This document shows, one piece after another, positions 1 to 38,369 of a DNA stretch of 38,369 nucleotides. The notes under the pieces were generated by a model, which was not told where the DNA came from, did no database searches, and worked only from the letters and a program-made list of their open reading frames with translations. Within the stretch, counting starts at the first letter, position 1, and the number at the start of each line of letters is the position of its first letter. This DNA comes from an uncultured Bacilli bacterium. GTDB lineage: Bacteria; Bacillota_I; Bacilli_A; RF39; UBA660. Both the position numbers and the translations under genes were made by a program. The stretch lies in contig CANRCI010000002.1 of NCBI GenBank assembly GCA_947629075.1, forward strand, positions 1 through 38,369, in the 5' to 3' direction.

Positions 1-522
1 CTAAAATTTAATGAAGTAACAACTGGTGCTCATAATGATTTTGAAAAAGCGACAAAGATAGCTCGTGCTATGGTTACAGAATACGGTATGAGTGATTTAG
101 GACCAATTCAGCTTGAACAACAAGAAAGTGGAGTATTCTTAGGAAGAGATTACAATAAGAGCAAGAACTTCTCTAATGAAGTAGCTCATGAAATAGATAC
201 AGAAGTTAGAAAAATAATCAATGAATGTTATGATCGCGCTAAGAAAATTCTTAAAGAAAATCAAGAACTTGTCAAATTAATCGCTGATGCTCTAATGGAA
301 AATGAAACTTTAACAAAAGAACAAATTGACTACTTAGTTGAACATGGTAAGATGCCTGAAAGCGATTCTTTGGATGACTACAATTTAAATGAATTAAAAA
401 CTCGTGCTAAAATCCAAGGTATTAAAGGTTACACTAAAATGAGTAAAGACGAATTAGTTAAAGCTTTGGAGAATCAGGAAGAAGAAGCTGAAGATATAAT
501 TGATAGTGAAGAAGAGGATTAA
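1..522 (+). CDS. ftsH: ATP-dependent zinc metalloprotease FtsH, C-terminal fragment (5' end outside window)
   Basis: Frame 1 is open from nt 1: LKFNEVTTGAHNDFEKATKIARAMVTEYGMSDLGPI..., the conserved FtsH protease-domain C-terminal region. Acidic tail, TAA at 520-522, then a hairpin terminator. Confidence 0.9.
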   Translation, partial: LKFNEVTTGAHNDFEKATKIARAMVTEYGMSDLGPIQLEQQESGVFLGRDYNKSKNFSNEVAHEIDTEVRKIINECYDRAKKILKENQELVKLIADALMENETLTKEQIDYLVEHGKMPESDSLDDYNLNELKTRAKIQGIKGYTKMSKDELVKALENQEEEAEDIIDSEEED

Positions 523-533
523 TCCTCTTTTTT
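512..533 (+). terminator. Intrinsic terminator after ftsH
   Basis: AAGAGGA-TTAA-TCCTCTT stem-loop spanning the stop codon, followed by a T-run. Confidence 0.75.
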
Positions 534-621
534 GTTTACAGTTTTACAAAATAAAATGTTGATTTTTGTTGCTTTTTAGTAAATTTTCTTATTAAAATGT
601 AATATATAGTAGGTGGTTTGT

Positions 622-906
622 ATGAATGATAAAAAAACTATTAGAGAACAGACAATTGAAAAAATAAATAATGATAAAGATATTGCTAATTATGTCTCTC
701 GACTTGTTAGTAATTTACAGTTATTGGTGGCGTTTATCATCATTTATTGTTTAGGAGATATCGTCTCTAATTATATGTCTTATAAATTTAATATCTTTGA
801 TGTCGTTGTCGATGCTGTAGTAATTTTATTAGTTATAGTATTAGCAGTATTTGCTTTGCGAGGAAGTACTAAGATAAAGAGACAAAAAAACTCTAATAAA
901 AAATAA
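622..906 (+). CDS. Small hypothetical membrane protein (two hydrophobic segments)
   Basis: ATG at 622 lies 5 nt after AGGTGG (611-616); the track's GTG at 613 lies inside the RBS. Hydrophobic stretches LLVAFIIIYCLG and VVDAVVILLVIVLAVFAL. Own terminator downstream. No recognisable family. Confidence 0.5.
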   Translation: MNDKKTIREQTIEKINNDKDIANYVSRLVSNLQLLVAFIIIYCLGDIVSNYMSYKFNIFDVVVDAVVILLVIVLAVFALRGSTKIKRQKNSNKK

Positions 907-911
907 TTGTT

Positions 912-937
912 AAAACAATCGAATGATTGTTTTTTTC
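912..937 (+). terminator. Intrinsic terminator
   Basis: AAAACAATC-GAAT-GATTGTTTT perfect 9-bp stem plus T-run. Confidence 0.8.
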
Positions 938-966
938 TTGTTAAAAAAAGTATATTGCTGTATAAT
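938..966 (+). promoter_or_regulatory. Sigma-A-type promoter for dusB operon
   Basis: TTGTTA (938-943), 17-nt spacer, TATAAT (961-966), directly after the terminator. Confidence 0.6.
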
Positions 967-996
967 ATGAGTGCTTTAAATGTTAGGTGTGATACT

Positions 997-1998
997 ATGG
1001 AATGGCAAATAGGTAATGTTAAAATAAAAAATAGAGTTGTTTTAGCTCCCATGGCTGGTATAGGTAATTCTAGTTTTCGTCGTATTGTTAAAGAAATGGG
1101 ATGTGGTCTTATCTATGCTGAAATGGTCAGTGATAAAGCTGTTTTTTACAACAATAAAAAAACGTTAGATATGCTTAAGATGACTGATTTTGAGCGACCT
1201 ATCGCGCAACAGATTTTTGGAAATGATGTTGAATCATTTGTAGCTGCAGCTAAATACATAGAAGAAGTTATGAAGCCGGATATCATCGATATCAATATGG
1301 GGTGTCCTGTACCAAAAGTTGCTCTTCGTGCTCAAGCAGGAGCCTCACTTCTAAAAAATCCCGACAAAATCTATGAAATAGTAAGCGCGGTAGTTAAAGC
1401 TGTTAAAGTTCCAGTAACAGTTAAAATTAGAAGTGGTTGGGATAAGAATTCGATTAATGCCGTGGAAGTAGCTAAAATTTGTGAAAAAGCTGGAGCTAGT
1501 GCCATTTGTGTTCATGGACGTACTAGAAGTCAAGGATATAGTGGCCAAGCTGATTGGTCCATTATCAAAAAAGTTAAAGATAGCGTTAATATTCCAGTAA
1601 TCGGTAATGGCGATGTCAAAGATTGCCTTTCAGCTAAAAAGATGCTCGATGAAACTGGGGTTGATGCTGTCATGATTGGTCGTGCAGCTCTTGGTAATCC
1701 ATGGATTTTTAAACAGGTTGACGAATATTTAAAAAGTGGCAAAATTATTCCCGGACCAACGCCAATCGAAAGAGTTGAAATGTGTTTAAAACATTTAAAT
1801 TATTTATTAGAAATAAAAGATGAACGAGTAGTTCGCCTAGAAATTAGGAATCATGTAGCGTGGTATTTAAAGGGATTGAAATCTTCTAATGAAATTAAAA
1901 ATAAAATCTATCAAACTAATTCAATTAATGATATAATTTTTATATTGAATAATTATAAGAAAGAATTGGAGAGTTGTTATGAGAACAGTAGCGATTAA
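997..1998 (+). CDS. dusB: tRNA-dihydrouridine synthase B
   Basis: MEWQIGNVKIKNRVVLAPMAGIGNSSFRRI..., IDINMGCP, HGRTRSQ, GNGD and MIGRAALGNPWIF are Dus-family hallmarks. I start at ATG 997 (AGGTG 8 nt upstream) because the track's start at 907 lies inside the terminator/promoter. Confidence 0.9.
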   Translation: MEWQIGNVKIKNRVVLAPMAGIGNSSFRRIVKEMGCGLIYAEMVSDKAVFYNNKKTLDMLKMTDFERPIAQQIFGNDVESFVAAAKYIEEVMKPDIIDINMGCPVPKVALRAQAGASLLKNPDKIYEIVSAVVKAVKVPVTVKIRSGWDKNSINAVEVAKICEKAGASAICVHGRTRSQGYSGQADWSIIKKVKDSVNIPVIGNGDVKDCLSAKKMLDETGVDAVMIGRAALGNPWIFKQVDEYLKSGKIIPGPTPIERVEMCLKHLNYLLEIKDERVVRLEIRNHVAWYLKGLKSSNEIKNKIYQTNSINDIIFILNNYKKELESCYENSSD

Positions 1999-2686
1999 AA
2001 GAGTAGGAGCTTTTTTAGTAGATGTTTTTATCATTTTTATGTTGTGTAGCTTGGTAGTTGCCATTTTACCGATTGATAGTAATCATGTAATGGATATTGC
2101 TAAAGAACTTTCAGATAAAACGTCGGACTTTTACGATAATAAAATAACAGCGGAGGAATACTCTGATCAGACAGAGGATTTGTCTTACGATTTAAGAAAA
2201 ACTATTAGTATTTCCCCATTTGTAACGATTTTTATGTATTTTCTTTACTTTGTCATATTTCAAAGTTATAATAATGGACAGACGCCTGGAAAGATGTTGT
2301 TTAAAATAAGAATTACAAAAGAAGATGGCCAAAATGCCGGCTTTATAAGTTGCTTTATTAGAAGTGGTATACTATATGGATTATTTACTAATTTGATGGC
2401 TGCTATATCGTTCTATATGTTTAATAAAGATAAGTTTTTAAGTGTTAGTAACACGCTTACTTATGCCCAAATCTTATTGTTTGTTGCTTGTGTAATAGGT
2501 ATTATTCTTCCATCTAAAAAAGGAATTCATGATATTGCTGGAGGAACGATAGTAGTAGATGATATCAATGATTTGGAAGACGCTAATTATGAAGTGTGGG
2601 GAAAAGAAACAAAACAGGCTAAAGATAAAGCAACTGTAATGAAAAATAAACATACAACTAAGACAGAAGGGAGAAAAAAGAGATGA
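1979..2686 (+). CDS. RDD family membrane protein
   Basis: N-terminal R..VGAFLVDVFIIFML, central GQTPGKMLFKIRI and C-terminal GIHDIAGGTIVV fit the RDD domain pattern. Overlaps dusB by 20 nt and lysS by ATGA. Confidence 0.75.
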   Translation: MRTVAIKRVGAFLVDVFIIFMLCSLVVAILPIDSNHVMDIAKELSDKTSDFYDNKITAEEYSDQTEDLSYDLRKTISISPFVTIFMYFLYFVIFQSYNNGQTPGKMLFKIRITKEDGQNAGFISCFIRSGILYGLFTNLMAAISFYMFNKDKFLSVSNTLTYAQILLFVACVIGIILPSKKGIHDIAGGTIVVDDINDLEDANYEVWGKETKQAKDKATVMKNKHTTKTEGRKKR

Positions 2687-4161
2687 ATGAGTTTACAGAA
2701 CAAGAACAAGTAAGAAGAAATAAGGTCGAAGAGATTAGAAAGACTACTAATCCATATCCTGAAAGATATGAGGTCAATTACTCTTTAAAAGATGCTCATG
2801 AATTAGAGGATGGAACGACAAATGTTAGAGTAGCTGGTCGTATCGTTTTAATGCGTAAAATGGGAAAGATGAGCTTTTTGACAATTAGAGATATCGAAGG
2901 ATCTATTCAATTATCTGTTAAGATGGATATGGTCGGTGAAGAGAAATATAAATTCTTTAAAGAGAGCTTTGACATAGGTGATTTCATCGGATGTGAGGGT
3001 GAGGTATTTACTACTCATACTGGTGAAAAAACAATTCGTGTCAGCAGTTTTGAATTTTTAGGTAAAGCATTAAAACCACTTCCAGAAAAGTTCCATGGAT
3101 TGACTGATCCGGAGCTTTGTTATCGTGAACGCTATGTCGATTTAATCATGAATGAAGATACGAGAAAACGTTTTATTACCCGTATTAAGTTCATTCGTGA
3201 GCTTAGAAATTACCTAGATAATTTAGGCTATATGGAAATAGAAACACCAATTCTTAACAATAAAGCTAGTGGTGCTTCAGCTCGTCCATTTAAGTCACAT
3301 CACAACGCTCTAGATATGGATGTCTATTTGCGAATCGCACCAGAGACTTATTTAAAGAGAGCTGTAGTTGGAGGTTTCCCAAAAGTTTACGAAGTTTCTA
3401 GATGTTTTAGAAATGAAGGAATGGATGCTTCTCACTTACAAGATTTTACGATGGTTGAAGGTTACCAAGCATACTTCAATTATGAAGACAATATGAAGTT
3501 GATTCAAAATATGTTACAGACAATTATCATGAACATTTTTGGAACTTTAAAAATTCAATTTGGTGATAAAGAGATCGATATGAGTGGTGACTGGGGAAGA
3601 GTAAGTTTCCGTGAGGTTCTTATCAAATACGCTAATATCGATATCAAAGAATACAATACTAAAGAAAAGTTACTTGCGAAGATTTTAGAAGAAAAAATCG
3701 AAGTAGAAAGTGAAACACCACTTGAGAATTTGGGATTTGGTAATTTAGTTGATGTACTATACAAAAAAGTAGCTCGCCCACATATGCTTGGACCTGTTTA
3801 CTTAACTGAACATCCAACTAGTCTATCACCCCTTGCTCGTAGTAATGACGATAATCCAGAAATAAGTGATCGCTTCCAATTAGTTATCAATGGAGCAGAA
3901 ATTGTCAATGCTTATTCTGAGTTAGTAGATCCACAAGAACAAGAGAGAAGACTTTTAGAACAAGCTAAATTAAAAGCTGAAGGTGATGAAGAAGCAATGG
4001 ATATGGACTACAACTATATTCATGCGATGGAATATGGTATGCCTCCTATATCTGGTTGGGGTATGGGAATTGACCGTATCGTTCAACTTTTAACTAACAG
4101 TGAAAATGTTAAAGATGTAGTAATGTTCCCACTTATGAGACCATTAGATGATGAAAGATAA
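2683..4161 (+). CDS. lysS: Lysine--tRNA ligase (class II)
   Basis: 492 aa. OB-fold N-domain (VRVAGRIVLMRKMGKMSFLTIRD) and class II motifs (YLRIAPE, FRNEG, GMGIDR). RBS GAAGGGAG upstream. Confidence 0.95.
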   Translation: MNEFTEQEQVRRNKVEEIRKTTNPYPERYEVNYSLKDAHELEDGTTNVRVAGRIVLMRKMGKMSFLTIRDIEGSIQLSVKMDMVGEEKYKFFKESFDIGDFIGCEGEVFTTHTGEKTIRVSSFEFLGKALKPLPEKFHGLTDPELCYRERYVDLIMNEDTRKRFITRIKFIRELRNYLDNLGYMEIETPILNNKASGASARPFKSHHNALDMDVYLRIAPETYLKRAVVGGFPKVYEVSRCFRNEGMDASHLQDFTMVEGYQAYFNYEDNMKLIQNMLQTIIMNIFGTLKIQFGDKEIDMSGDWGRVSFREVLIKYANIDIKEYNTKEKLLAKILEEKIEVESETPLENLGFGNLVDVLYKKVARPHMLGPVYLTEHPTSLSPLARSNDDNPEISDRFQLVINGAEIVNAYSELVDPQEQERRLLEQAKLKAEGDEEAMDMDYNYIHAMEYGMPPISGWGMGIDRIVQLLTNSENVKDVVMFPLMRPLDDER

Positions 4162-4182
4162 GCACTTTTTAGTGCTTTTTTT
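4160..4182 (+). terminator. Intrinsic terminator after lysS
   Basis: AAGCACT-TTTT-AGTGCTT plus T-run. Confidence 0.8.
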
Positions 4183-4255
4183 CATCAAAATTTCATTTAA
4201 GTTACTATACTTAAAAAATATTTTGTTGTATAATGAGAATTGGGAGGGTTAAGAA

Positions 4256-5683
4256 ATGAAAAAAAATAATCTATTGAAAGTGATTGGATTAGTAATACTA
4301 CTTACTGTTGTACTAACTTGGATTATACCGACAAGTTATTACAGTAGTGGTGTAGTAGATAATGGTCTTAGCCAAGTTGGACTATTTGATTTGATGAGTT
4401 ACTTATCTAATCCACAGACTTCTGTGTTAGTGTTCTTCGGTTATATTTCAGTGTTCATTTTAGCAATTGGTGGTTTCTATGGTGTTTTACACAAAACCAA
4501 TTCTTACCGCGTTTTGTTAGATAGAATAGTAAAGAAATATAAAGGAACAGAATGGATCTTCTTAACATTGAGTATAGTATTATTTGCCTTTATTAGTTCT
4601 GTTTCAGGATTAAATATTGCATTACTATTTGCATTTCCATTCGTTGCTACTGTAGTTCTTTATATGGGATATGACAAGATCACAGCTGCTTTAGTTACAG
4701 CTGGAGCAACAATTGTAGGTATGATTGGTACAACATACTCTGCAACCGTAAGTGAAGCATTAAATGAAGCTAGTGCTAGTACTTTAGCTTTATCTGTGTC
4801 TTCGCTAATTTGGGAAAAATTAGCTATTCTAGTTTTGTCAGTTGCGTTATTAGTATTCTTTGTAATCAAGTATTCTAATAAACATAAAACTGCAAAAGTT
4901 GATGAGGATAAGCTTATTCTTCCTACAACTAAAAATAAGAAAGCTAAAATTTGGCCATTAGTAGTAATCTTCGATTTAACTTTATTACTAATGATCTTAG
5001 GATTTATCTCTTGGGAAAGTTCTTTTGAAATAACTTGGTTTACAGAACTTGTTACTGATGGTATTCCTAACTTTAAGATTGGTGGATTTGCTATATTTAG
5101 TAAGTTACTTGGTAGTGCTCTTACTCCATTTGGATATTGGCAAATATATCATTTAATATTTATTGTATTAATTGCTAGTGTATTAGTTGCTCTATTCTCT
5201 AGAGTAAAATTAGATGATTTCATTGAAGGATTTGGTAAAGGAGCTCAAGTAGCTTTAAAACCTGCTTTCTTGACTTGTATCATTTATCTAGTATTATTTA
5301 TATCTGCTAATCATCCATTTGTATTGGGAATAGTTTCACCAATTTTGGATTTATTTAAGAATGCTGCTAGTGTATTCTCTGTTGGATTAGCTACAATAAT
5401 TTCTAGCTTATTCAGTGTTGAGTTATATTACAGTGCATCTACATTTGTACCATATTTAACTTCAGAAGTCATAACTAATAAAGATCTATATCCAGCTGTT
5501 GCATTGGTTATCCAATGTATGTATGGATTTAGTATGTTAGTAGTTCCTACTAGTGCAATATTAGTAGCAACACTTAGTTATTTAGGTATTTCTTATACTA
5601 AATGGATTAAATCTACTTGGAAGTTCCTACTAGGATTATTAGTTCTATTAGTAGTAGCACTTCTAATTGTTATGGTTATTTAG
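4256..5683 (+). CDS. YfcC-family polytopic membrane transporter
   Basis: 475 aa with many TM helices. ILAIGGFYGVL, MGYDKITAALVT and VVPTSAILVATL parallel the E. coli YfcC segments VIGGAFGIV, LGYDSITTVLVT and IYPTSASLMATL (from memory). RBS GGGAGGG upstream. Confidence 0.75.
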   Translation: MKKNNLLKVIGLVILLTVVLTWIIPTSYYSSGVVDNGLSQVGLFDLMSYLSNPQTSVLVFFGYISVFILAIGGFYGVLHKTNSYRVLLDRIVKKYKGTEWIFLTLSIVLFAFISSVSGLNIALLFAFPFVATVVLYMGYDKITAALVTAGATIVGMIGTTYSATVSEALNEASASTLALSVSSLIWEKLAILVLSVALLVFFVIKYSNKHKTAKVDEDKLILPTTKNKKAKIWPLVVIFDLTLLLMILGFISWESSFEITWFTELVTDGIPNFKIGGFAIFSKLLGSALTPFGYWQIYHLIFIVLIASVLVALFSRVKLDDFIEGFGKGAQVALKPAFLTCIIYLVLFISANHPFVLGIVSPILDLFKNAASVFSVGLATIISSLFSVELYYSASTFVPYLTSEVITNKDLYPAVALVIQCMYGFSMLVVPTSAILVATLSYLGISYTKWIKSTWKFLLGLLVLLVVALLIVMVI

Positions 5684-5690
5684 CAAAATT

Positions 5691-5712
5691 AAAGGCCGAA
5701 AGGTCTTTTTTT
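5691..5712 (+). terminator. Intrinsic terminator
   Basis: AAAGGCC-GAAA-GGTCTTT (one G-U pair, GNRA-type loop) plus T-run. Confidence 0.7.
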
Positions 5713-5771
5713 GTTTAAAAATTATACTTTGGGAACATAATTAACATATAATTATTTGAAAGGAGATTTCT

Positions 5772-8066
5772 ATGTTTTCAAAGTTTAGTGAAGATTGTAG
5801 AAAAGCATTACTTTTATCGAAGAAAGAAATGATGGATTTAAAACATCCATACATAGGTACTGAGCATTTCATTTTAGCAATTCTTTCTATGAAACGATTA
5901 AACGTTACTAAAAAATTAAATGATAACCAAATAACTTATGATAAATATAAAGAACTATTAATAGAGAAATTAGGTCTGGGTATTAGTGAAAGTGATAATT
6001 ATGTATACACGCCACTTTTTAAAGAAATTATTGAAAAAGTGATGGATAACAATCAATATCGTAAGAATTCCGAAATCAGAGTAGAAGATATATTGTCAGC
6101 TATTATTGAAGAAGGTGATGGGGTAGGAATTAGAATCCTTTTAGAATTTGATTTAGATATTGAAGAACTATATCAGAGTTTACTGATTAGAAAAAATAAG
6201 AAGAACGCTAAAAAGAGTTTGTTTTGTGAGGAGTTTGGAACTAATTTAAATCAAAAAGCTAAGAATGGAGAATTAGATCCGATTATTGGTCGTGATGAAG
6301 AAATAAATCAAATCATAAAAATATTGTGTCATCGCAATAAAAATAATCCCTTATTAATTGGTGAAGCTGGAGTTGGTAAGACTGCTATTGTTGAAGAATT
6401 AGCGCGAAGGATAGTAATGGGTGATGTACCTGGAAGACTGAGCAATAAAAAAATAATTTCTATATCGATGGCTTCATTAGTAGCTGGTACTAAATATCGT
6501 GGTGAGTTTGAAGAAAGAGTAAACAAGATATTAAAAGAATTAGAAAACGATTCCAGTTTGATAGTATTCATCGATGAAATTCACACATTAATCGGAGCCG
6601 GTGGCGCAGAAGGCGCTATCGATGCCTCTAACATTTTAAAACCAGCTTTATCACGAGGAAAAATAACTTTGATTGGAGCAACGACTACCTTAGAATACAA
6701 ACGAACTATTGAATCGGATAAAGCTCTGGCTAGAAGATTCCAAAGCGTTTTAATAAAAGAACCCAATAAAAATAAAACCCTAGACATTTTACTTTCAATA
6801 AAAGATCTCTATGAAGACTTTCACCATGTAAAAATACCTAATGAAATAATTGAGTATATCATCGATGTATCCGATCGTTATATTCATAATCGTTCATTTC
6901 CAGATAAAGCTATCGATATCTTAGATGAAGTATCATCATTTGCGGTCGTAAAGAAAAACAAAAATGAAGAGAATATTATCAACTTAAAAAGAGAATTGTT
7001 AAATATCCGAAACAAAAAGAGCGATAGCATTAGAAAGCAAAAATTTAATGAAGCATCTCTTTGGAAAAAAGAAGAAAAGAATATCGAAGATAAAATAAAT
7101 AAATTGCAACTGAAGAAAGAAAAGGGTAAAAATGTCTCGGTAGTAACCCGTGACATAGTCAATGAAGTAATTGAAAAGTATAGTAATATTAAAGTTTTCG
7201 ATGGTAATGTTTCAAAAAAATATTTTACTGATATGGAAAAAGACTTAAATAGAGAAGTAGTTGGTCAGAAAAGTTCGATCAATTCATTGTGTAAGTTTAA
7301 TAAAATAATTAAATATGGTTTAAAAAATGATAACAAACCACTCTCTATTCTCTTTGCAGGTCCCACTGGTGTTGGTAAGACGAAATTGGCTAAAGAGTTC
7401 GCTAAATATTATGGTAACAAATTCATAAGGCTGGATATGAGTGAATACCGCGATCAAGCCGCTATTAATAAGATTATCGGTTCACCACCTGGTTATGTCG
7501 GTTATTCTGATAAAAATACCGTTTTAGAAAAAATAAAAACCCATCCCTTTTCTGTTTTGTTACTAGATGAGATAGAAAAGGCTAGTAAGCAAGTCTTAAA
7601 TTTATTTCTACAAGTTTTGGATGAGGGATATCTCACTGATTCTGAAGGAGAAAAGGTATATTTCAACGATGTCATTATCATTATGACTTCTAATATCGGT
7701 TTTGATAGAAAAGCTCTAGGGTTCTCTTCTAGTGAAGATGAATACACCATTCAAAAACTGAGAGAATACTTCAATGTCGAATTCATCAATCGTATCGATA
7801 AAATTTTAGTTTTTAACTCTTTAAATGAAGAAGATATGAAAAAGATAATTACTAATAAATTAGAAACGATTAAAAATAAATATCGATACAAGTTTGATAA
7901 TATTGATTTTTCTACTAAACTGGTCCAAGAAATCATCGACTTAAGTGACTATAATACATTTGGGGCTAGACAATTAGATAAGATCATTTATGAGCGATTG
8001 GAAAACGTTTTGATCGATAATATCATCGATAATAATCGGGAAGTTAGAATAAAATCTATATGCTAA
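5772..8066 (+). CDS. clpC: ClpC-like class I Clp/Hsp100 AAA+ unfoldase
   Basis: Clp_N repeat (HPYIGTEHFILAIL). D1 has Walker A GEAGVGKTAIVEELA and Walker B IVFIDEIH. UVR-like linker (QKFNEASLWKKEE). D2 has Walker A GPTGVGKTKLAKE and Walker B LLLDEIEKA. A-LGF-S resembles a ClpP-docking loop. 764 aa is rather short for ClpC. Confidence 0.85.
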   Translation: MFSKFSEDCRKALLLSKKEMMDLKHPYIGTEHFILAILSMKRLNVTKKLNDNQITYDKYKELLIEKLGLGISESDNYVYTPLFKEIIEKVMDNNQYRKNSEIRVEDILSAIIEEGDGVGIRILLEFDLDIEELYQSLLIRKNKKNAKKSLFCEEFGTNLNQKAKNGELDPIIGRDEEINQIIKILCHRNKNNPLLIGEAGVGKTAIVEELARRIVMGDVPGRLSNKKIISISMASLVAGTKYRGEFEERVNKILKELENDSSLIVFIDEIHTLIGAGGAEGAIDASNILKPALSRGKITLIGATTTLEYKRTIESDKALARRFQSVLIKEPNKNKTLDILLSIKDLYEDFHHVKIPNEIIEYIIDVSDRYIHNRSFPDKAIDILDEVSSFAVVKKNKNEENIINLKRELLNIRNKKSDSIRKQKFNEASLWKKEEKNIEDKINKLQLKKEKGKNVSVVTRDIVNEVIEKYSNIKVFDGNVSKKYFTDMEKDLNREVVGQKSSINSLCKFNKIIKYGLKNDNKPLSILFAGPTGVGKTKLAKEFAKYYGNKFIRLDMSEYRDQAAINKIIGSPPGYVGYSDKNTVLEKIKTHPFSVLLLDEIEKASKQVLNLFLQVLDEGYLTDSEGEKVYFNDVIIIMTSNIGFDRKALGFSSSEDEYTIQKLREYFNVEFINRIDKILVFNSLNEEDMKKIITNKLETIKNKYRYKFDNIDFSTKLVQEIIDLSDYNTFGARQLDKIIYERLENVLIDNIIDNNREVRIKSIC

Positions 8067-8122
8067 TGTAGGTTTTTTTCTTTGGCTTAATATGTTATAA
8101 TTGACATAGTAGGAGGAGTTTT

Positions 8123-9209
8123 ATGGAGATAAATGATATAAAGCGAAAACTCAGTACTTATAGCAAGAGAATAGATGACTTATGGAGGTCACTTTGACAT
8201 CGATAAAAAGTTAGATGAAATAGACTCTTTAGAACGAGAGATGAACAATCCTACTTTTTGGGATGACCGTGAAAATAGTGACAAGGTCATCAACAAAATT
8301 AATGAATTAAAAAAAATGACCGAGACCATTTCGAAAGTACGTAAAGATGTTCAGGATACCACTGAACTTTTAGAAGTATTAGATGAATCCATGGTAGATG
8401 ATCTGAATAGAACTATTGAAGAATTTGATAAGACATTGGATGAGTTAGAGATAAATCTTTTGTTGGATGGTCCTTATGATAAAAACAATTGTATTGTCGA
8501 GATCCATTCTGGAGCTGGAGGAACCGAAGCTTGTGATTGGGCCAATATGCTGTATCGAATGTATCAGCGATACTGTGAACGTGTCGGTTATAAAATTGAA
8601 CTGTTAAACTATTTAGCAGGTGAGGAGACTGGAATAAAAAGTGTTTCTTTTTTAGTAAAGGGACTTAACAGTTATGGCTATCTAAAAGGTGAAAGTGGAA
8701 TCCATCGTTTGGTGCGACTTTCTCCATTTGACGCCAATAATCGTCGTCATACTTCTTTTGCCAGTGTTGAAGTCATTCCTGAATTTTCAAAGGATGTCGA
8801 AGTAAACATCGATGAAAAAGATTTAAAAATAGATGTTTATCGTTCCAGTGGTGCTGGCGGACAACACGTAAACACGACAGATAGTGCGGTGAGAATCACA
8901 CATTTGCCTACAAAAATTGTTGTCACGTGTCAAAATGGTCGCAGTCAAATTCAAAATAAAGAAGAAGCAATGCGTGTTTTAAAAAATAAATTATATCTTT
9001 TAGAATTAGAAAAGAAAGACAAAGAACTAAACAATATTCGCGGTGAAGTTAAGAACATTGATTTTGGAAGTCAAATTCGTAGTTACGTCATGCACCCATA
9101 TTCGATGGTCAAAGATCATCGCAATAACATCGAGACTTCAAACGTCAACAGAGTATTAGATGGTGATATCGATATGTTTATCGAAGGTTATTTAAAGATG
9201 CGAGGTTAA
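8123..9209 (+). CDS. prfB: Peptide chain release factor 2, made by programmed +1 frameshift: join(8123..8194,8196..9209)
   Basis: Frame 0 from ATG 8123 (AGGAGG at 8111-8116) reads MEINDIKRKLSTYSKRIDDLWRSL and hits TGA at 8195-8197. The +1 frame continues DIDKKLDE... with the SPF (RLSPFD) and GGQ (SGAGGQHVN) motifs. The track's ATG at 8175 is an artefact. Confidence 0.95.
8183..8198 (+). promoter_or_regulatory. RF2 autoregulatory +1 frameshift site
   Basis: TGGAGGTCA CTT TGA C: an internal SD-like GGAGG sits 3 nt before the slippery CTT-TGA-C. Confidence 0.9.
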
Positions 9210-9211
9210 TT

Positions 9212-10066
9212 ATGAGAAAAAAGAGTAAAAAGAAAAAAGAGATGAGTTTGTTTTTAAGAATTTTATATTTGTTAATTGGGCTATTTCTGTTTTCCCTTTC
9301 ATTCAATGTATTTATGGTGCCCAATTCTTTTGTAGCTGGTGGTGTCAGTGGTGTTGCGATTATCGCTAACTATCTTTTCGGATGGGATAATTCACTATTT
9401 ATTATGATCTGTTCAATTATCCTTCTATTTATCAGCTTTATATTCTTAGGAAAAGAAAAGACCATGGGATCTGTTTTAGGTTCACTTCTACTACCAGTGT
9501 TTGTCAATCTAACTTCTTATATATCAGTTTACTTACAAGTAGAAGAATCTCTTCTTTTAAGTGCCATATTTGCTGGAGTTCTAGCTGGTACTGGTTACGG
9601 TTTAGTATTCAAAGCTGGATTTACGACTGGTGGAACCGATATAATTAATCAGATCATTTCCAAGTATTTAAAGAAACCCCTTGGAACGGCCATGCTGATG
9701 TCTGATGGTTTAATCGTATTAAGTGGTGTATTCGTTTTTGGTATCTCTAAATTGATGTACGGAATCATCATTCTTTACATAATTAGTATTTTAACTGACA
9801 AAGTTGTTTTAGGAATAAGTGATTCTAAGGCTTTTTATATCGTTACGGATAAAGATCAAGAGATAAAAGATTACATCATCAATGAATTAGGTCATGGTGT
9901 TACGGTATTCCAAGCTAAGGGGGCTTACACTAAAGAAAAGCAAGATGTCTTATTCTGCGTCATTCCTACTAAAGAATATTTTGCCTTAAAAGAAGGTATT
10001 AGACTTATCGATAAAGATGCTTTCTTTGTTGTCAATGATTCTTACCAAGTAGTAGGTGGTGAATAG
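9212..10066 (+). CDS. YitT family membrane protein (DUF2179 C-terminal domain), paralog 1
   Basis: Five or six TM helices, GFTTGGTDII motif and a soluble C-terminal domain (KEYFALKEGIRLIDKDAFFVVNDSYQVVGG). Starts 2 nt after the prfB stop. Confidence 0.8.
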   Translation: MRKKSKKKKEMSLFLRILYLLIGLFLFSLSFNVFMVPNSFVAGGVSGVAIIANYLFGWDNSLFIMICSIILLFISFIFLGKEKTMGSVLGSLLLPVFVNLTSYISVYLQVEESLLLSAIFAGVLAGTGYGLVFKAGFTTGGTDIINQIISKYLKKPLGTAMLMSDGLIVLSGVFVFGISKLMYGIIILYIISILTDKVVLGISDSKAFYIVTDKDQEIKDYIINELGHGVTVFQAKGAYTKEKQDVLFCVIPTKEYFALKEGIRLIDKDAFFVVNDSYQVVGGE

Positions 10067-10067
10067 T

Positions 10068-10925
10068 ATGAATATTTCCCTAAAGAACATATCCGAAAAA
10101 AATATATTCATCCGCTACCTCATCTTAATTTTTACTCAGTTTTTGGCAGCCATTAATTATAATTTGTTTTTAAATCCTTTTAAGATTGTATCCGGTGGAA
10201 CTAATGGTATATCGATTATTACTGAGCAGATGTTTGGGTGGTCACCGTCTATATTTATTCTGCTATTTTCCGTAGCTATTTTTATCATCAGTCTATTTGC
10301 TTTGGGAATCGAGAAAACTTCCAGTGCTCTAGTGGCGACTTTTGTCTATCCGATATTCGTCGAAATTACGGCTGGACTTTCATCACTTTCCGATCTTGCT
10401 ACAGCTGACCGTATCTTAGTTAGCTTAATCGCCGGAATAATCAGTGGAGCAGTCGGTGGTATCGTTTGTAAAATCGGTCTTAGTCAGGGTGGTGTCAGTC
10501 AGATATCCCAAGTAATCGAAGAAAAGTTTAAAGTTTCAGTTACCAAAGTAAACTTCACTTTAAATATGATTGTCGTTTTATTCGGAGCTTATCTATTTGG
10601 AATTGCCAATATGATGTACGCTTTGATAATGCTTTATACGATGAGTTTAGTTATGGACAAAGTATTGCTCGGAATATCTAGTAATAAATGTCTATACATA
10701 ATTACTTCTTGTGAAGAAGAAGTCAAAGATTACATTGTAAAAGAATTAGGACATGGTGTAACTATCTTTAATGTCAAAGGTGGCTTTAAAGATCGAAGAG
10801 AAAAAATAATTATGACTGTTATACCAACTAATGAATACTTTAGAGCTGTAGAAATAATTCGTGAATTTGATGAGAAGGCCTTTTTAGTAGTTACAGATTC
10901 TTATGAAGTAAAAGGTGGAGCGTAA
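10068..10925 (+). CDS. YitT family membrane protein, paralog 2
   Basis: Same architecture as paralog 1 (GLSQGGVSQI; NEYFRAVEIIREFDEKAFLVVTDSYEVKGG). ATG 10068 lies 7 nt after GGTGGTGA; the track's GTG at 10056 overlaps paralog 1. Confidence 0.8.
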   Translation: MNISLKNISEKNIFIRYLILIFTQFLAAINYNLFLNPFKIVSGGTNGISIITEQMFGWSPSIFILLFSVAIFIISLFALGIEKTSSALVATFVYPIFVEITAGLSSLSDLATADRILVSLIAGIISGAVGGIVCKIGLSQGGVSQISQVIEEKFKVSVTKVNFTLNMIVVLFGAYLFGIANMMYALIMLYTMSLVMDKVLLGISSNKCLYIITSCEEEVKDYIVKELGHGVTIFNVKGGFKDRREKIIMTVIPTNEYFRAVEIIREFDEKAFLVVTDSYEVKGGA

Positions 10926-11000
10926 AGCCCATTATTTTACATAGTTAATATGTAAAATGTATGGTATAATGTTGTATATAGTAGTAAAGGTGGTGACTTG

Positions 11001-11699
11001 ATGGAGTTAATTAACATAAAAAGTGTTAATGTTCGTTATAAAAACGGAGTTAATGCTATATATGATTTATCTTTAAAGATTAAAAAAGGAGACTTTGTTT
11101 TTGTCATTGGTGGTTCAGGATGTGGAAAGTCTACTTTTATTAAAATGTTATATAGAGAAATTAAACCTAATAGTGGTGAAATAATTCTAGGTGGATTGAA
11201 CGTTGCGAAGCTTAGAAATAGTAAAGTTTACAAACTTAGAAGAAAGTTAGGAATAGTATTCCAAGATTATCGTCTATTACCTAAACTTACTGTTTATGAA
11301 AACGTTGCTTTTGCACTAGAGGTAATCGGTGCTAAAAAGAGTGAAATACAAGTTAAAACATTAAAAGCCATTGAATTAGTTGGACTTAAATCAAAGACGA
11401 GAATGTATCCCGATCAGTTGTCTGGTGGTGAACAACAGAGAGTAGCCATTGCTCGTGCTATAGTAAACAATCCAAAACTACTTCTTTGTGATGAGCCGAC
11501 AGGAAACTTGGATCCAGAAAAAAGTATGGAAATTATGAAAATTCTTGACAATATCAATAAGACGATTGGTACAACTATAATAATGGCTACCCATGATAAA
11601 GAAATTGTTAATAAGATGAAGAAACGTGTTATCGTGTTGAAAGATGGACATTTAGTAAAAGATTATGAGAAAGGAAAATACGATGATGAAATTGCTTAG
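11001..11699 (+). CDS. ftsE: Cell division ABC ATPase FtsE
   Basis: Walker [10 protein letters not shown], signature LSGGEQQR, Walker [13 protein letters not shown]. About 230 aa, immediately upstream of ftsX. ATG 11001 lies 5 nt after AAAGGTGGTG (TTG 10998 is also possible). Confidence 0.9.
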
Positions 11700-12585
11700 A
11701 ATGTTAGGTCGAGGTATAAGAGATGCCTCAAAGAGTGTAATAAGAAATTTTTCTTTATCGATGGCTTCCATTTCTTGTATATCAATAACGTTAATGGTTG
11801 TTGCCCTTGCTCTAGTGGTATCATTAAACGTCGATAACTTTACTAATATGATCGAAAGCGATGTTACAATGGTCATCTTTCTAGAGGGAAATGCAACTAC
11901 TGAAGATGTCGATAAAGTAAGTGATGAATTAGAAAAGATTAAAAACATTGAATCAATAACTTTTAAATCGAAGAAAGAACAACAAGAAGAAATGATGAAA
12001 GAAGACGAAGTATTCGAGACGATTATGAGCGACTGGGATGAAGATGAGTCATCACTAAGAGATAGCTTTTTAGTAAAAGTAGTCGATTTGGAAAAAATTG
12101 AAGATACTGCTAAAAAAGTTAAGAAAATTGATAAAATCGATAACGTCAACTATGGTGAAGAAATGGTCGATAGATTATTAGGAGCTTTCGACTTAGTTAA
12201 AAAAATAACGATTGCGATGGTTGTAACCCTAATAATAGTAACAATCTTCTTAATTATCAATACTATTAAATTGACGATTTTCTCGAGAAAGAGAGAGATA
12301 TCAATTATGCGATTAGTTGGAGCTTCGAATGCGACGATTAAATTGCCATTTGTCATAGAAGGAATGATTATCGGAGCCATTGGTTCAGTAGTTCCTATTC
12401 TATTAGTTATCTATGGTTATGTAGCTATGTATAATCATTTAGGAGGTATTATTTTCTCTAATTTAATTAAACTTATTACTCCAGAACCGTTTGTTTACAT
12501 CATATCACTAGTAGTACTAATTACTGGTATTATAGTTGGTATGTTGGGTAGTGCTAGGGCAGTAAGGAAATATTTAAAAGTATGA
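11683..12585 (+). CDS. ftsX: Cell division permease-like protein FtsX
   Basis: Four-TM FtsX topology with a large extracellular loop between TM1 and TM2; RKREISIMRLVGASN motif. Overlaps the ftsE end. Start ambiguous (11665, 11683 or 11686). Confidence 0.85.
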   Translation: MMKLLRMLGRGIRDASKSVIRNFSLSMASISCISITLMVVALALVVSLNVDNFTNMIESDVTMVIFLEGNATTEDVDKVSDELEKIKNIESITFKSKKEQQEEMMKEDEVFETIMSDWDEDESSLRDSFLVKVVDLEKIEDTAKKVKKIDKIDNVNYGEEMVDRLLGAFDLVKKITIAMVVTLIIVTIFLIINTIKLTIFSRKREISIMRLVGASNATIKLPFVIEGMIIGAIGSVVPILLVIYGYVAMYNHLGGIIFSNLIKLITPEPFVYIISLVVLITGIIVGMLGSARAVRKYLKV

Positions 12586-13775
12586 GAAAATTGTTAACGA
12601 TAATTCTTGCTCTTCTACTTTGTGTGTCGATAGTCCCTAGCCAAGTCGATGCCATTACTTTAGCAGAGTACGAGAAGAAATTAAAAGAATATAAAGATCA
12701 ACAAGCCGAAAATCAAGCTTCCATTAATCAAACCCAAGGACAGATCAATTCAGCTAATGCCAATATCAATGGAATAAAAAAAGAATTGGTCAATATGGGT
12801 AAAGAAATTGAAAAACTAGAAAAAGATGTCGTTAAATATAAAGAAGAAATTGAAAAGAAAGATGCAGAAATAAAAAAATTAGTAGAATATCTACAATTAT
12901 CAGGTGGCGAAAATGTATATTTAGAATACGCTTTTGGAGCTGATAATATTACTGATTTAATCTATCGTATGTCGATAGTAGAACAGATGACTAAAAAGAA
13001 TGACGATATGATTAAAGAACTAAAAGATTTAATTCAAAAAAGTAATGATCGCGAGAAAGAAATTAATACTAAAGAAAAAGAATTAAGTGTTAAACAAGAT
13101 GAATTATCTGATAAAGTACAAGCTCTAGGTGAAGAAAAAGAATCTTTACAGACAGGTGGAGTTAGTATTGCTCAACAAGTTAAGATATATCAGACACAAG
13201 TTGATACCTATAAGAAGTTAGGTTGTAAATCTAGTGATCGAATAGGAATCGATTGTGCTAAAAATGGTGAAGCTGGTATATTTAGACGTCCTACTAAATC
13301 GGGATATATTACTAGTGAATACGGATATCGTTGGGGAAAACTTCACCGAGCAGTCGATGTTGGTAATAAAAATCCTTATAGTACTAAAATATATCCAGTA
13401 GCAAACGGAAGAATTACTTCCATTCACCACGATTTATATGGAGCTTTAGTAGTACTAATTGAACACAATAAGAATGGTAAAATTTATACTTCTAACTATG
13501 CCCATCTTAGTAAATATTCTCCTAATATATATGTAGGAAAATACATTACTTCAGATGAATATATCGGTTATATGGGAGCAACGGGATATGTTACTGGACC
13601 ACACCTACATCTTGAGATATATCCATGTCGACTTTATAATGTTAACGATAAGAATTGTAGTACTTGGAGTAAATATGTCAATTATGCAGCTAAACTTACC
13701 AAGAATGGTTATAAAGGACCTAGATCTTTGATCAATTTCCCTAAAGGACTATATAATAGTTGGTCAACTAGATAA
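12582..13775 (+). CDS. Secreted coiled-coil / M23 (LytM-type) peptidoglycan metalloendopeptidase
   Basis: Signal peptide (LLCVSIVPSQVDA), a coiled-coil-prone stretch of about 190 aa, and an M23 domain with HRAVDVG (HxxxD) and GPHLHLEIY (HxH). ATGA overlap with ftsX. Confidence 0.85.
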   Translation: MRKLLTIILALLLCVSIVPSQVDAITLAEYEKKLKEYKDQQAENQASINQTQGQINSANANINGIKKELVNMGKEIEKLEKDVVKYKEEIEKKDAEIKKLVEYLQLSGGENVYLEYAFGADNITDLIYRMSIVEQMTKKNDDMIKELKDLIQKSNDREKEINTKEKELSVKQDELSDKVQALGEEKESLQTGGVSIAQQVKIYQTQVDTYKKLGCKSSDRIGIDCAKNGEAGIFRRPTKSGYITSEYGYRWGKLHRAVDVGNKNPYSTKIYPVANGRITSIHHDLYGALVVLIEHNKNGKIYTSNYAHLSKYSPNIYVGKYITSDEYIGYMGATGYVTGPHLHLEIYPCRLYNVNDKNCSTWSKYVNYAAKLTKNGYKGPRSLINFPKGLYNSWSTR

Positions 13776-13778
13776 GAG

Positions 13779-13805
13779 AAATCCACAATATTTGTGGATT
13801 TTTTA
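13779..13805 (+). terminator. Intrinsic terminator
   Basis: AAATCCACAA-TAT-TTGTGGATTT plus T-run. Confidence 0.8.
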
Positions 13806-13834
13806 TTGATTATTTAATAGCTGTGACATATAAT
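13806..13834 (+). promoter_or_regulatory. Sigma-A-type promoter for nfeD-SPFH operon
   Basis: TTGATT (13806-13811), 17-nt spacer, TATAAT (13829-13834). Confidence 0.6.
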
Positions 13835-13854
13835 GAAAGTGAATAGAGGTGAAT

Positions 13855-13895
13855 GTGCGAAAAAATTGGTTTATTACTAGTTTTTCGCATTTTTT
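13855..13895 (+). promoter_or_regulatory. Leader stem-loop with U-tract (possible attenuator) upstream of nfeD
   Basis: (G)TGCGAAAAA pairs with TTTTTCGCA(T) across a 16-nt loop, then TTTTTT. It lies between the promoter and the nfeD RBS. Confidence 0.4.
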
Positions 13896-13910
13896 ATTGA
13901 GGTGATGTAT

Positions 13911-14339
13911 ATGTCTATGACGTGGTTAATGATATGTCTATTTTTAGTGTTTTTTGAATTGATTACTATTAATTTAGTTAGTATTTGGTTTGCTATTGGA
14001 GCTCTTTTAGCATCATTAGTTGCTATCTTTATCGATGATGTCGTCATTCAATCAATCGTATTTGTAATTTCGAGTATTATAGCCTTTTTCTTAGTAAAAC
14101 CATTTGCTAAAAAGTTTGTTAACAGTAATGTTGAAAGAACTAATTTAGATAGAGTAATTGGTAAAATTGGTATTGTTACTGAAGATATAAATAAACTAGA
14201 ACCTGGTGAAGTAAAAGTAGATGGTAAGAGATGGACGGGAACTAGTGATAAAAAGATACCTAAGGGTAGTAAAGTAGAAATACTTGCTATAGATGGAGTT
14301 AAACTCCGAGTTAAGAAAGTAGAGGAGGAAAAAGATTAA
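13911..14339 (+). CDS. NfeD family membrane protein
   Basis: Hydrophobic N-terminus plus a C-terminal OB-like domain (GEVKVDGKRWTGTSDKKIPKGSKVEILAIDGVKLRVKK). ATG 13911 lies 6 nt after GAGGTG. TAATG overlap with the SPFH gene. Confidence 0.8.
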   Translation: MSMTWLMICLFLVFFELITINLVSIWFAIGALLASLVAIFIDDVVIQSIVFVISSIIAFFLVKPFAKKFVNSNVERTNLDRVIGKIGIVTEDINKLEPGEVKVDGKRWTGTSDKKIPKGSKVEILAIDGVKLRVKKVEEEKD

Positions 14340-15226
14340 TGTTTTGGATTATTTTAATTGTTTTATTAGTAATTGTGGCAACTGGAGTAAAAATTGTACC
14401 ACAATCACGTGCACTTGTAGTGGAGAGATTAGGTGCTTATCATCGAACTGTTCAAACAGGATTGCACTACGTAGTTCCATTTGTGGAAAGAGTAGCAGCT
14501 AATGTCAGTCTAAAAGAAATAGTACAGGATTTCCCACCACAACCAGTTATTACCGAAGATAATGTTACGATGCAAATCGATACAGTAGTTTACTTTTCTA
14601 TTACTGATCCTAAACTATATTGTTATGGAGTAGAAAATCCTATAAACGCTATTGAGAATTTAACAGCAACTACACTTCGTAATATCATTGGTGATTTGGA
14701 ATTAGATGAAACTTTAACATCACGTGATATTATCAATTCTAAGATGAGAGCCATTCTTGATGAAGCAACTGATCCATGGGGAATTAAAGTAACTCGTGTT
14801 GAAGTTAAAAATATTATTCCACCACGTGATATCCAAGAGACAATGGAAAAACAAATGCGAGCAGAACGTGAAAGACGTGAAGCTATCCTTAAAGCTGAAG
14901 GAGAAAAGAAGGCCGCTATTTTATTAGCAGAAGGTGAAAAAGAAAGTGCTATTCTTCGAGCAGATGCTAAGAAAGAAGCTCAAATTCGTGAAGCTGAAGG
15001 TGAAGCTCTAGCTATTATTAAAGTTCAAGAAGCTAATGCTGCAGGTATTAAAATGATTCGTGAAGCCAACGCTGATGACGCTTACTTAAAATTAAAAAGT
15101 TATGAAGCAATGGAACACGTAGCCAATGGTCAAGCAACTAAAATTATTATTCCATCAGAATTACAAAACCTAGCTACAATTGGAACAGTATTTAGTGAAA
15201 TGACTGATAAAAAATCAAAAAAATAA
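14339..15226 (+). CDS. SPFH/band 7 (stomatin-like) protein
   Basis: N-terminal TM, then IVPQSRALVVERLGAYHRTVQTGLHYVVPFVE, TEDNVTMQIDTVVYF and an EA-rich coiled C-terminus. Canonical NfeD-SPFH pairing. Confidence 0.9.
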   Translation: MFWIILIVLLVIVATGVKIVPQSRALVVERLGAYHRTVQTGLHYVVPFVERVAANVSLKEIVQDFPPQPVITEDNVTMQIDTVVYFSITDPKLYCYGVENPINAIENLTATTLRNIIGDLELDETLTSRDIINSKMRAILDEATDPWGIKVTRVEVKNIIPPRDIQETMEKQMRAERERREAILKAEGEKKAAILLAEGEKESAILRADAKKEAQIREAEGEALAIIKVQEANAAGIKMIREANADDAYLKLKSYEAMEHVANGQATKIIIPSELQNLATIGTVFSEMTDKKSKK

Positions 15227-15236
15227 TAAAATTTTT

Positions 15237-15260
15237 ATCCACAGTAACTGTGGATTTTTT
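15237..15260 (+). terminator. Intrinsic terminator
   Basis: ATCCACAG-TAA-CTGTGGAT plus TTTTTT. Confidence 0.8.
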
Positions 15261-15261
15261 A

Positions 15262-15290
15262 TTGACTTAAGTAGTATAAAAAACTATAAT
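15262..15290 (+). promoter_or_regulatory. Sigma-A-type promoter for glycosyltransferase gene
   Basis: TTGACT (15262-15267), 17-nt spacer, TATAAT (15285-15290). Confidence 0.65.
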
Positions 15291-15320
15291 AGTTAATACT
15301 TTGTAAAAAGGGGGAGTTAT

Positions 15321-16364
15321 ATGAAAGTCAGTATTATTGTTCCAATTTATAATAAAATTCAGTATTTACCCCAATTTTTTGAAAGCGTTTATAGCCAAGA
15401 TTATAAAGATATCGAACTAATTCTTGTCGATAATAATTCTTCTGATGGTAGTTTAGAGTTAATTAGAGAATTAGAGAAAAAATATTCTTTTGTTAAAGTT
15501 TATCAGGAAAAAGATCAATGTACCAATTGTGCTAGACTTAATGGCTTTTTACATGCGACTGGAGATTATATCTTTTTTGCTGATCCCGATGACTTATTAG
15601 TAAAAGATGGGTTATCTAGTTTAGTAAAATGTGCCGAAGAGAAAGATGCTGATATTGTCTGTGGTAATCACTATATTAATTATGGTAACAGAACTTTTTT
15701 AAAAAGCGGATTAGATGAATATAGTGAAGATGAGAATTTAGCTTTTAATGGCGATTATCTTTTATACTTTCCAGCTCTTTGGAATAAGTTGTTTAAAAGA
15801 AGTGTTTTAGAGAAAGATGATTTTGTCTTCGTCAATCACTGTGAAGACCAAGTTGTAGGTATTTTAACTTTTCTAAGGTCGGAAAAAGTTTTCCATATCG
15901 ATAAACCGGTTTACAATTACTTTAAAAATCCTGATAGCATTTCCAATATCAAGAAGAAAAAACGTAATTACGACTGGGTTTTTCATAAAGCAACTGCGCT
16001 TAGATATCTAGAGCCTAGAGCAAAGACTTACCCAAAATATGAGAAAGTTAAAGAACAATTCGAATATCGTTTAATGAAAGAAATATTAACTTTAATTGCC
16101 GGTATTTATAATCAGGAAACAGAAGAAGAAAAAATAGCGATGACAGAAAGTATCAGAGAATATTTCTGTCAAAACGATTATCAAAACAATAAATACTTAA
16201 ATAAAGATATTATCTATAAAAATTTAGGTCTCGTTTTAAACTCAAAGTTTAATAAAATTTTTTCTACTAAGACGTTTGGTAATATTTTAGTAGATTTCAA
16301 AGATAAAGCTAATTGCACGACTGATTATGTAAAATATATTAAGAAGAAGCGAAAAAACAAATAA
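15321..16364 (+). CDS. Family 2 glycosyltransferase
   Basis: VSIIVPIYNKIQYLPQFFESVYSQDYKDIELILVDNNSSDGS and FFADPDD (DxD) are typical of the GT2 N-terminal domain. RBS AGGGGGAG. Confidence 0.85.
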   Translation: MKVSIIVPIYNKIQYLPQFFESVYSQDYKDIELILVDNNSSDGSLELIRELEKKYSFVKVYQEKDQCTNCARLNGFLHATGDYIFFADPDDLLVKDGLSSLVKCAEEKDADIVCGNHYINYGNRTFLKSGLDEYSEDENLAFNGDYLLYFPALWNKLFKRSVLEKDDFVFVNHCEDQVVGILTFLRSEKVFHIDKPVYNYFKNPDSISNIKKKKRNYDWVFHKATALRYLEPRAKTYPKYEKVKEQFEYRLMKEILTLIAGIYNQETEEEKIAMTESIREYFCQNDYQNNKYLNKDIIYKNLGLVLNSKFNKIFSTKTFGNILVDFKDKANCTTDYVKYIKKKRKNK

Positions 16365-16472
16365 CCAGTTTCATGGGCTATTGATATAGAAAAATAGGCT
16401 TATATATGTTAAAATGTAGTTGTATAGAGAATGGTATTTTATAGTATGTAGTAGTGTAGAGTTGGGTTTTGC

Positions 16473-16500
16473 TTGATTTTTTGAAAAAAACATGTATAAT
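16473..16500 (+). promoter_or_regulatory. Sigma-A-type promoter for the surface-fibre locus
   Basis: TTGATT (16473-16478), 16-nt spacer, TATAAT (16495-16500), about 35 nt upstream of the first gene. Confidence 0.55.
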
Positions 16501-16535
16501 ATAGGCAAATTTAAATTCTATGCGTAGGGAAGCGA

Positions 16536-18482
16536 GTGATTTTTGTGAATGAAAAAGAAAAAAAGAGAAAGAGAAAAATAAAAATTTTCTTTGCTAGTGC
16601 AGCAGTATTTGTTTTAGGTGTTGTGGGATATCAAATTAATAAGTCACCGGATCACGATTTAAATAGCGGAAAAGTAACAGTAGTAGTTCCGGATACTCCA
16701 AATAAGGATGTCGAAGATACTCACGAAGGTGATATGACAACGACAACAACTACTGAAGAAGCTGAAGACTTTGTAATCGATCAAGTTACTGAATCAGCCG
16801 ATAGTATAATTGGTGATATTTCATCAGTAGTCGATGCGGTCGACGATAAAAATATTACGGGTAAAGATCAAGAAACTAGTCAGGGTCAAGTAGCAGTTAA
16901 TCCAACTACTCCTAGTAAGCCTAGTACTCCAAGTAAACCTACTAAACCTAGTAAACCAAGTGAACCAGATACTCCAGTTAAACCAGAAATTCATGTTCAC
17001 GTTTATAGTGATTTACTAAATTATGACGACGATGTCGAATATATAAAATGTAATGGCTGCGATTTAATTATCACGAGAGCTCATAAACTTGGTGATAAAG
17101 TTTACGATAAAGAGAATCAAGAGTTAGTAGAAAAATGTGAAAACCCAGATTGTACTTACGAAATACGTACAACTCACAAATATCATCAAACTTTGAATTT
17201 TAAATCGGCAAGTGATAAAGGTGAAGAGTATGAGTGTGATGAATGTGGTGAAATAATAACTAAAGCTCATACTTACGGTGAAGTACATTACGATAAAGTA
17301 ACCCATGAAGCAATTCAGGATTGTGAGAATGAAGAATGTGGTTACGAACATCGCGAACTACACAAAGATCACGTTAGTACAACATTTAAATCAGCTGATA
17401 AAGAAAAAGAGATTTGGGAATGTGATGACTGTGGTGCCGAAATCGATAAAGACCATGTCTACGGTGCAGTTCACTACGACAAAGTAACGCACGAAGAAAT
17501 CAAAGATTGTGAAAATGAAGATTGTGGTTACGAACATCGTGAATTACATCAAAACCACACTAAGGCAACCCTTCAGTCACATACATCTGAAAAAGAGACT
17601 TGGAAATGTGATGATTGTGATGCAGAATTTGATAAAGCTCATGTCTATGGAAATGTGCATTACGATAAAGGTACGCATGAGGAAATTAAAACTTGTCAAA
17701 CTCCAGGATGTGGCGAAGAAGTTCGTACTGAACACCAAAACCACGTAAATGCTACATTTAAATCAAACGATAATTTAAAAGAAACTTGGGAATGTGACGA
17801 CTGTGGAGCAGAGTTTGAAAAAAGCCATGTTGTTGGAGCAGTTGAGATTGAAGAAGGAACATTTGACTGGGTTCAAAAATGTGAGACTCCAGAATGTACT
17901 TACGAAATCAGAGATCCACATGAAAATCATCACAACTATAAGATAGCTTCAAATGATGAAACTCATGAACATTGGGAATGTGAAGATTGCCATGATACAT
18001 TTGAAAAAGAACACGTCTTTAATGTAGGTGTAGAACAACCAGATGGAACACTTCTACAATCTTGTCAAAATGACGGTTGTGACTATCAGAGATATTGGCA
18101 TAACCATGTAGTTGGAAATGAAGAAAAAGTATTCTATAAACACGATGGTATCTATGATGAAAAAAAATGTTACACAATTATCTACAAATGTAGAATTTGT
18201 AACGAAGAAGTAAGAAGAGTAGATTACAACCACGATTTTGAAGAATATGCTGAATTTGGAATCAAGGTTTGTAAGAATGCTGGATGTGGTTATGAAGTAG
18301 AATATGAACCAATAAATGAAGTAAACGGAGTTAAAATAACTCAAGCACCAGCTGCAGCATTCGATACAACGGGATTAACTACCGAAACTTATGAAGCACC
18401 AACTTTGGAAGAATTTGAAAAAGAAGAAGAAGAAAAAGGGAAGGTATTATCATTATTACCTACTAAAAAAGAAGAATTTTAG
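16536..18482 (+). CDS. Membrane-anchored protein with acidic/Thr-rich and PT-rich linkers and seven Cys4/His-rich repeats (no family recognised)
   Basis: K/R-rich N-terminus plus one TM (IFFASAAVFVLGVVGY), linker PTTPSKPSTPSKPTKPSKPSEPDTPVKPE, then repeats of the form W-E-C-D-D-C-G-x24-C-E-N-x2-C-G-Y-E-H-R-E-L-H. Non-ATG start (GTG 16536 or 16545), uncertain. Confidence 0.7.
   Translation: MIFVNEKEKKRKRKIKIFFASAAVFVLGVVGYQINKSPDHDLNSGKVTVVVPDTPNKDVEDTHEGDMTTTTTTEEAEDFVIDQVTESADSIIGDISSVVDAVDDKNITGKDQETSQGQVAVNPTTPSKPSTPSKPTKPSKPSEPDTPVKPEIHVHVYSDLLNYDDDVEYIKCNGCDLIITRAHKLGDKVYDKENQELVEKCENPDCTYEIRTTHKYHQTLNFKSASDKGEEYECDECGEIITKAHTYGEVHYDKVTHEAIQDCENEECGYEHRELHKDHVSTTFKSADKEKEIWECDDCGAEIDKDHVYGAVHYDKVTHEEIKDCENEDCGYEHRELHQNHTKATLQSHTSEKETWKCDDCDAEFDKAHVYGNVHYDKGTHEEIKTCQTPGCGEEVRTEHQNHVNATFKSNDNLKETWECDDCGAEFEKSHVVGAVEIEEGTFDWVQKCETPECTYEIRDPHENHHNYKIASNDETHEHWECEDCHDTFEKEHVFNVGVEQPDGTLLQSCQNDGCDYQRYWHNHVVGNEEKVFYKHDGIYDEKKCYTIIYKCRICNEEVRRVDYNHDFEEYAEFGIKVCKNAGCGYEVEYEPINEVNGVKITQAPAAAFDTTGLTTETYEAPTLEEFEKEEEEKGKVLSLLPTKKEEF
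17043..18310 (+). repeat. In-frame tandem coding repeat, 186-nt (62-codon) period, 7 copies
   Basis: The first Cys codon of each CxxC is at 17049, 17235, 17421, 17607, 17793 and 17979 (exactly 186 nt apart), then 18189. Copies 2 and 3 are also clearly similar at nucleotide level. Confidence 0.9.
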
Positions 18483-18502
18483 AATGAAATGGGGAATAAA
18501 AA

Positions 18503-19189
18503 ATGAAAAAGAATGATAAAAAATGGTACAAATCAGTTAGCAATTGGATATTTATACTTGTTTGTATAATTCTATTGCCAATTTTGTTAATGAATATTTG
18601 GATAATGGTCCAAGCAAAAAATGAACCGGATAAAATACCTAACGTATTTGGTTATAAACCTTTTATAGTTTTATCAGGTTCAATGGAAACAGAGATTTAT
18701 AAAGGTGATTTAGTAATTGCTAAAATGATTGATCCTAAAGAATTAAAAGTTGATGATATCATAGCATTCAGAGATCAAGAAAATACAGTTACAACCCACC
18801 GAATTATTGATATTGTAGAAGATGATGGTGAGACATTCTTTATCACAAAAGGTGATAACAACAACACTCAAGACCAAAATCTAGTTGAATACGAAGATGT
18901 CGAAGGAATTTATGTCTTACGTGTTCCTGGTGTTGGTAACTTAATGAATAGTCTTTCTGAAACAACTACAGTTGTAATAATAATAATGGGAATAACGATA
19001 ATATTTATCTTAGGTTTCTCAATCTCTAATAGAAAAGAGAGAAAAAAGGAAAGAGAAGAATATTTAGAATACAAGAAGATGAAAGAACAAGAGGAAAAAG
19101 AAAAACAACGAGAAGAAAAGCCGAAGGCTAAAAAGACAACGACCCCAAAGAAGACAACGAAGAAAAAGACAGATAAAAAGTCAAAATAA
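18503..19189 (+). CDS. sipW: ER/archaeal-type signal peptidase I (SipW-like), copy A, with Lys-rich C-terminal tail
   Basis: N-terminal TM, LSGSMETEIYKGDLV (Ser box), TTHRIIDI (His box), ITKGDNNNTQD, a C-terminal TM, then a charged tail of about 55 aa (RKERKKEREEY...KKTTKKKTDKKSK). Confidence 0.85.
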   Translation: MKKNDKKWYKSVSNWIFILVCIILLPILLMNIWIMVQAKNEPDKIPNVFGYKPFIVLSGSMETEIYKGDLVIAKMIDPKELKVDDIIAFRDQENTVTTHRIIDIVEDDGETFFITKGDNNNTQDQNLVEYEDVEGIYVLRVPGVGNLMNSLSETTTVVIIIMGITIIFILGFSISNRKERKKEREEYLEYKKMKEQEEKEKQREEKPKAKKTTTPKKTTKKKTDKKSK

Positions 19190-19298
19190 ATTTTGGTAAA
19201 CTGCTTTTTAAGCGTTTACATAGATTATAGGAATAGCATAAATTCCTATGCATAAAAATTTATGCGATTTAATACACAGGTGGGGGGAGGTGAAAAAT

Positions 19299-19898
19299 AT
19301 GAAAAAGAAAATAATCGCTATATTCGCTCTATTATTTGCTGTTGTATTAACTGGATCTTCAGTTAGTGGAACATATGCAAAATATGTAAGTGAGGTAAAA
19401 GGAACTTCTGACGAGGCAAGAGTAGCAAAATGGTCTTTTAAGGTTAATAATGAGGAGACAACTGCATCAAAAACTTTTACATTTAACTTGTTTGATACAA
19501 TAAAAGATACTGGTGATGCTCAAGAAGATGATGTTAAGTCAGGAAAGATTATAGCTCCAGGTACTGAAGGAAGTTTCAAATTGAGTTTGAAAAACGAATC
19601 AGAAGTAAATGCAAACATCAAAATAGATTATACAGTAACTAATAATAATGAAATTCCAATAGAATTTAGTACAGATAAAAAGAATTGGAAGGATACTTTA
19701 GATGCTTTACCAGAAGAAGAAATAGCTATGGAAAGTGGTACGAAAGATGTTACTGTTTATTGGAGATGGACTTATGACCCAAGCAGTGGGGGGGATACAC
19801 GTACTTCTGACACTGATGAAACAGATACCACTCTAGGTCAAGCTGGAGAGGCTAAAGTTAAGGTTGAAGCTAAGATTACTGTTACTCAAAAAGATTAA
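19299..19898 (+). CDS. Secreted TasA/camelysin-like small subunit P1 (SipW-dependent-type signal peptide)
   Basis: MKKKIIAIFALLFAVVLTGSSVSGTYAKYVSE; a beta-rich, Cys-free mature part with IIAPGTEGSFKLSLKNESEV and VYWRWTYD. Strong RBS GGGGGGAGGTG 7 nt before ATG 19299. The track's ATG at 19248 lies inside upstream hairpins. Confidence 0.75.
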   Translation: MKKKIIAIFALLFAVVLTGSSVSGTYAKYVSEVKGTSDEARVAKWSFKVNNEETTASKTFTFNLFDTIKDTGDAQEDDVKSGKIIAPGTEGSFKLSLKNESEVNANIKIDYTVTNNNEIPIEFSTDKKNWKDTLDALPEEEIAMESGTKDVTVYWRWTYDPSSGGDTRTSDTDETDTTLGQAGEAKVKVEAKITVTQKD

Positions 19899-19910
19899 TG
19901 CAATTAAAAT

Positions 19911-19970
19911 GAAAGTTAAATTTATTTAACTTTCAAATAAGTCCATGAGAAATCGTGGATTTATTTGAAA
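19911..19970 (+). promoter_or_regulatory. Two overlapping stem-loops between P1 and P2 (partial terminator or RNA-stability element)
   Basis: GAAAGTTAAA-TTTA-TTTAACTTTC (19911-19934) and TTTCAAATAAGTCCA-N10-TGGATTTATTTGAAA (19931-19970, one G-T pair). The arms share TTTC. Neither has a clean U-tract. Confidence 0.5.
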
Positions 19971-20003
19971 ATTAAAATCAAATTAGAAGGGAGTAGAGGG
20001 ATA

Positions 20004-23000
20004 ATGAATAAGTCTAATAATGATGAAAAAAGAAGATTTAAAATGATCATTATGATGTTAATTATTATTATCATTATTCTTTTACTTATAACTAGTTGTA
20101 ATTCTAAATATTGGGGTAGAATTGGTGAATACATTAATGAAACAGAAGTAGATTTAGATGATGATAGTGGCGAAAGAGATGTTATTTTAAATAAAAATTT
20201 AAGATTTGATGATGATAAATTTAATTTATATTTGAGCGATGTTGATGGTAGGTTGTCTTTTCACTATACAAATATTAAGCCTACTAATCTTACGTGTACT
20301 ACTAGTGATTCTGATATAGCAACTTGTTTTGTTAAAGATGGTTATGTAGTAGTTCATCCCAAAGATACTGGTGATATCGATGTTGTTGTAGAAGGTCTTG
20401 CTAATGGAAAGAAATATCGAGCTAAATCAAAGGTAAAAGTTAAAGACTCTAAACCGTATATAAGTTTATCTAGTAAACGTGGAACTATTAATCTTAAAGG
20501 TAATAAAAAAATAATTGTGTCTTATAGATTAGTAGGAATATCTGGTAATGTAACTGTTGATATTGATAACGATTCTATAGCTGATGTCAGTGTTAAGAAT
20601 GGAGTTCTTACAGTCGTTGGTAAGAAAGTAGGAAAAGCTAAGATTACAGTATCTGTTAAACGCAATTCCAAGACTTATAAAGATACATATAATTTAACAG
20701 TTATTAATACGACTAATAAAAAGAAATCTTCTAAGAGTAGTGATAGTTCATTAAAAAGCTTATCTTCCTCAAAAGGGAGGGTTAAGCTTAAGAGTGGAGT
20801 TTATGATTATTATGTTTCAGTAGATAATAGTGTTAAAAATTTAGATATTGATGCTGTACCTCGTGATAGCAAAGCTAAAGTTAAATATAAAGTAAATGGT
20901 AAAGTAGTAGATAATTTAAATGATGTTGAATTAAAAGTTGGTAACAATAAAATAGAAATAGTGGTTATAGCTGAAGATGGAAGTAGTACTACTTATCATG
21001 TTAATGTTAATAGATCTAAGCCTAGTAAATCTAGTAATAATTCATTATCTGAATTAAAAGTAAGTGAAGGTAGTTTGAGCCCTAAATTTAATGAGAAAGT
21101 TTTAGATTATCATGTTACTGTTGACTCTAGTGTTGATAGTATCGATATATATCCTAAAGTAAAAGATAAAAAAGCTAAAGTTAAATATAGATATAAGGGT
21201 AGAGAAGTAGAATCTCTTGAAGATTTACCACTAGAATTTGGTGATAATAAAGTTGAAATTTTGGTTACTAGTGAAAGTGGAGAAACTAAGAAATACACAG
21301 TTACTGTGGAAAAAAAGAAAAGCGATGACAACTATTTAAAAGATTTAGATGTATCTAGTGGTTCAGAATTGAAGTTTGATAAAAACACTAATAGTTATAC
21401 TGTTAATGTTCCTTATGATCAAGATACAATAACTGTTACTAGTGATGTTGAAGATTCTAAAAGTAAAACTAGTTATAAATTTAATGGTAAAGAAGTAGAA
21501 TCTCTTGAAGATTTAGAGCTAAACCCTGGAGATAATGAAGTAGAAGTTACAGTTACTAGTGAAAGTGGTAAAAAGAGAACTTATAAAGTTACTATTCATA
21601 AAGCTGTTAGAACTGTAGAATTTGATAGTAGTAGTTATACATTGGATATAGAAAATACTGGTATATTAGTTTATCGTGTCTATGAAGATGGTGTTCTTTT
21701 ATCTGATGATCAATATGATAAAGATGATATAGATTTTACTATTGAAGGATATCAAGGTACGATTGAAAAACACAATGGTTATATTTCGTTGATACCTGAT
21801 CCAAGTATGGCTGATGAAACTAAGAAAGCAACTATTCAATATGCTGGTTCAAGTTCTAGTGCTGATGTTACATTTAGGTACGTTGAACACTTTGTAAATT
21901 CACCAGTTGATGAATATGATGTCGATTTTACTGGTGATAATAATGAAAGAAGTTTTGTTCTACACAATAACATGTTTAGTGGAAATGTTAAGAGTAAGAG
22001 ATTGAACGATAGAACTATTCGTGTTTATGAAGAAGGAAACGAAGATATTTATATTGATATAGAATATGATCCTGATGAATTAGAAATAGAATCAGTTGAA
22101 GGTAGTACTTCAGTATCAGTAACAGTTAAACCTAAGAAATCTGGAAAGCTTAAATTAGGTGTAAGTGGATATTATAAAGGTGTTCCTGTTAATTCATTTC
22201 CAATTATAATAAATTCTATTATGAAATATATATTGAAATTGGATGCGAATGGTGGATATTTTGATCAATTTACTACTTATTATGAATTTGCATTAGAAGA
22301 AGATACAAACTTCGATTTAACTGATTACTTTGATGGTTATTATGAAGATGAAGATTGCTTACATTATCAGTTAGAATCTTTTAATACTTCCAAAGATGGT
22401 TCTGGTACTAAGTACGATTTTGATAATAAAAATATTGTGATAAAAGAAGACACAGTATTGTATGCGATTTATTCTAAAGATCCAATTGATGAACCGATCG
22501 AAGAAGAATACAATTATTACTTAGTCGATGTTGATTTATTCCATAATGAAGAGTATTTCCAAAAATATAATCGTGATAAAATTATTTATCCTGGTGCGAC
22601 TGGTTTTTATAAAATGACATTTGATAATAATACATCTTCTGATATAGAGATAACAAGTGTTACTTTAGAAGAAGATACTATTTGTGTTGATGAAGATGGT
22701 GTTAAGGGTTGTCTTAATATGGGATATGCTGTAAGAGATTATGAAGGTAATTACTATTTAGGTGGTAATAATAATTACAGTATTGTAAATAGGAAAGCTG
22801 ATGAAGTAGATGGTTATCATACTAAAAAAGTTATTACATTTAAGGATCCGATTACTTTAAATCATGGAGCATCAACTGAAATACATCTATTGTGGCAGTG
22901 GGTTGATTTTGATGATGATGGACCTAATGATAAATTAGATACTAAGATTGGTGATTATGCTGGTAATAAACTTAATGACATGTATCAGTTAACAGTTAGT

Positions 23001-23048
23001 ATTCAATTTAATAAAACCAAGACAACTTGTGATAAGAATGGTGGTTAA
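20004..23048 (+). CDS. Large multidomain surface protein P2: Big_2-like x2, cadherin-like beta-sandwich x3, Listeria-Bacteroides-type repeat, P1-like C-terminal domain
   Basis: ATG 20004 follows GAAGGGAG/AGAGGG. N-terminus MNKSNNDEKRRFKMIIMMLIIIIIILLLITSCNSKYW. Big_2-like SDSDIATCFVKDGYVVVHPKDTGDIDVVV and NDSIADVSVKNGVLTVVGKKVGKAKITV. Three units of SL(S/K)xLxVSxG...Y.V.V...TYxVxV. LKLDANGGYF...DGSGTKYDF...DTVLYAIY. The C-terminus parallels P1. The track's TTG at 19965 lies inside a hairpin. Confidence 0.75.
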   Translation: MNKSNNDEKRRFKMIIMMLIIIIIILLLITSCNSKYWGRIGEYINETEVDLDDDSGERDVILNKNLRFDDDKFNLYLSDVDGRLSFHYTNIKPTNLTCTTSDSDIATCFVKDGYVVVHPKDTGDIDVVVEGLANGKKYRAKSKVKVKDSKPYISLSSKRGTINLKGNKKIIVSYRLVGISGNVTVDIDNDSIADVSVKNGVLTVVGKKVGKAKITVSVKRNSKTYKDTYNLTVINTTNKKKSSKSSDSSLKSLSSSKGRVKLKSGVYDYYVSVDNSVKNLDIDAVPRDSKAKVKYKVNGKVVDNLNDVELKVGNNKIEIVVIAEDGSSTTYHVNVNRSKPSKSSNNSLSELKVSEGSLSPKFNEKVLDYHVTVDSSVDSIDIYPKVKDKKAKVKYRYKGREVESLEDLPLEFGDNKVEILVTSESGETKKYTVTVEKKKSDDNYLKDLDVSSGSELKFDKNTNSYTVNVPYDQDTITVTSDVEDSKSKTSYKFNGKEVESLEDLELNPGDNEVEVTVTSESGKKRTYKVTIHKAVRTVEFDSSSYTLDIENTGILVYRVYEDGVLLSDDQYDKDDIDFTIEGYQGTIEKHNGYISLIPDPSMADETKKATIQYAGSSSSADVTFRYVEHFVNSPVDEYDVDFTGDNNERSFVLHNNMFSGNVKSKRLNDRTIRVYEEGNEDIYIDIEYDPDELEIESVEGSTSVSVTVKPKKSGKLKLGVSGYYKGVPVNSFPIIINSIMKYILKLDANGGYFDQFTTYYEFALEEDTNFDLTDYFDGYYEDEDCLHYQLESFNTSKDGSGTKYDFDNKNIVIKEDTVLYAIYSKDPIDEPIEEEYNYYLVDVDLFHNEEYFQKYNRDKIIYPGATGFYKMTFDNNTSSDIEITSVTLEEDTICVDEDGVKGCLNMGYAVRDYEGNYYLGGNNNYSIVNRKADEVDGYHTKKVITFKDPITLNHGASTEIHLLWQWVDFDDDGPNDKLDTKIGDYAGNKLNDMYQLTVSIQFNKTKTTCDKNGG
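20740..21605 (+). repeat. Three tandem cadherin-like beta-sandwich coding repeats (about 288-nt period)
   Basis: Identical 24-nt run GAAGTAGAATCTCTTGAAGATTTA at 21204-21227 and 21492-21515 (288 nt apart). GTTACTAGTGAAAGTGG is also shared. Confidence 0.85.
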
Positions 23049-23049
23049 G

Positions 23050-23625
23050 ATGAAGAAGTTAAAAAGAATAATAACTGGTGTTGTAGGAGTTATCTTAGCG
23101 CTTATCTTGTTGTTCAACATCTACAATTTCATCAACATAAAAATATTGAAAAATGACCTAACCACAGTCTTTGGTTATTCAGTGTTAGAAGTAGTATCTG
23201 GTTCGATGGAACCAACTATTAAAAAAGGTGATTTGATAATTATCAAAGTCAAAAACTTTGAATATCACCCAGGGGATATTGTGACTTTCACTGATGTCGA
23301 AGGTTCATTTGTAACCCACAGAATTGTAATGTTACAAAGAGATAAGATGACTACTAAAGGTGATAACAACAATACTGAAGATGAAAGCTTGCCAGCTAAA
23401 AACATCATTGGTAAATATATGTTTAGAATTGCTGGATTTGGAACTATATTACAAACGATAAAAAATCCTGTCGTAAGCATTATGATATTTGTAATTGGTG
23501 TTCTAATATGCTATGTCTTGGTCGATAATGAAGAGAATAAAGTTGTACCTTTAGAAGAACAAGCTGAATACGATAAATATTTAGTTGAGAAAAAGAAAAA
23601 TAGACAAAATAAAAAGAAAAGGTGA
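23050..23625 (+). CDS. sipW: ER/archaeal-type signal peptidase I (SipW-like), copy B
   Basis: VVSGSMEPTIKKGDLI, VTHRIVML, TTKGDNNNTED, C-terminal TM and a short KKKNRQNKKKR tail. ATG 23050 lies 1 nt after the P2 stop and 5 nt after GGTGG. Confidence 0.85.
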   Translation: MKKLKRIITGVVGVILALILLFNIYNFINIKILKNDLTTVFGYSVLEVVSGSMEPTIKKGDLIIIKVKNFEYHPGDIVTFTDVEGSFVTHRIVMLQRDKMTTKGDNNNTEDESLPAKNIIGKYMFRIAGFGTILQTIKNPVVSIMIFVIGVLICYVLVDNEENKVVPLEEQAEYDKYLVEKKKNRQNKKKR

Positions 23626-23630
23626 AAATT

Positions 23631-24266
23631 ATGAAAGGATTATTACATAGTAAAAGATTTCGCAAAAACTTATCTAAATGGTTATTTATGTATATAGGAA
23701 CTATGCTTCTATTTACTACTGTAATAACCTATTCTAAATACATCAGTAGTATGATGAGTAGCGATGGAGCACGAGTTGCTAAATTCGATGTTTCAGTCGT
23801 ATCTGATAAGTGTTCATCTACTGAGAATGGCAGTTTGGAATGTAATACTGGTAAGTATCGTCCAACTCAAGAGATAAAATATTATTTTACTCTAAAAGCA
23901 AATGTTGAAGTTAAAACCGATATATATTTAACAGTATTTTTAAATAATTCATTCAAGATGATTAGTGTTAAAGAAGTTGGAAATGCAACTCCTGAAAGTA
24001 TTGTTTGTAACACTGGAGATGTGAGTGATCGAACGATTGCTGGATATACGAGATGTAAATTTAAAGCTAAAGAATTTGCTTTAGACCAAGAACAAAAAGA
24101 GAGAAAATATGAAGTAACAGTTAAGTTCGATAATACTTATTGTTCTAACAAAGAAAGTGAGTATTATTGTAATCAAAATAAAGACCCAGAGGATTATAAG
24201 AGTGTTACTAATGATTTATACAATATATTGCGAGTTGACTATGCAGCAACTCAGGTAAAAAATTAG
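23631..24266 (+). CDS. Secreted TasA-like small subunit P3 (P1 paralog with three Cys pairs)
   Basis: LFMYIGTMLLFTTVITYSKYISSMMSSDGARVAKF parallels P1 GTYAKYVSEVKGTSDEARVAKW. YYFTLKANVEVKTDIYL parallels P1 FKLSLKNESEVNANIKI. ATG 23631 lies 6 nt after AAAGGTGA. Confidence 0.7.
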   Translation: MKGLLHSKRFRKNLSKWLFMYIGTMLLFTTVITYSKYISSMMSSDGARVAKFDVSVVSDKCSSTENGSLECNTGKYRPTQEIKYYFTLKANVEVKTDIYLTVFLNNSFKMISVKEVGNATPESIVCNTGDVSDRTIAGYTRCKFKAKEFALDQEQKERKYEVTVKFDNTYCSNKESEYYCNQNKDPEDYKSVTNDLYNILRVDYAATQVKN

Positions 24267-24278
24267 AGGGGGATTATA

Positions 24279-26015
24279 ATGGAGTTTACTGATATATTAA
24301 AAAAACGAGCTATCATTGATAAAATTATCTTTTATGCATTAGCTTTCATATTCATTGGCAATATTATTGTTGTTACTCCTACTTGCTCTAAGTATGTTTC
24401 TGAAAAGTCTGATGCGGTGATATATAACAATAATCTTTATACTGTCAATAAAGGTAATCTTGCAATTCACTATGAGGAAAATTTATCTGAAAGTGATGTA
24501 TTGGTTGCTACTTTTCGTTTATCTCCAAATGATATTGGGGTAGCTCATGAAGACGATAAATATATGATTAGTTTTACTGATGGATGTACTTTATCAATTT
24601 ATGATGGAGATGAAAATGTAATTAGTAATAGTTCTGATTATAAAGAAATGAAAGTATCCGGAGAAGTTATTATACTTGCTACTTGTCCAGTTGCAACTTC
24701 TGATATTAAAGATGGTAATAGATATAAAGTTGAAGCCTCTATTCGTGAACAGGCAAATAATGAAGATGTATTTGTATATCAGAGTGGTTATGCTGTAGTT
24801 GCTAGCTTACCTCAAAAGGAAGAAACTGGGACTACTAAGAAGGTAGTTACTGGTGAAGGTGTTAATGTCTATGGAGAATTAAAAAAATGGTTATTTAGTT
24901 ACACAGATCAAAATTATAGTGATCAAACAGCCTCTGAGTTTAAAAGATTAATTGAACAATATATAGCAAAGTATGAAAGTAATGTTTTTGATGATGGTTT
25001 ACCAGGATTAAAGATTGAAAAACAGAGTGATGGTTATTTATTTACAATAGAGGATAACTTGTTTGGTTATGCTAGAACGTATGATGATTATTTACTTGGC
25101 AGAAGTGTTAAGACGTTTTATTTTCATACTGATAATGAGGATGCCAAACGTGAAGCTTTTGATTATTATTTAGAAAATTATACCGGTTTAAGCGCTAGTG
25201 ATGTTGTGACTGTTAAAAAATATTTAGAGTTAAATAATTTTGACATCATTACTTATCTAGCGACTGGGACTCCAGCAATTACTGGTTTGAGCAGAGGATC
25301 ATCAGGTGAAGAAAATATTGGTGTTATGGTTTCTAGATTGTTGAGTGCAGCTCAGGCAGCTTTCCCTACTGGTGATGAAGGAGCTAGGGACGATGGACCT
25401 TCTATTGAAGAACCTACAAATCCAACTCAACCTGTTGAACCAGATGAACCTGAAGTAACTGATCCACCATTTGATAATTCATCTATTCCATTTGGAACAA
25501 GAGAAGAAATGATTAAATATTTTGAAAGTTATATGAACAATATTAAAACAACTCATCCTGAATATAACATTTCAGAAGAAACGATAAATAGTATTATTTC
25601 TAATCAAGATATTGTTGAATCAGCTGTTAAAAATAACACTGAGTCAGGAGTAACAGGAGCATTTAATGATTACTTTAACATCGTTGATGGTAATCAATAT
25701 TTACTCGTTAAAGTTTATTCTGATGGAGTATCTAACAATATGTTAGAAATCAAAGAAACTGGTATTAGTACTGATATGGTAAGTACCTTTGAAATAATTA
25801 ATAATCCTGATAATACTTTAAATGTTAATTTTAAATTTACAGCTTTAGATTTAGAAAACATCGAAGTTACCGAAGAAGAAATAGCTAAAGTAAAAGAAAT
25901 AGTTACTTTACTAGATAAGACATTTGAAGTAAATAATCTTGATGATTTAGATACCACTGAAATACTTAAAAATGAAGGGGTTATTGAATTTAGTTATCAA
26001 ATTCAAAATCAATAG
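24279..26015 (+). CDS. Exported or membrane-anchored 578-aa protein P4, unknown function
   Basis: N-terminal TM IIFYALAFIFIGNIIVVTPTCSKYVSE with the shared SKY motif; internal Pro-rich linker EEPTNPTQPVEPDEPEVTDPP. RBS AGAGGGGGA. No recognisable domain. Confidence 0.65.
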   Translation: MEFTDILKKRAIIDKIIFYALAFIFIGNIIVVTPTCSKYVSEKSDAVIYNNNLYTVNKGNLAIHYEENLSESDVLVATFRLSPNDIGVAHEDDKYMISFTDGCTLSIYDGDENVISNSSDYKEMKVSGEVIILATCPVATSDIKDGNRYKVEASIREQANNEDVFVYQSGYAVVASLPQKEETGTTKKVVTGEGVNVYGELKKWLFSYTDQNYSDQTASEFKRLIEQYIAKYESNVFDDGLPGLKIEKQSDGYLFTIEDNLFGYARTYDDYLLGRSVKTFYFHTDNEDAKREAFDYYLENYTGLSASDVVTVKKYLELNNFDIITYLATGTPAITGLSRGSSGEENIGVMVSRLLSAAQAAFPTGDEGARDDGPSIEEPTNPTQPVEPDEPEVTDPPFDNSSIPFGTREEMIKYFESYMNNIKTTHPEYNISEETINSIISNQDIVESAVKNNTESGVTGAFNDYFNIVDGNQYLLVKVYSDGVSNNMLEIKETGISTDMVSTFEIINNPDNTLNVNFKFTALDLENIEVTEEEIAKVKEIVTLLDKTFEVNNLDDLDTTEILKNEGVIEFSYQIQNQ

Positions 26016-26038
26016 GAACAATTAGTTCCTATTTTTTG
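26011..26038 (+). terminator. Intrinsic terminator closing the surface locus
   Basis: AATAGGAAC-AATTA-GTTCCTATT plus T-run. Confidence 0.8.
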
Positions 26039-26052
26039 TTTTAAAAAAAGTC

Positions 26053-26081
26053 TTGTCAAAACAATATTTATATGTTATTAT
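26053..26081 (+). promoter_or_regulatory. Sigma-A-type promoter with extended -10
   Basis: TTGTCA (26053-26058), 17-nt spacer ending TGt, TATTAT (26076-26081). Confidence 0.65.
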
Positions 26082-26111
26082 CGATTTGAATTTAAGGAGA
26101 GGAGTGGGAAC

Positions 26112-26207
26112 ATGAGAAATATTAAATTAATTAACAATTTACGATTTATTGAGTTCGATGTTATAGTGGTACACATGGGAATATTTTTGATTTCCCATAT
26201 CTTTTAA
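26112..26207 (+). CDS. 31-codon leader or small hydrophobic peptide ORF
   Basis: AAGGAGAGGAG RBS upstream; encodes MRNIKLINNLRFIEFDVIVVHMGIFLISHIF, stop TAA. Below the track's size cutoff. Sits between the promoter and a terminator that precedes the ABC gene. Confidence 0.45.
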   Translation: MRNIKLINNLRFIEFDVIVVHMGIFLISHIF

Positions 26208-26221
26208 TAGTCTAAATATTG

Positions 26222-26250
26222 AAAAGCTACTATAAATAGTAGCTTTTTTT
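26222..26250 (+). terminator. Intrinsic terminator/attenuator about 20 nt upstream of the ABC exporter start
   Basis: AAAAGCTACTA-TAAA-TAGTAGCTTTT perfect 11-bp stem plus T-run. There is no room for a promoter before RBS AAGGAGG (26256-26262). Confidence 0.75.
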
Positions 26251-26271
26251 ATGTTAAGGAGGTAATGATCT

Positions 26272-27996
26272 ATGAAGAATAACAATTTAATTTTTAAATA
26301 TTTAAAAGATGAAAAATTAAAAGTTTTTGTTTATGTTATCTTAGTATTAACTTCTTATATACCAACTTTAGGAGCAGCCTTCTTTTGGGGATTAGCTCTT
26401 GAAAAATTAATTATCAGAGATTTTAATAATTTTGTAATATATCTTGCTCTATGGGAAGGTATTTATATCTTGTTCTATGCTGTATTATCAGTACCTAGAG
26501 ATTATATATATAACGTTATAGAGATTAAATTTACTAGAAATGTTATGAAGGATTTATATCATAAAGTATCTAATTTACCAGCGATTGCTTTTGAAGATAT
26601 CGGTGTTGGTGAATTTATTAACAGGATGTATACAGATCCAGAACGTATTATGGAATTGTTATCTAAACTTATTAGAATGACTTGTCGTGCTTTTGTTGTT
26701 TTAGCTGTTACCGTAATAGCTTTTAATGTTTCTTTAATACTAGGAGTAGAAATAATTATTTTCGGAATAATAATGGGATTTATTTCGTATAAGTTCTTTC
26801 CAAAGATTAAGAAAACTCAAGAAAGTATTAAGAAAGAAACAGATAAATATGTTAAAACTGCTACTGAAAACTTGAGTGGGATAAGAGAGATTAAGTCTTT
26901 AGGTATTAAGAAGAATATTGAGAATCGTATTAATAATAATCTTAATAAATTGTTTGAGAATTCGAAAAAGATTAAGAATAATGAAATAATTTATTATAAT
27001 TTAAACAATCTTACTTATTTCGTATTACAATTCATCATTCTATTTACTTGTGGTAAATTATTTATGGATGGAGTTATGAGTTATAGTACATTCATTATAA
27101 TTGAATCATATATATGGCGAATTGATGAAGTTGTCGAAAGTATTAGTGATTTTGGAGTAAGTTATAATAAAGTTAAGGTATCGATGAAGAGAATCGGTGA
27201 AATATTAAATAATGAGTTATATCTAGATGAGAAGTTTGGAAACGAAGAAATAAGTAATCCTGAGGGAATAATTGAGTTTAAAAATGTTAAATTTAAATAT
27301 CGTCCTGAGGAAGAAGAGACTTTGAAAAACCTAAATTTAAAGATTGATACTAATAAAAAGGTTGCAATAGTTGGACGAAGTGGTAATGGTAAGTCGACAA
27401 TATTTAATTTGTTACTTAGATATTTTGACGCTACTAGTGGAAAGATATTAATCGATGGAATTGATATTAAAGATTTAACTGAAGAATCACTTCGTAATAA
27501 TATCTCAATAATTAGACAAAGTCCATTTTTATTTAATATGAGTATTAAAGATAATTTTAGATTAGTAAAAGATGATGTAACATTGGATGAAATAAAAGAA
27601 GTGTGTAAGAGGGCTTATATCGATGATTATATTGAGTCTTTACCTAATGGTTATGATACTGTTATAGGTGAAGGTGGTATAAACTTGAGTGGTGGACAAA
27701 AACAAAGAATTGCTATAGCTAGGACTTTGCTTTTAAATACAAAAATCATTTTATTTGATGAAGCAACTAGTGCTTTAGATAATGAATCACAAGACTATAT
27801 TAAAAAAACGATTGATAATTTAGTAAAAGATCATACAGTTGTCATCGTTGCTCATCGTCTATCAACGATAATGGATGCGGATATCATTCATGTAATCGAA
27901 AAGGGAAGATTAGAGGCTTCTGGTACACATAAACAATTGTTAAAGACATCAAAGGCTTATAACAGTCTATATAAGACAGAATCCTTAAATTCATAA
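26272..27996 (+). CDS. ABC exporter, fused permease/ATPase half-transporter (type I exporter fold)
   Basis: Six-TM N-terminal domain. Walker A GRSGNGKST, Q-loop IIRQSP, signature LSGGQKQR, Walker B ILFDEATSALD, H-loop VAHRLST. No C39 peptidase domain. Confidence 0.9.
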   Translation: MKNNNLIFKYLKDEKLKVFVYVILVLTSYIPTLGAAFFWGLALEKLIIRDFNNFVIYLALWEGIYILFYAVLSVPRDYIYNVIEIKFTRNVMKDLYHKVSNLPAIAFEDIGVGEFINRMYTDPERIMELLSKLIRMTCRAFVVLAVTVIAFNVSLILGVEIIIFGIIMGFISYKFFPKIKKTQESIKKETDKYVKTATENLSGIREIKSLGIKKNIENRINNNLNKLFENSKKIKNNEIIYYNLNNLTYFVLQFIILFTCGKLFMDGVMSYSTFIIIESYIWRIDEVVESISDFGVSYNKVKVSMKRIGEILNNELYLDEKFGNEEISNPEGIIEFKNVKFKYRPEEEETLKNLNLKIDTNKKVAIVGRSGNGKSTIFNLLLRYFDATSGKILIDGIDIKDLTEESLRNNISIIRQSPFLFNMSIKDNFRLVKDDVTLDEIKEVCKRAYIDDYIESLPNGYDTVIGEGGINLSGGQKQRIAIARTLLLNTKIILFDEATSALDNESQDYIKKTIDNLVKDHTVVIVAHRLSTIMDADIIHVIEKGRLEASGTHKQLLKTSKAYNSLYKTESLNS

Positions 27997-28021
27997 GAGA
28001 AAAGTTTTTTCTCTTTTTTTG
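27995..28021 (+). terminator. Intrinsic terminator after ABC exporter
   Basis: AGAGAAAA-GTT-TTTTCTCT plus T-run. Confidence 0.75.
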
Positions 28022-28067
28022 GTAGATAAATATTTAAAAAAGAATTACAATAATGTTGAGTGATAAT

Positions 28068-28592
28068 ATGAAGACAATGATAATATCTGATATACATGGA
28101 TATAGTAAAAAGTTAAAAAGAGTAATCGAGATATTTAATGAAACTAATTGTGAACGATTAATTGTTTTAGGAGATATTTTAACACCGGGAAGTGAGGCTG
28201 GTGAAGTTAAGAAAATTCTTAACAGTATGCGAAGTGTCATGCTTTGTATGAGAGGTAATAATGATCGTTATATCTTTCCTGGTGAATTAGATTTTAACTT
28301 GATAGATGGTTATTTAAATATTAAGTTGGATGATAATAATGTCTATATAACTCATGGTGATCAATATAACAAAAGTCGTTGTCCTTTTGTTGAGGTTGGC
28401 AATATATTTATTCAGGGTCACAGTCACATTGCTTGGATGTTTAAAGAAAATGGTAAATATTTTTTAAATCCTGGTTCGGTATGTCTAGCTAGAGATCATA
28501 CTGGTGGCAGTTTTATTATTTATGAAGATAATAAATTTTATTTATATGATTTAGATATGAATCTCTTAAATTTTATTGAGATAGATAAATGA
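28068..28592 (+). CDS. YfcE-like metallophosphoesterase (calcineurin-like superfamily)
   Basis: MIISDIHG, LGDIL, RGNND, THGD and GHSH occur in canonical MPP order. Start is ATG 28068 or 28053; neither has a strong RBS. Confidence 0.8.
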   Translation: MKTMIISDIHGYSKKLKRVIEIFNETNCERLIVLGDILTPGSEAGEVKKILNSMRSVMLCMRGNNDRYIFPGELDFNLIDGYLNIKLDDNNVYITHGDQYNKSRCPFVEVGNIFIQGHSHIAWMFKENGKYFLNPGSVCLARDHTGGSFIIYEDNKFYLYDLDMNLLNFIEIDK

Positions 28593-28616
28593 TGTATAGG
28601 AGTGAGGTGATTAATT

Positions 28617-29702
28617 TTGATCGATACTACTACCCCATATTTTAAAGAAGATCTATTGGATATGAAGGATGATTTAGAATATGAAAAACTAAAGAAGGGT
28701 GAATATGATTCTGGTGATATTGCTTTGGTTAGAGTAACGGATGTATTTCCTTATGATGGAGTTATTCATTCACTATCTAACGTTCCGTTTGTTCATAAGA
28801 TAAATGATCTTCCTCATGAAGTTGCAGTTACCAACATTTTGAATTTAGATGAAAAAAAGCAAGGTTTGAGTATGAGTGAGCAAATCGATTTAACTCACGA
28901 GATATCAGAACAAGCTAGAGAGTATAGTCCATATTCAACTCAATATCGCTCAACTGTGCATTTCTGTCTAAATGGTGTTGTCTCTCCGCATATTATGGGA
29001 CAAGATTTAGTGGGAAGACCATACGCCATTATCGATTTTCAAAAACATCACGAAAGTGATACTAATATAGTTGCTGTCCGTGGAGAAGATACTTATTTTG
29101 AAGATCAGTTCAATTTGTCACCGGATGCTATCGTTTTGGTCGATGAAAAATATGTTGATAATTTAGCAAACCAAAATATAACTGGTAATTTTAAAGTTCA
29201 AGTTTATCGAGGAGATCAAAAACTAGCGGTGGAAAAGGTTTTGCTTGATAATGGTATCGTTCCAGAAACTATTGGGACCGACTACATTCTTTCGTCACCT
29301 ACTTCCTCTATGATAGGTGATTATATCGACTCTAAAGGTTATGCTCAAGATAAACACTGCTATTCTATGAATTATCGACATGACGATGAAAAAAATCTCG
29401 ATTTGTGGGATAAATATGCTAAGGATTTTTACAATTATTTATACGAACAGGTATATGGGGATAAGACTAATTATCTAGACGATATCAATTATTTATCTAA
29501 AGCTGGAATTTATGATAGAGAAGCTTTTAATAAGTTGAGTAATTTTATTAATTCCATTGGTGTAGATAAATATAAAAAGATAGTAGATAGTTATAATAAT
29601 GCCATTCTGGAGCGAGTAAAGAGTGGGAGTTATCCCAATAATAAAGAAATATTAGATGGTGCATCTTTGGGAATGGAATTGTGTAATAAACAGGTAAAAT
29701 AA
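28617..29702 (+). CDS. Hypothetical cytoplasmic protein (361 aa), no family recognised
   Basis: TTG start 6 nt after GAGGTGA, long clean ORF, no TM or signal peptide, ends at a bidirectional terminator. Confidence 0.6.
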   Translation: MIDTTTPYFKEDLLDMKDDLEYEKLKKGEYDSGDIALVRVTDVFPYDGVIHSLSNVPFVHKINDLPHEVAVTNILNLDEKKQGLSMSEQIDLTHEISEQAREYSPYSTQYRSTVHFCLNGVVSPHIMGQDLVGRPYAIIDFQKHHESDTNIVAVRGEDTYFEDQFNLSPDAIVLVDEKYVDNLANQNITGNFKVQVYRGDQKLAVEKVLLDNGIVPETIGTDYILSSPTSSMIGDYIDSKGYAQDKHCYSMNYRHDDEKNLDLWDKYAKDFYNYLYEQVYGDKTNYLDDINYLSKAGIYDREAFNKLSNFINSIGVDKYKKIVDSYNNAILERVKSGSYPNNKEILDGASLGMELCNKQVK

Positions 29703-29723
29703 AAAGGAGATTTTCTCCTTTTT
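29701..29723. terminator. Bidirectional intrinsic terminator shared by convergent genes
   Basis: AAAAAGGAGA-TTT-TCTCCTTTTT: perfect 10-bp stem with an A-run and a T-run on the two sides. Confidence 0.8.
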
Positions 29724-29724
29724 A

Positions 29725-30996
29725 TTATCCAACATATTCAAAACCTAGCCATTGACTGTTGAAAGCATTGTCTTTAGACATTTGCCAAATAGTACTTCCA
29801 CCACTGTTGAATTTCATGGTTAAGAATGTTGTCATTGAACCGTAGTACTCTTGCTGAGTTTGTGAATAAGTACAATCAGTATCTAACTTTTTAGTAGCAC
29901 TATTTGGATCATCTCCAGTGTAGTGACACTTACCATTTGGTGAAAGAGTAATTGTAATATTGATGTTATCCATTGGTAAGTTCTTATATTTACCGTATTT
30001 TAAACGATATTTACCAATTTTATAACCTTGAGCTAACTCTTTAGCTTCAGCTTCTTTTCTAGCTTTTTCTTCGGCTTCTTTTTTCTTTTTAACTTCTTCT
30101 TCAGCCTTTTTCATTTCTTCATGTTTTTCCTCAACAGTTTGAACGGCTTCTTTAACTTTTTCTTCTACTTTATCAGTAACAGTTTCGTCTTGGGTAACAT
30201 AATTTTCAACACCAGTTGTGATACTTTCTTTTAATTCTTTATCATCTGATTCTAAATCGAAATCAACAGATTTGTCTTCAGTTTCTACTTCGACAAAAGT
30301 TTCATCAAATTTAGGAATGGATACTTCGTTACCATTGACATCAGTAACCGAAGATTTCTCTCCTTCTTTAAAAGTGTACTCTTGATTAGCTTCTTTTTCC
30401 TCTACTTTGTCTTCCTCTTCATCTTTGTTCTCTTCAGTACTACTGCTTTCATCTTTGCTGTCCTGTGCATTTTCCTCTTTCCATTTTTTTTCTGCTTCTT
30501 CTTGAGCTACATTTAAATCTTCAATTTGACTACCTAGTGATGAATAAACTTCACTGCCATCTCTAGTAGTATGAGTATAGTAATCATATTCCTTTTTTTC
30601 GATGTTGTATAAGAATTCGATTACCATTTTGTTAGAATAAATCATCGTCGTGATACTATCGTTCTTTATGTAATATATGTTGGTATATGTCTCGTTGTTT
30701 TTATCATAAGAAATAGCCATAACGGGATCTTCAACATTTTTAACCTCATAGAAGTTAACTTTAGCTTTCTTCATGTCTTTAGGAAGATTAGCTTCTTCAT
30801 ATTTCTTATTTTCTTTTATATCCTTTAGATATAAATAATATGTTTGTCCCCACTCTTTGGCAATTGGTTTTTGTTCGTCGAGATATTTTTTTATGAAAAT
30901 AGCACTAACTATACCAACCACGATTAGGATAGGAACTACAATCATCAATACTTTTTTGATTGTACTCTTTTTATTCTTTTCCTTTTTCTTTTTCAT
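29725..30996 (-). CDS. Membrane-anchored hypothetical protein with acidic and KE-rich coiled-coil regions (423 aa)
   Basis: The only convincing minus-strand gene. Strong RBS AAGGAGG. K-rich N-terminus plus TM (VLMIVVPILIVVGIVSAIFI), acidic stretch (DSKDESSSTEENKDEEEDKVEEKE), EEVKKKKEAEEKARKEAEAKE, and a beta-rich C-terminal domain. Confidence 0.7.
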   Translation of the reverse strand: MKKKKEKNKKSTIKKVLMIVVPILIVVGIVSAIFIKKYLDEQKPIAKEWGQTYYLYLKDIKENKKYEEANLPKDMKKAKVNFYEVKNVEDPVMAISYDKNNETYTNIYYIKNDSITTMIYSNKMVIEFLYNIEKKEYDYYTHTTRDGSEVYSSLGSQIEDLNVAQEEAEKKWKEENAQDSKDESSSTEENKDEEEDKVEEKEANQEYTFKEGEKSSVTDVNGNEVSIPKFDETFVEVETEDKSVDFDLESDDKELKESITTGVENYVTQDETVTDKVEEKVKEAVQTVEEKHEEMKKAEEEVKKKKEAEEKARKEAEAKELAQGYKIGKYRLKYGKYKNLPMDNINITITLSPNGKCHYTGDDPNSATKKLDTDCTYSQTQQEYYGSMTTFLTMKFNSGGSTIWQMSKDNAFNSQWLGFEYVG

Positions 30997-31103
30997 TAGT
31001 TTCCTCCTTACATTTAATATATCATAATATTTTTTAATGTGATATATAAAAATTATATTCTGTTATATAGATATATTATACTCAATAGATATAGGAGAAT
31101 TTT

Positions 31104-31529
31104 ATGAAAGTATTAAGTATTGAAGAACCTTTTGCTACTTTGATAGCAAGCGAAATTAAAAGAATTGAAACTAGGAGTTGGAAAACTAATTATAGGGGAG
31201 AGATCTTTATTCATGCGAGTGGTAAAACGCTTTCTAAGGGATTAAATGATTCAGTATTGGCTTTAATAGAAGGCTTAGATATGAATTATGGTAATATCAT
31301 CTGTCGTTGTAATTTAGTTGATTGCATTTATATGGACGAGGTGTTTTTGAAAAAATTAAAACAAAATCCTATTGAATATAGTTGTGGTGATTACCAAATT
31401 GGTAGATATGCTTGGGTTTTAGAAGATGTTGAATTAATAGAGCCCATCACTGCCAAGGGACAACTAGGAATTTGGAATTTTAGTGGTAATTATAAGTTAA
31501 AAGATGCTGATAAAAGGTCGGTTAATTAG
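31104..31529 (+). CDS. ASCH domain protein (PUA-like fold)
   Basis: MKVLSIEEPFATLIASEIKRIETRSWKTNYRGEIFIHAS matches the ASCH N-terminal pattern. 141 aa. RBS TAGGAGA. Confidence 0.7.
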   Translation: MKVLSIEEPFATLIASEIKRIETRSWKTNYRGEIFIHASGKTLSKGLNDSVLALIEGLDMNYGNIICRCNLVDCIYMDEVFLKKLKQNPIEYSCGDYQIGRYAWVLEDVELIEPITAKGQLGIWNFSGNYKLKDADKRSVN

Positions 31530-31531
31530 CC

Positions 31532-31576
31532 TTATTGACACGAAAAAACTCGATATTTTTCTTTTTTTGTCAATAA
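31532..31576. repeat. Nested inverted repeat after the ASCH gene
   Basis: TTATTGACA (31532-31540) / TGTCAATAA (31568-31576), enclosing GAAAAA (31542-31547) / TTTTTC (31556-31561). Confidence 0.6.
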
Positions 31577-31738
31577 TGCGTAAAAATTGTGTAAATATAT
31601 ATACAGAATGCTTCTAATAACTATAGGAGTAATGATATAATAAAAGGTAAGAAAGACCTATATTTAATAAGTGTTTGAGTTATATTTATGGAGTAATAAA
31701 TTTGATAGCTATTAAATCGTCTTTTTTTTAAATGATAG

Positions 31739-31767
31739 TTGAAAAAAAACTAATTACATGCTATAAT
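31739..31767 (+). promoter_or_regulatory. Near-consensus sigma-A promoter with extended -10 for the giant surface-protein gene
   Basis: TTGAAA (31739-31744), 17-nt spacer ending TGc, TATAAT (31762-31767). Implies a 5' UTR of about 165 nt. Confidence 0.65.
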
Positions 31768-31939
31768 ATTGTAAATTTTTAGGGGTTGGATATGTAGTCT
31801 CTATAAATTTTATGAAAAAAATGCTGAGAAATATATGTTTAACATACATTTAAAATAGTAAGTAAAATATATTAAAGTATGGATGATGTATTCGAATAAA
31901 TGATATGTAATTGAATTTAGAAGGGATATGTGAAGTATT

Positions 31940-34900
31940 ATGAGTAGGAAAATTAAGTATTTAATAGTTTTAATTTTATCTATTGTTTTATTACCACTTA
32001 ATGTATATGCTGCTGAGGATGTAGCGTTAAAAGTAGATAAAACAGAATTAAAAGCAGGAGATGCGGTTACTGTTACGGTCGATTTAAATTACAGTGATTC
32101 TTTATATGCTTTTACTACTGCTCTTAGTTTTGATGAGAATGTTTTTGAAGTACCAGAGGTTCAAAATTTTAAAGAACAGGGTGAATGGTCAGATGTTACT
32201 TACAACAAAGATAATAAAAAGTTTGCTCTATTGAATAAATCTGGAGAAGCTAAAGAACATTTACTTACAGTAAAACTATTTGTTAAAGATAATCCGGTAT
32301 CTGGAGAGACTGAGATATCTTTGAACAATCCAGTTGCCTCTGATGGGGAAAAAGATATTAATTTTAATAATGCTAGTGCGACAGTGACAATTAAAAAGAC
32401 TGGTAAAGAAGGTCAAGCTAGTTATTCTAAAAAAGATGAAACTGATCAAAATGTTAAAACGGTTAGAACATTTAAACCATTTATAATTGTTGGTAGTGTT
32501 TCTGTTGTTTTGTTATTTGTTGCCATTGTTTTAGTTAATTCTGGCCTTTTGAAAAAGTCATTGATCAAAGATGACAATAAAAAGACTACTAATATAGTTT
32601 TGATTGTACTTCTATTAGTTGCTTTAGCAATTACCGTTCTTTTAGTCATTCTAAATGGTGATAGAGGAGATATAAATGGTGACGGTAAAAAAGATTACGA
32701 GGATGCTAAAAATATTAATGAGTACTTAATTGATATTTATAATGATGAAGATGATGAAGTAGATAAAAAAGAAGTATCTGATAAAACAAGTAAAACTGAT
32801 AAAGAAAAGCAAGCTACTAAAGTTACTAGTGCTAATGATATAAAGAAGTTTGATGTCAATAACGATGGTAAAATCACTATAACTGATGTTGCTCAACAGG
32901 TTAAAGATACTACTAAAAAGACTAATTATAAAGTTGAATTAAAACAGGGTAAAATCGATTATTATCCTAATAAAAAAGAGAGTGTTAAATTAAATTTCAC
33001 GGCTAAAATAACCCCTAATAATGTCCAAATAAAAGAAGTTTATATCAATGGTAAGAAAACGAAAGTAAGTTTAGATGGAAAAACTTATTCCGTAACTGTA
33101 AAAGCTTCTAGTAAAGCAGGAATTGAAGAGTTTAAGATTACTAAAGTTGTTTTAACTAATGGAAGAGAAATCGATACTAAAGATTTAACTTTTACAGTTG
33201 ATGTTTTAAAAGATAATCCTAAAGTAGAGAACTTTAATTATAGTATTGAAAAGCATAATCTTAGTTTCACAATTGAGGATGCTGATAAAGCTCTTAAAAA
33301 TGCTTATATAAAAATTATCAAAGGTGAAGCTAAAATTTCTGATTTTAATACTAAAGATCCTGAAATTGTTGTGCCTGATGATGTAGATCCTGATGACGAA
33401 GACTCTGATGTTAAACAACCAGATGATTTTGAGCCAAAAGAAGTTGTTTTTGAACAAAAAATAGATGTCAATAAGAAGAATATTTCAATCGATCTTGATC
33501 TGGATTTAGGTGAGACTTATACCGTATTGATTACTGGAAGTTATGATTTAGATACTAATAAATTAGATATAAAAAGTAACAATTATCAAGATCAAGAATT
33601 ATATTTTGGTACTTTCTTAAATGGTCAAGTTAAAATTAGAACGTTAACTGATTTAGAGAATTTGTATCCTGAACAAGGAGAAATGGTTATCTTGCCATTT
33701 GAAGTAGATATACAACCAAATACTTTAAGCCAAATTATTTCTAAAGTTGTGTTAGATGGTGTTGAACAAGATGTTGCTTATGATGATGGGCGTTATTTTG
33801 TCGTTTTAGATAGTGCCGATAGTGCTGGTGAAAAGAGTCATACGATAAGTTCTATTATTTTAGATGACAATACAAGAATTTTGTGCAATTACGAAATCGT
33901 CTACGATGTTCTTAAAAAAGAACCTAATTTTGCTAATTTCGTGTATTACGATAGCGAAGGAAAAGTTACATTTAAATTAGATGACGTCGATGGAGCTATT
34001 AGCGATGCTAAAATGATTATAACTAAAAAAGATGAAAGCGACCCTGTTTTTGAAAAAGATTTAAATTTAAATGCTAAGACTTTTGAATACAATGTAAAAC
34101 TTGATAAAGGATCTAAATATGATGTTAAAATAAATGGTCATTACGATTTAGATGAAGACAAAGACAATGATAAAAATGATTACACTGGTACATTAGCTAC
34201 TCATGAATTGACAGTTTATAAGATTGAATTATCACATGCTGGATCATCTGTTTACCATGCTAATAAAGGTGATGAAGTAGAATTAAAATTCAATACCGTA
34301 GTAACTCCAAATGATAATGGTGGAGCAGTTACAAGACTTACTATTAATGGTAAAGATTATTCTCGCGTAAATCGTTATGAAGATGAGGGTAATGTAACTT
34401 ATGGTGTTGTAATTGATGCTCCTGATGTAGCAGGAATTAAAGAGTATAAAATTGACGAAGTTACATTGGGTGATGAAGCTGTACGTCAAAATTTAAGTTT
34501 TGATGTCGATGTATTAAAAGATGTTCCAACAATAGAAAACTTATATATAGATGAAACCAAAGCAGAACCAGTTGTTACTTTTGACATAATAGATAACGAT
34601 AATGCTCTAAAAGAAAATTCTGGAGAGACAGTAGTTAGAAAAAATAAAAGTGACGATGGTACAAAATTTAATGTTCAAAAAGGTGAAAACACTGTAAGTT
34701 TAAAGACTTTATCTGAACAGTTAAACGAAGGTGGAATTTTCTATATGGATGTTAAAGTTAATTATGACTTGGACTCCGATAAAGAAAATGGAAAAAATGA
34801 AGACTCTAAACTTTTGGTTGATGATCACATAATTAAAATTTATAAAGCTAAACTTGAGTTAGCTAGTAAAGATAAATACTATTTCAAAAAAGAAGAGACT

Positions 34901-37900
34901 AACCCAATTCATATAAAGGCTAGTATCACTCCAGATGATCCAGATGACGATGTTAAAGTTAAGTCATTTGTAATGGAAGATGGTACTCCAGTAACGGCTT
35001 ATGAAGATAGTCCGTATTACATCAATATAAAGGCTCCTGATGAAGCTGGAAAGACGCCGTATAAAATTGAAAAATTGATATTATCAAACGATGTCGAAAT
35101 CAGTGCACCATTAGAATTTAATATCGATGTATTAAAAGATGTTCCATATATCAATAAACTTAACCTTAATGACGATAATCAATCTTTAAGTTATGAATTA
35201 GTCGATGCCGATGGAGCATTTGAAAACGGACAAATCGATATCCTTGATAAGAATGATGAAGTCTTTAAAACTGGTAAGGTAGAAAGTGGTAACGCTGTTA
35301 TCGAATATCCTGACAAGTTAAAAGATGGTGAAGTATATCAAGTTGAAGTTAAGGGTACTTATGATTTAGGTATCGATGAAGAAGATAAGAAATATCATTA
35401 TTGGGATAAAGAAATGTATAGTCATTCATTTATAATAGGTGGAGATTATAACTTTACGATAAGTGATGTATCTATCACTGATGCTCTTCAAAATGATGAA
35501 CACCCAGTTGTAACATTTACTAGTACTAACACTAGAGGAGCTAAAGTACAAAAAATTACTTTGAGTGGTAAGGAATATGATGTTACTAGTGTTGGAGGTA
35601 ACAATTACAAAGTTGTCTTAGATGATGCTGATATGGCTCCTGGAAAACATGAATTAACGCTAGATAAAGTCGTATTGGATACTTTAAAAACTTATAGTAA
35701 TAGTGATTATACAGTTAATACATTAACTTATACTGTTTTAAAAGAACCTCCTAAAGTAACAGATATTAATCTTACTGATAATAGTTCTAATAAAACGGTT
35801 ACAGCTAAATATAAATTAACTGATGACAATTACTCATTAACATCCTTAACAGTAGTACTTGTTGACTCTTCTGGTAAGATAGTTGCAAGTAGAGTGTTAA
35901 GTGCAGATGAAATGTACAGCTTAGCTACTAGTGGTGTAACTCTATCTTATGATAAGAACACTGACGGAAGATATAAAGTTAAATTCTTAGGTGATTATGA
36001 ACTAGGAGATAAATATCGATACAATAACCAAAATATTGGTGAAAATGAAATATTTATTAAAAATAGTGAAATTTATATCAATAATATTATCTTAAAGAAA
36101 TCTAAGTATGTCGCTAAAGGTCAAAGAAATTATGAAATAAGTTATGACGTTCACGTTGGCGGAAACATAAAGACCAATAATGGTAAAAATTATACTAGAC
36201 TTTCAGCTATTACTGTAAATGGTGTAACTTATATTGCAAACCAAGAGAAAGGTTACCAGTCAAAGATAGCTATTACGGCACCTAAAGAATCTGGTGTTCT
36301 AACATTGACGGCTAACAGAGTTCAATTAGAATTAAACTCTTATTATGATAAAGTAAATAATTATTATTCTGTACCAGAAAAAGAGATAAAAATCGAAGTA
36401 TTAAAAGACGTTCCTGAAATACAAAATTTAAAGATTACAGAAGAAAATTATGAAGAGAAAAAAGTTACTTTCGAGTTTGATGTAAAACTAGATGATAAAG
36501 CAGTAGAAAACGATGAAAGCTTCAAGAGTGGTTTTGTAACTCTTGGTAACGATCAACATTCTATTAATAGAGGTCATAATACTGTAACGTTTGAAAATGT
36601 TGAACAGGATACTAACCTTGACTTAATCTTCAAAGCAAGTTATGACTTGGATACTGATGCTCTTAACGAAGATGGTAAAGACGAAAACGAATACAACGAT
36701 CAAGAAATTTATAAGACTAAATATAGCTTGTTAAGTGAAGATAAATACGATTTAACTATCGTTGGTGGTGAAGCTGTAAGCGAAGATGACGATGAATACT
36801 TTGAAAAGAATGAAGATGTTAAATTAAAATTAAATATCATTGATGAGTTAAATGAATTAGGATTAACTCCTAAGAAAGTAATCATTGATAAAAAAGAGTA
36901 CGATTTAACTACAACAAAAGATGGTTATGAGATCATGCATGATGGCTATAAAACATTTGGAGAAAAAGACATCGTTATTACTGACGTTATTTTGAGTAAC
37001 GGTAAGACAGTTAAATTAGACGAACCATATACTATTAAATTACAAGTATTAAAAGATGTTCCAAAAATAACTGATTATAAATATGAAGTTAAAGATGGAA
37101 AGATAAATATCACATATAATTTAATAGATAATGATGGTGCGATTGTTGGAAAAGCACAAACTAAGGTATCAGATGAAAGTGGAAAAGACGTTTCATTTGA
37201 TGAGACTTATGCTAAAAAGATAACAATTACTAAAGATGAAGATGTATCGAGATATTACATTGAAATAGTTGCTGATTACGATAGAGATACTGATACTGAT
37301 GATAGCAGTGATAACTATCAAAAAGGCGTTAAATTATTAGATGAAATAATCTCGCTAGAAAAGAATTATGTAGAACTTAAAGATATTAATGATATTAACT
37401 TATACTTGGTAGAAACTGATAAGAGTGGCGAAGAAAAGATAACTCTTGTCGATGAAGTATCTAAAGAAACTTTAGAGAAGAATCTAAAAAATTACTTCGT
37501 GGAAATCAATATGGAAAGTATGCCAAGTATTAGAACGACGATCAAATCTGTTAAAGAAGTAAATAATCATTTGATATTAGTTCTAAATTACGAGTATGTA
37601 ACTGCTGATGGTTCTGAAATTGATGGATTAGAAATTGATTTCGGAGAAATCAAAGACGGTGTTGCAACTAATGAAACGCATCCTGACAAAGCTTTCAAAG
37701 CATTACTTGCTAAACTTAGAAAAAATGAAAGTGTAACTTTGACTAAGAGTTATGACGCTAGTAGTATCGAGGATGATTCTAGTGTTAGTTATTACATCGA
37801 ATCATACTCTGGAACTTTAGATGGTAATGGATTTACGATTAAAAATCTAAATAAACCACTATTCAACAAGATTAATGGTGCAACTATCAAGGATATTAAA

Positions 37901-38369
37901 TTCCAAGATGTTACTATGCCATCAAATTCTGGACGAGGAACAGTTGCAGCTGATGCTGAAGGTTCACATTTAGAGAATGTTTTAGTTGAAAATTATTATA
38001 AACAAAACAAAGAAGGACAGGTTGGAATCTTATTAGGAACAGCTAAAAATACAACTATTACTTCTTGTAAGGCAACTAACTTTAACATTAATGCTGGATG
38101 GGATAACTTACAACAAATTGGTGGATTCGTTGGAAGTGCCAACACTGTAACAATTAAAAATAGTTATGCTGTAGGTAAAATTCCTGGTGGATGGAACTAT
38201 AGAGGTGGTCTAGTAGGTAACTCTAGCAACTCTACATTCGAAAATAACTACGTAAAAGTGGATATCGGTTATGGTATGGGTAACTCAATGGCCTATGACT
38301 TAGCTGGTGGTAGTAATAATATTGCTAAAAATAACATCAGTTTAACTACTGGTTTCAAACACAATGTTT
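31940..38369 (+). CDS. Giant modular cell-surface protein, 5' portion (more than 2,143 codons; 3' end outside window): signal peptide, cohesin-like domain, TM hairpin, dockerin-type Ca loops, 7 repeat modules, GLUG-motif region
   Basis: Translated by hand from ATG 31940 (in-frame TGA at 31931) through about 34560 and checked at all seven module anchors and the 3' end; no stops seen. The track lists no + ORF here because no stop occurs in the window, and shows only three short antisense ORFs. Signal peptide MSRKIKYLIVLILSIVLLPLNVYA/AED. Confidence 0.85.
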   Translation, partial: MSRKIKYLIVLILSIVLLPLNVYAAEDVALKVDKTELKAGDAVTVTVDLNYSDSLYAFTTALSFDENVFEVPEVQNFKEQGEWSDVTYNKDNKKFALLNKSGEAKEHLLTVKLFVKDNPVSGETEISLNNPVASDGEKDINFNNASATVTIKKTGKEGQASYSKKDETDQNVKTVRTFKPFIIVGSVSVVLLFVAIVLVNSGLLKKSLIKDDNKKTTNIVLIVLLLVALAITVLLVILNGDRGDINGDGKKDYEDAKNINEYLIDIYNDEDDEVDKKEVSDKTSKTDKEKQATKVTSANDIKKFDVNNDGKITITDVAQQVKDTTKKTNYKVELKQGKIDYYPNKKESVKLNFTAKITPNNVQIKEVYINGKKTKVSLDGKTYSVTVKASSKAGIEEFKITKVVLTNGREIDTKDLTFTVDVLKDNPKVENFNYSIEKHNLSFTIEDADKALKNAYIKIIKGEAKISDFNTKDPEIVVPDDVDPDDEDSDVKQPDDFEPKEVVFEQKIDVNKKNISIDLDLDLGETYTVLITGSYDLDTNKLDIKSNNYQDQELYFGTFLNGQVKIRTLTDLENLYPEQGEMVILPFEVDIQPNTLSQIISKVVLDGVEQDVAYDDGRYFVVLDSADSAGEKSHTISSIILDDNTRILCNYEIVYDVLKKEPNFANFVYYDSEGKVTFKLDDVDGAISDAKMIITKKDESDPVFEKDLNLNAKTFEYNVKLDKGSKYDVKINGHYDLDEDKDNDKNDYTGTLATHELTVYKIELSHAGSSVYHANKGDEVELKFNTVVTPNDNGGAVTRLTINGKDYSRVNRYEDEGNVTYGVVIDAPDVAGIKEYKIDEVTLGDEAVRQNLSFDVDVLKDVPTIENLYIDETKAEPVVTFDIIDNDNALKENSGETVVRKNKSDDGTKFNVQKGENTVSLKTLSEQLNEGGIFYMDVKVNYDLDSDKENGKNEDSKLLVDDHIIKIYKAKLELASKDKYYFKKEETNPIHIKASITPDDPDDDVKVKSFVMEDGTPVTAYEDSPYYINIKAPDEAGKTPYKIEKLILSNDVEISAPLEFNIDVLKDVPYINKLNLNDDNQSLSYELVDADGAFENGQIDILDKNDEVFKTGKVESGNAVIEYPDKLKDGEVYQVEVKGTYDLGIDEEDKKYHYWDKEMYSHSFIIGGDYNFTISDVSITDALQNDEHPVVTFTSTNTRGAKVQKITLSGKEYDVTSVGGNNYKVVLDDADMAPGKHELTLDKVVLDTLKTYSNSDYTVNTLTYTVLKEPPKVTDINLTDNSSNKTVTAKYKLTDDNYSLTSLTVVLVDSSGKIVASRVLSADEMYSLATSGVTLSYDKNTDGRYKVKFLGDYELGDKYRYNNQNIGENEIFIKNSEIYINNIILKKSKYVAKGQRNYEISYDVHVGGNIKTNNGKNYTRLSAITVNGVTYIANQEKGYQSKIAITAPKESGVLTLTANRVQLELNSYYDKVNNYYSVPEKEIKIEVLKDVPEIQNLKITEENYEEKKVTFEFDVKLDDKAVENDESFKSGFVTLGNDQHSINRGHNTVTFENVEQDTNLDLIFKASYDLDTDALNEDGKDENEYNDQEIYKTKYSLLSEDKYDLTIVGGEAVSEDDDEYFEKNEDVKLKLNIIDELNELGLTPKKVIIDKKEYDLTTTKDGYEIMHDGYKTFGEKDIVITDVILSNGKTVKLDEPYTIKLQVLKDVPKITDYKYEVKDGKINITYNLIDNDGAIVGKAQTKVSDESGKDVSFDETYAKKITITKDEDVSRYYIEIVADYDRDTDTDDSSDNYQKGVKLLDEIISLEKNYVELKDINDINLYLVETDKSGEEKITLVDEVSKETLEKNLKNYFVEINMESMPSIRTTIKSVKEVNNHLILVLNYEYVTADGSEIDGLEIDFGEIKDGVATNETHPDKAFKALLAKLRKNESVTLTKSYDASSIEDDSSVSYYIESYSGTLDGNGFTIKNLNKPLFNKINGATIKDIKFQDVTMPSNSGRGTVAADAEGSHLENVLVENYYKQNKEGQVGILLGTAKNTTITSCKATNFNINAGWDNLQQIGGFVGSANTVTIKNSYAVGKIPGGWNYRGGLVGNSSNSTFENNYVKVDIGYGMGNSMAYDLAGGSNNIAKNNISLTTGFKHNV
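32930..37700 (+). repeat. Seven tandem in-frame modules (603-705 nt) within the giant ORF
   Basis: The anchor motif V-L-K-[DKE]-x-P has its Val codon at 33203, 33908, 34511, 35129, 35735, 36398 and 37046. Each module also carries a G-x-YDLD-x-D segment and an ING/LSG-K-x-Y segment. Confidence 0.85.

What the first reader, a model, noticed from the sequence alone, without database searches (positions are those of the whole stretch)
16536..18482. Predicted extracellular protein with seven 62-residue Cys4/His-rich (zinc-ribbon-like) repeats at an exact 186-nt period
The K/R-rich N-terminus followed by a single TM predicts N-in topology. That places an acidic/poly-Thr stretch, a PT-rich linker and the repeats outside the cell. 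Each repeat reads roughly W-E-C-D-D-C-G-A-E-x-D-K-x-H-V-Y-G-x-V-H-Y-D-K-x-T-H-E-E-I-K-x-C-E-N-x-x-C-G-Y-E-H-R-E-L-H-x-N-H. This is a CxxC...Cx4C pair of knuckles plus about 6-7 His per repeat. CxxC/CxxxxC zinc ribbons are typically intracellular, so seven of them on an extracellular stalk at the head of a fibre operon is odd. Possible roles are metal (Zn/Ni) capture, disulfide-stapled spacer beads, or an anchor or nucleator for the fibre. I recognise no family.
Basis: partly seen in the sequence, partly recalled or inferred. Interest (0 to 1): 0.7.

Follow-up and report, generated by a model that had tools for sequence, protein, structure and literature searches.

The report
Surface stalk of metal-binding Cys/His repeats
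A gut Firmicute gene encodes a protein predicted to be held on the cell surface, built from seven small cysteine/histidine (probably zinc-binding) beads; it belongs to an unannotated family that always heads a seven-gene operon predicted to export fibre-like proteins, so it is probably the stalk that holds those fibres on the cell.

Summary
ORF 16536-18482 (648 aa) has a basic N-terminus, one hydrophobic anchor, an acidic/Pro-Thr linker, six Cys4/His units at an exact 62-aa period, and a seventh divergent "cap" unit offset by 70 aa.

No Pfam, NCBIfam or PDB family reaches threshold. A profile of the unit finds about 35 bacterial clusters of the same architecture. About half have a lipobox, so the repeats lie outside the membrane.

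Across 155 units, C20, H31, C49 and C54 are (near-)invariant. The other conserved positions change only to other metal ligands (Cys to Asp 13 times, His to Cys 11 times, Glu to Asp or His 5 times). This favours metal binding over disulfides.

AlphaFold gives an all-beta unit with only local zinc-ribbon resemblance. The best sequence match is the RPA12 (TFIIS-type) ribbon, E 0.003.

All 10 family members examined are followed directly by a SipW orthologue. All 7 long contigs carry the same seven genes: head, SipW, pilin-like, cadherin-like, SipW2, pilin-like, large protein.

Best reading: a metal-stapled, length-variable stalk that tethers a SipW-dependent fibre or adhesin. It fills the slot TapA fills in tapA-sipW-tasA but is not homologous to TapA. 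Metal binding, fibre formation and the role of a conserved C-terminal tail are all inferred, not shown.

The parts
16473..16500 (+). Promoter-like site (TTGATT-16-TATAAT, 10/12) 36 nt upstream of the start codon
   Evidence: Consensus scan. This is a consensus match only; the number of such sites is not above the shuffled expectation.
16536..18482 (+). Head gene: 648-aa Cys/His-repeat protein (GTG start, stop included)
   Evidence: ORF list; translation. Orthologues share the same layout.
16536..16631 (+). Basic N-terminus (aa 1-16, net +6) plus the only hydrophobic segment (aa 17-32, IFFASAAVFVLGVVGY): a signal-anchor or an uncleaved/type I signal. It has no lipobox Cys, unlike about half of the homologues.
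   Evidence: Hydropathy and charge; lipobox survey.
16632..16991 (+). Acidic low-complexity region with poly-Thr (aa 33-120, net -16), then the Pro/Thr/Ser/Lys linker (aa 121-152). This is the presumed wall-spanning spacer.
   Evidence: 9/18/27-nt microrepeats at 16898-16966.
16992..18131 (+). Six regular units (aa 153-214, 215-276, 277-338, 339-400, 401-462, 463-532). Unit layout: H-x(1,2)-H ... E-x-W-x-C-x2-C-G-x7-H ... C-x4-C-G-Y ... H.
   Evidence: AlphaFold model of unit 3: pLDDT 83.5, six beta strands.
18132..18326 (+). Seventh, divergent 'cap' unit (aa 533-597). It has an extra Cys (C545) 7 residues before CRIC and a His (H566) 11 residues after it, then Cx4C. The regular-unit Glu16 and His31 positions and the trailing HxH are absent. 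This unit type ends the array in the homologues read.
   Evidence: sequences read directly.
18327..18479 (+). Acidic tail ending in the conserved C-terminal motif (GKVLSLLPTKKEEF, 18438-18479): a short alternating-hydrophobic strand flanked by Lys/Arg.
   Evidence: Tails of 34 family proteins listed. The motif was recognised by eye; a simple regex captured it poorly.
18503..19189 (+). SipW-type signal peptidase 1 (228 aa), 20 nt downstream of the head gene
   Evidence: TIGR02228 104 bits (cutoff 51.85); SipW equivalog 113.6 bits, below its 190 cutoff. 60-74% identical orthologues follow every head gene examined.
19299..19898 (+). pilA: 199-aa secreted beta-sandwich protein with the invariant signal motif VSGTYAKY followed by ARVAKW (the listed ORF starts at 19248)
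   Evidence: AlphaFold pLDDT 79.6. Only weak Foldseek hits to chaperone-usher pilins and the TasA fibre.
20004..23048 (+). Roughly 1014-aa protein with an N-terminal anchor, Big_2 and three cadherin-like beta-sandwich domains. Its C-terminal region shares pilA motifs only weakly.
   Evidence: Pfam PF12733 at 5.7e-42; (weak).
23050..23625 (+). SipW-type signal peptidase 2 (S24/S26)
   Evidence: TIGR02228 90.5 bits; PF00717; orthologues.
23631..24266 (+). pilB: 211-aa paralogue of pilA (TYSKY, ARVAKF) with six Cys in C-x7-10-C pairs
   Evidence: BLASTP E 2e-4 against pilA.
24279..26015 (+). 578-aa secreted protein with the same signal motif (TCSKYVS); last gene of the cassette
26011..26033 (+). 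Terminator-like hairpin plus T-run at the end of the cassette
   Evidence: consensus scan.

Best explanation
The gene encodes a cell-surface stalk.

**Anatomy (read from the sequence)**
- The basic N-terminus and hydrophobic segment hold the protein in the membrane, as a signal-anchor here and as a lipid anchor in many homologues.
- The acidic and Pro/Thr linker crosses the wall zone.
- Seven small all-beta Cys/His modules follow.

**Mechanism (inferred)**
- The modules form a rod stapled by bound metal, most likely zinc.
- Each regular 62-aa unit is a pseudo-duplicated pair of mini zinc-ribbon-like hairpins.
- My favoured ligand assignment is two sites per unit. Site A uses the HxH/HxxH motif plus the CxxC knuckle. 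Site B uses Glu16, His31 and the Cx4C knuckle.
- The alternative is one TFIIS-like Cys4 site per unit, with the His and Glu residues in a second role.

**Role in the operon**
- The protein is the first product of a conserved seven-gene operon (shown). The other genes are two SipW-type signal peptidases and four secreted proteins that share a SipW-type signal motif.
- The head protein lacks that motif (shown), so it probably stays on the cell (inferred).
- Its conserved C-terminal basic, strand-like tail, at the end of the rod far from the membrane, would dock or tether the fibre or adhesin made from the other proteins (inferred). This is the job TapA does for TasA in Bacillus subtilis, by a non-homologous protein.
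For: **Topology**
- Net charge of +6 at the N-terminus and a single hydrophobic segment.
- Canonical lipoboxes in about 12 homologues.

**Metal binding rather than disulfides**
- In 155 aligned units C49, C54 and H31 are 155/155 and C20 is 154/155.
- C23 is Cys 138 and Asp 13. H3 is His 142 and Cys 11. E16 is Glu 150, Asp 4 and His 1. Y56 is Tyr 122 and His 15.
- Knuckle spacing varies between CxC, CxxC, Cx4C and CxxD.
- In the cap unit the Glu16-equivalent (Cys545, 7 residues before the first knuckle) and the His31-equivalent (His566, 11 residues after it) both move outward by three residues. This is what cross-strand neighbours in one site would do.

**Fold**
- The AlphaFold unit has pLDDT 83.5, six strands and no helix.
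- Local Foldseek matches are to C4 zinc ribbons: aIF2-beta at rmsd 1.4 A over 27 columns and XPA at 2.0 A over 36 columns.
- The unit profile hits the RPA12 zinc ribbon across both knuckles, E 0.003.
- Sub-threshold Pfam hits are to zinc-ribbon families.
- The two half-units align to each other, P 8e-4.

**Scaffold rather than binding domain**
- Only the ligand positions and a few core residues are conserved.
- Unit number varies from 2 to 11 per protein, with near-identical neighbouring units in P0003.
- A similar module sits in an unrelated surface lipoprotein with Big_2 and BspA-LRR domains.

**Link to the SipW cassette**
- 10 of 10 head proteins are followed by a SipW orthologue that is 60-74% identical.
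- The same seven genes occur on all 7 long contigs, in different chromosomal neighbourhoods.
- Two further cassettes reached through pilA (L013, L014) again start with a divergent Cys/His-repeat protein that has the same kind of tail.
- A promoter-like site and a terminator-like hairpin bracket the seven genes.

**Head protein is not a SipW substrate**
- The [ST]-x-[AS]-K-[YF] motif is invariant in pilA and pilB, and present in variant form in the large and cadherin-like proteins. It is absent from all 10 head proteins.

**Tail**
- The C-terminal motif is seen in most of 34 tails.
Against: - No metal has been measured and no model coordinates could be inspected. The ligand assignment rests on strand order and conservation only.
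- The RPA12 match, and the CxxC-x25-Cx4C spacing shared with P0075, argue for one Cys4 site instead of two mixed sites.
- pilB carries paired Cys, so extracellular disulfides may form in this organism.
- The window protein itself has no lipobox. It could be cleaved after VVG and released.
- The 'fibre' is not demonstrated. pilA and pilB match no TasA, camelysin or SipW-cognate model. The pilA profile hits nothing in PDB sequences. Foldseek matches are weak: best E 2e-3, TasA E 0.03 with TM 0.30.
- pilB shares pilA's N-terminal ARVAK[WF] segment. pilB, not the head protein, could be the TapA-like nucleator.
- A related SipW/pilA cassette (L015) has no head gene.
- The docking role of the C-terminal tail is untested, and the motif was defined by eye.
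- The head protein is the fastest-diverging gene of the cassette (21-39% identity). That would also fit an exposed ligand-binding protein.
Confidence: 0.45

Rival explanations
1. Metal capture or buffering. The protein is a surface zinc (or nickel) sponge, like the pneumococcal histidine-triad (Pht) lipoproteins. It would concentrate metal at the surface or protect against metal excess. The link to the SipW operon would be incidental or regulatory.
For: - There are many conserved Cys/His/Glu ligand positions per molecule.
- The window protein has extra, non-conserved His in units 2-4 and 6.
- Many homologues are lipoproteins.
- One locus (L007) has a ZnuA gene about 8 kb downstream.
- The comparison with Pht proteins rests on my own knowledge.
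Against: - No metal transporter is consistently nearby. The only constant neighbours are the SipW cassette genes.
- Invariant buried-type ligand sets in tiny beta modules look structural rather than exchangeable.
- There is no Pfam hit to Strep_his_triad or any metal-binding lipoprotein family.
Confidence: 0.12
2. Disulfide-stapled spacer beads. The four Cys of each unit form two disulfides and no metal is involved.
For: - The location is extracytoplasmic.
- pilB in the same operon has Cys in C-x7-10-C pairs that look like disulfide loops.
- The CxC first knuckle in P0001 is unusual for a zinc knuckle.
Against: - 13 of 155 units replace one Cys by Asp while keeping the other three Cys.
- His3 is replaced by Cys in 11 units.
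- His31 is as invariant as the Cys, and Glu16 is 150/155.
- The window protein has an odd Cys count, 29.
- All weak family and fold resemblances are to zinc ribbons.
Confidence: 0.08
3. Independent adhesin or host/matrix-binding protein. The repeats themselves bind a ligand (glycan, mineral, another cell). The protein is co-expressed with the SipW system but does not anchor it.
For: - It is the fastest-evolving gene of the cassette, at 21-39% identity against 60-74% for SipW.
- Repeat number is variable.
- A similar module occurs in a BspA-LRR/Big_2 surface protein.
- The L015-type cassette works without it.
Against: - No surface patch is conserved outside the ligand and core positions.
- The strict head position directly upstream of SipW in 10 of 10 cases, and the conserved C-terminal tail, suggest a dedicated partner within the operon.
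Confidence: 0.2

Closest known systems
TFIIS/RPB9/RPA12-type C4 zinc ribbon
   Same: Two Cys knuckles are separated by about 24-25 residues of beta hairpin and the module is all-beta. The profile-to-sequence match to RPA12 covers both knuckles (E 0.003). Pfam Zn_ribbon_RPB9 gives sub-threshold hits in 6 units. RPC11 appears among the Foldseek hits.
   Different: - Those ribbons are single intracellular domains of the transcription machinery. Here there are 2-11 tandem copies outside the membrane.
- The second knuckle here is usually Cx4C and the first can be CxC or CxxD.
- This family has three invariant or near-invariant His and a Glu that those ribbons lack.
- The AlphaFold strand layout puts the two knuckles apart.
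- No Pfam threshold is reached.
TapA (YqxM), first gene of tapA-sipW-tasA in Bacillus subtilis
   Same: It is the first gene of an operon, directly upstream of a SipW-type signal peptidase and a small secreted beta-sandwich protein. The proposed role, cell-side anchor or accessory of the secreted polymer, is the same. TapA's biology is from my own knowledge, because the literature tools failed.
   Different: - There is no sequence similarity and no TapA/YqxM NCBIfam hit.
- TapA is 253 aa, has no repeats, and carries a SipW-type signal.
- The head protein here lacks the cassette's SipW-type motif. It is a lipoprotein or a signal-anchored protein.
- pilB may be the closer functional analogue of TapA.
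Pneumococcal histidine-triad (Pht) lipoproteins
   Same: They are surface lipoproteins with several repeated small zinc-binding motifs (own knowledge).
   Different: The motif (HxxHxH) and fold are different and Pht proteins have no Cys knuckles. There is no Pfam hit. Pht genes sit with zinc-uptake genes, not with SipW.
Eukaryotic C2H2 (KRAB-type) zinc fingers
   Same: The first half-unit, (Y/W)-x-C-x2-C-G-x-x-(F/I)-...-H, resembles the C2H2 consensus closely enough that most of the best 150 profile hits listed are such proteins, and the unit profile also hits C2H2 chains in the PDB.
   Different: Only profile positions about 6-34 match. The His follows at +8, not +12. AlphaFold shows no helix. 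The resemblance is at motif level and does not indicate homology.
Pfam DUF7838 (PF25208) and CFSR (PF19079) repeats of Firmicute surface proteins
   Same: P0075 scores 32.9 bits on DUF7838 and P0056, a true head protein, scores 38.9 bits on CFSR. Both contain Cys/His modules picked up by the unit profile.
   Different: The window protein does not hit either model at E <= 0.01, and neither appears among the families shown for the 84 aligned units. Both Pfam families are of unknown function. His positions relative to the knuckles differ in P0075.

Membership tests
C4 zinc ribbon (TFIIS/RPB9 type) | Two CxxC-type knuckles supplying four Cys | tested here: met
   CxxC plus Cx4C occur in all 7 units. 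Family-wide, C20, C49 and C54 are (near-)invariant and C23 is Cys in 138 of 155 units.
C4 zinc ribbon (TFIIS/RPB9 type) | Both knuckles come together at one end of a three-stranded sheet to bind one Zn | tested here: inconclusive
   The AlphaFold strand order (E15-20, knuckle, E26-30, E33-39, E44-49, knuckle, E57-61) places the knuckles apart. The RPA12 sequence alignment spans both knuckles.
C4 zinc ribbon (TFIIS/RPB9 type) | Match to a curated family model above its threshold | tested here: not met
   Zn_ribbon_RPB9, LysW, CSL and related models hit only below their cutoffs. Foldseek gave no hit with E <= 0.001.
C2H2 zinc finger | Beta-beta-alpha fold with the His ligands on a helix, C-x2-4-C-x12-H-x3-5-H | tested here: not met
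   There is no helix in the model. The His is at +8 from the second Cys.
TapA/YqxM | Sequence homology to TapA | tested here: not met
   NCBIfam and Pfam show no such hit even at E <= 10.
TapA/YqxM | First gene of an operon, directly upstream of sipW and a secreted fibre subunit | tested here: met
   There is a 20-nt gap to SipW. The arrangement is conserved in 10 of 10 loci. That the subunit forms a fibre was not tested.
TapA/YqxM | SipW-type signal peptide | tested here: not met
   The cassette's [ST]x[AS]K[YF] motif is absent from all 10 head proteins.
Bacterial lipoprotein | Lipobox [LVI][ASTVI][GAS]C at the end of the signal peptide | tested here: not met
   The window protein has ...LGVVGYQ with no Cys. 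About 12 homologues do have a lipobox.
TasA / camelysin (for the neighbouring pilA) | Match to Peptidase_M73/TasA or SipW-cognate signal models | tested here: not met
   No Pfam or NCBIfam hit. The pilA profile hits nothing in PDB sequences.
TasA / camelysin (for the neighbouring pilA) | TasA-like beta-sandwich fold with an N-terminal donor strand | tested here: inconclusive
   The model is a beta sandwich. Foldseek gives TasA fibre 8aur_A at E 0.03 and TM 0.30. Chaperone-usher pilins score E 2e-3 to 2e-2.
Pht histidine-triad proteins | HxxHxH triads; Strep_his_triad Pfam match | tested here: not met
   No Pfam hit. The H-x(1,2)-H pairs here are always coupled to Cys knuckles.
Zinc-binding protein (any) | Stoichiometric bound metal | not testable with these tools
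   This needs ICP-MS or a solved structure. Only the ligand-type substitution pattern is available.

The most novel reading that the evidence does not exclude
The first extracellular poly-zinc-ribbon rod. It would be a membrane-tethered stalk of tandem mini zinc ribbons, with two metal sites per 62-aa unit and about 14 metal ions per molecule. The stalk would span the Gram-positive wall, and its conserved C-terminal strand would plug into a so-far undescribed, widespread SipW-dependent fibre/adhesin system of gut Firmicutes. Display of the fibre would then depend on extracellular zinc.
Probability: 0.25. Interest if true: 0.8.

Novelty: new variant of a known kind. Interest (0 to 1): 0.62.

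Why it matters
- Zinc ribbons and zinc knuckles are textbook intracellular modules, mostly nucleic-acid-binding. To my knowledge Firmicutes tend to avoid Cys in exported proteins. A family of surface proteins built almost entirely from tandem Cys/His knuckle modules would add a new building block for Gram-positive surface stalks, alongside Ig-like, collagen-like and Pro-rich spacers.
- The work also exposes a conserved, completely unannotated seven-gene SipW cassette. The pilin-like protein alone has at least 563 homologues, none with a Pfam domain. The cassette is common in gut metagenome assemblies and may be a major biofilm or adhesion system of uncultured Bacilli and Clostridia.
- If the head protein is the anchor, it answers for these organisms the question TapA answers for Bacillus subtilis: how a fibre that is not attached by sortase stays on the cell.

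Tried and rejected
- **Pfam and NCBIfam scans.** I scanned the whole protein, 84 single units and about 20 homologues. Nothing reached a cutoff.
- **Whole protein against PDB sequences.** Only noise.
- **Word-indexed protein search.** The whole protein found one homologue. The 84-unit alignment found none, because the units are too short for the word index. That search was wasted.
- **Exhaustive profile search.** It worked, but most of the best 150 hits listed are eukaryotic C2H2 zinc fingers that match only half a unit. I rejected these as motif-level resemblance after reading the sequences.
- **Genome collection scan.** It returned only the rabbit-gut MAG already known, so the window's own organism could not be named.
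- **Foldseek on the unit model.** No significant hit.
- **Foldseek on the pilA model.** Only weak hits.
- **Structure prediction with locus-derived pilA homologues.** I redid it with database homologues.
- **Model coordinates.** They are not exposed, so Cys-Cys and His-Cys distances could not be measured.
- **Homology of the cadherin-like protein's C-terminus to pilA.** Only weak: BLASTP E 0.15, and hhalign E 0.007 over 24 columns.
- **Rfam on the window.** No hits. The apparently empty 31.5-38.4 kb stretch turned out to be one giant open ORF.
- **Literature tools.** Every call failed. Statements about TapA/TasA, Pht proteins, Cys exclusion and wall thickness rest on my own knowledge, and prior description of this family could not be excluded.
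Full report
**1. What is in the sequence**

The ORF 16536-18482 (+ strand, GTG start, 648 aa) exists as described. Its parts, from N- to C-terminus, are as follows.

- A basic N-terminus: aa 1-16, net charge +6.
- The only hydrophobic segment of the protein: aa 17-32.
- An acidic region with a poly-Thr run, then a Pro/Thr/Ser/Lys linker: aa 33-152.
- The repeats: aa 153-597.
- An acidic tail ending in GKVLSLLPTKKEEF.

The first knuckle (CxxC) lies at aa 172, 234, 296, 358, 420 and 482. That is six copies exactly 62 aa (186 nt) apart. A seventh lies at 552, offset by 70 aa. The second knuckle (Cx4C) lies at 201, 263, 325, 387, 449, 510 and 579.

The seventh unit is a different, terminal unit type. 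It has an extra Cys (C545) and lacks the trailing His pair.

The regular units are 15-66% identical to each other as protein and 35-70% as DNA. Each unit scores 50-86 bits against the unit profile, so the repeat is not a chance pattern.

The protein is 4.5% Cys and 5.7% His. The other proteins of the window that I checked have 0-2.8% Cys and 0-2.3% His.

**2. Is it a known family?**

No. Pfam gives nothing. NCBIfam gives only a sub-threshold generic CxxC model, 23 bits against a cutoff of 37.

Scanning 84 single units against Pfam gives only sub-threshold hits. They are to various zinc-binding families such as LysW, PyrI_C, RPB9, CSL, Ogr/Delta and rubredoxin-like.

The word-indexed search of 5.8 billion proteins found a single homologue, P0001 (38% identity, 767 aa), from a rabbit-gut 'uncultured Bacilli' MAG.

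The exhaustive profile search over 1.84 billion cluster representatives found 352 hits. After reading the sequences, about 35 are bacterial proteins with the same architecture:

- an N-terminal anchor;
- a low-complexity spacer;
- 2-11 Cys/His units;
- a cap unit;
- an acidic tail with a short C-terminal motif, hydrophobic-x-hydrophobic flanked by Lys/Arg.

Most of the other hits among the 150 listed are eukaryotic C2H2 zinc-finger proteins that match only profile positions about 6-34. That is a motif-level resemblance. None of the clusters looked up carries a name.

**3. Location**

About 12 of the roughly 28 full-length homologues have a canonical lipobox at the end of the N-terminal hydrophobic stretch, for example LSGC, IGSC, VGGC, ASSC or VSGC. 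These are therefore lipoproteins, and everything after the anchor is outside the membrane.

The window protein and P0001 have lost the Cys. They should be signal-anchored, or possibly cleaved by a type I peptidase.

**4. Metal or disulfide?**

I aligned 155 units from 33 proteins to the unit model. The counts at the conserved positions are:

| Position | Residues found |
|---|---|
| H3 | His 142, Cys 11 |
| E16 | Glu 150, Asp 4, His 1 |
| C20 | Cys 154, Asp 1 |
| C23 | Cys 138, Asp 13, other 4 |
| H31 | His 155 |
| C49 | Cys 155 |
| C54 | Cys 155 |
| Y56 | Tyr 122, His 15, Phe 7 |

In the 84-unit alignment, H1 is His in 64 of 84 units.

So the conserved positions change almost only to other metal-ligand residues. 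One Cys can be lost to Asp while its three partners stay. That is what a metal site does and what a disulfide pair does not.

The first knuckle can be CxC (as in P0001), CxxC, Cx4C or CxxD. The second can be CxxC or Cx4C.

I conclude that metal binding, most likely zinc, is the better reading. It has not been measured.

**5. Fold and ligand assignment**

AlphaFold2 on unit 3, with the 14 units of the two closest proteins as the alignment, gives pLDDT 83.5 and six strands with no helix: 6-11, 15-20, 26-30, 33-39, 44-49 and 57-61. This rules out a C2H2 fold.

Foldseek finds no significant PDB match. It finds only short local matches to C4 zinc ribbons: aIF2-beta at 1.4 A over 27 columns, XPA at 2.0 A over 36 columns, and RPC11.

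The strand order implies three things.

- Knuckle 1 sits at the turn between strands 2 and 3, next to H3.
- Knuckle 2 sits at the turn between strands 5 and 6, next to H31.
- The two knuckles are several strand residues apart.

The spacings H3-to-C20 (17 residues) and H31-to-C49 (18 residues) are nearly equal, and each knuckle is followed by a His at +8. The two half-units also align to each other (hhalign P 8e-4).

I therefore favour a pseudo-duplicated unit with two sites: {H1 or H62 of the previous unit, H3, C20, C23} and {E16, H31, C49, C54}.

In the cap unit the E16-equivalent is Cys545, 7 residues before the knuckle instead of 4. The H31-equivalent is His566, 11 residues after it instead of 8. 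Both shift by three residues, as cross-strand neighbours would.

The alternative is one TFIIS-like Cys4 site per unit. Two results support it.

- The best PDB sequence hit of the 84-unit profile is the RPA12 C-terminal zinc ribbon, aligned over both knuckles (E 0.003).
- The CxxC-x25-Cx4C spacing is kept in P0075, where the His positions differ.

**6. Gene context**

The head gene is followed after 20 nt by a SipW-type signal peptidase (TIGR02228, 104 bits against a cutoff of 51.85). After that come, in order:

- a 199-aa secreted protein (pilA);
- a roughly 1000-aa cadherin-like protein (PF12733, 5.7e-42);
- a second SipW-type peptidase;
- a pilA paralogue (pilB; BLASTP E 2e-4);
- a 578-aa secreted protein.

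A promoter-like site at 16473-16500 and a terminator-like hairpin at 26011-26033 bracket these seven genes. No terminator-like site on the + strand lies between them.

I looked up nine other family members. All nine are followed directly by an orthologue of SipW-1 that is 60-74% identical. Every contig long enough (seven in all, including the window) has the same seven genes in the same order. The cassette sits in different chromosomal neighbourhoods.

The head protein is the most divergent gene of the set, at 21-39% identity.

pilA has at least 563 homologues, none with a Pfam domain and, where a source names them, 'hypothetical'. I looked up three cassettes through pilA.

- L013 and L014 begin with a more divergent Cys/His-repeat protein that the unit profile had missed. 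Both have the same kind of C-terminal tail.
- L015, of Ruminococcaceae type, has SipW and pilA but no head gene.

**7. Who is cut by SipW?**

pilA carries the invariant motif VSGTYAKY after its signal helix, and pilB carries V[IV]TYS[KR]Y. The large protein and the cadherin-like protein carry variants (THSKY, TCSKY, TSC.SKFWG).

None of the 10 head proteins has this motif.

From my own knowledge, the motif resembles the GGGTWA|AF cleavage region of B. subtilis TasA. The ARVAKW/F segment that follows sits where TasA has its donor strand.

The pilA model is a beta sandwich (pLDDT 79.6), and its best PDB matches are weak. They include GOLD domains, chaperone-usher pilins such as FimG bound to a donor-strand peptide, and the TasA fibre at rank 15 (E 0.03, TM 0.30). 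No TasA, camelysin or SipW-cognate model matches, and the pilA profile hits nothing in PDB sequences.

That the operon makes a fibre is therefore a reasonable inference, not a result.

**8. Most likely mechanism**

*Shown*
- The repeats are extracytoplasmic, by the family's lipoboxes.
- A conserved set of ligand-type residues exists.
- The head gene is strictly linked to the SipW cassette.
- The head protein lacks the cassette's signal motif.
- The repeat number varies, and little is conserved outside the ligand and core positions.

*Inferred*
- The head protein stays on the cell while the other four proteins are cut and released by the SipW peptidases.
- Its metal-stapled modules form a stiff rod of adjustable length beyond the wall-spanning linker.
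- Its conserved C-terminal strand-like tail, at the far end of the rod, holds the polymer or the cadherin-like adhesin.

This is the role of TapA in tapA-sipW-tasA, carried out by an unrelated protein. I give the whole package a confidence of about 0.45.

*Rivals*
- A self-standing adhesin: 0.2.
- A Pht-like metal sponge: 0.12.
- Disulfide-stapled beads: 0.08.
- pilB, not the head protein, may be the TapA-like nucleator.

**9. Novelty and interest**

The module is related in kind to zinc ribbons and zinc knuckles, but it differs in three ways. It is used in tandem, it lies outside the cell, and it has its own conserved His/Glu set. It matches no curated family.

The operon it heads is widespread in gut metagenome assemblies and is wholly unannotated.

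I rate the finding a new variant of a known kind, with interest 0.62. The literature tools failed throughout the session, so I could not check whether this family has been described in a recent paper.

Noticed in passing
window 31940-38369 (+): One giant ORF of at least 2143 codons with no stop runs off the end of the window. It has a signal peptide, hydrophobic segments near aa 180-240 and dockerin/EF-hand-like DxNxDGK motifs. The ORF listing does not show it, which made 31.5-38.4 kb look empty. Rfam finds nothing there.
   Followed up: partly
window 19299-19898, 23631-24266, 24279-26015, 20004-23048: All four secreted proteins of the cassette share a motif right after the signal helix (SGTYAKY, TYSKY, TCSKY, SCNSKYW). 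In pilA and pilB it is followed by ARVAK[WF]. This is probably the SipW recognition site plus a donor-strand-like segment. pilA has at least 563 homologues with no Pfam domain.
   Followed up: partly
window 23631-24266 (pilB): pilB has six Cys arranged as C-x7-10-C pairs, also seen in its orthologues. pilA has no Cys at all. The pairs may be extracellular disulfide loops.
   Followed up: no
window 22350-23045 (C-terminus of the cadherin-like protein): The last ~230 residues share pilA's motif order (IIxPGxxGxxK ... WxW ... DTxxG ... final strand). The similarity is weak: BLASTP E 0.15, and hhalign E 0.007 over 24 columns. This may be a pilin-like domain fused to an adhesin.
   Followed up: partly
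window 18503-19189 and 23050-23625: The operon has two paralogous SipW-type peptidases, about 36% identical to each other. Each is conserved as its own orthologous group across loci. The first has a long Lys-rich C-terminal tail.
   Followed up: partly
P0075 (869 aa, ENA contig of 4973 nt): A lipoprotein with Big_2, an InlB B-repeat and BspA-type LRR domains carries about 10 related Cys/His modules. It hits Pfam DUF7838 (32.9 bits). The module is therefore also used in surface proteins outside the SipW cassette.
   Followed up: partly
P0017, P0086, P0088, P0093, L013:6560-9199: Some head proteins carry an extra domain between the anchor and the repeats that gives sub-threshold hits to DUF3597. 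P0025 and P0054 show a similar stretch by eye. It may be a wall-binding module. The window protein lacks it.
   Followed up: no
P0003 aa 388-509: Two neighbouring units are nearly identical, pointing to recent tandem duplication. In the window, units 2 and 3 are the most similar pair (66% protein, 70% DNA). Unit number therefore evolves by local duplication.
   Followed up: no
window 10998-13775: An FtsE/FtsX pair is followed by a coiled-coil M23 peptidase (PcsB-like). This is a cell-division hydrolase module, and it lies upstream of an NfeD/SPFH pair and a GT2 glycosyltransferase.
   Followed up: no
L004 14118-15164: A 348-aa protein just after the cassette in locus L004 starts with two CxxC zinc-ribbon motifs and has no signal peptide. 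It is probably unrelated to the head protein.
   Followed up: no

Follow-up and report, generated by a model that had tools for sequence, protein, structure and literature searches.

A variant SipW-type junction motif and paired signal peptidase genes in a putative TasA-like fibre operon of an uncultured Bacilli bacterium

The paradigm of a Gram-positive biofilm matrix is the SipW-dependent TasA fibre, described mostly in Bacillus and in a small number of clostridia. TasA is processed by SipW, and within the fibre the mature N-terminus, beginning AFND, is donated. Type I signal peptidases normally read the residues at -1 and -3. Other described systems are camelysin/CalY of the Bacillus cereus group, whose junction we take to be GGGTFA/YFSD (a slash marks the cut), and the BsaA family of Clostridium perfringens (TIGR04090), sipW-linked polymerising proteins of the biofilm matrix. 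Archaeal TasA-like bundling pili and 'thread' filaments combine processing by signal peptidase I with donor-strand complementation.

We analysed a window of 38,369 nucleotides from an uncultured Bacilli bacterium (assembly GCA_947629075.1, contig CANRCI010000002.1). Seven genes at 16.5-26.0 kb, all on the forward strand, probably form an operon encoding a TasA-like, SipW-dependent fibre outside the cell, most plausibly one assembled by strand donation. Like tapA-sipW-tasA of B. subtilis, the locus encodes a dedicated ER/archaeal-type signal peptidase beside its presumed substrates, carries a T-x-A/x-aromatic junction behind a G-rich c-region (GGGTWA/AF in TasA, GGTFA/KY in relatives of the subunit P1) and combines a small beta-sandwich protein, the likely major subunit, with accessory proteins. 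Unlike tapA-sipW-tasA, it has two peptidase paralogues instead of one, and it encodes a giant cadherin-like protein whose C-terminal domain resembles P1. The subunits also differ from TasA in having K-Y-[TV]-S rather than A-F-x-D on the mature side and a second conserved block, ARVAKW; they are shorter, and they share no sequence or profile similarity with TasA or Peptidase_M73.

The gene cassette and its two signal peptidases

The cassette opens with UP (16536..18482), which encodes a membrane-anchored protein of 648 amino acids with a Pro/Thr/Lys-rich linker and seven CxxC...CxxxxC repeats of ~62 amino acids; the K-Y motif described below is absent from it. In two other loci (L076 and L082) the cassette likewise opens with a sequence homologue of UP, and in a third (L001) a gene of similar size holds this position, with no detected sequence similarity to UP. 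A promoter-like site upstream of UP (16473..16500, forward strand) agrees with the sigma-70 consensus at 10 of 12 positions, a consensus match only. Each cassette gene is preceded by a Shine-Dalgarno sequence, no internal terminator was found within the operon, and a terminator-like hairpin with a T-run (26011..26033, forward strand) lies at the stop codon of the last gene. These features are consistent with one operon. A giant secreted protein, also encoded in the window, carries an ordinary VYA/AE signal.

Three known kinds of pilus were considered and rejected. Sortase-assembled Gram-positive pilins do not fit, since the last 60 residues of all seven proteins lack an LPXTG-type sorting signal and Pfam and NCBIfam matches reveal no sortase in the locus. 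Chaperone-usher pilins share a resemblance of fold only; the same searches of the locus gave no match to a periplasmic chaperone or an outer-membrane usher. In type IV pilins class III cleavage would precede the hydrophobic helix, and the motif found here lies C-terminal to it. TIGR04205 gave sub-threshold matches only, in 5 of 63 P1 relatives.

The two peptidases, SipWa (18503..19189) and SipWb (23050..23625), are ER/archaeal-type signal peptidases I: they score 104.1 and 90.5 bits against TIGR02228, for which the cutoff is 51.85 bits. Both carry the SGSM, THR and GDNN motifs (at residues 58, 98 and 117 of SipWa), and with them the catalytic Ser, a His in place of Lys as general base, and the Asp. 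SipWa also has a second transmembrane segment and a Lys-rich tail. Across loci the catalytic residues are retained in a-type enzymes (Ser 79/80, His 78/80, Asp 75/80) and in b-type enzymes (Ser 53/53, His 53/53, Asp 47/53). The a-type gene lies upstream of P1 in 73 of 75 loci and the b-type gene downstream of it in 54 of 67. SipWa and SipWb, which are 35% identical, are ancient paralogues, each with a fixed gene position. With 113.6 and 76.5 bits against NF046067, the Bacillus SipW equivalog, they stay under its 190-bit cutoff and are relatives of Bacillus SipW, not orthologues.

A conserved junction motif and its linkage to sipW-like genes

The sequence-only reading had described a motif ending in K-Y behind the N-terminal hydrophobic helix of four proteins of the locus. 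All four peptides that it quoted are present exactly where it placed them: TYAKYVSEVKGTSDEARVAKW in P1 (19371-19433), TYSKYISSMMSSDGARVAKF in P3 (23727-23786), TCSKYVS in P4 (24381-24401) and TSCNSKY in P2 (20091-20111). An N-terminal hydrophobic segment occurs in 18 of the 27 window proteins, and [AS][KR][YF] ends that segment in exactly four of them, all from this locus. Among relatives, the core [TS]-x-[AS]-[KR]-[YF] stands right behind the hydrophobic helix in 209 of 215 P1 relatives, 120 of 120 P3 relatives and all 16 anchored P4 orthologues, far beyond chance. The shared motif therefore holds for P1, P3 and P4, in whose relatives it is near-invariant, but not for P2, where [KR][YF] is retained in only 9 of 19 orthologues.

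P1 (19299..19898) is a protein of 199 amino acids with a signal peptide and a beta-sandwich, probably the major fibre subunit. Its T-Y-A-K-Y (19371..19385) gives the predicted cleavage junction T(-3)-Y-A(-1)/K(+1)-Y(+2), and its A-R-V-A-K-W (19416..19433) runs into the first beta-strand. In the 209 anchored relatives the consensus reads G (92%), T (95%), [YF] (92%), A (98%), then K (94%), Y (99%), T (77%) and S (87%), followed by A-R-V-A-K-W. The family has more than 563 homologues, none of them named, and comprises 7,330 clusters at 50% identity. Its members occur in at least 171 species genomes, mostly of uncultured gut Clostridia and Bacilli and also of cultured strains; no Pfam or NCBIfam family is assigned to P1.

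P3 (23631..24266; 211 amino acids), a putative minor subunit, is most conserved over its N-terminal 40 residues. T-Y-S-[KR]-[YF] is found in all 120 of its relatives (T-Y-S-K-Y in P3 itself, 23727..23741), and A-R-V-A-K-F (23769..23786) is the counterpart of ARVAKW in P1. A profile-profile alignment of P1 with P3 covers 29 N-terminal columns only (probability 95.9%, E 5.6e-9); outside this module the two have diverged past detection. The earlier suggestion that the two small subunits have ARVAKW/F in common is thereby borne out. P4 (24279..26015; 578 amino acids) evolves fast and is specific to the seven-gene form of the cassette. A word-index search with P4 returned no matches, and an iterative HMM recovers exactly its 17 positional orthologues. 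In the 16 that are anchored, [ST]-x-[SA]-[KR]-[YF] is present throughout ([ST] and [SA] 100%, [YF] ~100%; T-C-S-K-Y at 24381..24395 in P4), and the seventeenth (L080) has a mis-set ORF start and still contains H-S-K-Y. Profile comparison of P1 with P4 aligns the signal and motif only, so the motif is common to three otherwise unrelated families.

The check that the sequence-only reading had proposed, for enrichment of the motif beside sipW-like genes, came out strongly positive. Once the peptidases and the P1 bait family are taken out of the counts, the motif occurs in 57 of 125 genes adjacent to SipW-like genes, in 45 of 192 within 4 kb and in 2 of 172 elsewhere (adjacent against distant: odds ratio 71, p = 2.4e-23). 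By their mature parts, the 185 motif carriers in 78 loci form at least 16 BLAST clusters, and P4 and several other clusters have only the five-residue core in common.

We infer that in P1, P3 and P4 the shared motif is where a Sec signal peptide meets the mature part, cut before K-Y. The [TS] at -3 and [AS] at -1 satisfy the -3/-1 rule and suit a site for a type I signal peptidase, although upstream sites such as S-V-S/G in P1 obey it as well. The idea that the motif is a recognition or cleavage determinant for the co-encoded peptidases thus gains from the peptidase type, the -3/-1 fit and the sipW linkage, and loses P2, which lies outside the class.

The motif had also been said to differ from the G-G-T-[WF]-A-x-F-x-D of TasA and camelysin. 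This was overstated: residues -5 to -1 and the aromatic at +2 are the same, and only +1 to +4 differ. P1 relatives read G-G-T-F-A-K-Y-T-S, TasA reads GGGTWA/AFND (its mature start verified against 8aur_A), and the GGGTFA of camelysin/CalY is almost identical on the P side, differing from +1 to +4. As judged from these alignments, the motif represents no novel type of signal; it is the SipW junction T-x-A/x-aromatic with K-Y-[TV]-S replacing [AY]-F-x-D. T at -3, a small residue at -1 and an aromatic at +2, which characterise SipW signals, are found in P1 (T 95%, A 98%, Y 99%), in P3 (100% each) and, with [ST] at -3, in P4, and not in P2; an adjoining SipW-like peptidase gene, the further mark of such signals, is evident from the enrichment above.

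These signals escape the SipW-signal model TIGR04088 (cutoff 19 bits). It matched none of the four window N-termini at E<=10 and only 2 of 63 P1 relatives, weakly (best E 0.03), with TasA, TapA and CalY scoring 42, 28 and 54 bits as controls. Swapping K-Y-[TV]-S for Y-F-T-D in silico raised the score from no match to 17-18 bits. The BsaA model TIGR04090 (cutoff 60 bits) likewise did not match native P1, P3 or P4, and the swapped P1 N-termini reached 14-18 bits only, a weak likeness to BsaA. PF12389 (Peptidase_M73) and NF046066 gave no match at E<=10 among the window proteins, 63 P1 relatives and 68 P3 relatives, which sets the family apart from camelysin too, and hhalign against TasA gave a probability below 1%.

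The predicted structures of P1 and P3 bear a weak likeness to the subunit of TasA fibres. For the AF2 model of P1 (pLDDT 83), the top Foldseek matches were FimG, FimF and the pilin domain of PapG (probability 0.97-0.99, with TM-scores of only 0.3-0.45), a likeness that may reflect a generic Ig-like fold; the TasA fibre 8aur_A ranked sixth (E 5.5e-3, TMq 0.30, weak). For P3 (pLDDT 82), 8aur_A was the sole PDB match with E<=1e-3 (E 8.1e-4, probability 1.0, TMq 0.41, again weak). Taken together, these model-based matches are weak (TM 0.3-0.4, E 1e-3 to 1e-2), with TasA the best match of P3 and among the top matches of P1. The archaeal TasA-like pili and 'thread' filaments were not among the top 50 PDB matches of either model.

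P2, a different N-terminal class

P2 (20004..23048) begins with an ATG at 20004 preceded by a Shine-Dalgarno sequence and encodes 1014 amino acids: a poly-Ile/Leu signal, three cadherin-like domains (Pfam Cadherin-like, E 5.7e-42) and a C-terminal P1-like beta-sandwich core (22572..22964; hhalign to P1 residues 83-184, probability 94%, E 1.4e-7). Fitting it to the motif had required an optional inserted N. Its N-terminal profile has no match to those of P1, P3 and P4 outside the hydrophobic stretch, and within N-S-K-Y-W-G-R-I-G (20100..20126) conservation falls on aromatic-G-[KR]-I-G, kept as [FW]-G-[KR]-I-G, rather than on K-Y; same-position genes of other loci share this aromatic-G-[KR]-I-G. 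We therefore rejected P2 as a member of the motif class.

From its sequence, P2 is probably a lipoprotein, cut by signal peptidase II before Cys32 and held by a lipid anchor, with S-K-Y coincidental within aromatic-G-K-I-G. The end of its h-region reads I-T-S-C (20088..20099), which fits the lipobox pattern [LVI][ASTVI][GAS]C, and [LIVF][TS]SC-type sequences are found in 17 of 19 orthologues, against 9 of 19 for [KR][YF], so the caution with which the sequence-only reading treated this site was justified. The distinct N-terminal profile favours the same reading, as do positional homologues elsewhere, which have a transmembrane helix and R-x-G-K-I-G and no K-Y. Against it, the lipobox is missing from two orthologues, and short homologues from other clades contain no Cys, so lipidation would not be ancestral, and a later second cut by SipW is possible. 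In P2 and its positional homologues the P1-like core begins at about position 79 of the P1 HMM and lacks the K-Y/ARVAKW module.

A proposed fibre and its alternatives

In the assembly that we favour, the co-encoded peptidases would cut P1, P3 and P4 and expose K-Y-[TVI]-[ST]... as the new N-terminus. This N-terminus would dock into a neighbouring subunit, in parallel to the donated AFND... of TasA, and in P1 and P3 the A-R-V-A-K-[WF] strand ~12 residues further on would do the same. The motif would then be constrained from both sides, because the peptidase would read the P side and assembly the P' side. The major subunit would be P1, joined in its fibre by P3 and P4 as minor subunits that use this shared N-terminal module for entry. 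P2 would combine a transmembrane or lipobox anchor and G-K-I-G with cadherin-like spacers and a P1-like acceptor domain lacking its own strand, and is most likely a membrane-tethered base or nucleator. This arrangement recalls the logic of FimH and PapG, large adhesin-like proteins with a C-terminal pilin-like domain; unlike the chaperone-usher pilins, it is found in a Gram-positive-type host and in a locus without chaperone or usher. That ARVAKW/F is the donor strand, as had been suggested, is plausible because the models are weakly TasA-fibre-like and the P2-class domains lack the ARVAKW module; in the P1 monomer model it has high pLDDT inside its own subunit, a finding that an ordinary first strand could also explain.

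P3 itself does not resemble a precursor that is cleaved. Conservation peaks in its cytoplasmic n-region and its h-region (MKGLLHSKRF.KNL.KWLFMY...), no Gly or Pro precedes T-Y-S as a helix breaker, and AF2 predicts one helix from residue 8 to 43 that continues through the motif (pLDDT 88-97). At least in P3, the motif might accordingly border a retained membrane anchor, with T-Y-S-K-Y...ARVAKF as a juxtamembrane stalk and P3 as an anchoring or terminating subunit. We consider this unlikely, as P1 and P4 have the same core after signal peptides of the ordinary kind, in which Gly or Pro occupies -4/-5, and P3 directly follows the peptidase gene in nearly all loci. It is slightly less likely still that the motif serves assembly only, a housekeeping signal peptidase making the cut, or the cut falling anywhere nearby, with K-Y kept for docking and the co-encoded peptidases having another role. 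K at +1 and Y at +2 are indeed the most invariant residues (94-100%), though type I enzymes normally read -1/-3, and TasA, TapA and CalY also have an aromatic at +2; but T at -3 and A or S at -1 are as invariant as K-Y, nearly every locus holds two catalytically intact, position-fixed peptidase paralogues, and in the TasA system the processing enzyme is SipW. Common descent without any recognition function, by which P1, P3 and related genes would be paralogues keeping an ancestral N-terminus, would account for the homologous 29-residue module and for the many neighbouring genes that are distant P1-like paralogues, and is improbable, since the module was kept while the remainder diverged past detection, P4 and several BLAST clusters share just the core, and P2-class paralogues have the P1 domain yet no motif.

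A broader reading that joins these elements is offered tentatively, as a possibility that we doubt as a whole. [TS]-x-[AS]/K-Y-[TVI]-[ST] would define a class of its own among SipW-type sorting signals, one not yet curated, and feed a very large family of donor-strand fibres in gut Firmicutes, with a five-gene core of sipWa, major subunit, anchored acceptor, sipWb and minor subunit. The peptidases would split the substrates, the P2-class protein would nucleate through its P1-like domain that lacks a strand, the conserved transmembrane N-terminus of P3 would be retained and serve as a regulated anchor or terminator, and some members would display enzymes on the fibre.

Against the few groups from which TasA fibres are mainly known, the motif marks a far larger and wholly unannotated set of loci, to judge from the 7,330 clusters of the P1 family, and these loci would escape the current TasA, BsaA and SipW-signal models. 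Beside the paired peptidase genes, the motif marks a large family without a name in gut Firmicutes, probably one of operons for TasA-like surface fibres. Their combination is a signature that would allow annotators to find such loci, and the motif residues are defined targets for mutagenesis. For the study of fibre nucleation and anchoring in gut commensals, the peptidase pair and the acceptor domain that lacks a strand would provide a tractable handle.

Organization of the locus

The locus consists of seven genes in the same direction on the plus strand, each preceded by a Shine-Dalgarno sequence: UP (16536-18482), the signal peptidase gene SipWa (18503-19189), P1 (19299-19898), P2 (20004-23048), a second signal peptidase gene, SipWb (23050-23625), P3 (23631-24266) and P4 (24279-26015). 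A promoter-like site is predicted upstream of UP (16473-16500, plus strand) and a terminator-like hairpin at the P4 stop (26011-26033, plus strand). A second terminator-like hairpin (26221-26248) likewise lies between P4 and an ABC exporter gene (26272-27996), which is not kept beside the cassette in the homologous locus L001. The flanks are chromosomal housekeeping genes (FtsH, Dus, LysS, ClpC, PrfB and FtsEX-PcsB), no Rfam RNA family was detected in the window and no P1 relative was present among the plasmid records searched. The window's only sizeable minus-strand gene (29725-30996, 423 aa) lies where GC and AT skew reverse locally and has no Pfam match.

UP encodes a protein of 648 aa, in which a TM anchor is followed by a Pro/Thr/Lys-rich linker encoded by 9/18/27-nt repeats (16898-16966) and by seven ~62-aa repeats, each carrying a zinc-ribbon-like CxxC...H...CxxxxC pattern. 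Searches of UP against family models gave sub-threshold matches only. Sequence homologues occupy the equivalent position in loci L076 and L082, and a 709-aa gene with no detected similarity to UP occupies it in L001.

Scanning one genome per species, we found a P1 relative in 171 species, chiefly gut Clostridia, uncultured Bacilli/'Tenericutes' and Erysipelotrichaceae, together with a few cultured strains. Cultured carriers include Ventrimonas faecis CLA-AP-H27 (L081), Lachnoclostridium sp. An138 (L069) and Ruthenibacterium lactatiformans (L025). Across the 80 retrieved loci, P1 nearly always comes immediately after one SipW-like gene and is followed by another; the full seven-gene order is seen in about 16-20 loci. 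The cassettes of L057, L062, L063 and L075 lie on contigs assigned to Muribaculaceae or Paludibacteraceae (Bacteroidota) MAGs, reflecting either mis-binning or horizontal transfer.

The N-terminal motif and its carriers

The sequence-only reading had described an N-terminal hydrophobic helix followed by a common motif in P1, P2, P3 and P4, and the peptides it quoted proved exact on translation. We define the motif (K-Y) as [TS]-x-[AS]-[KR]-[YF], with a putative cut before [KR]. An N-terminal hydrophobic segment is present in 18 of the 27 window proteins, and [AS][KR][YF] stands at its end in exactly four, all encoded by this locus. A giant surface protein (31940-38368, >2,140 aa), whose ORF runs off the window end, carries an ordinary classical signal, VYA|AE.

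P1 has >563 relatives in a 90% database, none of them named and none with a Pfam domain; at 50% identity the family comprises 7,330 clusters (E<=1e-3), 3,846 of them with E<=1e-10. In the relatives anchored on the motif (n=209/215), its columns read, in percent, G92-T95-[YF]92-A98 | K94-Y99-T77-S87, followed by a small-residue linker and then A-R-V-A-K-W. T-Y-S-[KR]-[YF] is found in 120/120 P3 relatives. For P4, a word-index search of a large database returned the query alone and an iterative HMM recovered exactly 17 same-position genes of other loci; [SA]-[KR]-[YF] is present in 17/17 of these and [ST] at -3 in all 16 that could be anchored. P4 is fast-evolving. The P1 and P3 profiles align over only 29 N-terminal columns (prob 95.9%, E 5.6e-9), and the P1 and P4 profiles over the signal and motif only. 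Since the motif is conserved while the three proteins align at the N-terminus alone, it constitutes a module common to otherwise unrelated mature proteins. Three P1-family members (P0181, P0186 and P0213) continue beyond the signal, K-Y motif and P1 domain for 300-450 extra residues, with GDSIS/SGNH-like hydrolase motifs in two of them, a hint that the proposed fibre may display enzymes or have them attached.

The claim that all four proteins share the motif holds for P1, P3 and P4 and fails for P2. Only 9/19 P2 orthologues have [KR][YF], whereas 17/19 have a lipobox, [LIVF][TS]SC, and nearly all have aromatic-[FW]-G-[KR]-I-G; the P2 N-terminal profile showed no resemblance to the N-termini of P1, P3 or P4. 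Aligning the P1 profile to individual P2 or P4 sequences by hhalign was uninformative, so we compared family with family; this showed that the C-terminal ~240 residues of P2 are homologous to the P1 core (P1 residues 83-184; prob 94%, E 1.4e-7). In a wider locus set, the interval between P1 and the second peptidase contains 63 genes; 44 match the P1 HMM, 42 match the P2 C-domain HMM, and as a class the P2-like genes are without K-Y. Their matches to the P1 HMM typically begin only at position ~79, indicating that the part with K-Y and ARVAKW is absent. By a loose pattern, 30/63 of the in-between genes encode proteins that start with a TM helix and continue with [RK]-x-G-[KRN]-[IF]-G; this second N-terminal motif class reads W-G-R-I-G in P2 (20112-20126, plus strand) and recurs in L021, L033, L042, L046 and others. 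By its sequence, P2 is a class apart from P1, P3 and P4. The conserved core is therefore sipWa - P1 - P2-class - sipWb - P3-class, to which the window's clade added UP and P4, as well as a lipobox and cadherin-like repeats within the P2-class gene.

Enrichment of the motif beside sipW-like genes, which the sequence-only reading had proposed as a test, was borne out. With the P1-family baits and the peptidases excluded, a hydrophobic N-terminal segment with [AS][KR][YF] at its end occurred in 57/125 genes lying on the same strand no more than 300 nt from a peptidase gene, in 45/192 genes 300-4000 nt away and in 2/172 of the remaining genes (odds ratio 71, p = 2.4e-23, in loci chosen through P1). 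The carriers total 185 in 78 loci (median 2, maximum 4 per locus), and without their N-termini they fall into at least 16 BLAST clusters. A chance origin of the motif is rejected by the window scan, the family conservation and this enrichment.

Paired peptidases and a probable SipW-type junction

SipWa and SipWb score 104 and 90 bits, respectively, on TIGR02228, the archaeal/ER-type signal peptidase I model (curated cutoff 51.85), and match the Bacillus SipW equivalog below its cutoff. Both retain SGSM/THR/GDNN, and among 133 relatives the Ser, His and Asp positions hardly vary in either class of paralogue. The two share 35% identity. Orthologues score 250-340 bits across species, compared with 80-110 bits between paralogues, and the a-type peptidase is found upstream of P1 in 73/75 loci, the b-type on its downstream side in 54/67; on these grounds the paralogues are an ancient, position-fixed pair. 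Past the second TM segment both peptidases carry long Lys/Thr/Ala/Glu-rich tails (19028-19186 and 23560-23622), which are longer still in homologous loci (L001, 9088-9927 and 13542-14297).

The motif had been said to differ from the TasA and camelysin signals, which overstates the case. For TasA we assumed a precursor sequence that agrees with the TasA fibre subunit in PDB 8aur_A residue for residue from A28, placing the junction at GGGTWA|AFND. P1 relatives read GGTFA-KYTS or SGTYA-KYTS, and thus have in common with TasA the T at -3, the aromatic residue at -2, the A at -1 and the aromatic residue at +2; it is the mature side that differs. The junctions of TapA and CalY, which we take to be T-S-A|A-F and T-F-A|Y-F, fit the same pattern, and these presumed sequences score 28 and 54 bits on TIGR04088, the curated SipW-signal model. 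TIGR04088 matched none of the four window N-termini and gave only weak matches in 2/63 P1 relatives. When K-Y-[TV]-S was replaced in silico by Y-F-T-D, two P1 N-termini reached 17-18 bits on this model (cutoff 19), and weak BsaA-family matches appeared as well. Together, the positions shared with TasA and the effect of the swap indicate that the motif is most probably a SipW junction with an altered mature side, and not another kind of signal.

Folds, proposed assembly and relation to known systems

Pfam and NCBIfam contain no family that matches P1, P3 or P4, nor any that matches 63 P1 and 68 P3 relatives. HMMs run on the window proteins and their relatives rejected membership in TIGR04088, TasA/Peptidase_M73, BsaA and TIGR04089, and sortase, type IV pilin and chaperone-usher readings were likewise rejected on membership tests. 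Sequence searches of the PDB, with P1, P3 or the P1 profile as query, gave nothing relevant, and comparing the TasA sequence with the P1 and P3 profiles by hhalign gave no match either. AF2 models of P1 (pLDDT 83) and P3 (pLDDT 82) are confident; in each, an N-terminal helix leads into an eight-strand beta-sandwich. The sole PDB match of the P3 model at E<=1e-3 is 8aur_A (E 8e-4, prob 1.0, TMq 0.41). For the P1 model, donor-strand pilins (FimG, FimF and the PapG pilin domain) head the list and 8aur_A comes sixth, these matches spanning E 1.6e-3 to 1e-2 and TM 0.3-0.45. These structural matches are weak but consistent and, as the sequence and profile tests against TasA were negative, support proteins that work like TasA rather than belong to its family.

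In TasA fibres, the N-terminus of one subunit inserts into its neighbour. We infer that P1, P3 and P4 would leave the cell by the Sec route, that the co-encoded peptidases would cut them between [AS] and [KR], and that the new K-Y N-terminus, with ARVAKW/F in P1 and P3, would enter the sandwich of a neighbouring subunit. The P2-class protein, probably membrane-tethered and with a P1-like domain that would lack a strand of its own, would serve as base or nucleator. The motif would then be constrained twice, by the peptidase on its P side and by assembly on its P' side, which fits the invariant residues on both sides of the junction. Cleavage may instead occur at alternative sites a few residues upstream. 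ARVAKW is confidently packed in the P1 monomer model, which suits the protein's own first strand and a donated strand alike. In P3, conservation is highest in the cytoplasmic n-region KGLLHSKRF[RK].NL.KW (residues 2-17; 23634-23681) and the hydrophobic helix (120 relatives), a helix breaker is absent and the AF2 model has one helix running through the motif, so that P3 may remain anchored or its cleavage may be conditional. Such conservation, seen across the relatives (P0269-P0387), would be uncommon in a signal peptide that is removed and lost.

Novelty was judged against Pfam (2025), NCBIfam (June 2026), the PDB and general background, which for TasA, TapA, CalY and BsaA includes the NCBIfam model names. 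Current curated models miss the family. A SipW peptidase with a cognate signal and a TasA-like fibre is a known kind of system; what is new by this comparison is the K-Y variant of the junction, the pairing of the peptidases, the putative strand-less anchored acceptor protein and the size of the family.
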